The notes beneath the pieces were generated by a model that searched no databases, was not told the DNA's origin, and saw only the letters and a list, made by a program, of their open reading frames with translations. From an uncultured archaeon (lineage in GTDB: Archaea > Nanohalarchaeota > Nanosalinia > Nanosalinales > Nanosalinaceae), in assembly GCA_964421955.1 (NCBI GenBank), contig CAYQYU010000007.1, forward strand, positions 1 to 52,876: a stretch of DNA of 52,876 nucleotides. Reading direction: 5' to 3'. Both the position numbers and the translations under genes were made by a program. Shown here in pieces: positions 1 to 52,876 of the stretch (its first letter is position 1; each line of letters starts with the position of its first letter).

Positions 1-99
1 AAAACACGAAAAATCGGTGGAGAGAGTCTTTTACGACAACTTCGGAAACCCTTGAAAACCCGAAGTTGCACTTAAAAGCACTCAATATAACACCGTTAT

Positions 100-696
100 A
101 TGACACAGCGAAACAAACGAGTCCTCACAGAACAAGAAGCAAACCAACTAATAATCTCGGCAGAATCAGACCGAGACCTAATGCTGATCAAAACAACTCT
201 CTATTACGGTCTCAGGAACAGCGAAGCGGTGAAATTACAGAGAAAACACATAGACCTTGAGAAAAACCAGATCAAAATAATGGACGGAAAAGGCAACAAA
301 GACAGGATCGTTCCAACACCCTCCGATCTTCAGAACGATCTTGAGTTCTACACTAAAGTTATGAGTTATAACGACTACCTCTTCCCAAGCAGAAGGAGAA
401 ACAAACACCTATCACCCAGAGCCTTCGAGATGAAAGTTAGAAAATATGCTCTGAAATCAGATTTGTATCCACAAGGAATCACAGCCGACAACTTGACAGA
501 GGAAATACCGTATGCCGAGAGAATTGTTCCGCACAGCCTACGCCATACCTATGCTACAAGACTTCTACGGGCAGGAGAACCTATGGCAAAAGTAAGCAGG
601 TTACTAGGACACGAATCCGTCAAAACCACAGTAGACATATACGGACACCTAAACATAGAAGACCTACGACAAACAGCCGAGAAAGTCACTCTCTGA
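100..696 (+). CDS. Short tyrosine recombinase (Xer-like catalytic domain)
   Basis: Catalytic set GLRNSE (R), GKGNKDR (K), HSLRH (HxxR), LLGH, DIYGH (Y); 198 aa with no N-terminal core-binding domain. Confidence 0.92.
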   Translation: MTQRNKRVLTEQEANQLIISAESDRDLMLIKTTLYYGLRNSEAVKLQRKHIDLEKNQIKIMDGKGNKDRIVPTPSDLQNDLEFYTKVMSYNDYLFPSRRRNKHLSPRAFEMKVRKYALKSDLYPQGITADNLTEEIPYAERIVPHSLRHTYATRLLRAGEPMAKVSRLLGHESVKTTVDIYGHLNIEDLRQTAEKVTL

Positions 697-756
697 TTTC
701 GTATCTGGGAAATCTAAACAGGAAAACTTTTTTTTTAGGTATGAGAGAATCGATAT

Positions 757-1776
757 ATGGCAGAGCCAGAGGAACAGATCGAACAAGATGAAAAGATAGT
801 TGAATCAGACGAAGAAGAAGTAGAGCAGGGAATTGAGGAAGTCCGAGAAATTGAACAAGATGTAGAGGAAAAAGAGCAGTCTATCGAACAGCAAGAACAA
901 AGCGGTGTCGATCCTGAAAAAGAAGCAGAAGAGGAAGAAGTAGTAATAAGAGAAGAAAAGAAAGCGGCAGATATTATTGGAAAGCTTTTAGAGGAAATCC
1001 ATGAAGAATTAGAGGCTGAAATGGATGAAGAAGGGCATATTAAGGAAGAGGAAAGAGCGGCTTTGAATGAATTTCAGGATGCATACAACAAATTGTATAA
1101 TATTGAGCAGCATTGGGAAGCGGCACTTGAAAAGAAAAATTTCTCAGAAATAAACAAACAAGATTTACAGCAGATAGAACAGATAATAAACGAAATTAAA
1201 GACGCAACTGCACAGGAACACCGTGCAGCCCACTACCTATACCGATTATGGCAAGAAGTAAAGGAAACTCAGGAAGAAGAGAAGAAGATAAAGAAGGAAT
1301 TAGATGAACTCGAACTTGAGACTCAACATTCTGTTAAGGAAACACAGGTAGGATTCAAACTAGCTCAACAGAGTCACGATAAAAAGGCTGCACAGGAAGA
1401 TAAACAGGAGAAACAGCAAGAAAAATCCCTGATGAATGAGGAAAAGAAAGAGGAACAGATGCTTCAAGAAGTTAAGAACGAATTAAAGAGAGTGGAAGGA
1501 AATTTGAAAGAGGAATTGAAGGATAATGAAAAAGTCCAAGAAATGTATGAGAAAGATTTACAGATAATGGAAACTTTAGATGAGGAACTTCAAGCTCTCG
1601 AACAACATTTTGAAGGACGGAACAGAGAGTTCACTCAACTTATTGATTCGGTAAGAACCGATCTTGAGGAATGTATTCAAAATACAGAAGGAGCAATAGA
1701 GAAAGACGAAGAAATGGTAAAAGAGATGGAAAATGGCGGGTCAAGTAGCGGAATAATATCAAGAATACTAGGTTAG
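757..1776 (+). CDS. Acidic E/Q-rich coiled-coil protein with amphipathic C-terminal helix
   Basis: 339 aa helical E/K/Q-rich ORF ending GIISRILG. Confidence 0.85.
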   Translation: MAEPEEQIEQDEKIVESDEEEVEQGIEEVREIEQDVEEKEQSIEQQEQSGVDPEKEAEEEEVVIREEKKAADIIGKLLEEIHEELEAEMDEEGHIKEEERAALNEFQDAYNKLYNIEQHWEAALEKKNFSEINKQDLQQIEQIINEIKDATAQEHRAAHYLYRLWQEVKETQEEEKKIKKELDELELETQHSVKETQVGFKLAQQSHDKKAAQEDKQEKQQEKSLMNEEKKEEQMLQEVKNELKRVEGNLKEELKDNEKVQEMYEKDLQIMETLDEELQALEQHFEGRNREFTQLIDSVRTDLEECIQNTEGAIEKDEEMVKEMENGGSSSGIISRILG

Positions 1777-1787
1777 GGGGTATTTCG

Positions 1788-1955
1788 ATGAAAAAATTCA
1801 TGGAATATGGTATTGGTCTGGTTTTACTAGCAATAATAATTCCAGAACTTATGAACTCTTTAGGTCTGGGATACGGCATATCTGAATCTTTAGAGAAACT
1901 AAAGATTCTAGGTCTTTTACTCATAGGAGTAGCTATATATCAAGAAGTTAGGTGA
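1788..1955 (+). CDS. 55-aa two-TM membrane protein (not in ORF track)
   Basis: Hand translation MKKFMEYGIGLVLLAIIIPELMNSLGLGYGISESLEKLKILGLLLIGVAIYQEVR; starts 11 bp after the previous stop, preceded by GGGGG SD-like motif. Confidence 0.7.
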   Translation: MKKFMEYGIGLVLLAIIIPELMNSLGLGYGISESLEKLKILGLLLIGVAIYQEVR

Positions 1956-1969
1956 AACAGAAGAGGCTA

Positions 1970-3235
1970 TTACGCCTCTTCCTCCGTTTTGTCGACTATC
2001 TCCTGTGCTATGCCTTCGTCTTCAAGTTTCTCCCAGACTATTTCTCTGGCTCTGGCAACAGGTTCTTTGAGTTCCTTGACTTCTTTGATCTCAAGCAGTC
2101 CATTACACTCATAACAACGGTCTCTGTATCCTGCGTTGGTCTGTCCGCAGTCCTGACATTCCAGAGGCAACAGGTCGTGACTCTCTTTGTCTTCCGGATT
2201 TTCTTCTCCGTATGCCTGTCCATAGGCGTTGTTGCTGTCGGAGTCGTCTAATCTTGTGTAGACTCTGGTAACTCGACTACCTTGCACATGACCTACTCTC
2301 TTGTCTACATGAGATTCTTTGATATCAAGGTTCGACTTCATGTAGCTGATTCTCGCCTTCCTGATAGAGTGCGTGTTAACTTTCTTATCCAGCCCTGCTA
2401 TCTTCTTTGCCTGTTTTAGCTTGTCTGCGAAGTGTGAATAACTTGCGGGGGTCTGAGCCAATTCGTTTTCACCCTTATCTCCCTCGAAATCCTTGACTCG
2501 GCAGAAGAGATATGCGTCTGGATCGTCCGGATTTGGATGTTCTTCTTCCAGCCACCGATCTATAGATGGCGAAGCTACTTTTACACGACATTTTCTTCTG
2601 CCCGACTTTGGACCGTCTCTAATCTGCATCGGGTTGACTCTGACATAGATATACGCCTTGCCGTTCTCCTTGTGGTAGTCCTTGACTCTGGTTCTCAGAG
2701 TTTCGTTGATTCTTGTGCCTAAATCCCAATGCGTTAGTAGGAGACTTCGGTAACGAAGTGACAAATTCTGGCAGAGATACTTGATATCCTCTGACTTGAC
2801 CAACTTGCTTGGGTTGGTTCTATCCTTCGCATCTTCGCTGACAGTCAATTTCACGAAGGATGCTTTGTCTGGAATCTTCTCTGTCTCCGTAGTTCCATAC
2901 TCTGAGAACTTAGCATAGAGACGAAGGAATTTCCTGTATTCCTTCTTGGTTTCCTGTGCGTAGTCTCCGCTGTAGTAGGCAGAGTTGTCTATCTGCCTGT
3001 CGATCTTCCTGATCTGTTCTTCTGTAGCTTCCTTGAGTCGGAAGTTATTCTCTTCATATTCCAGAACCTGTTTCGCTGACTGAAGGTAACGATCTCTTCT
3101 GGACTTGCTGAGCTTCCTGTCCTCAAGGTCTCTATGAAACTCTTGAACATCTTTCTTGTTCTGCTCTGAGATTTTATCAGATTCTAAAATGTTGTCTAAA
3201 CGCTTCTGTGGGTTGTAGCTGTGAATGTTTGTCAT
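1970..3235 (-). CDS. Site-specific integrase (tyrosine recombinase) with C-terminal Zn ribbon
   Basis: GTRINE (R), HSIRK, RVGH, TRVYT (Y); CQDC...CYEC. Start moved to MTNIHS because the longer ORF runs through the tRNA. Confidence 0.9.
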   Translation of the reverse strand: MTNIHSYNPQKRLDNILESDKISEQNKKDVQEFHRDLEDRKLSKSRRDRYLQSAKQVLEYEENNFRLKEATEEQIRKIDRQIDNSAYYSGDYAQETKKEYRKFLRLYAKFSEYGTTETEKIPDKASFVKLTVSEDAKDRTNPSKLVKSEDIKYLCQNLSLRYRSLLLTHWDLGTRINETLRTRVKDYHKENGKAYIYVRVNPMQIRDGPKSGRRKCRVKVASPSIDRWLEEEHPNPDDPDAYLFCRVKDFEGDKGENELAQTPASYSHFADKLKQAKKIAGLDKKVNTHSIRKARISYMKSNLDIKESHVDKRVGHVQGSRVTRVYTRLDDSDSNNAYGQAYGEENPEDKESHDLLPLECQDCGQTNAGYRDRCYECNGLLEIKEVKELKEPVARAREIVWEKLEDEGIAQEIVDKTEEEA

Positions 3236-3299
3236 AATTTCCCGTTGTTCCCAATCCTCTTTTAAAGAGGCGTATACGGGATATGAGAAGTTAGAAACT

Positions 3300-3450
3300 C
3301 GCCCCCTCAGGGATTTGAACCCTGGATCTGCACCTATTTGTCGTTGGAGCTCTGCTCGGAGCGGTTCCGTCAGGAACCCGGATATTGCGTGTCGAACTGA
3401 GCGTAACCAGTCGGCCGCAAGGTGCCGTCTTTCCACTAGACCAAGGGGGC
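3300..3450 (-). tRNA. tRNA-Arg(GCG) with 79-nt intron at 37/38 (intron 3336-3414)
   Basis: Acceptor GCCCCCT/AGGGGGC+G, D arm GTCT-AGTGGAA-AGAC, anticodon stem GCACC/GGTGC with loop TTGCGG|A, T arm CAGGG-TTCAAAT-CCCTG; A20 and G73 fit Arg. Confidence 0.88.
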
Positions 3451-3534
3451 CTATGAGTGGTTAGGCGGCGGCGAGTTTTAAAAATCGAGTTCGGGCTGAG
3501 AGGGTTTTTAATTCTTGGTTTACTGAGGAACGGT

Positions 3535-3699
3535 ATGGAGAAAGAAGAATGCACCAGCTGCGGCCGGAACCTGAACGCGGCAGACACCTTTGTGGAGTTC
3601 AGCTGCCCGGAATGCGGTGAAACCGTTGCCCGCTGCGGTAGATGCAAGAAGCTTGCCCGCGAGTATGAATGCCCGGAATGCGGTTTCACAGGGCCCTAA
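3535..3699 (+). CDS. Zn-ribbon protein, DUF1610/HVO_2753 family
   Basis: CTSC, FSCPECG, RCGRCK, YECPECGFTGP; conserved position upstream of aEF-1beta. Confidence 0.9.
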   Translation: MEKEECTSCGRNLNAADTFVEFSCPECGETVARCGRCKKLAREYECPECGFTGP

Positions 3700-3844
3700 A
3701 GTTTTTACATCCAGATATTCTGATGTTTAATGGTGGACTACTATGGATCTCGTTAGAAAGATCAAGAAAGCGCTGGGACTGGAGTAGTTACTGGTCCTGT
3801 TATAACTTTTTCTTTTCTATCCTCTTCCAGAGGAAGATACTTCT

Positions 3845-4099
3845 ATGGGAAAGATCGCGGTAGTCCTGAGAATCATGCCAGAAGATGCTGAAACCGACCT
3901 AGACGAAATAGAGGAAGGCGTAAGAGACCGTATAGATGTTGACGAGGTCCAGAGGGATGAGGTCGCGTTCGGCCTCCAGGCGCTGATGGTCTCCACGATG
4001 ACAACCGACGAGGAAGGAGGAACAGACTACCTGGAGAACCAGCTCGAAGACCTGGAAGGCGTCCAGAGCATCGAGGTAGAGAAGTTCAACAAGATCTGA
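3845..4099 (+). CDS. ef1b: Translation elongation factor aEF-1beta
   Basis: MGKIAVVLRIMPE...VAFGLQAL...GGTD signature. Confidence 0.93.
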   Translation: MGKIAVVLRIMPEDAETDLDEIEEGVRDRIDVDEVQRDEVAFGLQALMVSTMTTDEEGGTDYLENQLEDLEGVQSIEVEKFNKI

Positions 4100-4105
4100 T
4101 ATCGC

Positions 4106-4867
4106 TCAGGAACATATGAGAGGTAAAGCACCACCGCACCTGAAGCCTCCATAATCCAGCCGGTATCCAGAGTACTCAATCAGGAAATCCCTCCTGAACT
4201 CCCGATCATTCATCTCTCCGAGTTCAAAGTAAACTCCATTGATCCGGAAAAGGTAGTTATCCAGGCCTGTCCTGTTCATAGGCTCCAAGTAGTAGCCAGT
4301 GAAGTTTTTCTGGCTGAAAACAATTCCTTCCGTCTCGGCTGACGGCGTCGTGTTGTAAGTCTGGTTGTTTATCCTAAACCTCCTGGTTTTAACACTTCCT
4401 GCCGAGGCAGGAGCAAGTTTGTCGTCAAGAAATCTGTCGATGAAGTTTCGGTTCTGGGTTTCAGCGAGCGAGAAATCAGGGTAAAGTTCTTCGGATCTAT
4501 AGATATGCATACGGGAAACTTCGGGCTTCTCCTGGGCCCTGTACTTGACCACCAGGAAGGTACCGTTGCTTTCAATGTAGGACCGGTTCTCCAACACATG
4601 TTCGCCACTACTCCAGTTCCCCTCGTAGTCGTAATGGCCTACTTCCCACTCAATAGAATCAGTAAAGTAAGTGCTCTCTATCCCAGTACCGGTACCTGCG
4701 TCCACCTCGTTTCTCTCATAGATCATATAGTCATCTAACTTCTGGACGAAACCCTCGTGGATCACGCCATAGACGAAACCGATATTGAAGGAGATCAACA
4801 CGAGAAAGACAGCAGATACAAGCAGAACAACTCTTTTGTGGTTCCTATAGAGACTAGGAGCATCCAT
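4106..4867 (-). CDS. Hypothetical N-terminally anchored extracellular protein
   Basis: Single N-terminal hydrophobic helix, several NxS/T sequons. Confidence 0.65.
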   Translation of the reverse strand: MDAPSLYRNHKRVVLLVSAVFLVLISFNIGFVYGVIHEGFVQKLDDYMIYERNEVDAGTGTGIESTYFTDSIEWEVGHYDYEGNWSSGEHVLENRSYIESNGTFLVVKYRAQEKPEVSRMHIYRSEELYPDFSLAETQNRNFIDRFLDDKLAPASAGSVKTRRFRINNQTYNTTPSAETEGIVFSQKNFTGYYLEPMNRTGLDNYLFRINGVYFELGEMNDREFRRDFLIEYSGYRLDYGGFRCGGALPLICS

Positions 4868-4897
4868 AGATCTTTATTTTCCGGGACCAATTAAATA

Positions 4898-5044
4898 TCA
4901 CTCGAAAGTCGTTTCCCCGCCTCCGCAGACCTCACAGCCGTAATCTCTCTTGTGTTCGGCGCAGACCTGCGAGCCACAGACCTCGCAGGTAGTTACCGCG
5001 GGACGTTCATTACAGTACTCGCACAGTTTCTCGAGCTGCACCAT
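4898..5044 (-). CDS. 48-aa zinc-finger protein (not in ORF track)
   Basis: Hand translation MVQLEKLCEYCNERPAVTTCEVCGSQVCAEHKRDYGCEVCGGGETTFE; three CxxC plus CxxH. Confidence 0.8.
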   Translation of the reverse strand: MVQLEKLCEYCNERPAVTTCEVCGSQVCAEHKRDYGCEVCGGGETTFE

Positions 5045-5081
5045 AGTATTTGTTTAAAGTTCGCGCTGTAAATCCCTTTGC

Positions 5082-6116
5082 ATGGGAGTCGATCTTGGAG
5101 AGCTCGTGGAACCCGAGAAGATAAGTTTTGCAGACCTCAACGACAAAGAGCTCGCAATCGATGCGATGAACACATTATACCAGTTCCTGTCGATCATCAG
5201 GCAGCGCGATGGAACGCCGCTGAAAGACTCCTCGGGAAACATTACCTCCCACCTGTCGGGAGTCTTCTACAGGAATATCAACCTTCTCGAAAACAACATC
5301 CGGCCGGTATACGTCTTTGACGGCGAAACTCCTGATCTGAAGGAAAAGGAATCGAGCCGGAGAAGGAAGAAGAGGGAAGAGGCCCGGGAAGAATGGAAGA
5401 AACTGCGCGAGGAGGGCAAGGTTGACGAGGCCTTCACCAAGGCCACACAGAGCTCGAAGCTCGACGGGGAGATGATAAAGGATGCGAAAAGATTGCTCGA
5501 GGCGATGGGTTTACCGTACATTAATGCGAGGAGCGAGGGCGAGGCCCAGGCCGCACACATGACCTCGGGAAGCTACCCGGGCGATATTTACGCGGTCGGT
5601 TCCCAGGACTGGGACTGTTTACTCTTCGGCGCAGAGAGGATGGTGAGAAACCTCACCACAAGAAAGACCAGGAAGACCTCTGGCGGCGGAGAGAAGAAGG
5701 TTTCCGTCGAGAGAATTGAGCTTGAGTCGGTTCTCAACCAGCTAGAAATCTCGCGGGAAAAATTGGTCTGGATGGGCGTCCTGATGGGTACCGACTTCAA
5801 CCCGGACGGTGTAAAAGGAGTCGGGCCGAAGACCGGTCTGAAGCTCGTGAAAGAATACGACAGCTTTGACTCACTTCTCAAGGATAAGAAACTGGAGGAA
5901 TGGGAACCCGAAAACGATCCCGGAACTATCCGGGAATTCTTCCTCGATCCCCCGATCGCTGAGATAGAATATAGCTTTGAGAACCCGGATACTGACAGGA
6001 TAAGACAGATACTTGTGGAAGAACATGATTTCTCGCAGAAGAGGGTAGACTCCGGTATAGAGAAGCTTCAGACCGCTATGGAGTCCCGCCAGTCAGGGCT
6101 CGAGAGCTTTACCTGA
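5082..6116 (+). CDS. fen: Flap endonuclease 1
   Basis: AIDAMNTLYQFLSIIRQ, SEGEAQAA, GTDFNP, C-terminal PIP box QSGLESF. Confidence 0.97.
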   Translation: MGVDLGELVEPEKISFADLNDKELAIDAMNTLYQFLSIIRQRDGTPLKDSSGNITSHLSGVFYRNINLLENNIRPVYVFDGETPDLKEKESSRRRKKREEAREEWKKLREEGKVDEAFTKATQSSKLDGEMIKDAKRLLEAMGLPYINARSEGEAQAAHMTSGSYPGDIYAVGSQDWDCLLFGAERMVRNLTTRKTRKTSGGGEKKVSVERIELESVLNQLEISREKLVWMGVLMGTDFNPDGVKGVGPKTGLKLVKEYDSFDSLLKDKKLEEWEPENDPGTIREFFLDPPIAEIEYSFENPDTDRIRQILVEEHDFSQKRVDSGIEKLQTAMESRQSGLESFT

Positions 6117-6118
6117 TG

Positions 6119-7363
6119 CTATTCCCTGGACTCTCGAAGCTCCTGTAGAACGAGCTTTGTGATCTCGCCGATCTCAAGGTAGCCCTCGCGGAGGTTGTCT
6201 ATCTCCTGCTGCTGCCTGTCGAGCTCATCTATAATGGTCTCTATGTCATCGCTAGAACCGAGTTCATCAACTCTCCTTTCGAGTTCTTCCAGCCTCTCGT
6301 CGTCCTGGTCCCGGGAAGGTGATTCAGCGATTCTCTCGAGATTCCTGTTTATATGTTCAAGAGTCTCGGTCGAGTCCGATTTCAGGTCCTCATATTCCTC
6401 TCGGGACAGGAGCTTCAGCTGCGCCAGATCGTCAAAGTCGTTGAAAAGCCACTTGAAGTCGGAGACGATAGCCTTCAGCTCATCCAGTTCCTCCCGGAAC
6501 TCTTCCTCGCCCCCTTCATCAACCTGGACCTGGAGCTCTCCCAGCCGCTGGTTCAGGTTGGCTATATCCGACCGGAGTTCAGTTACCTCCGATCTCAGGC
6601 TCTCGACCTCCTCAGTCGCGGCATCCGCACCCGAAAGCTCGTCAATCCGGGACTCAATTTCCTCGAACTGCTCGGAGAAGTTGTTGCGTATATCTTTTAC
6701 CAGGTCAGACTTTTCGGCCAGCCTGTCCTTGACCTCTTCAAGGTCTTCCTCAAGGTGCTGGAGTCTCTCACTTTCCTCCATATCCTCGAGCCTCTCGTGG
6801 AGATCCTCCATCCTGTCCTGGAGGTCATCCTCGATCTCGTCAACCCTCTGCTCAAGGCCAGGATCGATTTCCGGGGCTTCCTCAAGATCTTCAAGGTTCT
6901 CGATCTGGGAGGATACGTCTTCAAGCTCCTCACGCAGCGATTCGACCTCGCGGTCTTCGAGTTCAGAAACTCTTTCCTCTATCTCCCGGCCGCTCAGCTC
7001 CTCAAATCTTTCCTCCAGCTCTTCAAGCCGTTCTTCGAGATCGTCAAGGTCCTCGACGGAACTCTCGTATTCTTCGTATTCCGGGGAGACTTCTTCCCCA
7101 GGTTCCTCATCTTCGGCAGAGTCTTCCTCGGGTTCTTCAGCACCTGTTTTCTCGGTGTCAACCTCCTCTGTTTCAGACTCATCTTCTTCAGCATCGAAAA
7201 GCTCTTCCTGCTCTTCTCCAGAGAGATCTTCCTCTGGCTCTTCGTCGTAATCTACCTCTTCCTCAAACGGGTCATCTTCACCGTCATCGTCTCCGAAAAG
7301 AACATCCTGTTTAGAATCTTCCTCTTCATCCTCGTCTTCCCCGAATATAACATCGTCTGCCAT
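6119..7363 (-). CDS. Highly acidic coiled-coil protein
   Basis: Disordered D/E-rich N-terminus followed by heptad repeats. Confidence 0.8.
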   Translation of the reverse strand: MADDVIFGEDEDEEEDSKQDVLFGDDDGEDDPFEEEVDYDEEPEEDLSGEEQEELFDAEEDESETEEVDTEKTGAEEPEEDSAEDEEPGEEVSPEYEEYESSVEDLDDLEERLEELEERFEELSGREIEERVSELEDREVESLREELEDVSSQIENLEDLEEAPEIDPGLEQRVDEIEDDLQDRMEDLHERLEDMEESERLQHLEEDLEEVKDRLAEKSDLVKDIRNNFSEQFEEIESRIDELSGADAATEEVESLRSEVTELRSDIANLNQRLGELQVQVDEGGEEEFREELDELKAIVSDFKWLFNDFDDLAQLKLLSREEYEDLKSDSTETLEHINRNLERIAESPSRDQDDERLEELERRVDELGSSDDIETIIDELDRQQQEIDNLREGYLEIGEITKLVLQELRESRE

Positions 7364-7406
7364 CAGATTTCACTTAATACTCAGAAGTACTCAAAATGTT
7401 AAAACT

Positions 7407-8993
7407 CTACTGGTGCATCGCCTGCTTTACAAGCTCTGAGAGCTCCACAAGCTGGGAGAGAAGCTCCTCGACCTCTTCCTCGTTATCATGTATGCGGTCT
7501 TCGATACCCGCGAATTCGCGATCAAACGCCTCCCAGAGCGTTTCCACCTTGTCGTCAAGCTCCCCGAGATCTTCCCGGTCCCTGAACTCCTCTACCGCGT
7601 CCTTCAGTTCGTCAACTGTCTCGACCAGTTCCTCCTGCTGGCGGGATATCCTTTCAACCTCTGCCTCAAGCTTTGAATCGCTCTTCTCAAGTTCATTGAT
7701 CTCCTTCGACATGCCCTCGTCAACCAGGTTCTCCAGGTGGTTCTCCGGCTTCATGAGTGCATCTTCGAGTTCGGTCATCCTGTCGTCAAGCTCCTTCGGC
7801 GACTTCAGGCTCTCAACCTTGTCTTCCAGCCGCTCGATCCTCTCCTCAATTCCCTGGTGGCTTTCAAGCTGTTCCACCCAGCTTTCAAGCTCCTCCAGCT
7901 CAATCTGTCCTGCCCTATCCTCTACTATCTTCTCCTCGAGGTCCTTCAATCGTCTCTCAACGGATCCGGTATCGGGATCCTCCTCTGGAGCCGGGTCAAT
8001 AGATCCAGCGCCCCGGTCTTCCGCCGGTTCAGCCGTGTCCACGGTACTCGCGTCCTCGGGCAGCCCCATCGATTCCTGTATTATCTCTCCCTCGAGATTG
8101 TTGCCGGTAATTTCAGACCGGTGCATTTCGGGTTCCGGTTCATCCTGGTCCTCGGCAGTATCTGGTTCCTCCTGTTCCTCCACATTCTCCGGTTCTATTT
8201 CCTCCTCAAGTTCATCCAGGCCCTCGTCTATGACCTCCTCAAGCAGTTCTTCACTGTCATCCTCGGTCTCTGCTGTTTCTGGCACCGGGGTTTCCGTGTG
8301 GATATCGGAGTCCAGATCAAGGTCCTCCCGGGCGGCTTCGTTAACAGGTGAGTCCTCGCGGGGAAGATTTTCGTCTTCTTCAGCTGTTTCGTCCAGTTCA
8401 CCGGTCTTGTCTGACATTCCGAGCTTCGACTTCAGCCAGGAAAATACGGAGCCGGAGGATCCGTCTTCCTCTATTTCGTCCGGAGACTCGGTTTCATCAG
8501 GAATTTTTTCGGAAATCTCGTTTTCAAGCTTCTCCAGTTCATCCACTGGTTCTGCCTCAGAATCTCCAGGCACCATTTCCTCAATATTCTCTCCAGATTC
8601 TTTACCGGCGTATACCAGTATAGTGCCTTTCGTGGCCGAGAACTTCTGCTCCAGCAGCTTTCTTTTCTCAAGGGCCTCGGCCCAGTCCCTGATCCTGTCC
8701 TTGGAGACATCCAGGTCCTTAGAGGTCGTTGATATTGATGCCTCGTCCCTCTCTTTCAGGTAATCCAGAAGCGCGTCTATTCCTGTACTGATCTCGTTAC
8801 CCGTGATATCTGTATCCGGCTCCTCCATTTCAGCGGCCTTCTCTTCTCCCTCGTAGACCATATCTTCCTCTATAGAGTTTACAGTTTTCTCGACTCCCTG
8901 CCCGGGGATGTTGACGGTTACACCGTCTTCCTGTTTCACTTTATCGAGTTCGTCCTTGGCCTTCTGGACGCTTTTCTCGACTGGAGAAGCCAT
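7407..8993 (-). CDS. Acidic coiled-coil protein with winged-helix-like domain
   Basis: TGIDALLDYLKE...DLDVSKDRIRDWAEALEKRKLL wHTH pattern, acidic linker, C-terminal heptads. Confidence 0.75.
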   Translation of the reverse strand: MASPVEKSVQKAKDELDKVKQEDGVTVNIPGQGVEKTVNSIEEDMVYEGEEKAAEMEEPDTDITGNEISTGIDALLDYLKERDEASISTTSKDLDVSKDRIRDWAEALEKRKLLEQKFSATKGTILVYAGKESGENIEEMVPGDSEAEPVDELEKLENEISEKIPDETESPDEIEEDGSSGSVFSWLKSKLGMSDKTGELDETAEEDENLPREDSPVNEAAREDLDLDSDIHTETPVPETAETEDDSEELLEEVIDEGLDELEEEIEPENVEEQEEPDTAEDQDEPEPEMHRSEITGNNLEGEIIQESMGLPEDASTVDTAEPAEDRGAGSIDPAPEEDPDTGSVERRLKDLEEKIVEDRAGQIELEELESWVEQLESHQGIEERIERLEDKVESLKSPKELDDRMTELEDALMKPENHLENLVDEGMSKEINELEKSDSKLEAEVERISRQQEELVETVDELKDAVEEFRDREDLGELDDKVETLWEAFDREFAGIEDRIHDNEEEVEELLSQLVELSELVKQAMHQ

Positions 8994-9068
8994 TATTAAT
9001 TGAATAGTGTTAACGGCTTAATAAAACACTGTACAAGGGTTAAATAGCTCTCAGACCAAGATTCGAGT

Positions 9069-10517
9069 ATGCGTCCAGTCGTTCTCGTGGTGATGGATGG
9101 AGTCGGACTCAGAGACTCGAAAGATGGAAACGCTTTCAGACAGGCAGATACACCCAACCTTGACTCGCTGATGGCGGACGGTTTTGCGGAGCTTGAGGCT
9201 TCGGGTCCCGCGGTAGGTCTTCCTGAGGGTTACCAGGGCAACAGCGAGGTCGGGCACCTGCATCTTGGCGCGGGAAGGAGAGTTCCCCAGAGGCTGACAA
9301 GGATTAACCAGGCCATAGAGAACGGTGAACTCGCGGAGAGGACGGCCCTGAAGGAGGCACTGGAAAATGCAGAGGAAAATGGTGCCGCGGTGCATTTCGC
9401 GGGCATAATCTCGGACGGCGGAATCCACGGCCACATCGACCACCTCAAGGCTCTAGTGGAGATATCCTCAAAATACGAGCTTGAGGACGTCCACATACAC
9501 TGTTTTACGGACGGAAGGGATGTCGATCCGAAGTCGGCGAAAAGGTATATCTCAAGTATCGAGGACTGGTGCCAGGAGTATAATGCGGAGATCGCGACCG
9601 TGATGGGTAGGTTCTACTCCATGGACCGTGACCATAACTGGGACAGGACCGAGAAGGCCTACCGGGCGATGGCTCTCGGGGAAGGATTCGAGTTCAAGCA
9701 CCCTGAGGAGGTTGTGGAGAAGGCCTACGACGATGGAGAGTACGACTACTTTGTCCAGCCTTCAGTTAGCGAAGGATATCCTGGAATGGACGATCAGGAC
9801 GAGCTTGTATTCTACAACTTTAGAGCCGACAGAGAGGTACAGATAGCCGAGGCCTTCCTGAAGCAGGGCTTCGATGAGTTCGACAACCCCGTGAGACCTA
9901 ATTTTGCCTCCATGTTCTCGTACAGGAACGACTTCGATAATCCGGTGATGTTCAAGAAGAAGATAGTAGAGAACACCCTGGGCGAGAAGATTGAGGAAGC
10001 AGGCATGAAGCAGTTAAGAGTCGCCGAGTCCCAGAAGATTCCTCACGTAACATACTTCTTCAACGGACAGCGGGAGCTTGAGTTTGAAAATGAGACGCGG
10101 AAATTCATCGAGTCCGACAAGATCAGGGCGTATGACCAGAAGCCAGAGATGCACGCCGATGAGACCACGGACATAGTTCTTGAGGCGATGGAAAAAGAGG
10201 ATCAGGACTTTATACTGCTCAACTATGCGAACGGGGACCTTGTAGGCCACACCGCGGATATGAAAGCGGCGGTAACCGCGATGGAAACTGTCGACAGGAA
10301 CATAGGGAGACTGGTTGACGCTGTAAAAGAAACGGAATACGTCCTTTTAATCACCGCAGACCACGGCAACTGCGAGGACATGGGCACAGAAGAAGACCCC
10401 AACACCTCCCACACGCTCAATCCTGTGCCTCTAATAGGTGTCAACACCGATAGAGAGCTCGACAACGGCGAGATCTGGGAGATAGAGAGGCTTGTGGAAG
10501 AAATACTTGCACTTTGA
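9069..10517 (+). CDS. gpmI: 2,3-bisphosphoglycerate-independent phosphoglycerate mutase
   Basis: VMDGVG, GNSEVGH, DGRD, GRFYSMDRD, NFRADR, DLVGHT, TADHGN. Confidence 0.96.
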   Translation: MRPVVLVVMDGVGLRDSKDGNAFRQADTPNLDSLMADGFAELEASGPAVGLPEGYQGNSEVGHLHLGAGRRVPQRLTRINQAIENGELAERTALKEALENAEENGAAVHFAGIISDGGIHGHIDHLKALVEISSKYELEDVHIHCFTDGRDVDPKSAKRYISSIEDWCQEYNAEIATVMGRFYSMDRDHNWDRTEKAYRAMALGEGFEFKHPEEVVEKAYDDGEYDYFVQPSVSEGYPGMDDQDELVFYNFRADREVQIAEAFLKQGFDEFDNPVRPNFASMFSYRNDFDNPVMFKKKIVENTLGEKIEEAGMKQLRVAESQKIPHVTYFFNGQRELEFENETRKFIESDKIRAYDQKPEMHADETTDIVLEAMEKEDQDFILLNYANGDLVGHTADMKAAVTAMETVDRNIGRLVDAVKETEYVLLITADHGNCEDMGTEEDPNTSHTLNPVPLIGVNTDRELDNGEIWEIERLVEEILAL

Positions 10518-10518
10518 T

Positions 10519-10836
10519 CTACCGAATAATGCCGGATCCTCCCGGACCCGCTCCTCCAGGAGGAGAAGATCCTGAACCAGATGAGGAGCCCCATGTGCCA
10601 GGGTTGCATCCGTCTATATCCTGGGCCTCCAGGCGGAGTCTCTGTGCTTTCCGGTCGTTACCGTTATCCTTCGCTGTCTTCCACTGGCTTCGTTTTGAAT
10701 CACATTCATTACCGCTGATGAGATTGTCAAAGGTACTGGTGACATCGCCCGACTCGCCCTGGAGCATCACCATCAGGATTATCGCCGCGACCATAGTAAC
10801 AGCCGCAACCAGAATTATCTCGATGGTCTTATCCAT
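10519..10836 (-). CDS. Pilin-like protein (no basic leader)
   Basis: MDKTIEIILVAAVTMVAAIILM resembles the mature N-terminus of the neighbouring pilin; Cys pair, Gly/Pro tail. Confidence 0.65.
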   Translation of the reverse strand: MDKTIEIILVAAVTMVAAIILMVMLQGESGDVTSTFDNLISGNECDSKRSQWKTAKDNGNDRKAQRLRLEAQDIDGCNPGTWGSSSGSGSSPPGGAGPGGSGIIR

Positions 10837-10853
10837 TTCTTAACCTCTTGACT

Positions 10854-11165
10854 CTAGTTACAGGTGTACGTGTCCTCGTTAAAGCCGGTAACAACATTCG
10901 ACGAACCTCCTGCCAGGTTATTCAGATCTCCGCGAGTTGTTATACCCGCCCGTACACAGCTATCAGGAGTGTTGTGCTCGGTACCTGAATTAGCGAACTC
11001 GCAGGTGCTCTCCACTGAGTTCACGCACGACTGGGTGTTGGATGACGAGAACACATCCTCCAGACCGCCCTGTGTCATCATGATTACAGTTAGTGCTGTC
11101 ATCATCAGAACTGACGCAGCCACGATCAGGGCCAGGGTCTGCGACATTCCTTTCATACGGGACAT
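10854..11165 (-). CDS. Type IV pilin, candidate major pilin
   Basis: Class III signal MSRMKG|MSQTLALIVAASVLMM; four Cys; own AT-rich upstream region. Confidence 0.8.
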   Translation of the reverse strand: MSRMKGMSQTLALIVAASVLMMTALTVIMMTQGGLEDVFSSSNTQSCVNSVESTCEFANSGTEHNTPDSCVRAGITTRGDLNNLAGGSSNVVTGFNEDTYTCN

Positions 11166-11263
11166 GATTAAGGAGTTGGAAACGGTGGTATAAAAATGGT
11201 CTACATTATACAGGGTATTTTGAATCAAAAATAGGAAAGATAGAAAGGAAAGAGCCGTAGAAG

Positions 11264-11551
11264 TTACGGCTTGGTTATGTCTATCTGGATCGAGGATACG
11301 TCGAGTTCCTCTCCCTCGTCGGTCTCGATCTGGTCCGTATCTATGACAATATCCTCAACTTCCGAGTCCTCGACAAACTTTCTCTTGACCATTTCTGCGA
11401 CGTCTACCGCCCTAGAAATTGCCTTTCCTCTCGCTTTTACATGCACTGTCTCCTGTCCTTCACTGAACTGGGTCACTACAGCCAGAACGTAGCTCATGGC
11501 TGGTTTTGAACCAACGTATACCGTGTTGTCGTCTTCTTCTACCACTGTCAA
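11264..11551 (-). CDS. albA: DNA/RNA-binding protein Alba
   Basis: VYVGSKPAMSYVLAV, KARGKAISRAVDVAE; TTG start after AGGTGA. Confidence 0.96.
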   Translation of the reverse strand: MTVVEEDDNTVYVGSKPAMSYVLAVVTQFSEGQETVHVKARGKAISRAVDVAEMVKRKFVEDSEVEDIVIDTDQIETDEGEELDVSSIQIDITKP

Positions 11552-11620
11552 TCACCTAGTTTGAGGTTCCGACTCAAAATATTAAATCAGTTTTCATAAG
11601 GCCCTCAGGCCACTTATCCG

Positions 11621-12706
11621 CTAGTCATTTGTGAAATCATGTGTGTACGGATCCACCTGAAATACTAGGCTCTCCCATCCTCCCTCTACGGGTATCTTGT
11701 ACTTTTTATCCTCCATCGAGTACTCTGCTTCGCTCCTCTCAGGTTCGACAGTTACCGTGGCCTCGTACCGTTCGACATCGCATCCGCAAATGTAAGTGGT
11801 TCCATCTGCACGGGTGCAGTAGTTGTAGTTGCAGCAGCCCACAGTGCTTGAGCTACCGCTTGAGCTGCCTTCAAACACGTCGCTGGTGGCCCCCCAGTTA
11901 AAGCTGCCTCCGACGTCCTTTATACTGCTATCCAAGTTGAAGCCAGGGATAGTGGGATAAGAGCTTTTTACAGTTTTGAAGCCTTTTCTGATATCATCTT
12001 CGGCATCACTTACCGCGGCGCTTTCAGCGTCGGAGTAAGGAGGGCTCCCACAGGAAATTCTGGACTCGGTGTAGCTATCGCTAACAGAACCCCACTCCGA
12101 TTCCAGGTCCCGAAAGTAGTCATGCGCCTCCTCCAGAAGTGAAAAGTAGCGGTTGTCTGTAGCGTTGAAGAAGGCGCCGTAGGATTTGTTCCCGCTTGTC
12201 TTTACGTTCCCCCCTCCAAAGTAACATATGGACTCCACTGGCTTGCCCGCAGAAATGTAACCTCTTATCCCGGCAACATGGCCGCTCGTGAAGAACGGTG
12301 TGATGGTGAAGTTGGCTTCGGTGAAGTCGCAGTTAAGGCCCTCAGGTGCACTTCCATAGTGGTTCTTGAAATACTGTTGCGTATCGTTCTGGAGCCTGAG
12401 ATAGGCATCGGCGCGCACACTCCCAAGGTTCCCTGTTTCCCAGTCAACATCGTTTCCGCCTCCTCTTCTCGAAAGCTTATAGGTCATCTGGTGAGTGGAG
12501 TACGAGCCTCCCATGGGCAGGTAGTTGTAGAAGTGCAGCCCCGAGCTTGACTTTGTCTGCGCGACCCTGTCAAGATCAGTTATCGACTCCGATATCTCCT
12601 GGGCGAAGGCGTCTCCGATCAAGACGGACTGTATACCAAAGACTGTGGCGGTCAGAAAAACTCCAATCATCACGATATTTCCGCCTATAGCTCCTTTTCT
12701 ATTCAT
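11621..12706 (-). CDS. Large minor pilin/adhesin with class III signal
   Basis: MNRKG|AIGGNIVMIGVFLTA; Cys-rich extracellular part; ATGA overlap with upstream gene. Confidence 0.75.
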   Translation of the reverse strand: MNRKGAIGGNIVMIGVFLTATVFGIQSVLIGDAFAQEISESITDLDRVAQTKSSSGLHFYNYLPMGGSYSTHQMTYKLSRRGGGNDVDWETGNLGSVRADAYLRLQNDTQQYFKNHYGSAPEGLNCDFTEANFTITPFFTSGHVAGIRGYISAGKPVESICYFGGGNVKTSGNKSYGAFFNATDNRYFSLLEEAHDYFRDLESEWGSVSDSYTESRISCGSPPYSDAESAAVSDAEDDIRKGFKTVKSSYPTIPGFNLDSSIKDVGGSFNWGATSDVFEGSSSGSSSTVGCCNYNYCTRADGTTYICGCDVERYEATVTVEPERSEAEYSMEDKKYKIPVEGGWESLVFQVDPYTHDFTND

Positions 12707-13347
12707 CTGGATCTCACCGTCTGCACATCCTGCGATGTTGTTGTCCAAAGAGTTATCGTGGCCTCCTGGCCCCCAGTCAGGGCTATGGGGTAGCTGAGCC
12801 TTGACCACCGGCCCGAGGGCTCATAGCCGCCGCTTCTCACCACTATAGGATCGGGGGCGCCAGAGACTTGTGTGGCACTCAGGTTCAAATAATATTCTGT
12901 GGGCCGGATTCCTCTTCTCCAGTGGAGATCCATCTTGTACTTGATATAGTTCTCTATATCCTCCCTGACCTCGCTCTTCGACTTCCGTTCGCCGTTTATG
13001 TATACGCTGTTGCCCTGTGCCGAATAGTAGTATGACATGACCTTGGAAGCAGACATATCTCCATACTCGTCCCTGCTTATGTCGTGATAGTCAGGCGGAG
13101 CAGCCCCTCCATCTGTGGAACCGAAAGGCTGTCTTCGCTCCGATCTCCACATATAGTCCCGCATAGTAACAGTGATTACGGAGCGCTTGTTGATCTCCCC
13201 TATAGAGTAATCTACCTGGGATCCAACAGTCCTGTCCACGGTGTTTCCTGCCGCAACAAGTAGCAGGAAAACCACTACCGTCAGCATTATAGAGGCCGAA
13301 AACATGAATATCTCTCCGACGATAAACTGGCCCTCACTGTATTTCAT
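12703..13347 (-). CDS. Minor pilin-like protein
   Basis: MKYSEG|QFIVGEIFMF followed by hydrophobic helix. Confidence 0.7.
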   Translation of the reverse strand: MKYSEGQFIVGEIFMFSASIMLTVVVFLLLVAAGNTVDRTVGSQVDYSIGEINKRSVITVTMRDYMWRSERRQPFGSTDGGAAPPDYHDISRDEYGDMSASKVMSYYYSAQGNSVYINGERKSKSEVREDIENYIKYKMDLHWRRGIRPTEYYLNLSATQVSGAPDPIVVRSGGYEPSGRWSRLSYPIALTGGQEATITLWTTTSQDVQTVRSR

Positions 13348-13855
13348 AGACGTACAACCTCGCCGGCAGAAGTGGTTCGTTAGATGCCTTCCTGACAAGC
13401 AATGCCGGGCTGCTCACAGCGTTTACCGTGGCCCTGTGGCTGGGCTGCGTGGTACAGTCCAGACTGTTGCCCGGGGAGGAGGTCGTTGGCTGTATGTAGA
13501 AACTAAAGTTCTCGCCGTCCAGCCCTGAAACCCTCTCTATGTAGCAGTGTTTGCCATTCTTACTGTATCCCACCCCGTTATCATTTTCATTCGTGAAGAA
13601 CTCTACCGGGATGTAGGCCCGGCGATGGTCGTAGCTGTAAGCCGAACTCGCCACCTTGCCTAGCTCCGTCCTGTTGGCCTCAACGTTCATCAGGTTTTCA
13701 AGAACAATAGCTTTCCTGAACTCGTTTCTCTGGGAGTTGTCTATCTCCGTGGAGAGATTGAGTATTCCCCCGAAATATATGTGCACAACTACGGTGAAAC
13801 CGACAAGCACCATTAATATATGTGGTATATGAGTCACCAGGTCATAGAGATCCAT
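13334..13855 (-). CDS. Pilin-like protein (no basic leader)
   Basis: N-terminal hydrophobic helix, Cys pair, embedded in pilin operon. Confidence 0.6.
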   Translation of the reverse strand: MDLYDLVTHIPHILMVLVGFTVVVHIYFGGILNLSTEIDNSQRNEFRKAIVLENLMNVEANRTELGKVASSAYSYDHRRAYIPVEFFTNENDNGVGYSKNGKHCYIERVSGLDGENFSFYIQPTTSSPGNSLDCTTQPSHRATVNAVSSPALLVRKASNEPLLPARLYVYEIQ

Positions 13856-14263
13856 TCAACAACCACCTGGCTCTATTACCAGTACTTTGTCGCCGCTCTC
13901 GATCTTTTTCCGCACGCAGAGCTTTGAATCCACTTTTTTGAACTTCAGGGATTCGATACGGTCATAGTCCACCATATCGGTGTCTATCAGAGAGGAGGCA
14001 TTTTTGTCTTCATAACCCACGGTTATGTTGTTCCCGTCAACACTTATTTTGTAACCATCCATTTCAAACTCCAGATGGCCCTCTCTCACCGATTCCAGGA
14101 TCAGAACTGAGTTGACGACTCTGTCAGACTGTATCTGGACAGACTCTCCCTTGACGTAGTCCCCCGTGCGCTGCTGTATTCCGTTGACTATGGCGAGAAT
14201 CATCAGGAATCCCAGGAACGAGATAATGATCATGAACGGTGTTGAAGTCTGCCCCTTCCTCAT
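13856..14263 (-). CDS. Minor pilin
   Basis: MRKG|QTSTPFMIIISFLGFLMILAIV. Confidence 0.8.
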   Translation of the reverse strand: MRKGQTSTPFMIIISFLGFLMILAIVNGIQQRTGDYVKGESVQIQSDRVVNSVLILESVREGHLEFEMDGYKISVDGNNITVGYEDKNASSLIDTDMVDYDRIESLKFKKVDSKLCVRKKIESGDKVLVIEPGGC

Positions 14264-14721
14264 TGTGGTGTAGCCTCCACCTTGATCACCGGGGGACTGC
14301 TGGTCCCGGACTCGTGAGATACATCGAAGTTCCACTCGCCCTGCCAAGGCCCTGAACCAACCTTTTTGAGCTGGTACTCGCAGCCCTGTATGGAAACTCT
14401 CTGGGGCTGATCGCCTCCCACTGATACTATGAACTCGTAGCTCCGGTCGCTGCCGGCAAGCTCTATTTTTTCGACCTCATCAAACTTGGCATCCACACTG
14501 ATCGATGTTATGGCAGTGGAGCCGTCGCTCGCATCATCACACTTGTTTTCCATGGCGCCGGCCAGTTCCCTTATATCGCTCATGTCCCCTCTCTGGTTGG
14601 TGGGCTTGAGAAATCCTCCGCTCATGATGATCGATGCTATCGCTATGACTCCCAGGAACACTATGAAACCTGCAACAATGTAGCTTGCAGAGTAGGCGTT
14701 TGCCCCTCTTCTACGCTTCAT
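14260..14721 (-). CDS. Minor pilin
   Basis: MKRRRG|ANAYSASYIVAGFIVFLGVIAI. Confidence 0.75.
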   Translation of the reverse strand: MKRRRGANAYSASYIVAGFIVFLGVIAIASIIMSGGFLKPTNQRGDMSDIRELAGAMENKCDDASDGSTAITSISVDAKFDEVEKIELAGSDRSYEFIVSVGGDQPQRVSIQGCEYQLKKVGSGPWQGEWNFDVSHESGTSSPPVIKVEATPQ

Positions 14722-14953
14722 ACTCCAGAGCCCCGTGTCTTTCTACAGAGCTGTCCTCAGTGCCAGCGTCTTCACAGTCATCACGCGCATTTTTCTTGTT
14801 TGACAGGATACAGTTTATCTGGTCTCCAAAGCTGGTTCCCGTATCATCTATCTCTGATCCCGTATCATCGGTCACAACAATTAGAGCCGTCGACAGGCCC
14901 AGGACCACGATCAATCCCAGCAAAAGAGCCACAAGCACGTGTTGAACCTCCAT
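14711..14953 (-). CDS. Small pilin-like protein (no basic leader)
   Basis: MEVQHVLVALLLGLIVVLGL; TAATG coupling with upstream gene. Confidence 0.65.
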   Translation of the reverse strand: MEVQHVLVALLLGLIVVLGLSTALIVVTDDTGSEIDDTGTSFGDQINCILSNKKNARDDCEDAGTEDSSVERHGALEYEA

Positions 14954-15120
14954 TATCCCGCACTCACAACGTTCCCGTAGCTCAGATTGGTTTTGTTGAG
15001 CCCAAGTGCCTCAGATAGTCCAACATAATCGCTGAATATGAACGCCATGATCATCACCACTACCACCGCAATAACCAGGACCACTATAGTCCGGACACTG
15101 AAGCTGAACCCTTTCCTCAT
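14953..15120 (-). CDS. 55-aa mini-pilin (not in ORF track)
   Basis: Hand translation MRKG|FSFSVRTIVVLVIAVVVVMIMAFIFSDYVGLSEALGLNKTNLSYGNVVSAG. Confidence 0.8.
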   Translation of the reverse strand: MRKGFSFSVRTIVVLVIAVVVVMIMAFIFSDYVGLSEALGLNKTNLSYGNVVSAG

Positions 15121-15165
15121 AGATAAACTATTTCTCCAATCCCGTTAAAATAGCCTTCCAAATAC

Positions 15166-15318
15166 TCATTTCACGCTCGGGTAGCTTACTCCACCAAGGA
15201 AACCGCCAGCAATATCATTGAACCAGCCGTTGAAAGCTGCGATAAGTATGAAAACCACTATCGCGAACAGCGTTATCAGAGCGACCTCCCTCACAGGTAA
15301 AGAACCCTTCCTCTCCAT
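15166..15318 (-). CDS. 50-aa mini-pilin
   Basis: MERKG|SLPVREVALITLFAIVVFILIAAF. Confidence 0.78.
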   Translation of the reverse strand: MERKGSLPVREVALITLFAIVVFILIAAFNGWFNDIAGGFLGGVSYPSVK

Positions 15319-15387
15319 GACCCAGAATTGGGTAGAACCAGACTTTAAGCTTCCGGGTATCACCGATACACAGATTCTAGAGATAGT

Positions 15388-17097
15388 TCAGCATCCAGGC
15401 TTCACACTACCCGGTATGTTGAAAGTGCCTTCATCTACCACAAAGTTGCCTTGATTCTCTGTCTCCCTAAGCACTATACGGACATCACAGTCGTAGTTGG
15501 ACAGTTTGCCTACATCGCCTGAAATCGTTCCCTGATCGCCGTTGGCTATATCTTTCCATCGCAGACCCGCGAGGAACGGGTGTTTTGGAAGTCTGGCCTG
15601 CTCACTTCCCTGATCGTGGTAGAAAGTCCTGAACTGACCGTCGAAGTCACCCTGATTCCCGACCGTGACATCTACCCCCAGTAAATCAGGACCTAACATC
15701 TGACCTTGTTTGTTGAACTGTACATTTTCTATAGTTCCTTCTACAGGCGGTCCGCCACCACAGTTTCCAACGTAATCAGAGACATTAATCGCGACCGCTC
15801 CGTCAGTCCAGTAGCCCTCATTCCTTTCTTTCACAACCAAGCTGGGCTCACAACCCCATTTGGTACCAGGACCGAAGTCGGGAAGGTATAGATCAAAGTT
15901 TATAGTCTCTTCGCTACCTTTACCGATCTGCTGCCAGCTTTGGTCTTCCTCCACACTAGATCCTCCCTCGGGAATCACACCTATAGTGTAGTCTTTATCC
16001 TCGGCTCTCCTGTTCTCCACATCCACACTGAATTCCAGATAACTGCTGGTTGATCTTGAAACAGAAGTCCCCTTTATCTGCGGAGGATCACTGTTTATAC
16101 CCGCACAGCTAACGTCCGGATCTGTCTCGGTTATCTGTATGTACGGGTAAGTCGTGTCCTGCCCGATTATATTTTCTCCCGCCTCCCCCTCGTTAAGCGG
16201 ACCTCCCTTGTTCACCTGGATGTATCCCTTGTCGCCTGGACAGAGCTTGACTATCGTATCCTTGTTGAACATAATTCCCGGTACAGCTGTCGAGGCATAC
16301 GGAGCATATTTCGGAGCGCTGCCACTAATACCTGACCAGGCATTCACGCAGTAAAGCCCGCGGTCCAGGTTATATTCGTCATTGATCCATACCGTTCTGT
16401 CGGAGGCATCATCAGGGAAGAACATCATGTAGTTATCATGTGTTCCCAGGTAATTGCTGAATAATAGTCCACAACTGTCCTTGTTGATGTGTTCCTCGAA
16501 CTGGCCTTTGCCAGCACCTATAAGATTGTACTCCAGCCAGGTATTCTTCTCGGGATTAGTGTCGGGAGTGCCACGGGTCTGAAGTATTACCGGTCTATCG
16601 CCTGTGATCTCGAACGCAACGCGGGAATAAATACCCTCCATATCGTAACCTTCTTGTTGAACGTATCCGGATAGACCGCCGCTTATGAGTGTGGAGCCTC
16701 CGCCTACACACGGCGGCTCGGTCCCGAGATAGGTGTCGGCGAGAGCAGGATAGCCTTTATCGGGGCCAGGCTTACTCCCTGCTGTAGTCGGGTTGCTGCC
16801 CTTGTTCTGGTCAGGAACTGTTGGCTTCTTCCCGCCCTCCTTGCAGCCGTCGTTGGAGGCGCGGTGGTACGCAAACATAGCCGCCTGTGAAAGCATTCGC
16901 TGCATTTTTTCCTGATCACCCTCAATATCGATGGTCTTGTCCGAGTCTTTCTTGCTCATCTCGAAGCCGGTCTGTATGGCCTCTCCAAGGTTGCCCTGTG
17001 TTATCAAGGCGATCACTATGAACGCAACCGCCGCTGTCAAAGCCAGCGAAAAAATAGACATGTTTGCGAGGCCTTTTCTTTCTAGCGCATAGCGCAT
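15388..17097 (-). CDS. Large class III signal adhesin with Ig/CARDB-like C-terminal domains
   Basis: MRYALERKG|LANMSIFSLAL; beta-rich C-terminal modules (FSVDVEN, VDVTVGNQG); many Cys. Confidence 0.72.
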   Translation of the reverse strand: MRYALERKGLANMSIFSLALTAAVAFIVIALITQGNLGEAIQTGFEMSKKDSDKTIDIEGDQEKMQRMLSQAAMFAYHRASNDGCKEGGKKPTVPDQNKGSNPTTAGSKPGPDKGYPALADTYLGTEPPCVGGGSTLISGGLSGYVQQEGYDMEGIYSRVAFEITGDRPVILQTRGTPDTNPEKNTWLEYNLIGAGKGQFEEHINKDSCGLLFSNYLGTHDNYMMFFPDDASDRTVWINDEYNLDRGLYCVNAWSGISGSAPKYAPYASTAVPGIMFNKDTIVKLCPGDKGYIQVNKGGPLNEGEAGENIIGQDTTYPYIQITETDPDVSCAGINSDPPQIKGTSVSRSTSSYLEFSVDVENRRAEDKDYTIGVIPEGGSSVEEDQSWQQIGKGSEETINFDLYLPDFGPGTKWGCEPSLVVKERNEGYWTDGAVAINVSDYVGNCGGGPPVEGTIENVQFNKQGQMLGPDLLGVDVTVGNQGDFDGQFRTFYHDQGSEQARLPKHPFLAGLRWKDIANGDQGTISGDVGKLSNYDCDVRIVLRETENQGNFVVDEGTFNIPGSVKPGC

Positions 17098-17282
17098 AGC
17101 GAATGCCCCAGCGTGTCCGCTACAGAAGCCCCCACATACCTCAGCAGCCCGGTACATCCCGTGTTGCCCTCCTGGGCCATCAATAATGGTATTATTACCC
17201 CAAGAGCCACCAGCACGATCACAATACCTATTATCAGGTTGAAGGAGATCTGGTCCGGCAGAAGACCTTTTCTGTTTTTCAT
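17082..17282 (-). CDS. 66-aa mini-pilin
   Basis: MKNRKG|LLPDQISFNLIIGIVIVLVAL. Confidence 0.78.
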   Translation of the reverse strand: MKNRKGLLPDQISFNLIIGIVIVLVALGVIIPLLMAQEGNTGCTGLLRYVGASVADTLGHSLCAMR

Positions 17283-17331
17283 GCTCTATTATTGTTGGTT
17301 CTCTGGCTGTTTAAATCATTTCAGGCGCTTT

Positions 17332-17472
17332 CTACTTGAAAGCCTGTTCTATAGCATTTCCCATCGCTGCAGGAAGTGCATCCATCAGAACCAGGCCTGC
17401 GGCTGCCGCCACTAATGCACCGAGTACCGCGAGCAACAGGTGCTGGGTCACCAGGTTTCCTTTGTTTCTCAT
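17332..17472 (-). CDS. 46-aa mini-pilin (not in ORF track)
   Basis: Hand translation MRNKG|NLVTQHLLLAVLGALVAAAAGLVLMDALPAAMGNAIEQAFK; ATGA overlap with platform gene stop. Confidence 0.75.
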   Translation of the reverse strand: MRNKGNLVTQHLLLAVLGALVAAAAGLVLMDALPAAMGNAIEQAFK

Positions 17473-19607
17473 ACCGATATACTGCTGATTATTCCCCCGA
17501 AAAGGAGGCTGACTATTATCAGGGTTATACTGTAGAACAGCATTCCCGAGATAAGTATCTTTCCTGTGAAGAAGTACTTGTAGGTCTTGTCCTCGCCCTT
17601 TGTTATCTTCATGTAGAACTCTCCAAGGATGAAAAGCAGCTGTATAAGGTATATACCGACCACGAGCTGCAGAAACTCGGGAGGTATCGCTTCGTTAAGA
17701 TTTCCGAGTATGCTCTGGAATCCCGGTCCCTGTCCTGTACCTCCTCCAGGCAGGTTCTGCTGTGACTCCTGGAAGCTCGTTGACAGTCTGAACATCGCGG
17801 TTATAATCGTCTGGGACATCCCGACCGCGACGCCTGAAACTACAGGTGCGAGCAGATAGGCAAGCATCTCGATTGTCGTCGTGGTCTCCTCCATCAGATC
17901 GTTCAGCTGTTCCTGTGTCTGGTGGATGTTCTCAAGGTACCTGGAGATCGTTGTCATCGCCATCGCCGCCATGTGGGTGCCTTTCTCCGACGACTCAAGA
18001 ATAGCCTTCATGACGGTCTGAATCATCTGGCTGGGGAACTCGTGGAGCGCCCCGTATCTCTCATGGAATACCGCCTGTTCGAAGGTCATCCCCATGTCCC
18101 GGACGTTGGTCGATGCCTTCTTGAACAGGTCAGATATCTCGAGTTCAGATGTCGCCTCGGCGGCCTCTTCAAGCGCAAGTTCTATCGGTGTTCCGCCGGA
18201 AATCTTGTTGCCCAGCTGGAACAGTGCCGCAGGGAACTGCTGTTCAATATTTCTGAGATGCTCCTCGGCTGCCCTGCGCTCCACGTTCGCCAGCACCAGG
18301 TAGACGCCGAGTCCTATACCGAGGCCTGCGGTGATAGAAACACTTCTCATGAGCATCGGTAGCGGTGCAAAGCTGTCGCCCGCGGTGAAAAGGGAAGGCA
18401 CTGCCGACGGACTGATACTCTCCACGGGATAGAAAAATGGCGCGGCCAGATAACCTATGAAACCGTAGAAGGCTATGACAGCGAAAATTAGCAAACCAAC
18501 AGGCCATACAGGAAGATTCATCCTGCGGCCAAGAAACTCGAATGTGTGCCTACCTCTGGGGGGAAGAGAGTCCTTGCTGACTGGTTTCGAGGAAACAGTC
18601 GGAGGCCGGGAGCTCAGTATGCGTTGCATGAACCAGTAGAGGAATCCCGGGAGAAGGAAGTTGAACAGGATTAAGAGGTGAATAGGCCTTATGATATCTC
18701 CCATAAAGACCGAGATAAGAGGCAGCATGATCATTCCGAGGACCGGCAGCATCGCACCCAGTGCGTTGAGTATCATGACCGGCGTCTTCAGCGACTGCGC
18801 GTAGTGTTTCATCTTCTCCTGTGTACCGTCGAGTATACGGTCGATAGCGTCCTGTAGAAGGGTCTCCCTCCTGTTCTGGTCGGGATCGTTCATCGCGGCC
18901 TGGAGAAGCTGCAGGGCTTCCAGGTAATCATCGTTGTAGTCCTTCCAGCGCCGGGTATACTCCTGTAGAGAATCCTCTATCTTGTTGTAGTTGCCGATCT
19001 CTACATCCCAGAGAACGCCCCTGAGATCCTTCGCTATAGGGCCTTCAAGGTTCAGTGCCGCGAATCTGACCGCGCCCTCAAGATTGGGTGATGCACGCAT
19101 GTAGACAACCATGTACAGTATCGAGAGAATCATCTCTCCTGAACTCCTGATAACCTTGTTCTTGGCTGCGTAAACAGGCCTGTAGTAGGTGTAGACCGTA
19201 GCGGTGAACGGTAGCGAAAGCAGCAGGAGCAGTATCGAATTTGGAACGGGGGCTCCCATGATGAAGTTGAGGCTGAAGGCCATGAACCATGCCATGAAAG
19301 AAGCCAGTCCCAGAGCCACAGACGCCGAGAGGACCATTCCCGGAGTCACATCCCATCCAAGCAGCCTGAGAGCCGGTGTAAGTTTCTCCTGGGTGTTCTC
19401 GCCGGCCTTTATGTTGAATATCGAGGCTGACCTGATACAGAGTCTCTCATACCTCGTCTTCTCGCGCTCCCTGACCTCCTCTTCCCTGTATTCCTGGTAC
19501 TCCCGGGAATAGCCGTGGCCCGATGAGTTGTCGTAAGGCGGGAGCTCCACACTCTTGTTGATCCGGTCGACTATGTCCCGGAGGCGTTCCTTCTCATCTT
19601 CATTCAT
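17469..19607 (-). CDS. Type IV pilus membrane platform protein (PilC/TadC, T2SSF family)
   Basis: Multi-TM with two cytoplasmic T2SSF-like domains (SPNLEGAVRFAA; QFPAALFQLGNKISGGTPIELAL); downstream of the ATPase. Confidence 0.88.
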   Translation of the reverse strand: MNEDEKERLRDIVDRINKSVELPPYDNSSGHGYSREYQEYREEEVREREKTRYERLCIRSASIFNIKAGENTQEKLTPALRLLGWDVTPGMVLSASVALGLASFMAWFMAFSLNFIMGAPVPNSILLLLLSLPFTATVYTYYRPVYAAKNKVIRSSGEMILSILYMVVYMRASPNLEGAVRFAALNLEGPIAKDLRGVLWDVEIGNYNKIEDSLQEYTRRWKDYNDDYLEALQLLQAAMNDPDQNRRETLLQDAIDRILDGTQEKMKHYAQSLKTPVMILNALGAMLPVLGMIMLPLISVFMGDIIRPIHLLILFNFLLPGFLYWFMQRILSSRPPTVSSKPVSKDSLPPRGRHTFEFLGRRMNLPVWPVGLLIFAVIAFYGFIGYLAAPFFYPVESISPSAVPSLFTAGDSFAPLPMLMRSVSITAGLGIGLGVYLVLANVERRAAEEHLRNIEQQFPAALFQLGNKISGGTPIELALEEAAEATSELEISDLFKKASTNVRDMGMTFEQAVFHERYGALHEFPSQMIQTVMKAILESSEKGTHMAAMAMTTISRYLENIHQTQEQLNDLMEETTTTIEMLAYLLAPVVSGVAVGMSQTIITAMFRLSTSFQESQQNLPGGGTGQGPGFQSILGNLNEAIPPEFLQLVVGIYLIQLLFILGEFYMKITKGEDKTYKYFFTGKILISGMLFYSITLIIVSLLFGGIISSISV

Positions 19608-19625
19608 GAGACAAAAACACCTTTG

Positions 19626-21893
19626 CTAAATCTGCTGGTCGAACCACTCTCTCCACCTCGCATAGATCCTCTCAGGGTCCTGCCTACCGTATTCCTCTCC
19701 AACCCTGTCCGCGAGGATGTGGAATCGCTGGTTCGCCTTCACTGTAAAATCTGCCTCAAGCAGCTCAGGCTGGTTCTCCTCGTTTGCGGCCTCAACTATA
19801 TCCTGTTTAATCTTCTTTCTTAGCTGGATGTTGTCCCAGACAGCCTCCCAGTCGTTCTTCCATTCACGTATGTTCTCGGCGATGCGGTTCAGAACCATCG
19901 ACTCGCCATTCTTCAGTGTATCGGTGGGTATGAGCTCGTCCTCGTTGGAGTCGTACCTCATGAGATCCACAAAGGCGTTCTCCTCCTGTGGATCGTCTGT
20001 CCATTCCTTCCTGACCTCTGTAATACCTGTAACGCGCCGGTAAGTGGAAAGACCGTCAGGACTCCTGATCTTGTTGACCGATACGATCACATCAGTAGCC
20101 TTGAATGATGTCTTCGGCACGTTGAGGTCGTTGACAACGCGATCATAAACTGCGTACGGCGACTCGCCGTGGATTGTCCCCCCGACAAAGTTGGCGACCG
20201 CACCAACCCTCATGGCCTCGTAGAGCGTCTTGGCCTCGTCAGAACGGACCTCTCCAATCACAAGCGCGGAGTCGCCGAGGCGGAGCGAAGTTCTGATGGC
20301 CTCATCCGCACCCAGTTCGCTCTCTACCTGGGTTATGACGCTCCTTGATTTCATGCTTTCAATATTGAAACCCAGGTCCTTCATTTCATCGATAGGAAGT
20401 TCGAGAGTGTCTTCCACCGTAACTATGCGGTGCTTCTTCAGCAACTCCAGCATCGATGCCGAAAGTAAAGATGTCTTGCCCGCACCTCTTGTACCCGAGA
20501 AAAGGACGGACCGGTTGCCGTCAACGAGGAAAGAGATCAACGCAGCACCCATCGGATTGACCATCTTGCTGTCGATGAACAGCGGTAGTGTCCATGCCCG
20601 GGAGCGGTGCCGCCTGAACGCGAAAGCAAGCCCCTCCGGGGAAAGATTCTCCTGTATTATCGCAACACGGGCTCGACCTCCTGGAACACGGGTGTCCGTG
20701 TCGAGCACAGGGTTGGCCTCGTCCAGCGGCCGGCCACTTTGAATCCTGAAGCGGGTGGCCCAGGACTCGGCCTCTTCCTTCGTAGGTATCAGGTTGGTCT
20801 CGCACTCCTCGTACTCCTGATGCGAGATGTAAATCGGAGAGTTTCCTATGGGAGAGTTGATGAAAACATCCTGTATCTGGGGATCAGATAACAGAAGCTC
20901 CAGGACGCCAAGTCCAGAGGTGTAACGGTTGAGAATGCCTGTCAGCTGGTCGAGCTCGTCTCCAGTTAGATTTATTCCCATCTGGTTCGCGATGTCCCGG
21001 AGCATGTCTCTACCTATATTCTCGAAGACCTGGCGCATCCTTTCTGGCCGGGCAAACTCTCCAGATTCGGGCTCGTGCGACGCCATAAATCTCCTCGCGG
21101 CATCAAGTAATTCGTATTTCTCCTCGCTAAGATTGAACTCCGGGGGATTGACATGGTAGACCGGCTGGACTTTGTCAGGCACCTCGTATATCGAAACCTC
21201 GATATCGTTCCTGACCTCGTAACGATCGATTTCTTCCCCTCTCTCAGGCGGGAGGGACATGAACTTCGTAAGCATGAAGTTTGGCCTCACGAGAGGGTGG
21301 AAGAACTCTCTGTAAACCTCCCGGTCGCCGATGTGGTGACCGGTGATGAAGTCCTGCTCCCGGGCTCTCTGTATCAGCTGGGTCTCCTCCATCCTGTCAA
21401 GTATGGGGTCGATAACGTCGTTGACGAAGTACTTGGTGCATCTTTTTCTCGTGGGATACTGGTCACTCATCTGCTGCTTCAGGTGCCTTCTCTTCCGCAA
21501 AATCTTGACATAGGCACCTATAGGATCTTTCCTGAGCATGTCAACGACTATCTGCTGAATCTCCGGCAAGTTATTAGCGTAGAAACTCTCGCATTTCTCA
21601 TTTCCGTGGTTAGATAGATATCCCTGGGAGGATATATCCTGTATAGTGTCCGCGATCTCCTTTAACAGCGAGACCTGTTCATCGTTGTACTCGTAGTCCC
21701 GGGACTCTGAAAGTACAACCGAAGAGGCATCGGGCACTTCCTGGAGTATGTTGATTACCCGGGACATCACCTCGGGATAATCCTCTATGCTTGCGCCGTA
21801 GATTGACCCGAGAGTGTTGACCTCGATTGTACCGGTCTCGTCGTCGTACTCGTAGTCGAAAACGTCCAGATCTCTTACAGACATACCCAGCAT
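19626..21893 (-). CDS. Type IV pilus assembly ATPase (PilB/VirB11-like)
   Basis: Walker A GTRGAGKTS, Asp box TVEDTLEL, Walker B LVIGEVR, His box GTIHG. Confidence 0.95.
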   Translation of the reverse strand: MLGMSVRDLDVFDYEYDDETGTIEVNTLGSIYGASIEDYPEVMSRVINILQEVPDASSVVLSESRDYEYNDEQVSLLKEIADTIQDISSQGYLSNHGNEKCESFYANNLPEIQQIVVDMLRKDPIGAYVKILRKRRHLKQQMSDQYPTRKRCTKYFVNDVIDPILDRMEETQLIQRAREQDFITGHHIGDREVYREFFHPLVRPNFMLTKFMSLPPERGEEIDRYEVRNDIEVSIYEVPDKVQPVYHVNPPEFNLSEEKYELLDAARRFMASHEPESGEFARPERMRQVFENIGRDMLRDIANQMGINLTGDELDQLTGILNRYTSGLGVLELLLSDPQIQDVFINSPIGNSPIYISHQEYEECETNLIPTKEEAESWATRFRIQSGRPLDEANPVLDTDTRVPGGRARVAIIQENLSPEGLAFAFRRHRSRAWTLPLFIDSKMVNPMGAALISFLVDGNRSVLFSGTRGAGKTSLLSASMLELLKKHRIVTVEDTLELPIDEMKDLGFNIESMKSRSVITQVESELGADEAIRTSLRLGDSALVIGEVRSDEAKTLYEAMRVGAVANFVGGTIHGESPYAVYDRVVNDLNVPKTSFKATDVIVSVNKIRSPDGLSTYRRVTGITEVRKEWTDDPQEENAFVDLMRYDSNEDELIPTDTLKNGESMVLNRIAENIREWKNDWEAVWDNIQLRKKIKQDIVEAANEENQPELLEADFTVKANQRFHILADRVGEEYGRQDPERIYARWREWFDQQI

Positions 21894-21926
21894 TATTATT
21901 CAGGCATCTATTGAATAAAAGATGGG

Positions 21927-22382
21927 ATGCCCCAGCAGGAAATCGTAAACCAGGTTATCAACCGGGTAAACGACTTTAATCGCCGGGTTAGAGACCTCGA
22001 AGAGAAGGTGAGAAACGTGAGCGCGAGAGTCAACACTCTCGACGATACGCTTCTCAACAAGACCAAGTCGCTCAGCCAGGATATGCAGAGCCTGGAGGAC
22101 GAGATTTCTGAAGTCCGCGACCGGATAGCCAATATGGAGGTCGACATCAAGGAACTTAACCGTGAGAAACGGAAGTTCGTGACCTCACAGGAGATAGAGG
22201 AGATAGAGAACTATATGGAGCTGATGAATCCTATCCACTCCTCTTTCACAACCAAGAAAGAGGTAAAGAAGATGATGGAGCATCAGGACGGCCTCACAAG
22301 GGAACAAGTCGAGAAAATAGTAGACAGAAAGATAAAAAGCCTGGAAAGACAATCTGACGATGAGGAAGAGGATATTCCATGA
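21927..22382 (+). CDS. Coiled-coil protein divergent from pilus ATPase
   Basis: Heptad repeats; coupled to next gene by ATGA overlap. Confidence 0.8.
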   Translation: MPQQEIVNQVINRVNDFNRRVRDLEEKVRNVSARVNTLDDTLLNKTKSLSQDMQSLEDEISEVRDRIANMEVDIKELNREKRKFVTSQEIEEIENYMELMNPIHSSFTTKKEVKKMMEHQDGLTREQVEKIVDRKIKSLERQSDDEEEDIP

Positions 22383-23275
22383 AGTTCCAGCTATTCGGCA
22401 GACTCAGGGATGATGAAGACGGCGAGGACAACGGAAACTCTCCGGCACCCCAGGCACCCCAGTCGCCCGGAATGGATAACGGTACGGAAGGCGGCCCAGG
22501 ACTAGGGGGCGGCCTGGAGAGAACTGTCGAAAACATGTTTTCACAGGGATACTCACAGGACGAGATAAAACAGGAACTCCAGGGACAGTACTCCCCGAAC
22601 AGGATTGAACAGGCTGTCAACCAGGCAGTTGCAACTTCTGCCCAGGGAGAGACTGAAGGACCGGAACCCATGACTCCTTATCAGGGCGAAACCGATGCGG
22701 TGAGTCCTGTGGACCAGGGATTCGACCAGAAAGATGTACAGAATAATGCACCCGGAGACGCGAACCCGGGAAACGGTATAAACAGTATGAATAGTACGAA
22801 CGAGATGGGTGACATGGATAATATGCAGCAACCACCTCCCGCGGATCAAGGATCAAACCCTCCTCCCAACACGCAGACCGTCGATCCTGGCGTTGAAGAG
22901 CTCGTTGAAACCATCGTGGCAGAGAACTTTGATCTGGTGGAGACAGAGTTTGAAAACGTCTACAGCGAAATCGACGAGATGAAGGAAAAACTCGAGGACC
23001 TGGAGCAGAGAGTTCACGATCTCGAAGTCCGGGATGATGAAGATCAGAGCGAGTTCATCCAGAAAATGAACGAGATGGAGGACCATATCGACTCCTACCA
23101 GTCCCGCATCGGAGGACTGGAAAAGGCTTTCCAGCAGGTGCTGCCATCGCTAGTCGACAATGTCCGCGATTTAACTGAACTCGTACAGGAGATCAAGCAG
23201 GAGAGGGGAATCGAGACGGACAAGAACGTTTCAAGCCAGGATATTGAAGATCTCGACGTCGAGGACTGGGACTAG
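22379..23275 (+). CDS. Acidic protein with small helical domain and coiled coil
   Basis: QGYSQDEIKQEL small domain, VEELVETIVAE, C-terminal heptads. Confidence 0.8.
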   Translation: MKFQLFGRLRDDEDGEDNGNSPAPQAPQSPGMDNGTEGGPGLGGGLERTVENMFSQGYSQDEIKQELQGQYSPNRIEQAVNQAVATSAQGETEGPEPMTPYQGETDAVSPVDQGFDQKDVQNNAPGDANPGNGINSMNSTNEMGDMDNMQQPPPADQGSNPPPNTQTVDPGVEELVETIVAENFDLVETEFENVYSEIDEMKEKLEDLEQRVHDLEVRDDEDQSEFIQKMNEMEDHIDSYQSRIGGLEKAFQQVLPSLVDNVRDLTELVQEIKQERGIETDKNVSSQDIEDLDVEDWD

Positions 23276-23281
23276 AACTTC

Positions 23282-23785
23282 TCAATCGCTGCTTCCGACC
23301 GTGGCCGAGACCACAAGCAGCAGGAATACCAGGACCAGTATCGGCATCACCACTTCATCGAACGTGTTCTGGACACCTCCAAGCAGGTTTCCAAGATCAA
23401 CCGTGAAGAAAAACGCTCCCAGGAATGACAGCAGCGCCAGAACTATCGCAGCACCTACAGGCAGATCGCCTTCTCCCATGGCCTCTCCGACATCGTAGCC
23501 TGCGACGGCCAGAAGGATCATGAGGCCGAGAAGTCCAAATACCGAGAAGGTCAATGCGGCCGCAAAGTTTGTCAGGATGCCTGCAGGCAGGTAGAGCAGC
23601 ACTCCCCCGATAGAAACGAATGCGACTGCGAGCGCTATGACGCCGTTGACCTGGGCATCCTCACTGAAGACGTTGTACTTCTCCAGGACGCCATAGGTGA
23701 CCGCGAGGATGAGCAGCCACGGGAAGAACAGCTGGATTATATCCATCTCGGCCAGCAGTCTTACCACATCGCCGAAAGCTCCCAT
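23282..23785 (-). CDS. Multi-pass membrane protein
   Basis: About 5 TM; FFPWLLILAVTYGVLEK motif related to the next gene. Confidence 0.8.
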   Translation of the reverse strand: MGAFGDVVRLLAEMDIIQLFFPWLLILAVTYGVLEKYNVFSEDAQVNGVIALAVAFVSIGGVLLYLPAGILTNFAAALTFSVFGLLGLMILLAVAGYDVGEAMGEGDLPVGAAIVLALLSFLGAFFFTVDLGNLLGGVQNTFDEVVMPILVLVFLLLVVSATVGSSD

Positions 23786-23793
23786 TCAATCAC

Positions 23794-24408
23794 CTATCCG
23801 TCTTCATCCTGATCTACTCTCTGCCAGCCCCCTCCACCAGGGAAGGGCGCCCACCAGTCGGTACCGCTGTCGCTTGGCTCACTCGTCACCCAGTAGAGCG
23901 CCGCACCAATCGCGATCAGCCATATCAGGCCGGACTCGAAAGTGAAGTTGACCAGCTCAACCAGCGTCATGCTGACAAACGGTAACTGGGCCTGCGGAAT
24001 GAAGGCGAATGCTCCTCCGGAAAGTGCAAATGCGGCGATAGTACCGATGACTATGACTGCCGCAAATCCTAGTCTCCGGAAGTCCTCCATCTCCCATCCC
24101 ACGAATGAGACAAAGATCATGAAGCCGAGCAGACCGATCAGTCCTATAGCTATTCTTCCTGTATACTCAGTGAAGTAGGATGCGTAGATAGGGTTCTGTA
24201 CTATGAAGTTGGCAACGAAGAACGCCAGGATAATCGATATGAGTGCAGCGAACTTCGTCTCGTTATCCTCACCTACGCTACCCATAAGGTTGAGCTTCTT
24301 TATGGCGAGGAAGAACAGTACGTAGCTCAGTAGAAACGGCAGTATTCCTGTGAAGAAATCGGCGCTAGCCATTGTCTGGAGCAACTGGTTGAAGCCGGTT
24401 ACTGCCAC
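23794..24408 (-). CDS. Multi-pass membrane protein, paralogue of 23282-23785
   Basis: About 5 TM; ILPFLLSYVLFFLAIKK and LIGLLGFMIFVSFVGW mirror the neighbour. Confidence 0.8.
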   Translation of the reverse strand: MAVTGFNQLLQTMASADFFTGILPFLLSYVLFFLAIKKLNLMGSVGEDNETKFAALISIILAFFVANFIVQNPIYASYFTEYTGRIAIGLIGLLGFMIFVSFVGWEMEDFRRLGFAAVIVIGTIAAFALSGGAFAFIPQAQLPFVSMTLVELVNFTFESGLIWLIAIGAALYWVTSEPSDSGTDWWAPFPGGGGWQRVDQDEDG

Positions 24409-24412
24409 TTAT

Positions 24413-24667
24413 CTATTCACCTTCCTCAAGCCTTTTTCTGTTGTGAAGGTTCATTAACCATAGTTCGCGGGCGATGATCATCAGCGCAAGCATGGTGATC
24501 CACGGCTGGATGACCTTCCCGAAAGATATGAGACCAATATCGCTTGAGGCCCAGAAGAAGGTCCAGACGGTTACAAATATAGCTCCGAAAGATAGTACGG
24601 CGATCGCGAACTCGTCCATGAAGTTCTCGAGCTCGTACAGGTATTCGTGGAACTTCTTGTCGTTCAT
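24413..24667 (-). CDS. Two-TM membrane protein
   Basis: 84 aa, two hydrophobic helices, operonic. Confidence 0.72.
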   Translation of the reverse strand: MNDKKFHEYLYELENFMDEFAIAVLSFGAIFVTVWTFFWASSDIGLISFGKVIQPWITMLALMIIARELWLMNLHNRKRLEEGE

Positions 24668-24819
24668 CCGAACAGTCCACCTCCACCCATACCACCCATA
24701 CCACGGCGGTTACGTCTTCCTAGGAACCATTTTAGCACGAATCCGACAGCTATACCGATTGCCAGAACATCCGGGTTGTTCATTATACCGGTCATGATCG
24801 ATTGTACCGTGAAAGCCAT
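24664..24819 (-). CDS. 51-aa single-TM protein with Gly/Met tail (not in ORF track)
   Basis: Hand translation MAFTVQSIMTGIMNNPDVLAIGIAVGFVLKWFLGRRNRRGMGGMGGGGLFG; ATGA overlap with next gene. Confidence 0.72.
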   Translation of the reverse strand: MAFTVQSIMTGIMNNPDVLAIGIAVGFVLKWFLGRRNRRGMGGMGGGGLFG

Positions 24820-24886
24820 CTATTTAACGCCTCTATTGCCTCTATTACCAGTTATAGGTTTTTCGTTTAAATATCTGTTTCGTCTT

Positions 24887-26920
24887 CTAGTATCTCCGGA
24901 CATCAATATCGCTCTGTTTGAAGGCATCCATGACCTCTCTCTCCTTGTCGCCTATCGTATCGGCGACCTCATTGGGCCAGTTCTCCCTGCTGCCTATCGC
25001 TCTCTGGAGCTTCTGGAAATCAGAGTAGGCATTGTTAGGATTTTGAGCTATCTCCTGCTCGACCTCATTCAGCCGTTCCAGGGCCCGTCTTTCGAGTTGC
25101 TGGAGTAGATTTTCCGCAAGATCCGTTATCTGCGCTGCCGTCCTCTGCTGTTGTTGATCGAGATTTTCCTGGCTCAGCTGCCTCACACGAGAGTAGTCAG
25201 CGACTATCTCTTCGACGGCGCCTTCCTGTACGGCGTACAGCCCGTCACTCCGGACTGTTTCAAGCACGTTCTGGAGATCCTGTCGAATCCTCTGGAGGTT
25301 CATGTCGAGCTCTTCTTCCCTCTCTGTCTCGGTCTTGTCTATGGCCTCCATCTCTTCCAGTTCTTGCTCTATGCTCCATTCAAGCTGATCGGCGGCCTGG
25401 GCCAGCTTTGCAAACTCTTTATCGATCTTTGCTGCTTCGGTCTCTTCGGCCTTGACGCCCTGCTCTTCCTCTTCCAGGAGCCATTCAAGCTGCTCACCCA
25501 GGTTCTCGAGATCGTAGGTCTCTCCTTCCTCGTCCTGGAGCGTCTTCTTCTCTTCAGTTATGAACTTCATGAGCTTTCTGTCCCATTCCTCAGGAATACT
25601 GAACTGTGACTCCCTCTCCTCCTCGTTCCGTTCCATCTGCTCTCCCTTCTGCTCTTCTGCCTCGAGTTCTTCGAAGGCATCTCCCAGATCGGCGGTCACA
25701 TCCATGAGGCCTTCCATCTGGTCTTCAAGAGTTGCGATGCGGGACTTGATGGCCTGTCTCTCCTGTGCGGCCTGCTGAAGCTGCTGCCTTATATTTCCGA
25801 CTTCGTTCATAATTGCCTGGAACTGGTTCTGCAGCTGCTGTTTCTGGCGCTCGTATTCTTCCCTTTCTACGACACCGTCCTGTAACTGCTGTTCCAGCTG
25901 TTCCAGCTCCTGCTTCACCTGGTCTCTCTGCTGCTTGAGCTGCTGCATCTCCTGCCTGATCTGTGAAAGATCCTGTTCGGTCTGCTGCTCCATCTGGGCG
26001 ATCATCTGTTCCAGTTCGGCGATTTCTTCCTCATTCTGCTCTATGTTTTCCTCGGCCTGGAGAATTTTCTGATTATTCTGCTCGATACGCTCCTCAAGCT
26101 GCTCCAGAGATTCCGAGTCCTCTATAAGCTGTTCGACCTCTCTAGCCTGCTTCTGCGTCAGTTTGCCCTGCTTCACCAGTTCTGGAAGCCTCTGTTCGAA
26201 CTCCTCAAGACTCTCAACATCGTTCCGGAGCTGCTGAAGCTCCTGCATAACCTGCTGGTCCTCGCCTTCGACATCATCTATTCTCTGCTGTAGCTGCTGG
26301 ATGGCTTCATCTGTCTGGCGCATGTGGTCCTCTAATGGCTCCGGTATTCCTCCATCCTCTCCTCCCGGTGCGGTACCCGGAGCAGGACCTGTATCATCGC
26401 CTCTCCTATCCGCTCTTGCTCCCCCGTCAGGCGCAGCACCGCCTCCTCCCATATCGACCATGTCCGTAAGCGAACTGAATATTCCTGCGTAACCTAGTCC
26501 TACGGCGAGGAACGCAAACACACCGAAAACCATCAAACCCCAGAGACCAATAAACGCCGCAACACCATTAGCCGAAACAAAAGCAATAGCAAAAGCAAAA
26601 CCCTTCGCACCCAGAGGTACTCCGCCCTGATCAGTCCTGTAACGACGACCTATGCCCAGGGATTCTTCGATCATCCCGAATACCTTTGAGGTAAGGAACT
26701 TTGAAGGGAAATAGAAACCCGCCACAACCGCGATGAAGATAGCGCCCATACTGATAGAACCGATCTCGAACAGGGTGATCGAATTCAGGAGCCCAAGTAT
26801 TAGCTCCGCAAAACTGTCTGCACTCAGTGGGTTATCGCCCGTGATCTGCGCGGAGACGGAGAATGTTTGAGTGATTATTACAGAGAGGAAAAACGCTATC
26901 TTTGTCCGTTTCTGACCCAT
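24887..26920 (-). CDS. Signal peptide + membrane domain + long coiled-coil protein (paralogue A)
   Basis: VSA|QITGDNPLSADSF, TM block, Gly/Pro linker, long E/Q heptad region; start MGQKRTK preferred. Confidence 0.82.
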   Translation of the reverse strand: MGQKRTKIAFFLSVIITQTFSVSAQITGDNPLSADSFAELILGLLNSITLFEIGSISMGAIFIAVVAGFYFPSKFLTSKVFGMIEESLGIGRRYRTDQGGVPLGAKGFAFAIAFVSANGVAAFIGLWGLMVFGVFAFLAVGLGYAGIFSSLTDMVDMGGGGAAPDGGARADRRGDDTGPAPGTAPGGEDGGIPEPLEDHMRQTDEAIQQLQQRIDDVEGEDQQVMQELQQLRNDVESLEEFEQRLPELVKQGKLTQKQAREVEQLIEDSESLEQLEERIEQNNQKILQAEENIEQNEEEIAELEQMIAQMEQQTEQDLSQIRQEMQQLKQQRDQVKQELEQLEQQLQDGVVEREEYERQKQQLQNQFQAIMNEVGNIRQQLQQAAQERQAIKSRIATLEDQMEGLMDVTADLGDAFEELEAEEQKGEQMERNEEERESQFSIPEEWDRKLMKFITEEKKTLQDEEGETYDLENLGEQLEWLLEEEEQGVKAEETEAAKIDKEFAKLAQAADQLEWSIEQELEEMEAIDKTETEREEELDMNLQRIRQDLQNVLETVRSDGLYAVQEGAVEEIVADYSRVRQLSQENLDQQQQRTAAQITDLAENLLQQLERRALERLNEVEQEIAQNPNNAYSDFQKLQRAIGSRENWPNEVADTIGDKEREVMDAFKQSDIDVRRY
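26489..26624 (+). repeat. 136-bp exact repeat, copy 1
   Basis: Base-by-base identical to 28978-29113. Confidence 0.95.
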
Positions 26921-26963
26921 CGTAAGTAACAATTCTTTTCCCGACTTTTAAAGCGTTTTTACC

Positions 26964-27494
26964 TCAGTTGAAGACCTTGTACATTATCAGCAACAGTACT
27001 GCGATGAAGAAGCCCAGGGATAGAACTCCTATAGATGCTATAGCTCCTCTTATGTAGCCCCATAGAGGTGATGGAACAAGTATGCCTGTGATCGTGATCG
27101 CCATCAGGGTCGAGTACTTCCTGACATCAGGCCTCTGGTCCCTTATCGGGAAACCAACAGGCACGCCCCGCGGTATTTCGTCATCTCTTATGACGAAGTG
27201 GAGAACTTTCGAGAGGATGAACTGGAGCAGGATCGACAGGAACACGAACGGTGCAACAAGCTCAACCAGTATCTCTTCCTGGGAGTCGAACTGCGGAACA
27301 GAGAACTCCGTGCCTCCTATCTGATCGCCTCTTATCGCCCCACCGCTATGGGAGGCGGCCGCAAATGCTACCAGAAAAATTATCATCGACAGGGAGACGA
27401 TATACTTACTCGCCGAAATCCATATCCCCCCCACCAAAGTCGCCGTTTCCTCCGCCACCGAAGTCTCCACCACTTTTCGAGCGCGCGTGTTCAA
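26964..27494 (-). CDS. Multi-pass membrane protein (true start probably downstream of track start)
   Basis: Signal-like segment plus three TM helices; LVAPFVFLSILLQFILSK resembles the 23282/23794 motif. Confidence 0.65.
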   Translation of the reverse strand: MNTRARKVVETSVAEETATLVGGIWISASKYIVSLSMIIFLVAFAAASHSGGAIRGDQIGGTEFSVPQFDSQEEILVELVAPFVFLSILLQFILSKVLHFVIRDDEIPRGVPVGFPIRDQRPDVRKYSTLMAITITGILVPSPLWGYIRGAIASIGVLSLGFFIAVLLLIMYKVFN

Positions 27495-27684
27495 GGTAGG
27501 TGGGTATCACCTCATCGACAAGGAACCCTGATATGAGCCCTGAAACCCCGACAACAAGGAGATTCGACAGAAAGCTTGAGAGCCCTGTAAAGTCTCCTAC
27601 AACCGTAGAAACAGCCGTGACCGACACAACGTAGCCCGCTATGGCCGCGAAGGGAAAGGCAACGTATTTCCAGGGATCTCTCAT
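27406..27684 (-). CDS. Two-TM protein with GGDFGG tail
   Basis: 92 aa, two hydrophobic helices, Gly-rich repeat tail. Confidence 0.72.
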   Translation of the reverse strand: MRDPWKYVAFPFAAIAGYVVSVTAVSTVVGDFTGLSSFLSNLLVVGVSGLISGFLVDEVIPTYLEHARSKSGGDFGGGGNGDFGGGDMDFGE

Positions 27685-27744
27685 AACGAAAGGTTCTCGA
27701 TCCTATTTTTTATATTCTCAGGCCCGTGACCGGATGTCTATCTG

Positions 27745-29424
27745 TTATTTATTCCTGTAGTCCTGGCGTATCTCGCTGACCTTCCCCAGTATCTCCTGGA
27801 CCCTTCTACCATTACTAACAGCATTCCGGATCTTCTCAATATACTCCTCGGTGGAGCGCGCCTCCTGGTCGATCCGCTGGGCTTCCTGTTCCTCGGCCTG
27901 CTCAGCTTCCCGCTCTTCTTCGAGAGTGCCCTCTTCTTCACTCGTTACCTGTTCCGCCTTCTGTTCGACGTCCTGCGCCTCCTCAAACTCAGACTCGATT
28001 CCCTGCTCGACCTGCTCATCCTCCTTTACGTCGCTTCCTATCTCCTGGATATCTCTCTCCTCTCGCTGGTCGTGCTCGTGGCTTTCGACGTACTCAACTT
28101 CCTCCTGGGTCTTCTGCTCAATATCCCCAAGCTCCTGTTTCAGTTGTTGAGCCTCACTAACTCCCTTCTGTAGCTCCTGCTCGACCTGCTGTTCCTCCTG
28201 CTCTGTTTCTTCCAGCTCCTGCTCGGCGCCGGTTATACGGTTCTTCGCATCGTCGAGTCTTTGCTTTACATCACCAAGGAAGCCCTGTCTAAGGTTCTCA
28301 ACCTGCTGTTCAATTTTTCCAAGCTCCTGGATGTCCTCCTGGGCCTGCTGTTCGTGCTGCTGTGCCGCCTGCTGGTTTCCCTGCTGCCTTGCCTCGGCGG
28401 CGGCCTCTTCCTGCTGCATGTAATCATCTATTAGCTGTTCAGCCCTATTTCTGAACTGCTGGAGCCTTCCCTCAGCCTCTTCTTCCTCTTCAGCCACCTG
28501 CTCCAGTTCCTGGTAAACCGTCTTCTCTATTTCCTCTACCTCCTTCAGGTGCTCAAGTTCAACTTCTTCCTTCTGGACCACATCCTCGATACCCTCTATA
28601 AGAGTCATCTCCCGCCTTTCACTGTCCTCGAACTCCTGGACGATCTGCTGCATTTCTTCACGGGCGCCGGCCGGGATGTTCCTGTCCTGGATCAGGTCCT
28701 GGGCCGCCTGCTCGAATGGCTCGTTCTTCAGTTTCTGGAACTGCTCTTCAAGATTCTTCGCCTTCTTCCTCTCGTCATTCCATTCATCAAAGCTGGATTT
28801 GATCTGTTTTCCCTGTTGTCCCAGCCGGCTACCAACATCTCCAAGTATATTCTTCACGCCGTTTATCCCCTTCTGTGTAGCGCGGCCTGCTGCTCGGGCC
28901 GCGCTGCCTCCAGATCCTCCTGTACGGCCGCCGCCTCCAAGACCTACCATGCCGAGGAGGTTGCCGCCGATTCCCATGTAACCTAGTCCTACGGCGAGGA
29001 ACGCAAACACACCGAAAACCATCAAACCCCAGAGACCAATAAACGCCGCAACACCATTAGCCGAAACAAAAGCAATAGCAAAAGCAAAACCCTTCGCACC
29101 CAGAGGTACTCCGTCGCTCTGGTAACTTCTACCCATATCCAGAGAGTCCTCGATCATGTGGAAGACCTTGGACACCAGGAACTTGGACGGGAAGTAGAAA
29201 CCAGCCACAACCGCAAGAAACAGGGCTCCTGTACTTATTGAGTCGATCGGGAATACGGTGATTGCGTTGAGCAAGCCCTGTATAAGTTCTGCAAAGCTGT
29301 CCGCGCTCAACGGATTGCTGCCCGTGATCTGGGCAGAGACAGACGTGAGCGAGAGCACTGCAAAAGCGGACATAGATAACAGTTTTTCAGTCAAGCCCCT
29401 TTCTGTCCTTGCTGCAGACAGCAT
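27745..29424 (-). CDS. Signal peptide + membrane domain + coiled-coil protein (paralogue B)
   Basis: VSA|QITGSNPLSADSFAELI nearly identical to paralogue A; divergent coiled-coil C-terminus. Confidence 0.82.
   Translation of the reverse strand: MLSAARTERGLTEKLLSMSAFAVLSLTSVSAQITGSNPLSADSFAELIQGLLNAITVFPIDSISTGALFLAVVAGFYFPSKFLVSKVFHMIEDSLDMGRSYQSDGVPLGAKGFAFAIAFVSANGVAAFIGLWGLMVFGVFAFLAVGLGYMGIGGNLLGMVGLGGGGRTGGSGGSAARAAGRATQKGINGVKNILGDVGSRLGQQGKQIKSSFDEWNDERKKAKNLEEQFQKLKNEPFEQAAQDLIQDRNIPAGAREEMQQIVQEFEDSERREMTLIEGIEDVVQKEEVELEHLKEVEEIEKTVYQELEQVAEEEEEAEGRLQQFRNRAEQLIDDYMQQEEAAAEARQQGNQQAAQQHEQQAQEDIQELGKIEQQVENLRQGFLGDVKQRLDDAKNRITGAEQELEETEQEEQQVEQELQKGVSEAQQLKQELGDIEQKTQEEVEYVESHEHDQREERDIQEIGSDVKEDEQVEQGIESEFEEAQDVEQKAEQVTSEEEGTLEEEREAEQAEEQEAQRIDQEARSTEEYIEKIRNAVSNGRRVQEILGKVSEIRQDYRNK
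28978..29113 (+). repeat. 136-bp exact repeat, copy 2
   Basis: Identical to 26489-26624. Confidence 0.95.
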
Positions 29425-29461
29425 ACATACCGTTTATTGTAGTTCCTCTTTAATAATTACG

Positions 29462-29710
29462 CTAATCCTGTTCCTCAAACTTCCCCAGTCTCTCCAGCGT
29501 CTCAAGTATACCCCAGGCGTATACCACGGATTCCCAGGCCCTGATGTAGTCTTCCTCCTCCAGGAAGTGCTCTGTGTCGTCCCTGTAGGCCAGAACGTTC
29601 TCCATCTGCTCCACGTCTTCATCGCGGTCTTCGAGCCGTTCCTCCAGCTTCTGAAGCCACTTCCTGGTCTCTTCTCTCAGCTTCTCCTGGGTCTTGTCCA
29701 TTAAATTCAC
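29462..29710 (-). CDS. DUF357 family protein
   Basis: AYRDDTEHFLEEEDYIRAWESVVYAWGILE; adjacent to dph5 as commonly seen in archaea. Confidence 0.85.
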   Translation of the reverse strand: MNLMDKTQEKLREETRKWLQKLEERLEDRDEDVEQMENVLAYRDDTEHFLEEEDYIRAWESVVYAWGILETLERLGKFEEQD

Positions 29711-30408
29711 CTGTGCTCCTCGATAAACTCCTCTTCCTTATGAGAGGTTTCTCCCGTTAGTATAATCGAGTGCGGGGGCTTCCCAAAATCAGAATCCTCG
29801 ATGCATGATAAACTGTCGACCGATATCGACTGTGACTCGTGGTTGGCTCTCTCGAGAACTATGGCTTCGCGATCACCTTCTATTCCAAGGTTGACCAGCT
29901 TCTCCGCGGCCTTGTTAGCAGGATAGTCGATGTCCAGAAGCACCAGACTGTGGAGGCCTAGGGAATCGTTCTCCCAGATATACTCGGCTACCGACTCTGG
30001 CGCCGAATCTTCGGGCAGAGTCACGACGCGACCGAGCTTGTAGATGTTCAGGCCGGTCTCTGCCACGGAAGACAGTATCGAAGGTGCGTGGATAACCTCG
30101 ATATCGATACCCTCCTGTTCCGCCCTGTGTTTGATGTCGTAGTGTGTCGTCGCGGTTAGAGGGTCTCCCGAGACCAGGAACGCAGTGTCCCTCTCCCGGG
30201 CGGATTCAAGTATTCTATCCTCCTGTTCGACCTCTTCCCGGTCAAGCTCTACTATCTCGGTGCCTGTTTCTTCCTCTAGAGCTTCGGTATCGATGTTCCC
30301 GGTGTTTGTGTAGAACTCCGCGAAAGCTTTCTCCACTTCACCAAGAGCCTCTACCCCTTTCCGGGTTATTTCCCGGTCGTCAAGCCCGAGTCCTATAATG
30401 TAGAGCAT
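29707..30408 (-). CDS. dph5: Diphthine synthase
   Basis: MLYIIGLGL, EFYTN, LVSGDPLTATTH, GLNIYKLG, LHSLVLLDI. Confidence 0.93.
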   Translation of the reverse strand: MLYIIGLGLDDREITRKGVEALGEVEKAFAEFYTNTGNIDTEALEEETGTEIVELDREEVEQEDRILESARERDTAFLVSGDPLTATTHYDIKHRAEQEGIDIEVIHAPSILSSVAETGLNIYKLGRVVTLPEDSAPESVAEYIWENDSLGLHSLVLLDIDYPANKAAEKLVNLGIEGDREAIVLERANHESQSISVDSLSCIEDSDFGKPPHSIILTGETSHKEEEFIEEHR

Positions 30409-30448
30409 AACCGTTATCCATAAACCAATACTTATTAGCACTTAGCAT

Positions 30449-31477
30449 ATGGAACAGAAAGAGCTCGAGCTCCGGGTAAAACAGATCTTCGAGCAGCAGG
30501 GCTTCGAAGTGAAAAGGTGGAACGACGAGTTTGTCGCGGGAAAAGGCAGTACGGAAAAAGAGATCCAGGTCTTCTCCTCAGAAGACCACAACCTCGAAGA
30601 CCTGAAGAACGAGGTAGAGCCGGGGACACTGGTGTTTGTCGATACGGGACTGGAGAGTATCGTGGAAGAAATAGAGAACGAGGTATCAGTGATCAGGGAG
30701 GACGATACCGAGGACTACGACCTGCCATCCTATGAGATTATCGGAGACTTGGTGATCATCAGCGAGCTTTCAGGGGATGAAGACGAATCGGTCAAGGGAA
30801 TCCTGGAGCACCACCCACACGTAGAGACTATCCTGCTGAAAGAAGAGCCGCTCTCCGGAGAGTTCCGGGTTGGCGGGTACAGGAAGCTCTACGGGGAAGA
30901 AACCGAGACAACCCACAAAGAGTTTGGTTGCCGCTACCGGATCGACCCCACGAAAGCCTATTTTTCCGAGAGGCTTGCGACCGAGAGAAAACGGGTGGTT
31001 GACCAGATCCAGGGCGGGGAAAAAATTCTCGTCATCGGAGCCGGAGTAGGGCCTTACGCGATCCTGGCCGCAAGAAAGGCTTCGCCCGAGAGAATTGTCG
31101 CGGTCGAGAAGAACCCCGATGCGTTTGAATACCTGGAGGCGAACATCGAGCTGAACGGGGTTGAGGACACCGTGGAGGCGGTCGAGGGGGATGCCCTGGA
31201 GGTCGTTTCTGGAAAGTTTGACAGGATAATAATCGCAATCCCTGAGTTCGGCAACGAGTTCCTTGAACTGGCGTTCGAGCACGCCGACACTGAGGCAAAA
31301 ATCCATTACTACAGCTTCATGGAGGATAAGGACTGGGAGCCGCTTATGGAAGAAGTAGAAAGGGTCGCGGAAAAACTTGGGATGGATTATAGGATAGAAG
31401 ACAGGGCCGTCTGTGGACAGAGAGGGCCTTCAGTTGACCGGGTATGTATCGACATCGAACTCGTCAGTAGAAAGTAA
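30449..31477 (+). CDS. Trm5/Taw2-family tRNA methyltransferase
   Basis: SYEIIGD, ETTHKEFG, AYFSERLATER, GAGVGPYAI, EKNPDA. Confidence 0.88.
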   Translation: MEQKELELRVKQIFEQQGFEVKRWNDEFVAGKGSTEKEIQVFSSEDHNLEDLKNEVEPGTLVFVDTGLESIVEEIENEVSVIREDDTEDYDLPSYEIIGDLVIISELSGDEDESVKGILEHHPHVETILLKEEPLSGEFRVGGYRKLYGEETETTHKEFGCRYRIDPTKAYFSERLATERKRVVDQIQGGEKILVIGAGVGPYAILAARKASPERIVAVEKNPDAFEYLEANIELNGVEDTVEAVEGDALEVVSGKFDRIIIAIPEFGNEFLELAFEHADTEAKIHYYSFMEDKDWEPLMEEVERVAEKLGMDYRIEDRAVCGQRGPSVDRVCIDIELVSRK

Positions 31478-31596
31478 TATAACATCTTCTTCGTCTTCTA
31501 ATTCTTGCGCCATAAGAAGCATTCTCAAAATCTCGCGGAGCAAATCATTCACACTTAAAAGAGTGTTGTCACTAGTCAATAGATAAAGGTGTTCTG

Positions 31597-32988
31597 ATGA
31601 TTCGATCCGAGGAAATAATCAATGAATTGCCTGACGCCAATAACCCCCGGTTAAATGCATTTGTGGCGATGAACGACCCTTACTACGGCAACATAAAAGG
31701 TCTGGATCCTAGGAAGGGTTTTCTTGTGGAAAACGACTTTCTTAACGTACTCGGGATGAGCGAGCACACAGAAGGAGATGGCAGAGACGTCTTTGGAATA
31801 GAAGATGGTCAGATAAGAGTAGGCGGGCACGAGATTGAAGCATTAAATGAAGAGATGGGAGGAAAGACAGCAACAATATTCACAACCAACTCTGCAATGG
31901 AGAACCTTGGAGGAGAAGGAGCCAGACTACTGGCAGAGTCGGACGAAGTGAACATAATTAATCCAAGACCCCTTTACTCAATAGCGAACCACAAAGGCAC
32001 CCAACACTACCTCTTTGATCAAAGCCCTGCACCAGTCCCGTTCTATGTTCACAGTAGCGAATACTCAGGATTCTCAACAGAAATCGGAGGGCCCAGGGTT
32101 GCAGCAGAGAAACTGGTAGAGGAATTCGAGAGGCGACTGGGATACGACGGACCTGTTGTAGCTAAGAAGGACAATGGAGGCAGAGGAGAAGACGTAGAAT
32201 TCAATGAAAGCCCACGGAAACTTGCAGAAAAGTGGCTATCAGAAGGCGAGGTTCCTAACGATGAAGTTATACAGATAGCAGTTGATCCTCTCTACGACGA
32301 AAGAATAATCGTGGGGGGAGACTGCGTGCCGATAACTGCCGAAGAGCGGTACGGAGATCCGGAGAGCGATCTATGTAACATGACACAGGTCGATCCAACA
32401 CAATCTGACCGAGTCAGTATCGACAGCCTAGGAGGAAAGATAGTAAGATGTCTAGAAGAAGGTCTGGCAGAACCAGTTGATATAGAAGATCTCGACGACG
32501 CAAAAATAGATCTACTTGAAGACGTATACGACTCGGTAATGACTTACGTTGAAAGAGAGTTCGGACACAGCGACAACTACAGGCAGAACTTTAGAGGCAG
32601 CATGGACGTACTTGCCTTCGATCCTCACGAACAGGACCATCTGCCTGAAGACATGCTGGACGGCCTTATGGAGTACGTAACAGAAGACGGATACGGACTT
32701 ATCCCTATCGAGTGGAATAACCAATCCGGATCAATGGTGGATGCAGTAAACATGGTCTACCCCCATCAAGACTCTGCCGCCAACCTTGCAAAACAAATGT
32801 ACACTATAAGCGAGGGCGGAGATTTCAAAGAACCAAGTCTACCCTCAAACATGTGTTATGAGGACCTGATACCGGACGGAAATCTTGACGAAGTAAGAGA
32901 AAGAAACAGATACTTTGGCCTCTTTAACAAATCAGGACTTGAAATGAGTCCCGATGAACTCTATGCCCTTTCTAAGTCCTCTATATGA
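31597..32988 (+). CDS. Divergent ATP-grasp (RimK-like) ligase
   Basis: ANHK, PVVAKKDNGGRGEDV, VIQ...DERIIVGG, SMDVL, IEWNNQSG match the ATP-grasp motif order. Confidence 0.7.
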   Translation: MIRSEEIINELPDANNPRLNAFVAMNDPYYGNIKGLDPRKGFLVENDFLNVLGMSEHTEGDGRDVFGIEDGQIRVGGHEIEALNEEMGGKTATIFTTNSAMENLGGEGARLLAESDEVNIINPRPLYSIANHKGTQHYLFDQSPAPVPFYVHSSEYSGFSTEIGGPRVAAEKLVEEFERRLGYDGPVVAKKDNGGRGEDVEFNESPRKLAEKWLSEGEVPNDEVIQIAVDPLYDERIIVGGDCVPITAEERYGDPESDLCNMTQVDPTQSDRVSIDSLGGKIVRCLEEGLAEPVDIEDLDDAKIDLLEDVYDSVMTYVEREFGHSDNYRQNFRGSMDVLAFDPHEQDHLPEDMLDGLMEYVTEDGYGLIPIEWNNQSGSMVDAVNMVYPHQDSAANLAKQMYTISEGGDFKEPSLPSNMCYEDLIPDGNLDEVRERNRYFGLFNKSGLEMSPDELYALSKSSI

Positions 32989-33063
32989 TATGAAACAGGC
33001 CAACACCTAAGCACTAAAGTGAAACAAAATATATAAAACTATTATCACGATGAAGTAGATACA

Positions 33064-34002
33064 ATGTCTGATAAAAATAATAAGAACTACGGCGGAGTAC
33101 TTGGGAACCGCGATTTTGAGCCCGTTACAGGCGGAGAAGAAGGTATGCCCGACATCGTAGTTACAGGAGGAGAAGAAGGAGGAACAGAAGACCCCGAAGT
33201 CGGAATAGACTACGAAAAACTGGCAGAATTACTCACAGAGGATATTGCGGACGAATTTGGCCCCTATTTCGATGAGTTAGATGTACAGCTGGATGAAATA
33301 AACCACTACCTGGCAAACGAAATTCTTCCACGGCTAGACAACGTGTACGAGAATGCCGAGGATCTGGCCGATGATCTCGAAGACCTTTCAGACCAGATCG
33401 AGGCAGGATTCGACGCAATGGTCGACGAGGAGTACATCGAAGGTCAGCACCAGAGGACAAGAGGCGCGATCAGGAGCGAGGGCGACCGCATAATAAACTA
33501 TATAGACGAGACTCTTGAGGGCGACGACGTGGGCAACGATAGACGGGGCTTCCTCAAATATCTGCTTGGAGCAGGCGCCGTGGGAGCTCTAGGCGGAGTC
33601 GGCTGGGGCTGGGCCAACGGTTATTTCTGGGGAGATATACTTGACGACACAGTAGAAGACCCAAATGAAGGACAGATCGTGGTAGACCAGACAGACACGC
33701 CGACACAGACCCCCGAGCCAACTGACAGGCCGACGACAGTGCCGCCAGATAACTCCGTGTACACCCAGGCGTGGGATCAGGAATCAGTCAGCCAGTGGAA
33801 TAACTTCGAGTCAGAACGGGTGCCAGGACAGATTGAGGAAATATATCCTGGAGGTAACGGGAAAGACGAACAGCTAATTATAGTCGAAAACACCGCAGGA
33901 GACGCCTACGAGGCGTCCTACCAGGAACTCGGAATTGATCGACAGGAGGAAGTAGCCCTCGAATCTTCGGAAAGTTACCTCGAATTCTTCAACCTCGACT
34001 GA
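33064..34002 (+). CDS. Membrane protein with duplicated VTGGEEG motif, coiled coil and internal RRGFLK motif
   Basis: Direct reading of the translation; PT-rich linker after the TM segment. Confidence 0.78.
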   Translation: MSDKNNKNYGGVLGNRDFEPVTGGEEGMPDIVVTGGEEGGTEDPEVGIDYEKLAELLTEDIADEFGPYFDELDVQLDEINHYLANEILPRLDNVYENAEDLADDLEDLSDQIEAGFDAMVDEEYIEGQHQRTRGAIRSEGDRIINYIDETLEGDDVGNDRRGFLKYLLGAGAVGALGGVGWGWANGYFWGDILDDTVEDPNEGQIVVDQTDTPTQTPEPTDRPTTVPPDNSVYTQAWDQESVSQWNNFESERVPGQIEEIYPGGNGKDEQLIIVENTAGDAYEASYQELGIDRQEEVALESSESYLEFFNLD

Positions 34003-34075
34003 TCGAAGGCTTTATATTATTTACTGCATAGTGACAACTATAATGATCGGAATGTCCAGAGGGCGCTTAACTCAA

Positions 34076-37000
34076 ATGAACATCTCAAAAGCCGTCCTGA
34101 TTGCTCTAACAGTTATTCTAGCACTTTCAGCCGTTCCAATAGCAGCAGCCAACACTTTGCCCGATGTGGACCTTGTATCTCCACGCGGAAGTATAGACTC
34201 CAGCAGCCCATCATTCACATGGAACGGCGAGGACCCCGACGGGGACCGCATAGACTATAAATTCTATCTACAGAGAGGGGACGGCAACCCGTTCACTGGG
34301 GCCGACATAGTTAGAGAATACAATAATAAACAGAGCGGAGAGTTCTCGACAGGCTCAATCGATCTTGATTCAGATACCACATACAGCTGGGGAGTCAAGG
34401 CCGACGACGGACAGGGAATAGGAAACTCCCGGTCGGACGTCTGGACATTCACCACCACCGACACGACAGACAACGAGCTACCGACTATAGATATCGAGGA
34501 ACTCGGCAACAACGAACCCGTAGATCCCGAATTCAGGTGGACAGGAGAAGACAGTGATGGCGATGAACTCGATTACACGCTTTACATTGAAAGAGGTTCA
34601 GGCAATCCATTCGTAGGAGAAGACTTCAGGTTTGACTACGTTAACAGGGATCCTGGAGATACTGTTTCCGTTTCACCCGTGAGGCTCGACCCCGGAACAG
34701 AATACACCTGGGGAGTCAAGGCCGACGACGGACAGGGAATAGGAAAGGCAAGATCCTCCACAGACACTTTCGAGACAGAGGATGAAGGAGACGAAAACCA
34801 GGCTCCTAACGCAGAGTTCACAAAGAGTACAGACGGCCTCACGGTAGAAGTCGACGCATCCGCGAGCAGCGACGGGGACGGAAATATAGACGAATACGAG
34901 TGGAAGTGGACCGAGGACGACGACTTTGACGAGGGCGACGAAACAGAATCACACACTTACGGCAGCGAGGGAACCTACGAGATTACCCTCAGAGTCACAG
35001 ATGACGACGATGCATCAGATACAAGGACGAGAACCGTAACGGTTTCCAGGCCGGAAGACGATGATGACGACTTCGATACAGGACACTGCGAGGTCGTTCC
35101 CGGATTCATGGAAGTCGAACCCGGAACCATACAGAGAGGAGAAGACGCAGAGGCAAAGATCGTGGTTTTCAACCAGGGCGACAGTCAGCGCGTGAGAACA
35201 ATATTCAGGACCGACTACGGCGAAAGGAAGACGCGGGAGAAAACTATTCCCGGAAACGGTCAGAGAACGTTCAGCGCGAGATTCTCGCCTGAAGAAGACA
35301 CCGAAATCTCCTCACACGTAAGCACCGTCGATGACGGCCCGTGTGGCGAGAGCAAGCTCGGGATCCAGACCCAAGCGGTAGACGTTTACAGCAGAGACAC
35401 TGAAGAAGGAAACCTCGAGGTAATAGTTGAAGACAAGGACGGCGACTACATAAGGAATGCGCGTGTCGACCTCGAGAACGGGAACCGCGAGGTTGACTTC
35501 ACAAACAGTAATGGAAGAGCGTTCTTCGATCTTGACTCCGGCCAGCAAGAGGTAACAGTTTCCAAATCAGGCTACAGCACAGAGACCAGAAGTAAATACA
35601 TCTCAGAGGGAGGAGACGAAACCCTTACATTTGTGCTTGATAGCGACGATGACGACGAATCGGATGACGACGATGATACAACAGAAGAAGATGCCACGCT
35701 CGAAGTTGACGTTGAAGATGAGGACGACGACCCGATAGAAGACGCCACGGTAGAGGTTATCAACGGCGATGGCGATATAAAGGAAACAGACGACGAGGGA
35801 GAGGCATCATTCACACTTGACCCCGATGAATACGACATAGTTGTTTCCAAATCAGGCTACCAGCCCAGGTCGAGAGAGGTCGATCTTGACGAGGGAGAGG
35901 ACGAAAGAATCTCATTCACACTTCGGAGAACAGACGACGGATTCGACGATGAGGGAGTACAGATAGAAGATGTGAACTACCCTGATTCCGTCTGCCGTGG
36001 AAACAATCTAGTGGTCGAAGTGGAAGTATCGAAAACCGGCGACCGCTTCGAGACCGTGAGACTCACCGGAAGCGGACTTGGATCCAGCGTTTCGACAGCA
36101 AGCTTCACGCTTGAGGAAGACGAGACACGAACCCGGAATGTAAGATTCAGAGATGTCGAAGGATCTGGCAGCGAGAGGTTCACCATAATAGCAACCAACC
36201 ACAACTCCGACAGAACCTCCCGCACAGTAGATGTCGATGACTGTTTTGGAGAAGATACTGACGACGCCACAGGAATAAGCATGGAGGTCAGTCCGGACAG
36301 GGCGAGAGTCGGAGAATCAGTAAAGGTATCAGGCTTCCTTGACGGGACCAATAGCAGGACAGAAGTCACGATCCGGGTCAATGGAGACCGGGTCAAAAGG
36401 GTCGATTCACAGCCCGATGGATACTACCAGACATTTATAACCACCGAAAGAGTCGGAGACCTTACAGTTACTGCCTCAACCGGCGAGGTAAGCAAGTCAA
36501 GAACGCTTGAATCACTACCGACAACCAATGTTGTCCATGCAGACTCGCCTGACACTGTTGTCGAGGGCGAGGAATTTGAGATCTGCGCAGACGTGAACTC
36601 GCAGATTACTCCAAGAGTCGACCTTGTAAGAGATGGAAGGGTCATCGACTCGAAGAACGCGAAGGAGGAGGTGTGCTTTGAGATAACTGCCTCGGATACA
36701 GGAACACACACCTACAGGGTCGACGCAGTGGCGAGAGGATACAGGAGCTCCGCGACCACAGAAGTAGAAATTATCGAGGACGACTCAGAAGCGAAAAGCT
36801 TCCCTGACCAGATAGCATCTGTCGAATCAGGAGACGGCATAGTGAAGGCAACAATCTACAACAACAACGACGAGAAGAAGACCTACGACGTCACGCTCTT
36901 CGGGGTCCCTGACAGCTGGACATCGCAGACTGACAGGGAAGTAATACTCATGCCTGGAGAGAGACAGGAGGTATTCTTCTACATCACACCACAGAGCGAG

Positions 37001-37141
37001 GGAGTGTTCAACACAGAGATACAGATAGACTCAGAAGGAGAAACCGTGTATCGGCAGCAGGTCCAGATCAACTCTGGGGGGACTGCCACAGACCTTGAAA
37101 AATCCCTTATACAGCACCTACTCGAGAGGTTAGGCGCCTAA
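34076..37141 (+). CDS. Secreted multi-Ig surface protein (PKD and PEGA/carboxypeptidase-regulatory-like modules)
   Basis: Sec signal MNISKAVLIAL...AAA; PKD-type DASASSDGDG...YEW...HTY...GTYEITLRVTDDD; duplicated domains. Confidence 0.82.
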   Translation: MNISKAVLIALTVILALSAVPIAAANTLPDVDLVSPRGSIDSSSPSFTWNGEDPDGDRIDYKFYLQRGDGNPFTGADIVREYNNKQSGEFSTGSIDLDSDTTYSWGVKADDGQGIGNSRSDVWTFTTTDTTDNELPTIDIEELGNNEPVDPEFRWTGEDSDGDELDYTLYIERGSGNPFVGEDFRFDYVNRDPGDTVSVSPVRLDPGTEYTWGVKADDGQGIGKARSSTDTFETEDEGDENQAPNAEFTKSTDGLTVEVDASASSDGDGNIDEYEWKWTEDDDFDEGDETESHTYGSEGTYEITLRVTDDDDASDTRTRTVTVSRPEDDDDDFDTGHCEVVPGFMEVEPGTIQRGEDAEAKIVVFNQGDSQRVRTIFRTDYGERKTREKTIPGNGQRTFSARFSPEEDTEISSHVSTVDDGPCGESKLGIQTQAVDVYSRDTEEGNLEVIVEDKDGDYIRNARVDLENGNREVDFTNSNGRAFFDLDSGQQEVTVSKSGYSTETRSKYISEGGDETLTFVLDSDDDDESDDDDDTTEEDATLEVDVEDEDDDPIEDATVEVINGDGDIKETDDEGEASFTLDPDEYDIVVSKSGYQPRSREVDLDEGEDERISFTLRRTDDGFDDEGVQIEDVNYPDSVCRGNNLVVEVEVSKTGDRFETVRLTGSGLGSSVSTASFTLEEDETRTRNVRFRDVEGSGSERFTIIATNHNSDRTSRTVDVDDCFGEDTDDATGISMEVSPDRARVGESVKVSGFLDGTNSRTEVTIRVNGDRVKRVDSQPDGYYQTFITTERVGDLTVTASTGEVSKSRTLESLPTTNVVHADSPDTVVEGEEFEICADVNSQITPRVDLVRDGRVIDSKNAKEEVCFEITASDTGTHTYRVDAVARGYRSSATTEVEIIEDDSEAKSFPDQIASVESGDGIVKATIYNNNDEKKTYDVTLFGVPDSWTSQTDREVILMPGERQEVFFYITPQSEGVFNTEIQIDSEGETVYRQQVQINSGGTATDLEKSLIQHLLERLGA
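34387..34746 (+). repeat. 39-bp exact intragenic repeat (34387-34425 and 34708-34746)
   Basis: ctggggagtcaaggccgacgacggacagggaataggaaa occurs twice (WGVKADDGQGIG). Confidence 0.9.
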
Positions 37142-37152
37142 AACTTTCGTCT

Positions 37153-37183
37153 TTGATAAGTGACTAAGATCTGTCACTATCAA
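37153..37183. promoter_or_regulatory. Intergenic inverted repeat (terminator or operator)
   Basis: ttgata(a)gtgac-N8-gtcactatcaa between the two surface-protein genes. Confidence 0.5.
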
Positions 37184-37233
37184 CGAATATTTAAAAGTTA
37201 GATAAAGTGTTATTTCTAGGTGACAATACAATA

Positions 37234-38979
37234 ATGAAGTTCAACAAAGCCGTCACGGCCACAATATTTCTAATCGCCATTATAGGTCTTGTTTCTGCAA
37301 GCCCTGCAGAGATGACTCTCTTTCCAGAGGAATCAAGTACCAGAATCAACTCTTTCACATCCTACGAGGTAACGGTTGAAAACGCCGGGCCCGTAAAGGA
37401 TATCTACCGGATGAGTTCCAGCAATCCGACGGAGATAACTATCGCTCCGACCGAAGTCGAACTGGAACCAGGACAGGAAGAGACTGTCAATGTATGGTAC
37501 AACCCGGAAACCGATAGAGAAGAGGGGAGATACTCGTTCACAGTAACGGGAACTTCAAGGGCCACAGGAAACCAGTTCCCTGTTGAAGGCCACGTAAATG
37601 TTATACGAGAACACGACATCCTCATCGAGGTCGACGATGCTTCCCAGACAGGCTGCCTCGGTGAAGAGGTAACCTACGAAGTTGAACTGACCAACCGTGG
37701 AAGCCAGGCCGAAGAGTTCAGGCTTTCGACCAACTACGGCGAGCTCTCCGCGGAAGAAGTCACACTGGCACAGGGAGAGACCCAGGAAGTAGGCCTGGCA
37801 GTATCAGCTGACAGCCCTGTACAGAGAAGCTTCAATATTGTTGCCGCATCACCTACAAGCTACGCACAGGACATCCAGGAACTCGAGTTCAGCTCGGAAA
37901 TCTGCTACGCTTCCGAGGTATCAATCACTCCACAGTCACTGGATGTGCCCGCAAGGACCGAAGCGGAGTACGAGGTAACCGTAAGTAACACCGGAACGAG
38001 AGACGATGAATACGAGCTCTCGGCAAATCGCGGAGTGCTCGATGACGACGACCTGAACGTAGATGCGGGCGAAGAAGAGTCGACCACTCTAACTTACACT
38101 CCACAGGAACTCGGCCAGAAAACTATCAGAGTAACCGCAACATCAGAGGATTCAGACATTGAGAACACAGCCACCGCAACAGCCAACGCCATCAACACGA
38201 TGGACATGGAGGTCAGCTTTGACCAGAAAAGGAGAGCGGTTTGTGAAGACTCCAGTGTAACCTACACAGCCAGCGTAGTCAACACAGGAGACGCAGAAGA
38301 GACATACAACCTGAGATCAAATATAGGAAATCTCTCGGTAACCGAGGGAACGCTTGATCCTGGAGACACAGGAACCGTCAACCTCACAGTCGATGGCACC
38401 CAGTACGAGCCAGGACAGACACTGAACGTCAGCCTGACAGTTACAGCCTCGACCTTCGGAGAACCTGTAAAGACCAGGGTCGCAAAGCTTGACACCCAGA
38501 ACTGCTGGGATCTCGACATGAACGTTGTGCCGAAGATCCAGAGCGCTGGAGAGAACAGGAGCGTCATCTACGAGATCAGGCTGAGCAACACGGGAGCAAG
38601 ACAGAACACCTACCAGCTTGACTGGGAGGGGCCTGACTGGATAGACATCAAGCCTCGCGAAGTCACAGTAGCCTCGGGAGAAAGAGAGACATCCTACATG
38701 TACGCGGGAATACCGTTCAAGAAGCAGGGACAGGTCAGGATCAACGTCACGGGAGAAGGAAGAGACGTTGAAAGATCGCAGACAGTCCGGCTACTCATCA
38801 ACGAGACTATAGAGGAAGCAATCCAGGATGAGCAGCCCAGAGGGCCGACCGGCGCATTCAGCCGCGTGCTATCCAGCCTCTCGGAGCAGATAGCATCGAC
38901 CACGACAGCGACCAGAGTCCTCATCTCACTACTGATGGGAGCAGTAATCACCGCAGTCATCCTGTTCCAGGAATGGTAA
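37234..38979 (+). CDS. Ig-repeat (COG1470-like) surface protein with C-terminal TM anchor
   Basis: Signal peptide, five repeats of a Y-x-V-x-(V/L)-x-N-x-G-like motif, C-terminal hydrophobic helix. Confidence 0.82.
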   Translation: MKFNKAVTATIFLIAIIGLVSASPAEMTLFPEESSTRINSFTSYEVTVENAGPVKDIYRMSSSNPTEITIAPTEVELEPGQEETVNVWYNPETDREEGRYSFTVTGTSRATGNQFPVEGHVNVIREHDILIEVDDASQTGCLGEEVTYEVELTNRGSQAEEFRLSTNYGELSAEEVTLAQGETQEVGLAVSADSPVQRSFNIVAASPTSYAQDIQELEFSSEICYASEVSITPQSLDVPARTEAEYEVTVSNTGTRDDEYELSANRGVLDDDDLNVDAGEEESTTLTYTPQELGQKTIRVTATSEDSDIENTATATANAINTMDMEVSFDQKRRAVCEDSSVTYTASVVNTGDAEETYNLRSNIGNLSVTEGTLDPGDTGTVNLTVDGTQYEPGQTLNVSLTVTASTFGEPVKTRVAKLDTQNCWDLDMNVVPKIQSAGENRSVIYEIRLSNTGARQNTYQLDWEGPDWIDIKPREVTVASGERETSYMYAGIPFKKQGQVRINVTGEGRDVERSQTVRLLINETIEEAIQDEQPRGPTGAFSRVLSSLSEQIASTTTATRVLISLLMGAVITAVILFQEW

Positions 38980-39288
38980 AAAACCACATATTCCCTTTCT
39001 TTACTTTCTATTGTTCTCAAACAAGCGAACCTGCCTATAGCCTGGGTCACTATACACTTCTTTTCCTATCCCCGGATTAGGTGCCGCAGTTTTCCTTGAG
39101 ACAGTGGGCTGTGGAAGAAGATGCGGTCCAATCCCGGATATCTTACACACCAGCCGATCTACTGAGACAGAGCTATCAGCTATGTCACAGCTGTGTCTAT
39201 CTCTTCAGATAACACTGAATCTGGCCCAAAAATAGAAGGAGAAAATGATCGAGGGATTGTTCTCGACTTTCTTTTTCTTCACCAACAA

Positions 39289-40254
39289 CTACGGCCTTCC
39301 CTTCACTGTCGCCGAGGTCTGTGTCTCGGTGTAGTAGTTGTAGTCAGCTCTCAGCGTGATCGGCAGTGTCTGTTCGATGTCGCTGGTCTGGAACTCCGAC
39401 TGAAGGTTGGTGAACTCGAAGCATTCCATTCCCCTGTTGCCCACGAGGTCAACCTTGACCGTGGTACTTGAGCCTCCTCCGCTCGAGCTCCCGCTCACTG
39501 GGCTGAAGCCTATGTTTCCTGGCGAACTGAGGGTGAGCTGTACCTTGTCAACATTGTTCTCGTCTGGAGTCGGAGTCGTGCTACCGAGGAATGGTGTTCC
39601 TGTGCCTTCATTCCTGACGATTATGCAGAGATTTGAGTTGGTGGACTGTCCTCCGCCGTAGAAGACAATCGGCGTCTTCGTCCTGATCTCCATGTGGATC
39701 GGGCCGTCAGTGTTCTGCAGAGTCGGCTGCGCCCTTGTAACGCTTGAATCCCTGTATCTCTCGTCTCCCATCAGCTGTATCTCTGTGACTCCGCGGTTCT
39801 GGTACTCGTATGCCAGCCGGGCAAAGAAGTCGTAAGGAATCTGGACACCATCCTCAAGATCTGGAGGTGTCAGGGTTACGATCCCCTCTCTGGGTGTTGC
39901 AGGAACTCCTGCCTCCTCATCAGCCGATCTCAGTCTTCCAAGATCGATTACGCGGTCTCCGCTGGAACCTGGGTTGATACTGTCAACCGACCATTCCTGG
40001 TTTCCTGAGCTTCCGAACGGAGGCCCAAATATCTTTACTTTAGCTTTCCTGTCGTCCCTGTCTCCAACATTCTTGACCCTGATCCGGAGATTCATCTGCT
40101 GGGAATCAAATACCGTATCTGGAACTGCAGAATAGTTGACAACCTGTACCGCCTGCGTACCTGCCGGGCCTTCTGTGTTTGTTGAGTCCGTGCACCCGGA
40201 GGCCAGCACGACCAGAGCCAGTAAAACAATTACCGTGTTCCTGTTCACCTTCAT
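39289..40254 (-). CDS. Lipoprotein (paralogue 1)
   Basis: Lipobox LASG|C. Confidence 0.82.
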   Translation of the reverse strand: MKVNRNTVIVLLALVVLASGCTDSTNTEGPAGTQAVQVVNYSAVPDTVFDSQQMNLRIRVKNVGDRDDRKAKVKIFGPPFGSSGNQEWSVDSINPGSSGDRVIDLGRLRSADEEAGVPATPREGIVTLTPPDLEDGVQIPYDFFARLAYEYQNRGVTEIQLMGDERYRDSSVTRAQPTLQNTDGPIHMEIRTKTPIVFYGGGQSTNSNLCIIVRNEGTGTPFLGSTTPTPDENNVDKVQLTLSSPGNIGFSPVSGSSSGGGSSTTVKVDLVGNRGMECFEFTNLQSEFQTSDIEQTLPITLRADYNYYTETQTSATVKGRP

Positions 40255-41081
40255 TAAGGCTTAACAACCTCTATATCTAGGCTTGGTGATTTGACGTATT
40301 TATAAGATGTGGAAATTATGAGGTTTCTGGTGACCGATCCTGAGGTACCAGGAACCACCTCGCACGAAACTCTGGTTGTCTCTCCTGCAACAGGCGCCAC
40401 TTCTTGCTTTTCAGCGATGCAACCAGGGAATACTGCGGACGGAGAGTAGCTCATCGAATAGTTTGACGCCACTCTACCGTTTCCTAAAGTTCTAAGTCTT
40501 ATATCCATTATAGAGCCGTCAACGGGCGCAGGAGACTCTGTAGACACCTCCATCTTGACCTCAGTGTTCGAGAAAGTATGTGATAGCTGATCTCTCCTGT
40601 CTATCTCTCCCAGTGGCTTGAAAGAGACCTTGAAGGCCTGTTTCCTGTTTGAGAGCTTGGAGTTGTAGGCCAGGTTGAGATTGATGCTTATTCCCCGTGA
40701 CTCAAATCCAGCCGCGTTATCCGGAGCCTTTAGAGTCCATGTGCACTCCATCTCGGGGGAGAAATCCTCTCTTGCTGCCTGTAGAGAGGTAGGGCTGCAC
40801 AGCTGGCTGATTGAGTCGCCCTGATCCAGGTTCTTGAGGAACCCGGTATTGTAAAGGGAAATATCCTCAAAACTAACCTCATTACGGTGATGGTTTCTCA
40901 ACCTCAGAACAACCCTGGTCTCCTGGCCCGGGGTAAGAGTATGGTCCGTAGTCCTGAATTCGACTATCTCGAGGCCCTGCGATACTGTGGAGCCTCCATT
41001 ATTGTGGCCCGTATCTTCAAGCTGTGTGCAGCCGGCTGCGAGAACCACGATGAAAATTGCAGCGATCACTCTAGTTTCCAC
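40254..41081 (-). CDS. Lipoprotein (paralogue 2)
   Basis: Lipobox LAAG|C. Confidence 0.82.
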   Translation of the reverse strand: METRVIAAIFIVVLAAGCTQLEDTGHNNGGSTVSQGLEIVEFRTTDHTLTPGQETRVVLRLRNHHRNEVSFEDISLYNTGFLKNLDQGDSISQLCSPTSLQAAREDFSPEMECTWTLKAPDNAAGFESRGISINLNLAYNSKLSNRKQAFKVSFKPLGEIDRRDQLSHTFSNTEVKMEVSTESPAPVDGSIMDIRLRTLGNGRVASNYSMSYSPSAVFPGCIAEKQEVAPVAGETTRVSCEVVPGTSGSVTRNLIISTSYKYVKSPSLDIEVVKP

Positions 41082-42036
41082 GGGTCTTCACCTCGACCTG
41101 CCGGGATCCTGCATCCTTCATGTAGGCGTAGTCTATCCGGGCAAATATCTCGGATATAGCGCTCGGCGAACTTAGATCGCCGCTTTTGGGCACCGGGATA
41201 TCACATTTCAGTACACGGGAGTCTCCCTCGAACATTCTTATCTCGTCGCCGGATTCGCATCGGCGATCGCTGTTACTGTATCCCGCACCAGGATTAACCT
41301 CCCAGCGGAAGGAGTTTCCATTCTTTGTGAAGTTCTCGTCAAGTTCCAGGGGTTCTGACGCCCTGACAGACAGGCTCCTCTCCTCTACATCCACAACTCC
41401 CTTGCTGTAGCCTTCCTGCCCCCTGTTCTGGAGCTGCATCAGCAGGCTTACGCTGTCGTCCTTGCCGGCTATGAAGACTGAAGGGTTTTCCGTGCTGCTG
41501 CCTATGGTCTCGAGCGCGAAGAAAAGAGGGCCTGAGGAAGACTCCGCCTGTAGCTTCGAATCCTCGACTTCTCTCGACCTCTTGATCTGGACCTGTTTGT
41601 ATGTGCTGACACTGTAATTGAACGGTACCTGGAACTTCAGGTCGCATCTCTGGCCATAAAGAGGTACGTCTCCTTTCTGTTGTAGCCTCCATCTCAGCCG
41701 GAGCTCGTCTTCTGGACCTAGCTCAACCCTGTTACCGTCACGCTCTCCAGAGGTGGTGACCGAAACGTCTCCCTCGATCTCGAATATATCGGGGCAGTAA
41801 TCCTTCATCACCCGCTGCCCATCATTCCCGAGGTCAACCTCCGCGGGCAGGTTACCCGTGTTAGCGAGGTCAAGAGAGACAGTCACACTGGTGCCCTCGT
41901 AAATCTCCTGTGGACTGACGGAGAGCTGGTGAACCGTTATCGACCCGGTTGATTCCTGGTCGCCTCCTCCACTGGTGCATCCAGAGGCCACGACCGCCAG
42001 AAACAGTAGAATTAAAATTGCTCGCTGCCTCTCCAT
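41071..42036 (-). CDS. Lipoprotein (paralogue 3)
   Basis: Lipobox VASG|C. Confidence 0.82.
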   Translation of the reverse strand: MERQRAILILLFLAVVASGCTSGGGDQESTGSITVHQLSVSPQEIYEGTSVTVSLDLANTGNLPAEVDLGNDGQRVMKDYCPDIFEIEGDVSVTTSGERDGNRVELGPEDELRLRWRLQQKGDVPLYGQRCDLKFQVPFNYSVSTYKQVQIKRSREVEDSKLQAESSSGPLFFALETIGSSTENPSVFIAGKDDSVSLLMQLQNRGQEGYSKGVVDVEERSLSVRASEPLELDENFTKNGNSFRWEVNPGAGYSNSDRRCESGDEIRMFEGDSRVLKCDIPVPKSGDLSSPSAISEIFARIDYAYMKDAGSRQVEVKTRGN

Positions 42037-42041
42037 ACAAT

Positions 42042-42839
42042 ATGAGTGTATTTTCTGGGGTTAAAAGATTTTTACTCGAAAATCTCTGGTATCCTGTCCA
42101 GGGAAAGGCCGCCGGATACAATATTTTCAACACTTCTCTCTACGCGTTACTGTTTGCAGTGGGTGCGGCGTATATCGGCTACCCGCTACTGAAGAAGCTG
42201 GATATCCGGCTCGACAGAGAGTTCTTCATTTCAGTTACACCCTACATCCTGCTCGGGAGCTCGATCAGGGTGCTTGAAGACCTCCAGATCGTCGATACCT
42301 TCCTGCTCGTAACACCTTTCATCTACGTCTGGATGTTCCTGCTGACTGCCGCAGTTCTGGCGGCTACACGTCACTTCTACGGTGAGGAATACCACCGTGT
42401 ATTTGGCGGCGCGGGACTTGTCATGCTGCTGCCGGTCCTCATGCTCTACAATTCAGTGACCTGGATGCCGCTTGTCCAGGTTCTTGGCCTCTTTCTGGTG
42501 TCCGCGGGAGCGCTCTACACTATCACGAAAGAGCTACGGCCCGAACTCGCAACTTACAGCTTCCTGGTTCCGGTAGCGGCTCATTACTGGGATGCCTCTA
42601 CCAGCTTTGTCGCACTGAGCCACGGCGCGTCCGAGAAACACGTGCTCGCCCAGTTCTTCGTCAATAACCTGGGTCCGGGAGGAATGTTTGTCATGAAGAC
42701 TCTGCTGATAGTTCCCGTAACCTACTACATCGTCGACGAGTTTGAAGGTGAAAGAAAACGGTACTACCTCTTACTTGTCGCGCTGCTCGGCATAGCACTG
42801 GGAACACGGAACATTCTGTCGCTGATAACAGGCATGTGA
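42042..42839 (+). CDS. DUF63 family membrane protein
   Basis: GYNIFNT motif, PYILLGSSIRVLED, HYWDASTSF, EKHVL. Confidence 0.85.
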   Translation: MSVFSGVKRFLLENLWYPVQGKAAGYNIFNTSLYALLFAVGAAYIGYPLLKKLDIRLDREFFISVTPYILLGSSIRVLEDLQIVDTFLLVTPFIYVWMFLLTAAVLAATRHFYGEEYHRVFGGAGLVMLLPVLMLYNSVTWMPLVQVLGLFLVSAGALYTITKELRPELATYSFLVPVAAHYWDASTSFVALSHGASEKHVLAQFFVNNLGPGGMFVMKTLLIVPVTYYIVDEFEGERKRYYLLLVALLGIALGTRNILSLITGM

Positions 42840-45419
42840 TCACCAGCACTCAGGTTGACCGTTCCTGACGATAATAGCGCCGATTTCGTCAGTTTCGCTC
42901 CCGCAGGGGTCGCTTCCACCAGAAAGCCAGTCAGCAATTATATCCAATATACTCTGGGTTCCCGTGCAGTCCATGGTTTCAGGTCCAAAGTAGTAGACAT
43001 TGTAAGAATTCTCCTTACTCCAATTCCCGGCTATCTGGGTCATCAGGCCAGTACTCTGGTCGCACACTTTGAACTCCAGATTCCTTAAGACTATATCTTT
43101 CCGGGAGCCGTACTTCAACCGGACGATCGCCTTTCCTCCATCTTCTTCGACTTTATCTTCTCTAAGCCCGACCGCATCCCTGGACGGGTTGACCGCTGTG
43201 TTGTTAACATACGCTTTGGGCCGGTTCCACCGAGAAATCAACTCTGAGAACTTGTAAGCCGTATCACCTCCTGCCACCTTGCCGATGCTTATAATATCTC
43301 CAAAGGGAGGATCGTCCAGATTCGTGTTTATCTCCGCGATTGTGCAACCGTTCCCGGCATCAACTCCCTCACATCTTGTCTTCCAGTCATAGCCAGCGTC
43401 ATTCTGGTCCTCTGAGACCGTGGCGAGAACAGGACAGTTATATGCCGATCCGCACTGGGAGTTAAGCACGTTGAAGCTCTCTATGTTCTCATCAACAGAA
43501 ACGGTGTAGTTCGATTTGACACCCATCGTCAGGGTCTCCCCTGTCGGGCTTATGGTGCCTGGATCCGAGAGCTCCATGACGCATCCAAAGATCGGGGGCT
43601 CCGCACTAGTATCGAACCATCTTTTTTCCCCAATGCGTTTGTCTATCGGAACCTTTCCTATAGGGTCCCCCGGGTTCTCTATGAACTGGCATTCCTGGGA
43701 TACGTCTTTCGCTTTCTCAACTCCATCTGATTTCTCGATCACCAGCTCCCTAACCTTGTACCGGATATTGTACTCGTCAGTGTTCAGTGTCGCCCTCACA
43801 CCGAAGGGCTGGGCGGCATCTCCCGTACCAACCTCGTCCTCATCGTAAAGCACGGGTTCGTTGACGCTGATCGCGGCCTTGACCGGTGTGTCCGCGGTCT
43901 CGGAGTTCTTGAACTCTTTCCGTATATCCGGGTTCGACTGGAGGTTCTGGAGGCTCATTGCCCGGAAGTACAGAGTGGCACGTGAGAAATAGTTATACTT
44001 GACATCGAGCCGGACCTTCCTGTACTCTCCGAGAGCAGGCTGGAGCATTTCACAACCCCTGAGAGTAAAGTCGTCCTTGACGCTCACACTGTTCTTCTCA
44101 TTCACCTTGCCTGTAAGAGTCAGGAAAGCTGTCGAGGCAGAGGTGCCCGGGTAGATGTCGTTACTTTCCCACATATCGTCTCCCTTTTCAATATCGAAAC
44201 CGTTTACAGGTATCCATCCGCTGTCACAGTAGGGGTTGTCAACTCCTCTCTCGCTGTCGATGAATCTCACCCTGTAGCTGACATTGATAGCGTCTATGCC
44301 CTTCAGGCCGTGCCGGTTGTTCGAGATGGTGAAGGACATCGGTATCGCGTATCCCTGTTCCTTGTATGCGATGTCCAGCTTCTTGGCCTGGCCCACCTCG
44401 AACCTGTCGATGCTCAGGCCGTAGTTCTGGCCCACTTCATCCGATCCAGGCCGCTTCGTATTGTTCAGCCGCCACTGCCTGAGGCATGAAGGACCTTTCA
44501 TCACACAGAACACGCGAGCCTTCGCCTGCCTGAAAGTGCCGTAGGCCTGTTCAGCACCGCTTGAAGCCGCCACTACTGCCGCCCTGTCAGCTACTGCTTC
44601 TCCACCGAAGCCGAGGTATTCCCCGACAGGTCCTATCACAATCCCAAGGAAAAGTAGCAGGAGAACACCCAAGATAATTACAGCGGTCTTCCCGCTCGGC
44701 AGGGAAAGCGGTATTCCCCCGGAGTCATCTCCGCCACCCGCACCCGACCCCGTGGGCTCAGTTCCTGCCCCTGAATATGACGCAGAAGAAGATTTCCCGC
44801 CCAGGCTTTCCGGCATCAGGCCCAGCTCTCTCAGTTCGGTCAGAGTGCTCTGCTGGGGAATAATCCTGTTTCCTCTCTCATTGAAATTCAGGTATATTTC
44901 CCTGCCCTCTCCTGTAGTGTATTTGTAGACATGTCCAACATTAATGTCGCCGTGCTTCAGGCTCCAGTCACCGTACTGGTCAGAGGAAGCCCTTCCCACC
45001 AGGGTGACCGTTCCAAGTTCTTTGCCAGCCACCGGATTCTCCTCGACAGCCTCTATTTCAACTGCTCCGCTACCTCCTCCTGCGCTGCCTATAACCGGAA
45101 TCTTCTCGGCTATATCAAGACCCGTAATGGCCTCAAAGACGTTCGATATCAGCCTCAGAGTCTCGCGGTCAAGGATCGGTAATAGACCCAGCAGGCCTCC
45201 CGATACAATAATCGCTATTACTTCGTCCGCAAGCAGAAGCACGTTTATGGCACGATCAACGTTATTCTCTGAACCCTCCACCTCCGGAATCTTCTTCACC
45301 AGTTCGCCCAGAACCGGAATGTCCGCGATCAGGTTCAGCAGCTCTAGATCGAAGTAAGGGAGGAAAGTGTATAGCAAAAGCAGAGCGTTTTCAGCACTCA
45401 ATAGGTCCTCATCCGACAT
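42840..45419 (-). CDS. Large membrane protein with Cys-rich extracellular region
   Basis: Hydrophobic N-terminus, internal TM, beta-rich domain resembling the neighbouring lipoproteins. Confidence 0.75.
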   Translation of the reverse strand: MSDEDLLSAENALLLLYTFLPYFDLELLNLIADIPVLGELVKKIPEVEGSENNVDRAINVLLLADEVIAIIVSGGLLGLLPILDRETLRLISNVFEAITGLDIAEKIPVIGSAGGGSGAVEIEAVEENPVAGKELGTVTLVGRASSDQYGDWSLKHGDINVGHVYKYTTGEGREIYLNFNERGNRIIPQQSTLTELRELGLMPESLGGKSSSASYSGAGTEPTGSGAGGGDDSGGIPLSLPSGKTAVIILGVLLLLFLGIVIGPVGEYLGFGGEAVADRAAVVAASSGAEQAYGTFRQAKARVFCVMKGPSCLRQWRLNNTKRPGSDEVGQNYGLSIDRFEVGQAKKLDIAYKEQGYAIPMSFTISNNRHGLKGIDAINVSYRVRFIDSERGVDNPYCDSGWIPVNGFDIEKGDDMWESNDIYPGTSASTAFLTLTGKVNEKNSVSVKDDFTLRGCEMLQPALGEYRKVRLDVKYNYFSRATLYFRAMSLQNLQSNPDIRKEFKNSETADTPVKAAISVNEPVLYDEDEVGTGDAAQPFGVRATLNTDEYNIRYKVRELVIEKSDGVEKAKDVSQECQFIENPGDPIGKVPIDKRIGEKRWFDTSAEPPIFGCVMELSDPGTISPTGETLTMGVKSNYTVSVDENIESFNVLNSQCGSAYNCPVLATVSEDQNDAGYDWKTRCEGVDAGNGCTIAEINTNLDDPPFGDIISIGKVAGGDTAYKFSELISRWNRPKAYVNNTAVNPSRDAVGLREDKVEEDGGKAIVRLKYGSRKDIVLRNLEFKVCDQSTGLMTQIAGNWSKENSYNVYYFGPETMDCTGTQSILDIIADWLSGGSDPCGSETDEIGAIIVRNGQPECW

Positions 45420-46562
45420 CTAATCTTCCACCTTTTCACTCAGGACCTCCAGATTGTTCAGCTGGTAGGTGGTGTTGCTGCTTACCGTTAGAAGGTTGTC
45501 CTCCTCAAGAGCCTCGGATTCGAACTCAACCACATTGAGGCCGTTATCCGGATTGATGCTGTAACGTTGCTCGTTAAGTTCAAGTATCATTCTGCGCGAC
45601 GACGGCAGGAGGCGCTGGTACTCAAAGCTTATGCGCTCATCCGTGTCGCCTCTCCCCGCGAAGTTCCTCTCCGACTCCGTGGACTCGAAGCCGACTGTTC
45701 TTGTACCGTTCTCCGAGTTACCGAGGTACCTGAGCGTCACCTCCGCATTTTCAATGTGGTACTCCGCGTTACCGTCTGTCTCAAATCTGATAGAGTTGTA
45801 TCCTGGATGGAGATCCGCATTTGTGGGATTGATACTGACTTCTTCAGGCGATATCCTGACCTGCTTCTTCGAGTATACTTCCCGATCGTTGATGTAGACC
45901 TCCAGCGGCTGGGTCTTGATCGAGCTCCTGATATCGAAGGTCAGTTCGCCGGCTACAAAGTCCTCGACCTCGTAGTCATACATCTGGAAGCTGCTCCTGT
46001 AGTCGTGGAACTTCCTGTCGTTAACCGTCACCTCGATGTCTTCGAGACCATAAGTGGTGCTGGATATCAGCCCGCCCCTGGTAGTTCCAATTACAATTTC
46101 GTTCATACCTGGTTTCAGGTGGCGAGCAGGTATATTGATCTCTGGCGTTCCTGTAGCGATTAGATTCTCCTGGAAGACTTTCTGGCCGTTCGCACTGACG
46201 TATACTGCCCCGGGACCGTCGCGGCCGAGAACCTCGAATGTGACTTCGCCGCTCTTGGGCTGGGTCGCGTTGTAGCCCACAATTATTCTCTCCCCGGAGA
46301 AGAGAGAGTTCGAGATATCGTCTTTCCGGGACTGGTAAGCCTGGATGTCGCCCCGGGTTTCCCCGACGCTGAAGTCCCCAAAATTGACGTTCCGGAAGTC
46401 CTGGGTCGCGCTCCCGACCTCTCCAAAGCTCTGGGATACAAACACAACTTCTTCCCGGTCAGTAGGCGTTGCAAAGTCAAAGTCCTGGGACGCGACGAAC
46501 GCGAGGCCGAAAACTGTGAGGCCTGCCAGAATCACGACCGGAAATACCGGGATATCATCCAT
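45420..46562 (-). CDS. N-terminally anchored beta-rich protein with repeated domains
   Basis: MDDIPVFPVVILAGL start; repeated V(S/Y)xNxxxV...L(K/H)PGxNxI. Confidence 0.75.
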   Translation of the reverse strand: MDDIPVFPVVILAGLTVFGLAFVASQDFDFATPTDREEVVFVSQSFGEVGSATQDFRNVNFGDFSVGETRGDIQAYQSRKDDISNSLFSGERIIVGYNATQPKSGEVTFEVLGRDGPGAVYVSANGQKVFQENLIATGTPEINIPARHLKPGMNEIVIGTTRGGLISSTTYGLEDIEVTVNDRKFHDYRSSFQMYDYEVEDFVAGELTFDIRSSIKTQPLEVYINDREVYSKKQVRISPEEVSINPTNADLHPGYNSIRFETDGNAEYHIENAEVTLRYLGNSENGTRTVGFESTESERNFAGRGDTDERISFEYQRLLPSSRRMILELNEQRYSINPDNGLNVVEFESEALEEDNLLTVSSNTTYQLNNLEVLSEKVED

Positions 46563-46668
46563 GAGTAACGATAAAGTATTGGAGGTTTTTATTTCTAGGT
46601 CGCGAAGCCCGGAATATGAAGCTCTCATAAGAGAGCTTCTGGCAGAAATCAACCGAGGTAGATTTCGA

Positions 46669-47655
46669 ATGAAGCTGTTGAAAACTGATCGAAACGAGGG
46701 GTATGCCCGGATAGAGATCGAAAATGACGATGATCTCTGGTACCTGAAGGATATCATCGGGGAGGGTGACCGCATAAAGGCACTGACCCAGAGGACGAAG
46801 CTCGACGGCCGCGAAAAGAAGACGCTGAAGCTGACGCTTGAGACGGAAAAGAGCAGCTACGAGAACGACCGTTTACGTGTGACCGGCGAGATTATGGAAG
46901 CGGCGGACGAGGTCGAACTCGGCTACCATACTTTCAACCTTGAGCCGGGAAAGGAGTTCGAGATTTGGAAGAACTTTACCGATGAGGAATGGACGCGGCT
47001 GGAAGAGGCTGAATCCAAGCGGTCCTACCAGGTGCTTTTCTGCCTGGTAGAGAAGGGTGGCGCCGACCTGTTCCTGGTGGAGGAATCGGGCATAACCGAT
47101 CTTTCGAAGCTCCACGAGAACATTCCTGGAAAGCTCTACAGCGACCAGGATACCGGCGAGGACTTCTACAATGAACTCGTTAATGTCCTGAAGCGCTCGT
47201 CGGAGGACGTGGACAAGGTTATCCTCGGCGGCCCTGGTTTCGAGAAGGACAAGATTTACAACCTGCTTCCCGATGAAGTCCAGGGGAAGACCTTCGTCCA
47301 GGACACCTCTGTTACCGGAAAGACCGGTCTCCACGAGGCGATCAAGCGAGGGGCTTTGAAGCGCGTGGTTGAAGATTCGAGGATTGGCGAAGAGACGGAG
47401 ATTATGGAAAAGTTCCTCGAGGTGCTGGAGCAGGACGGAGATGCGAGTTACGGGGAACCGGTGAAGGAGCTCGCGGAGAAAGGTGCGGTCGAACATTTAC
47501 TTGTGACCGACGAGAAGTTCCGGCAGGAGCAAGAGATCGTGAAAAAAGTGGAGCAGCAGGGCGGCGAAGTATCTGTAGTCCACACCGATCACGAGGCAGG
47601 AGAGCGTCTCGAAAACTTCGGAGGAATCGCCGCCTTCCTGCGTTATAAGCCCTAA
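46669..47655 (+). CDS. pelA: mRNA surveillance protein pelota (Dom34)
   Basis: DDLWYL, GYHTF, PGFEKD, HEAGERLENFGGIAAFLRY. Confidence 0.93.
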   Translation: MKLLKTDRNEGYARIEIENDDDLWYLKDIIGEGDRIKALTQRTKLDGREKKTLKLTLETEKSSYENDRLRVTGEIMEAADEVELGYHTFNLEPGKEFEIWKNFTDEEWTRLEEAESKRSYQVLFCLVEKGGADLFLVEESGITDLSKLHENIPGKLYSDQDTGEDFYNELVNVLKRSSEDVDKVILGGPGFEKDKIYNLLPDEVQGKTFVQDTSVTGKTGLHEAIKRGALKRVVEDSRIGEETEIMEKFLEVLEQDGDASYGEPVKELAEKGAVEHLLVTDEKFRQEQEIVKKVEQQGGEVSVVHTDHEAGERLENFGGIAAFLRYKP

Positions 47656-48776
47656 TCCTGCGGCCTCGAGTCAAGAGTGAGCGGAACCGTTAATCGCTCT
47701 CCTTCACGTATAACCGTCATGTTCACCGTCTGGCCGACCTGCACGTGCTGATCCAGGTAGACAAGTATGTCGGTTATGTCACGCATCTCCTGGCCGTTGA
47801 TCCCGACTATCACGTCACCACCGGTATCCATCTGCTGTCCAAGTATCCATGTTGAAGTGTTGCTCGCCCTCAGTCCCGCCTCATCTGCCGGGCTGTCTTC
47901 TACAACGTCGACTATCATGAATCCCTTTGCCTCTTCAAGGTTCATTGCCTCTGCGATCTCAGGTCCAACTGTTCTCCCGGAAACACCTATCCATGGATGG
48001 TCGTATTCTCCGTTCCGTATCAGGCCGGGGACCACACGTTTAACGGTGTTAACCGGGATCGCGAAGCCTATCCCGGAGAAAGTGCCTGTACGTGTCTCTA
48101 TGGCGGTGTTGACCCCGATTACCTCGCCGCGGGAGTTCATTAGGGGTCCGCCGGAGTTGCCTGGATTGATCGCGGCGTCTGTCTGTAGAACGTTTGGAAT
48201 CGAGAAGCCTCCCTCGACTGGAAGCAAACGGCCTTTCTGCGATATTATGCCCGAGGTCATCGAGCTCCGGAGGCCGAACGGGTTGCCGACCGCTATCGCC
48301 CTTTCACCGACCTCGACGTCCGAGGAGTTGCCGAGTTCCAGTGCCTGGAGACCTTCTTTTTCAACTCTCAGGACCGCAAGATCGGTGTAAAGATCTGTTC
48401 CAATTATCTCCGCGTTCCGGGTCTCACCGTCGGTGAAAGACACCTGTATTCTCTCCGCGCCCTCGACGACATGCTCGTTGGTGACTATGTAGCCGTTCTC
48501 GGAGTAGATGAAACCTGAGCCCTGGGAATCTTCCGCACCAACGGATCTCACGGATACCACGGACTGGTCGACACGCTCGAATATATCGGTGAGCGAGGTC
48601 CTTGTCGACTGGTTGACGTAGAGAGTTGTTTCTCTGGGCTCAAGATCCTCGACCTGGCTCTCAAGAGTATCGATACGGGAATCCATCTGCTGGTATGTCA
48701 CGGCGCCGCCAAGTACCGCGCCGAAGAACAGGATTGCGAGAACGCCGAATACATCTATTTTTGTTCCAGTGTCCAT
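47652..48776 (-). CDS. HtrA/DegP-family serine protease with PDZ domain
   Basis: TNEHVV, DLAVL, QTDAAINPGNSGGPL, C-terminal PDZ, N-terminal TM. Confidence 0.95.
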   Translation of the reverse strand: MDTGTKIDVFGVLAILFFGAVLGGAVTYQQMDSRIDTLESQVEDLEPRETTLYVNQSTRTSLTDIFERVDQSVVSVRSVGAEDSQGSGFIYSENGYIVTNEHVVEGAERIQVSFTDGETRNAEIIGTDLYTDLAVLRVEKEGLQALELGNSSDVEVGERAIAVGNPFGLRSSMTSGIISQKGRLLPVEGGFSIPNVLQTDAAINPGNSGGPLMNSRGEVIGVNTAIETRTGTFSGIGFAIPVNTVKRVVPGLIRNGEYDHPWIGVSGRTVGPEIAEAMNLEEAKGFMIVDVVEDSPADEAGLRASNTSTWILGQQMDTGGDVIVGINGQEMRDITDILVYLDQHVQVGQTVNMTVIREGERLTVPLTLDSRPQD

Positions 48777-48814
48777 ACTGAGTCAAGGGAGCCTCAAAGT
48801 TTTATTTTCAATCC

Positions 48815-49705
48815 CTACTCGAAAGTCATCGAGTATATTCTGGTTCCCTTTTCCGGTCTCAGGACCAGCTCTGATCTCCCGCTCATAGATTCCAGGACCG
48901 AGAAAAGCCCCGGGTTTTTGACGCGGAGAAAGCTCCGGTCCTCAACCCTGAGATCGCTGCCTGCCAGTGAATGGGGAACTTTTTCCCCGTCAACAGATAT
49001 CTCTATATCCCTGATCGCCCCGCCGGGATGCGCGACGAGGTAAACCTCTGATCCACGGAAGTGGTAGAAAATTTTTGCGTCATCACCTGCCTCAATATAG
49101 TCTTCTGCCTGTTCCCATCTTCCGTCGAGGTAGACGGATTCAAATTTCCGGTCACGCGGAGCTGAAAACGTCTTCTCGCCGCGGAAGTTGCCACCATCAT
49201 TTATTCCTGGGCACCTCCTGAATCCAAGGTAAACGTCCCGCGAAGCCTCTTTTCCTGGCTCATCTGTCTCCAGGCCAGCTTCATCCGCCCCGAGTATTTC
49301 TGACAGCTTCTCCTCAAGCTCGACTACTGGCGAGTTGATCTTTCTCCATGCTATCTCGCCGTTGTGAACCAGGATAGTGTCTGGCCAGTAGCTGTTGCCG
49401 TAAGAGTTCCAGACCTTCTTCTCAACATCGAGCCCGACCGGATAGTCTATTCCAAGCCTCTCGACCGCCTTCCTGACGTTTTCCAGGCTCTCTTCAAAGC
49501 CGAACTCCGGTGCGTGAATCCCGACCACGTCGAGCCCGGGGTATTCCTCGTCAATACTCTGCATCAGTTCTACACCTTTGAGGCATCCCCTGCAGCTATA
49601 GCTCCAGAAGTCGAGCAGGTAGGTCCCGGTTTCGAGCGAACGGGGCTCCGAGTTGATCCATGAATCGATCTCTAGTTCGGGGGCCGCGGATCCGACGAAA
49701 GGCAT
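48815..49705 (-). CDS. Thioredoxin-like redoxin, DipZ-like soluble part
   Basis: DFWSYSCRGC, GIHAPEF, YGNSYWP; C-terminal RIYSMTF. Confidence 0.85.
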   Translation of the reverse strand: MPFVGSAAPELEIDSWINSEPRSLETGTYLLDFWSYSCRGCLKGVELMQSIDEEYPGLDVVGIHAPEFGFEESLENVRKAVERLGIDYPVGLDVEKKVWNSYGNSYWPDTILVHNGEIAWRKINSPVVELEEKLSEILGADEAGLETDEPGKEASRDVYLGFRRCPGINDGGNFRGEKTFSAPRDRKFESVYLDGRWEQAEDYIEAGDDAKIFYHFRGSEVYLVAHPGGAIRDIEISVDGEKVPHSLAGSDLRVEDRSFLRVKNPGLFSVLESMSGRSELVLRPEKGTRIYSMTFE

Positions 49706-49751
49706 ATACCCTATAGTTAAAGTTGTCCGCGTAAAAACGCTTCCTGTGAGA

Positions 49752-50126
49752 ATGCGACTCAAGAACCACATTTTCGAGCTCACGCCCCTGGGAAAGGCGG
49801 ATAAAGAGGTTAGAGAATACCTGGAGGAGGGGCTGGAGACCCACCAGTTTGAACGATACGAGAGAACCCTTAACCAGTACAGGCACATGAAGGTCTTCCA
49901 GGGCTCGCTGAAGATACTGCTCTACGCGAGCATCATAACATCCGTGGCGGCAACCTTCGGCCTTGGCGGACAGCTCAAGATAATCGAGAGGCTGGCCTCT
50001 TACCTGGGGACTTCACTAATATTCGTCCTCTACGCGATCACCAGCTACATAACCATGATCCGGAGAGAGACCTACCATGTCCAGCGCGAGATCCTTATAT
50101 CACAGGCTGACTGGAGCGATTACTAG
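49752..50126 (+). CDS. Two-TM hypothetical protein
   Basis: MRLKNHIF start, two hydrophobic helices. Confidence 0.65.
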   Translation: MRLKNHIFELTPLGKADKEVREYLEEGLETHQFERYERTLNQYRHMKVFQGSLKILLYASIITSVAATFGLGGQLKIIERLASYLGTSLIFVLYAITSYITMIRRETYHVQREILISQADWSDY

Positions 50127-50707
50127 TCGCGCCTTACCTCGTGGCATTCACGGCAACGGGCCTGGTACTTCTCGTCGGCGCCGACAACAACGGTGGGATC
50201 GTCCTCGTGCGCTGGCTCGCCGTCAATTATGCGCTGCGTCTTCGTCGCGGGCTCCCCGCACTTTGAGCAGATGGCCTGGAGCTTGTCAACGTATTCCGCC
50301 CGGGCCATCAGCTCGTGGACAGGATTGAAAGCGTCTCCACGGTAGTTCTGGTCGAGACCACAGACTATAGTCCTGATACCTCTCTCGGCCAGCTCCTCGC
50401 ATATATCCACAAGCTCCGGGGGAAAGAAGTTGGCCTCGTCGATACCGATAACTTCCGCGTCTCCCGCGGCCTCAAGAATCTGGTGTGGCTGTTCACTGTC
50501 AACTACTTCGGCCTCCCATTCCCTTCCGTTGTGAGATCCCACTATCTCCTCGCCATACCGGTCGTCGATCGACGGTGTAAAAACTTTGACCTGCTGGTCT
50601 GCAATCTCGGCGCGTTCGAGCCTCCTTATCAGCTCATCGGTCTTGCCGGAGAACATGCACCCTGTAACGACCTCGATCCATCCACCAGAAATACTGCGGG
50701 GACTCAT
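50123..50707 (-). CDS. tdk: Thymidine kinase
   Basis: GCMFSGKT, IGIDEANF, GLDQNYRG, CSKC...CREC. Confidence 0.96.
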   Translation of the reverse strand: MSPRSISGGWIEVVTGCMFSGKTDELIRRLERAEIADQQVKVFTPSIDDRYGEEIVGSHNGREWEAEVVDSEQPHQILEAAGDAEVIGIDEANFFPPELVDICEELAERGIRTIVCGLDQNYRGDAFNPVHELMARAEYVDKLQAICSKCGEPATKTQRIIDGEPAHEDDPTVVVGADEKYQARCRECHEVRRD

Positions 50708-50785
50708 CAAGTTCAGCTCAAGCGAGGAAAGTTAAGTAAATTCCGAAGGTACGGAGATAAAAGATTGGAACTCAAGCCCTTTCCC

Positions 50786-51070
50786 ATGAGCTTCGATACC
50801 GAGGCCAGGACCAACCGCTGGGACGCGTTCACCATGATGACTTTCCCGTATTTCGCGGACGAGGACTACGAGGTGCAACAGGACTTTGACCCTCAAGACG
50901 GCTACTACGAGCTCGAGTTTGAAGACGAGGAAGACGATCACACCGCTACCTTCAGGTACGACGGGACGCCCCCGCACCTCGCGGAGGAGGGAATGCAGAA
51001 CTTCCAGGCACTTTTCGAGAACTCGATGGATCTCGGGAAACAGTGGTCTGAAAGCTGGCGGCAGGACTGA
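50786..51070 (+). CDS. Acidic hypothetical protein
   Basis: MSFDTEART start; acidic halophile composition. Confidence 0.65.
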   Translation: MSFDTEARTNRWDAFTMMTFPYFADEDYEVQQDFDPQDGYYELEFEDEEDDHTATFRYDGTPPHLAEEGMQNFQALFENSMDLGKQWSESWRQD

Positions 51071-51117
51071 TCCCGGTCTCCAGTAAATTAATTAACCGTG
51101 CTGATGTCAGTAAACTT

Positions 51118-51309
51118 ATGACTTCTATAGAGGAAGGCGCAGAGGCTCTTGAAAAAGAGACCGTTGAAATAATAGGAGAAACCGAGAAAGTTCGGGAAGC
51201 TCTCCTTGAGGCCCAGAAAATGCTGCATGACGCTGAAGGCGTCCTCAAGCAAGAGGGAGAAGATCTGGAAAAATCTCACACTATGGAGATCCCCGAGAAG
51301 CCGATCTAG
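51118..51309 (+). CDS. Small helical protein
   Basis: 63 aa heptad-like, acidic. Confidence 0.6.
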   Translation: MTSIEEGAEALEKETVEIIGETEKVREALLEAQKMLHDAEGVLKQEGEDLEKSHTMEIPEKPI

Positions 51310-51323
51310 AAGAGGATGAGAAA

Positions 51324-51527
51324 ATGGGAGCGGGGCCTAAAGAGGTCCTCTATGATGCCTTCCGATCCCTCGAACGGGTTGAAGGAGAATTTGGACAGGT
51401 TAAGAGTGCGATAGATCAGGCTTCTGAAGAGATGGCAAGACTCATGAACGCCGTCGAAGACGAGAAGCAGAAACTGACTTCCTTCGACAACTTCAATCAC
51501 AGGCATAGATCACTGGGAAAGCATTAA
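51324..51527 (+). CDS. Small helical protein
   Basis: 67 aa heptad-like, GAGGA SD-like motif upstream. Confidence 0.6.
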   Translation: MGAGPKEVLYDAFRSLERVEGEFGQVKSAIDQASEEMARLMNAVEDEKQKLTSFDNFNHRHRSLGKH

Positions 51528-51550
51528 TCTCTGAAGTCTACAAAAAAATC

Positions 51551-51832
51551 ATGGGATCCAAGACCGCTCTTGCGTCCGCATTACTTCCCGGCCTCGGCCA
51601 GATAATCAACGACCAGTTTGACCGCGCAGTTGCAATCTGGATCGGCCTCTTCCTATCAATACTCCTGTTCCCTCTTCCCGTCTTCGGTATCATAACTTTC
51701 GCCGGCATCTACGTTGCGGGAATCGTTGACGCGTACGACCCGGAACACCACTTCGACTTCATTCATATCAGGACCTGGAAACACCACAGCTGGGATGTCT
51801 TCATAGAAAAGATCAAAGAGCGCAGAAAGTGA
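51551..51832 (+). CDS. TM2-like small membrane protein
   Basis: ALASALLPGLGQ motif and IVDAY after the TM helices. Confidence 0.7.
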   Translation: MGSKTALASALLPGLGQIINDQFDRAVAIWIGLFLSILLFPLPVFGIITFAGIYVAGIVDAYDPEHHFDFIHIRTWKHHSWDVFIEKIKERRK

Positions 51833-51931
51833 GTCGCCGGGGGCGGACGAATCAGCCCTAATGCAACGTCCTCAGCACGAACGGACGTTTCAAAGACACA
51901 TTACAACCCAAATTATTAATAGGAAACGGGT

Positions 51932-52073
51932 ATACAGGGTTTCTCCGCTTCAATTTTTGCCTCCATAATTAACAAGTTAACAAATTACTTTAAATCAACA
52001 GAAACGCTCTATAATTAACTTGTTAACAAATCTGAGCAATAAGAGATTGTTTTATAAGTTTTAAACCCTGTAT
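51932..52073. promoter_or_regulatory. AT-rich element with terminal inverted repeats and paired palindromes
   Basis: atacagggttt (51932-51942) / aaaccctgtat (52063-52073); ataattaac-NN-gttaacaaat at 51965-51985 and 52011-52031. Confidence 0.6.
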
Positions 52074-52184
52074 TATCCCCGGAATCATGAAACCTGGAAA
52101 TGGCAAAGAAAGGCTATTCCGGACACCAGCCGTATCTGAAAGGTGGCTTTCGAGGCACAGGAGGCTGTAGAAGGATGGATCTAG

Positions 52185-52553
52185 ATGAACAGCTCCGAGA
52201 ATATTTCCGGGAAAACCTGGAGAAACGGGCCGCAGAGAAGGGTTCTGGAAATGTATAGGCTCCAGCGTGGCGTGAAGGACGCCCTGAAAGAACCTGAAGA
52301 ACGGGAGAAAGTAAACAGGACCTTCTATATCTTCAGGGACCAGGTTGAAGCCCTCGAAGAATCCGGGGCGCCTTCACGGAAGCTACGGGAGATACTGGAT
52401 CTCCATCTGCGACCTGGAAGCAGAGGTAATTTCTTCGAGGAGGTCGAAGCAGTACTGGAACAGATCCACTTTTACGCCGAAAGCCAGGAAGTCAGGAATG
52501 CGATCCAGATAGTAGAGGAGGCTCTACCTCCTTCAGAGGGTGATCTTCCGTGA
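52185..52553 (+). CDS. Hypothetical helical protein, possibly frameshifted at its 5' end
   Basis: Protein-like C-terminal part; a protein-like MDLDEQLREYFRENLEKRAAE lies in another frame just upstream. Confidence 0.45.
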   Translation: MNSSENISGKTWRNGPQRRVLEMYRLQRGVKDALKEPEEREKVNRTFYIFRDQVEALEESGAPSRKLREILDLHLRPGSRGNFFEEVEAVLEQIHFYAESQEVRNAIQIVEEALPPSEGDLP

Positions 52554-52744
52554 AAAAGAAGCGGTGTTCTGGATGCAGGGAATACGTCAGGAGACCGGAA
52601 GGTTGGAAGTACCGCCTCGCAGTAAAATCTATCTCAGAACCCAGAGACGGCAGGAATTTATAGGAATTTCCAGGAACTCGAGACACCCGGATACATATTA
52701 TATAACACGCGTGAGAGGTGATTGATATTTTCCCAGGAGAAGTA

Positions 52745-52876
52745 ATGGAGACAAACCTCGATTCAATGAAAGAAGAGATAAAGGAGAAAAATAATGACCA
52801 CGTCTTCGCCGTGGTGGGAGAGGAAGGAACCGGGAAGTCAGCGTTATCCCTTACAATGGCGAAGTATCTCGACCCC
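52745..52876 (+). CDS. P-loop ATPase, truncated by window edge
   Basis: Hand translation METNLDSMKEEIKEKNNDHVFAVVGEEGTGKSALSLTMAKYLDP; Walker A GEEGTGKS. Confidence 0.8.
   Translation, partial: METNLDSMKEEIKEKNNDHVFAVVGEEGTGKSALSLTMAKYLDP

Follow-up and report, generated by a model that had tools for sequence, protein, structure and literature searches.

Two accessory layers beside a PilB/PilC-type motor in a nanohaloarchaeal genome: candidate parts of a DPANN T4F machine

Our window, the whole stretch of 52,876 nucleotides analyzed here, comes from an uncultured nanohaloarchaeon and holds ten uncharacterized genes next to a pilus-type motor. We found that a core layer of these genes is conserved, both in sequence and in position beside the ATPase, not only across the nanohaloarchaeal order but also in a second DPANN phylum. 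The core genes, five if the probable remote relative tm176 is counted, are probably still-uncharacterized parts of that motor, and on a balance of evidence that tips modestly in its favor, we read the ten genes as two accessory layers of one DPANN T4F machine around a 755-aa PilB-type ATPase and its PilC partner. The original prediction had taken all ten for a single apparatus, which was not supported: tm84, tm51, tm92, big681, and big559 were found only in same-family loci among the 31 relatives' loci compared, in varying combinations, and are fast-changing, lineage-specific additions.

A pilus-type motor and its neighbors

The PilB/FlaI-type secretion ATPase (755 aa; 19626-21893, minus strand) matches T2SSE (E = 4e-14) and, at E = 1e-36 to 8e-39, the models of FlaI and TadA, and its orthologs in relatives are 50 to 87% identical (median PilB identity, 76%). 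Its N-terminal domain of ∼220 aa is lineage specific and present in 59/70 genomes of the phylum. The polytopic PilC/TadC-type platform protein (712 aa; 17469-19607, minus strand; T2SSF, E = 4e-9) adjoins the ATPase in 31/31 relatives' loci. Downstream of PilC, proteins of 46, 66, and 589 aa (15388-17472, minus strand) are candidate filament subunits, a pilin role being suggested by the one N-terminal hydrophobic helix that each carries; the 66-aa and 589-aa types each occur in 22 loci by iterated profiles, and Pfam gave no match for the small single-helix proteins. Outside the PilB/PilC locus studied, next to a further ATPase paralogue, a class III signal peptidase (Peptidase_A24, above the cutoff) is encoded at C1:20573-20914. 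Going by these matches, the locus has two features expected of a T4F, a VirB11/PilB-type ATPase and an adjacent PilC/TadC platform, and the genome supplies a third, the class III signal peptidase.

The ten uncharacterized open reading frames, directly flanking PilB/PilC at 21927-29424, were confirmed together with the architectures first proposed for them. Their intergenic spacing is operon-like (-4 to 67 nt), except that tm176 as annotated overlaps tm92 by 89 nt; the true tm176 start is probably further downstream. The start of cc151 lies 33 nt from that of PilB, the two genes being divergent, and the end of cc151 shares 4 nt with the beginning of cc298, while 4 nt separate tm84 from tm204 and tm51 overlaps tm84 by 4 nt. 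None of the ten had been thought to resemble standard accessory proteins, and we indeed found no Pfam or NCBIfam family above the cutoff for any of them and no known transporter. No RNA family or tRNA was found within 14000-31500. An archaellum was considered and rejected: the ATPase is no FlaI equivalog (134 bits with the FlaI model versus a cutoff of 550), FlaC_arch matches stay below the cutoff (see below), the genome has no archaellin above the cutoff, and the locus has no archaellins, ArlF/G, or ArlH.

A core conserved beside the ATPase

Two core genes encode the coiled-coil proteins cc151 (21927-22382, plus strand) and cc298 (22379-23275, plus strand), for which we detected no signal peptide and, by hydropathy, no TM segment, as expected from their prediction as soluble proteins. 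cc151 is found in 28/31 relatives' loci (all-ORF BLASTP; median identity, 67%), and its alignment (A3) has a mean column identity of 59%. Its Pfam matches are to generic coiled-coil models only; TPR_MLP1_2, a TPR/MLP1 nuclear-pore model, is matched by 12/23 members, below the cutoff. cc298, found in 23/31 loci by BLASTP (median identity, 56%; 31 invariant columns in its alignment), consists of an N-terminal domain, a Q/N/G-rich linker, and a conserved helical C-terminal domain. The N-terminal domain is small, three-helix, and UBA-like, matching a three-helix miniprotein and the UBA chains of CBL and RAD23. Membership of cc298 in FlaC_arch (PF05377; ArlC/D/E) was rejected at 24.0 bits versus a cutoff of 27.8. 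Although 26/27 cc298 members match this model weakly at an E value of ≤0.01 (best, 1.5e-6), it finds four equally weak places in the genome, all below the cutoff, and also matches in Thermotoga; the similarity is generic.

The remaining core genes, tm167 (23282-23785, minus strand) and tm204 (23794-24408, minus strand), are paralogues (hhalign, 99.4%; E = 1e-21), tm204 having an acidic, Gly-rich C-terminal tail. They belong to a 5-TM family of 2,583 clusters whose range, mapped within DPANN, is DPANN-wide; both lie inside its alignment (A1), with profile matches of E = 1e-47 to 6e-50. Family members have 165 to 205 aa, an acidic amphipathic N-terminal helix, five TM helices, and the TM1 motif (L/F)P(F/W)LL...YG.L.K. 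Both proteins fit this description, with ∼5 TM segments each by hydropathy, and the AF2 model of tm167 (pLDDT, 82) shows an amphipathic N-terminal helix followed by 5 TM helices. The family has no Pfam model and matched no solved fold; in a structure search with tm167, the best Z score was 6.5, with no MotA/ExbB/ZorA chain among the 50 matches listed. tm167 occurs in 27/31 loci (median identity, 46%) and tm204 in 25/31, and copies of the two types are in tandem in nearly all genomes.

Gene order upstream of PilB is conserved in relatives. Among the 28 loci with at least 3 kb upstream of PilB, profiles found cc298 in 25, tm167/tm204 in 26, and cc151 in 20. A comparison of gene neighborhoods in two DPANN phyla, of the kind that the original prediction had proposed, places the core beside this ATPase in most of the nanohaloarchaeal relatives and beside its ortholog in the second phylum. 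At an Aenigmatarchaeota locus, three members of the 5-TM family, a cc298 homolog (E = 8e-27), and a cc151 homolog adjoining PilB (E = 3e-19) are divergent from a PilB ortholog of 753 aa (E = 9e-260), with PilC also present. Within the second phylum, the 5-TM family lies at most 8 kb from the ATPase in 32/50 genomes having both, as counted by hand in the first 51 entries of the genome list, of which 50 carry both genes.

Adjacency alone is weak evidence, since tiny genomes keep ancestral synteny, and the coiled-coil and 5-TM block could instead be an autonomous membrane system, acting in the envelope or in membrane shaping or division, whose place beside PilB/PilC is ancestral. We regard this as unlikely, though not to be passed over lightly. 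No family membership links the proteins to filament systems, and cc298 and two 5-TM genes stay together in G028 and G029, where they lie on a different contig from PilB/PilC. In the remaining 18 of the 50 second-phylum genomes, none of the listed copies comes closer than 8 kb to the ATPase (14 with copies on other contigs, 4 with copies >20 kb away), but the divergent arrangement is the same in both phyla, at an ATPase identity of 45 to 57% between them, and one further family member adjoins a Peptidase_A24 prepilin peptidase. Co-occurrence in that phylum is little informative, which suits an autonomous system, because both partners are near-universal in the sampled genomes (family, 121/121; ATPase, 120/121). 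Within the window's own genome, by contrast, the coiled-coil and 5-TM families are found only at the locus studied, one of four ATPase loci, and the pattern of presence among 70 genomes of the phylum also argues for a functional tie: both the family and the ATPase N-terminal domain are present in 58 and neither in 9, versus 3 discordant genomes (family only, 2; domain only, 1), a co-absence that is confounded because an incomplete assembly can lose neighboring genes jointly. Genuine co-loss seems likely in G026 (91% complete) and G061 (7 contigs) alone.

ArlC/D/E in Euryarchaeota and ArlX in Crenarchaeota are the cytoplasmic scaffold of the archaellum; ArlX has a cytoplasmic coiled coil attached to a membrane anchor and forms rings around the ATPase. 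By analogy with these proteins, likewise encoded next to a FlaI/PilB-type ATPase, cc151 and cc298 could scaffold or regulate the motor from the cytoplasm. The 5-TM paralogues would assemble into a heteromeric collar in the membrane beside the platform, with only the short acidic amphipathic helix exposed outside.

A variable layer that may reuse the core membrane module

Three tiny TM proteins, two of them with Gly-rich tails, had been predicted, and all three were recovered: tm84 (24413-24667, minus strand), a small 2-TM protein; tm51 (24664-24819, minus strand), with a single TM segment and an Arg-rich, then Gly-rich tail; and tm92 (27406-27684, minus strand), a 2-TM protein with a DFG/Gly-rich tail (1 to 2 TM segments each by hydropathy). 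Gly-rich segments also occur in tm204, big559, and big681. These small open reading frames are, to judge from their recurrence in relatives' loci, real genes: by BLASTP at ≥50% coverage, tm84 is present in 21/31 loci (45 to 78% identity), tm51 in 15/31, and tm92 in 14/31. Wherever the greedy gene call found tm92, it adjoins tm176.

tm176 (26964-27494, minus strand; 3 TM segments by hydropathy) is a stand-alone form of the N-terminal membrane domain of the two big proteins and was found in 14/31 loci by BLASTP and by profile in 15/20 loci with at least 8 kb upstream. It had been grouped with tm167 and tm204 as three related multi-TM proteins, a grouping that stands for the latter two; tm176 itself shows a remote, partial relation to tm204 (hhalign, 75 to 91%; E = 2e-5 to 1e-6) and none detectable by hhalign to tm167. 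The large proteins proved to be paralogues, as proposed, with 37% identity over 564 aa (E = 8e-59). big681 (24887-26932, minus strand) has a signal/TM0, 3 TM segments, a Gly-rich linker, and a long acidic coiled coil, and big559 (27745-29424, minus strand) has a signal/TM0, an amphipathic helix, 3 TM segments, a disordered Gly-rich linker, and a long coiled coil; hydropathy gives 3 to 4 TM segments in their N termini. They have one BLASTP ortholog at ≥50% coverage among the 31 loci, and the big559 N-terminal domain, used as a single-sequence query, is detectable in 3/24 same-family genomes. With disjoint sequence sets, hhalign linked the N-terminal domain family (alignment A4) to tm176 (89%) and tm176 to tm204 (91%), scores that may be inflated by composition, as is possible between any TM-rich profiles; direct comparisons of the domain with tm167 or tm204 were insignificant (2 to 18%). 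A profile from the long proteins only found 6/15 short ones at an E value of <1e-3 and missed the window's own tm176. Taken together, tm176 is probably a remote relative of the 5-TM core proteins, and the N-terminal domains of the big proteins probably derive from the same membrane module.

ZorA has a MotA-like membrane fold followed by a long cytoplasmic coiled-coil tail, and MotA, ExbB, and ZorA form 5:2 stator units. The AF2 model of big559 residues 1 to 230 (pLDDT, 74.6) contains four membrane helices, and a structure search with it gave a best Z score of 7.6 over a 66-residue hairpin, with no MotA/ExbB/ZorA chain among the 50 matches listed. K+R account for 21% of the residues before helix h0, 0.4% of those behind it, 17% of loop 1, and 7% of the tail, a pattern that supports an N-in/out/in/out/in topology. 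Together with TM parity, it also supports a cytoplasmic location of the long coiled coils, an anchor-plus-coil layout like that of ArlX. As accessories of the T4F machine, the variable proteins (tm176, big681, big559, tm84, tm51, and tm92) would reuse the core membrane module, fused in the big proteins via the Gly-rich linker to long cytoplasmic coiled coils that may serve as intracellular tethers or spacers of the machine and not extend to the host. Such reuse, combined with inward coiled coils, narrows the roles that the big proteins could have.

Alternatively, the variable layer might play no part in the machine and be quickly evolving filler of a permissive slot that separates the core from DUF357/dph5, which we consider decidedly unlikely. 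Relatives do differ in what the slot holds: 7 of them have a ∼360-aa family without a homolog in this genome, and at other loci the slot contains large coiled-coil proteins lacking the membrane domain. However, the family conserves tm84 (identities reach 78%), tm51, and tm92, tm176 and the big N-terminal domains appear derived from the core module, and the spacing with the core genes is operon-tight.

The original prediction favored an apparatus for host contact, fusion, or a conduit. In such an apparatus, the membrane proteins would be a channel and the coiled coils would extend outward to the host, in line with the sigma-1-like attachment idea of Hamm 2024. We think this very unlikely. The big proteins have signal-peptide-like N termini ending in ...AxAQ and diverge extremely fast, and the linkers of some homologs are rich in Ser/Gly/Pro/Asn, as occurs in extracellular stalks; nevertheless, because K/R distribution and TM parity both point to a cytoplasmic location of the coiled coils, they are unlikely to be extracellular contact fibers. 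cc151 and cc298 have neither a signal peptide nor a TM segment, no pore-like or fusogen-like fold appeared among the structure matches, and the variable genes are confined to same-family loci in our sample. In favor of such an apparatus, none of the candidate pilins comes near the ATPase in conservation, but the core is also conserved, which is not arms-race-like. Cultivated DPANN do depend on host contact (Hamm 2024; PMC11291902).

Least probable, to our minds, is that the ATPase, PilC, cc151/cc298, and the 5-TM paralogues are a near-universal DPANN machine moving material across the envelope at host contact, in which the 5-TM family would provide the conduit through the membrane and the filament would work as a piston or grappling device; its main job would be to take up lipids, nucleic acids, or proteins of the host, not adhesion.

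Comparison with described loci

The suspicion that coiled-coil genes near DPANN pili had already been noted proved correct. In the main text of Hamm 2024 (Nat Commun; PMC11291902), CpaF and TadC adjoin coiled-coil proteins in cluster-2 DPANN type IV pilus-like loci, which are conserved in Nanohaloarchaeota, Aenigmarchaeota, and other DPANN, and a sigma-1-like attachment idea is put forward for these proteins. The locus studied here shares the coiled-coil genes adjoining the ATPase and platform: cc151 and cc298 lie within ten genes of CpaF/TadC, as the "nucleopore-like" coiled-coil proteins of that study do, and the TPR/MLP1 matches of cc151 fit its "nucleopore domain" label, a likeness by description. 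Unlike the present locus, that main text makes no mention of membrane proteins ("transmembrane" occurs 0 times). Coiled-coil neighbors of DPANN pilus loci were already known; for the membrane proteins, we found no description in the texts compared here.

A second comparison is with T4P subclade 4F of Makarova, Koonin and Albers 2016 (PMC4858521), whose section there describes an intracellular coiled-coil protein (arCOG07564, a proposed regulatory subunit) and an ATPase with an extra variable, often Cys-rich N-terminal domain, found also in nanoarchaea without identified pilins. By description, the extra ATPase domain and the intracellular coiled-coil protein are shared, and the Aenigmatarchaeota ATPase ortholog has 6 Cys within its first 45 residues; in contrast to our module, the subclade 4F section describes no 5-TM proteins. 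A census of archaeal T4F with MacSyFinder2 models (PLoS Genet 2026; PMC13705601) reports that ATPase and platform genes are adjacent in Nanobdellati (DPANN), with pilins and subsystem components scattered and subsystem identity ambiguous for most DPANN loci. The term "coiled-coil" is absent from its main text, and the present module is not among the accessory components given there.

Published censuses list an ATPase and a platform for DPANN filament loci and leave the identity of these loci ambiguous. A five-gene accessory set, including a large 5-TM family without a Pfam model or solved fold, offers concrete targets. Two DPANN phyla retain the ATPase and its companions almost universally despite minimal genomes (27/28 high-quality genomes among nanohaloarchaea), and therefore the machine probably matters for the host-dependent life of these archaea. 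Elsewhere in this genome, the C3 locus (GatE, a thermosome-like gene, and pilins) resembles Locus 1, one of the two loci of Hamm 2024, and the C1 locus also encodes a 571-aa coiled-coil protein.

Organization of the ten-gene region

The reading best supported for the ten genes at positions 21927-29424 is that they are accessory genes, arranged in two layers, of a type IV filament machine of DPANN archaea. They lie beside genes for PilB (a 755-aa ATPase, 19626-21893) and PilC (17469-19607) on contig C7 of a genome of 0.92 Mb that is 98.8% complete and encodes an acidic proteome, and relatives of the window's proteins carry the label Candidatus Nanohaloarchaea. Inspection of the ORFs found all ten exactly where the original prediction had placed them and with the architectures that it described. 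The coiled-coil genes cc151 and cc298 are on the plus strand, where 33 nt separate the start of cc151 from that of the divergent PilB gene and cc298 starts within the end of cc151, with an overlap of 4 nt. The remaining eight (big559, tm92, tm176, big681, tm51, tm84, tm204, and tm167) are on the minus strand and converge on this pair, with gaps of -4 to 67 nt apart from the tm176/tm92 overlap; upstream, the run continues from DUF357 and dph5. At this overlap, the annotated TTG start of tm176 (26964-27494) reaches 89 nt into tm92 (27406-27684); translation probably begins farther downstream, the likelier candidates being the in-frame GTG/TTG codons at positions 20-21 or the ATG at codon 37. Orthologs of tm176 have their starts close to the position matching codon 20. 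All ten proteins stay below the cutoffs of the Pfam and NCBIfam models, and no RNA families or tRNAs were detected in 14000-31500. The sequencing runs listed for 21927-29424 were four DNA runs of a single study, with no RNA run among them.

A conserved core and a variable layer

Conservation of the gene set was assessed in the ATPase neighborhoods of 31 relatives. The ATPase itself is 74-87% identical in 20 of 24 genomes of the same family, 67-76% identical in the remaining four, and 50-72% identical in other families of the order. Among the 28 loci with at least 3 kb of upstream sequence, profile searches on greedy gene calls recovered cc298 in 25, tm167/tm204 in 26, and cc151 in 20, always in the same gene order. 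Where the upstream sequence extends over 8 kb or more (20 loci), profiles detected tm176 in 15, a protein with the N-terminal membrane domain of the big proteins (bigN) in 10, tm51 in 11, tm84 in 10, and tm92 in 7; in the window itself, the greedy caller overlooked tm84, tm51, and tm92, so these counts are underestimates for the small genes. BLASTP against all ORFs counts small genes better and, over the 31 loci, found cc151 in 28, tm167 in 27, tm204 in 25, and cc298 in 23, followed by tm84 (21), tm51 (15), tm92 (14), tm176 (14), big681 (1), and big559 (0). Median identities in these comparisons were 76% for PilB, 67% for cc151, 62% for PilC, and 56% for cc298, and 46%, 37%, and 34% for the membrane proteins tm167, tm204, and tm176, respectively. 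By locus counts and median identities, the gene set divides into a core under constraint and a layer that evolves fast and is specific to the lineage. The genes of the core keep a fixed order by the ATPase in most relatives, whereas the idea that all ten genes form one apparatus is not supported.

The content of the slot between the two layers varies between relatives. In seven of them (L013, L014, L016, L023, L025, L029, and L031), a family of soluble proteins of 347-397 aa (~360 aa) is encoded between tm51 and the big proteins; it has no homolog in the window's genome.

A membrane module probably common to five of the genes

Two pairs of paralogues were found among the ten proteins, namely, big559 and big681 (E 8e-59) and tm167 and tm204 (hhalign 99.4%, E 1e-21, 156 columns). 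Profiles built from strictly disjoint sequence sets further connect bigN with the tm176 family (hhalign 89%, E 2e-6, 101 columns) and the tm176 family with tm204 (91%, E 1e-6, 77 columns), where composition bias between profiles rich in transmembrane (TM) helices could inflate the scores. The direct comparison of bigN with tm167 or tm204 was not significant (2-18%). A profile made from the long proteins only picks up 6 of the 15 short proteins at E<1e-3, the window's own tm176 not being among them. These relationships suggest a probable chain of descent, in which one membrane module would be common to five of the ten genes. In this module, an acidic amphipathic helix precedes a TM helix that bears the motif (L/F/V)(P/A)(F/W)...K, the form in which the (L/F/A)P(F/W)-hydrophobic...K helix noted earlier is present.

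Predicted folds and topology

The model of tm167 (pLDDT 82) begins at the N terminus with an amphipathic helix, which is followed by five TM helices. That of big559 residues 1-230 (pLDDT 74.6) has a signal/TM0 helix, an amphipathic helix, and three TM helices, with a disordered Gly-rich linker at 166-187 leading into the coiled coil. Foldseek gave no match for tm167 in the PDB at E≤0.001. Among the matches listed by the VIA wide search, the best had Z 6.5 for tm167 (54 aligned, rmsd 2.8) and Z 7.6 for the big559 N-domain (66 aligned, rmsd 3.3), and all were helical hairpins within the noise range of the tool. Neither search gave a convincing solved relative of tm167. A role of the big proteins as tailed stators of the MotA/ZorA kind found no support among the VIA matches listed.

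In 30 members of the N-domain family, K+R make up 21% of residues before helix h0, 0.4% (4/926 residues) after it, 17% of loop 1, 4% of the TM2-TM3 turn, and 7% of the first 25 tail residues. This pattern fits an N-in/out/in/out/in topology and thereby supports a cytoplasmic location of the coiled coils; by the same logic, tm167 and tm204 would be N-out/C-in, less clearly so. The 40 residues after the last TM helix are uninformative as a topology marker, with K+R exceeding D+E in 2 of 15 long proteins. The original prediction of a host-contact apparatus or conduit has a low probability for the machine as a whole and is disfavored for the coiled coils. In the accessory-set reading, cc151 and cc298 would form a cytoplasmic coiled-coil scaffold and the 5-TM proteins a membrane collar, and the big proteins would add lineage-specific, membrane-anchored cytoplasmic coiled coils. 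That the products of the ten genes bind the motor is something we only infer: a predicted complex of cc151, the cc298 C-domain (165-298), and the PilB N-domain (1-225), with each chain given its own alignment and without controls (score 0.00, mark 0.32), counts neither for nor against binding.

In cc298, a UBA-like three-helix N-domain is joined by a Q/N/G-rich linker to a C-domain in which 31 columns are invariant. The commonest Pfam match of cc298 is FlaC_arch (26 of 27 members, best 1.5e-6), which we treat as coiled-coil noise, since it stays below the cutoff, has four similar weak places in the genome, and also matches in Thermotoga. DUF7310 was rejected as a family assignment because it is a generic coiled-coil signal.

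Cooccurrence with the ATPase and distribution beyond the lineage

Across 70 genomes of the window's phylum, the 5-TM family (tm167/tm204) was found in 60 and the ATPase-specific N-domain in 59. Both occur in 58 genomes and neither in 9, with the 5-TM family alone in 2 and the ATPase alone in 1; one of the "family only" genomes (G037) contains a C-terminal piece of the ATPase cut at a contig end. The coabsence is weaker than it appears, because adjacent genes vanish together from incomplete assemblies, and the credible colosses are those in G026 (91% complete) and G061 (7 contigs). In two genomes (G028 and G029), a block of cc298 and two 5-TM genes is on a contig other than that of PilB, and the position of the block beside PilB is occupied by a second PilC. 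The window's genome has the module families at only this one of its four ATPase loci.

With the 5-TM family alignment, a word-indexed homolog search returned 47 proteins, only from close nanohaloarchaeal relatives, and with the big559 N-domain it returned 2, one of them the window's own big681. A profile search with the same alignment over 1.84 billion proteins retrieved 2,583 representative clusters at E≤0.001 and 1,136 at E≤1e-10; none of 22 sampled family members reached a Pfam cutoff. In a protein atlas, tm204 falls among unnamed clusters of Nanobdellota and Woesearchaeota. The source label of one family member (P0120), Thorarchaeota, may be a binning error, since its nearest genomic relatives (43-55% identical; L044 and L045) belong to Aenigmatarchaeota.

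One Aenigmatarchaeota genome encodes three 5-TM family members together with cc298-like (E 8e-27) and cc151-like (E 3e-19) proteins, in a block that runs divergently from the genes for a PilB ortholog of 753 aa (E 9e-260), PilC, and small proteins with a single helix; in another, a 5-TM family gene adjoins a Peptidase_A24 prepilin peptidase. All 121 sampled genomes of this phylum have the 5-TM family, and 120 have the ATPase ortholog. Distances were checked by hand from the listed coordinates of the first 51 genomes, one of which had no ATPase match. In the other 50, the two genes are less than 8 kb apart in 32, more than 20 kb apart on the same contig in 4, and on different contigs in 14, as measured between the best matches listed, so that further copies may lie nearer.

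Relation to published loci

The window's genome has three further type IV filament-like loci: C1:18294-23366 (prepilin peptidase, 571-aa coiled-coil protein, and ATPase), C3:13190-27406 (GatE, a thermosome-like gene, four pilin-like genes, an ATPase, and two half-size platform genes), and C12:7722-14722 (an ATPase, a KaiC/ArlH-like gene, platform genes, and a weak archaellin-like match). The suspicion that coiled-coil genes near DPANN pili had already been noted proved right: the main text of Hamm 2024 (PMC11291902) describes two loci, conserved across cluster-2 DPANN, in which coiled-coil proteins accompany CpaF and TadC, and proposes attachment-protein-like roles for these coiled-coil proteins. 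Its Locus 1 is resembled by the C3 locus (GatE, thermosome-like gene, and pilins), and candidates for its Locus 2 are the ten-gene locus and the C1 locus. The "nucleopore domain" label used there is probably explained by the TPR/MLP1 matches of cc151, seen in 12 of 23 members. The word "transmembrane" does not occur in that main text. Makarova 2016 (PMC4858521) places an intracellular coiled-coil protein in subclade 4F and its ATPase clade also in nanoarchaea, and the main text of a 2026 T4F census (PMC13705601) calls DPANN loci ambiguous, with no occurrence of "coiled-coil." In the literature searched, we found neither the 5-TM family nor the TM + coiled-coil paralogues described.

Additional observations

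PilB orthologs of 1,250-2,003 aa occur at five loci (L039, L040, L041, L042, and L043) and carry stop-free, in-frame insertions of ~500 to 1,250 aa after about residue 497, some near 550, a pattern repeated in Aenigmatarchaeota; the insertions resemble one or two inteins close to the P loop. On the minus strand of the window, 11621-15363 encodes small and medium proteins (395, 231, 173, 163, and 153 aa and smaller) downstream of a 589-aa protein. They all have a single hydrophobic helix at the N terminus and lack Pfam matches, and they may be additional pilin-like subunits encoded by the same locus. Also on the minus strand, 6119-8993 encodes two unannotated proteins. One is a 414-aa coiled-coil protein that shares the generic matches of cc151 (Baculo_PEP_C, E 2e-11); the other, of 528 aa, has one of the four places in the genome where FlaC_arch matches weakly. 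Large surface-type proteins of 1,036 aa (PKD and CarboxypepD_reg) and 590 aa (Ig-like domains) are encoded on the plus strand at 34031-38979. Finally, an integrated element may have its edge at positions 1-3700, where there are two Phage_integrase-family genes (100-696 and 1970-3436) and the G+C content of the first 2 kb is 0.39 versus about 0.52 elsewhere.
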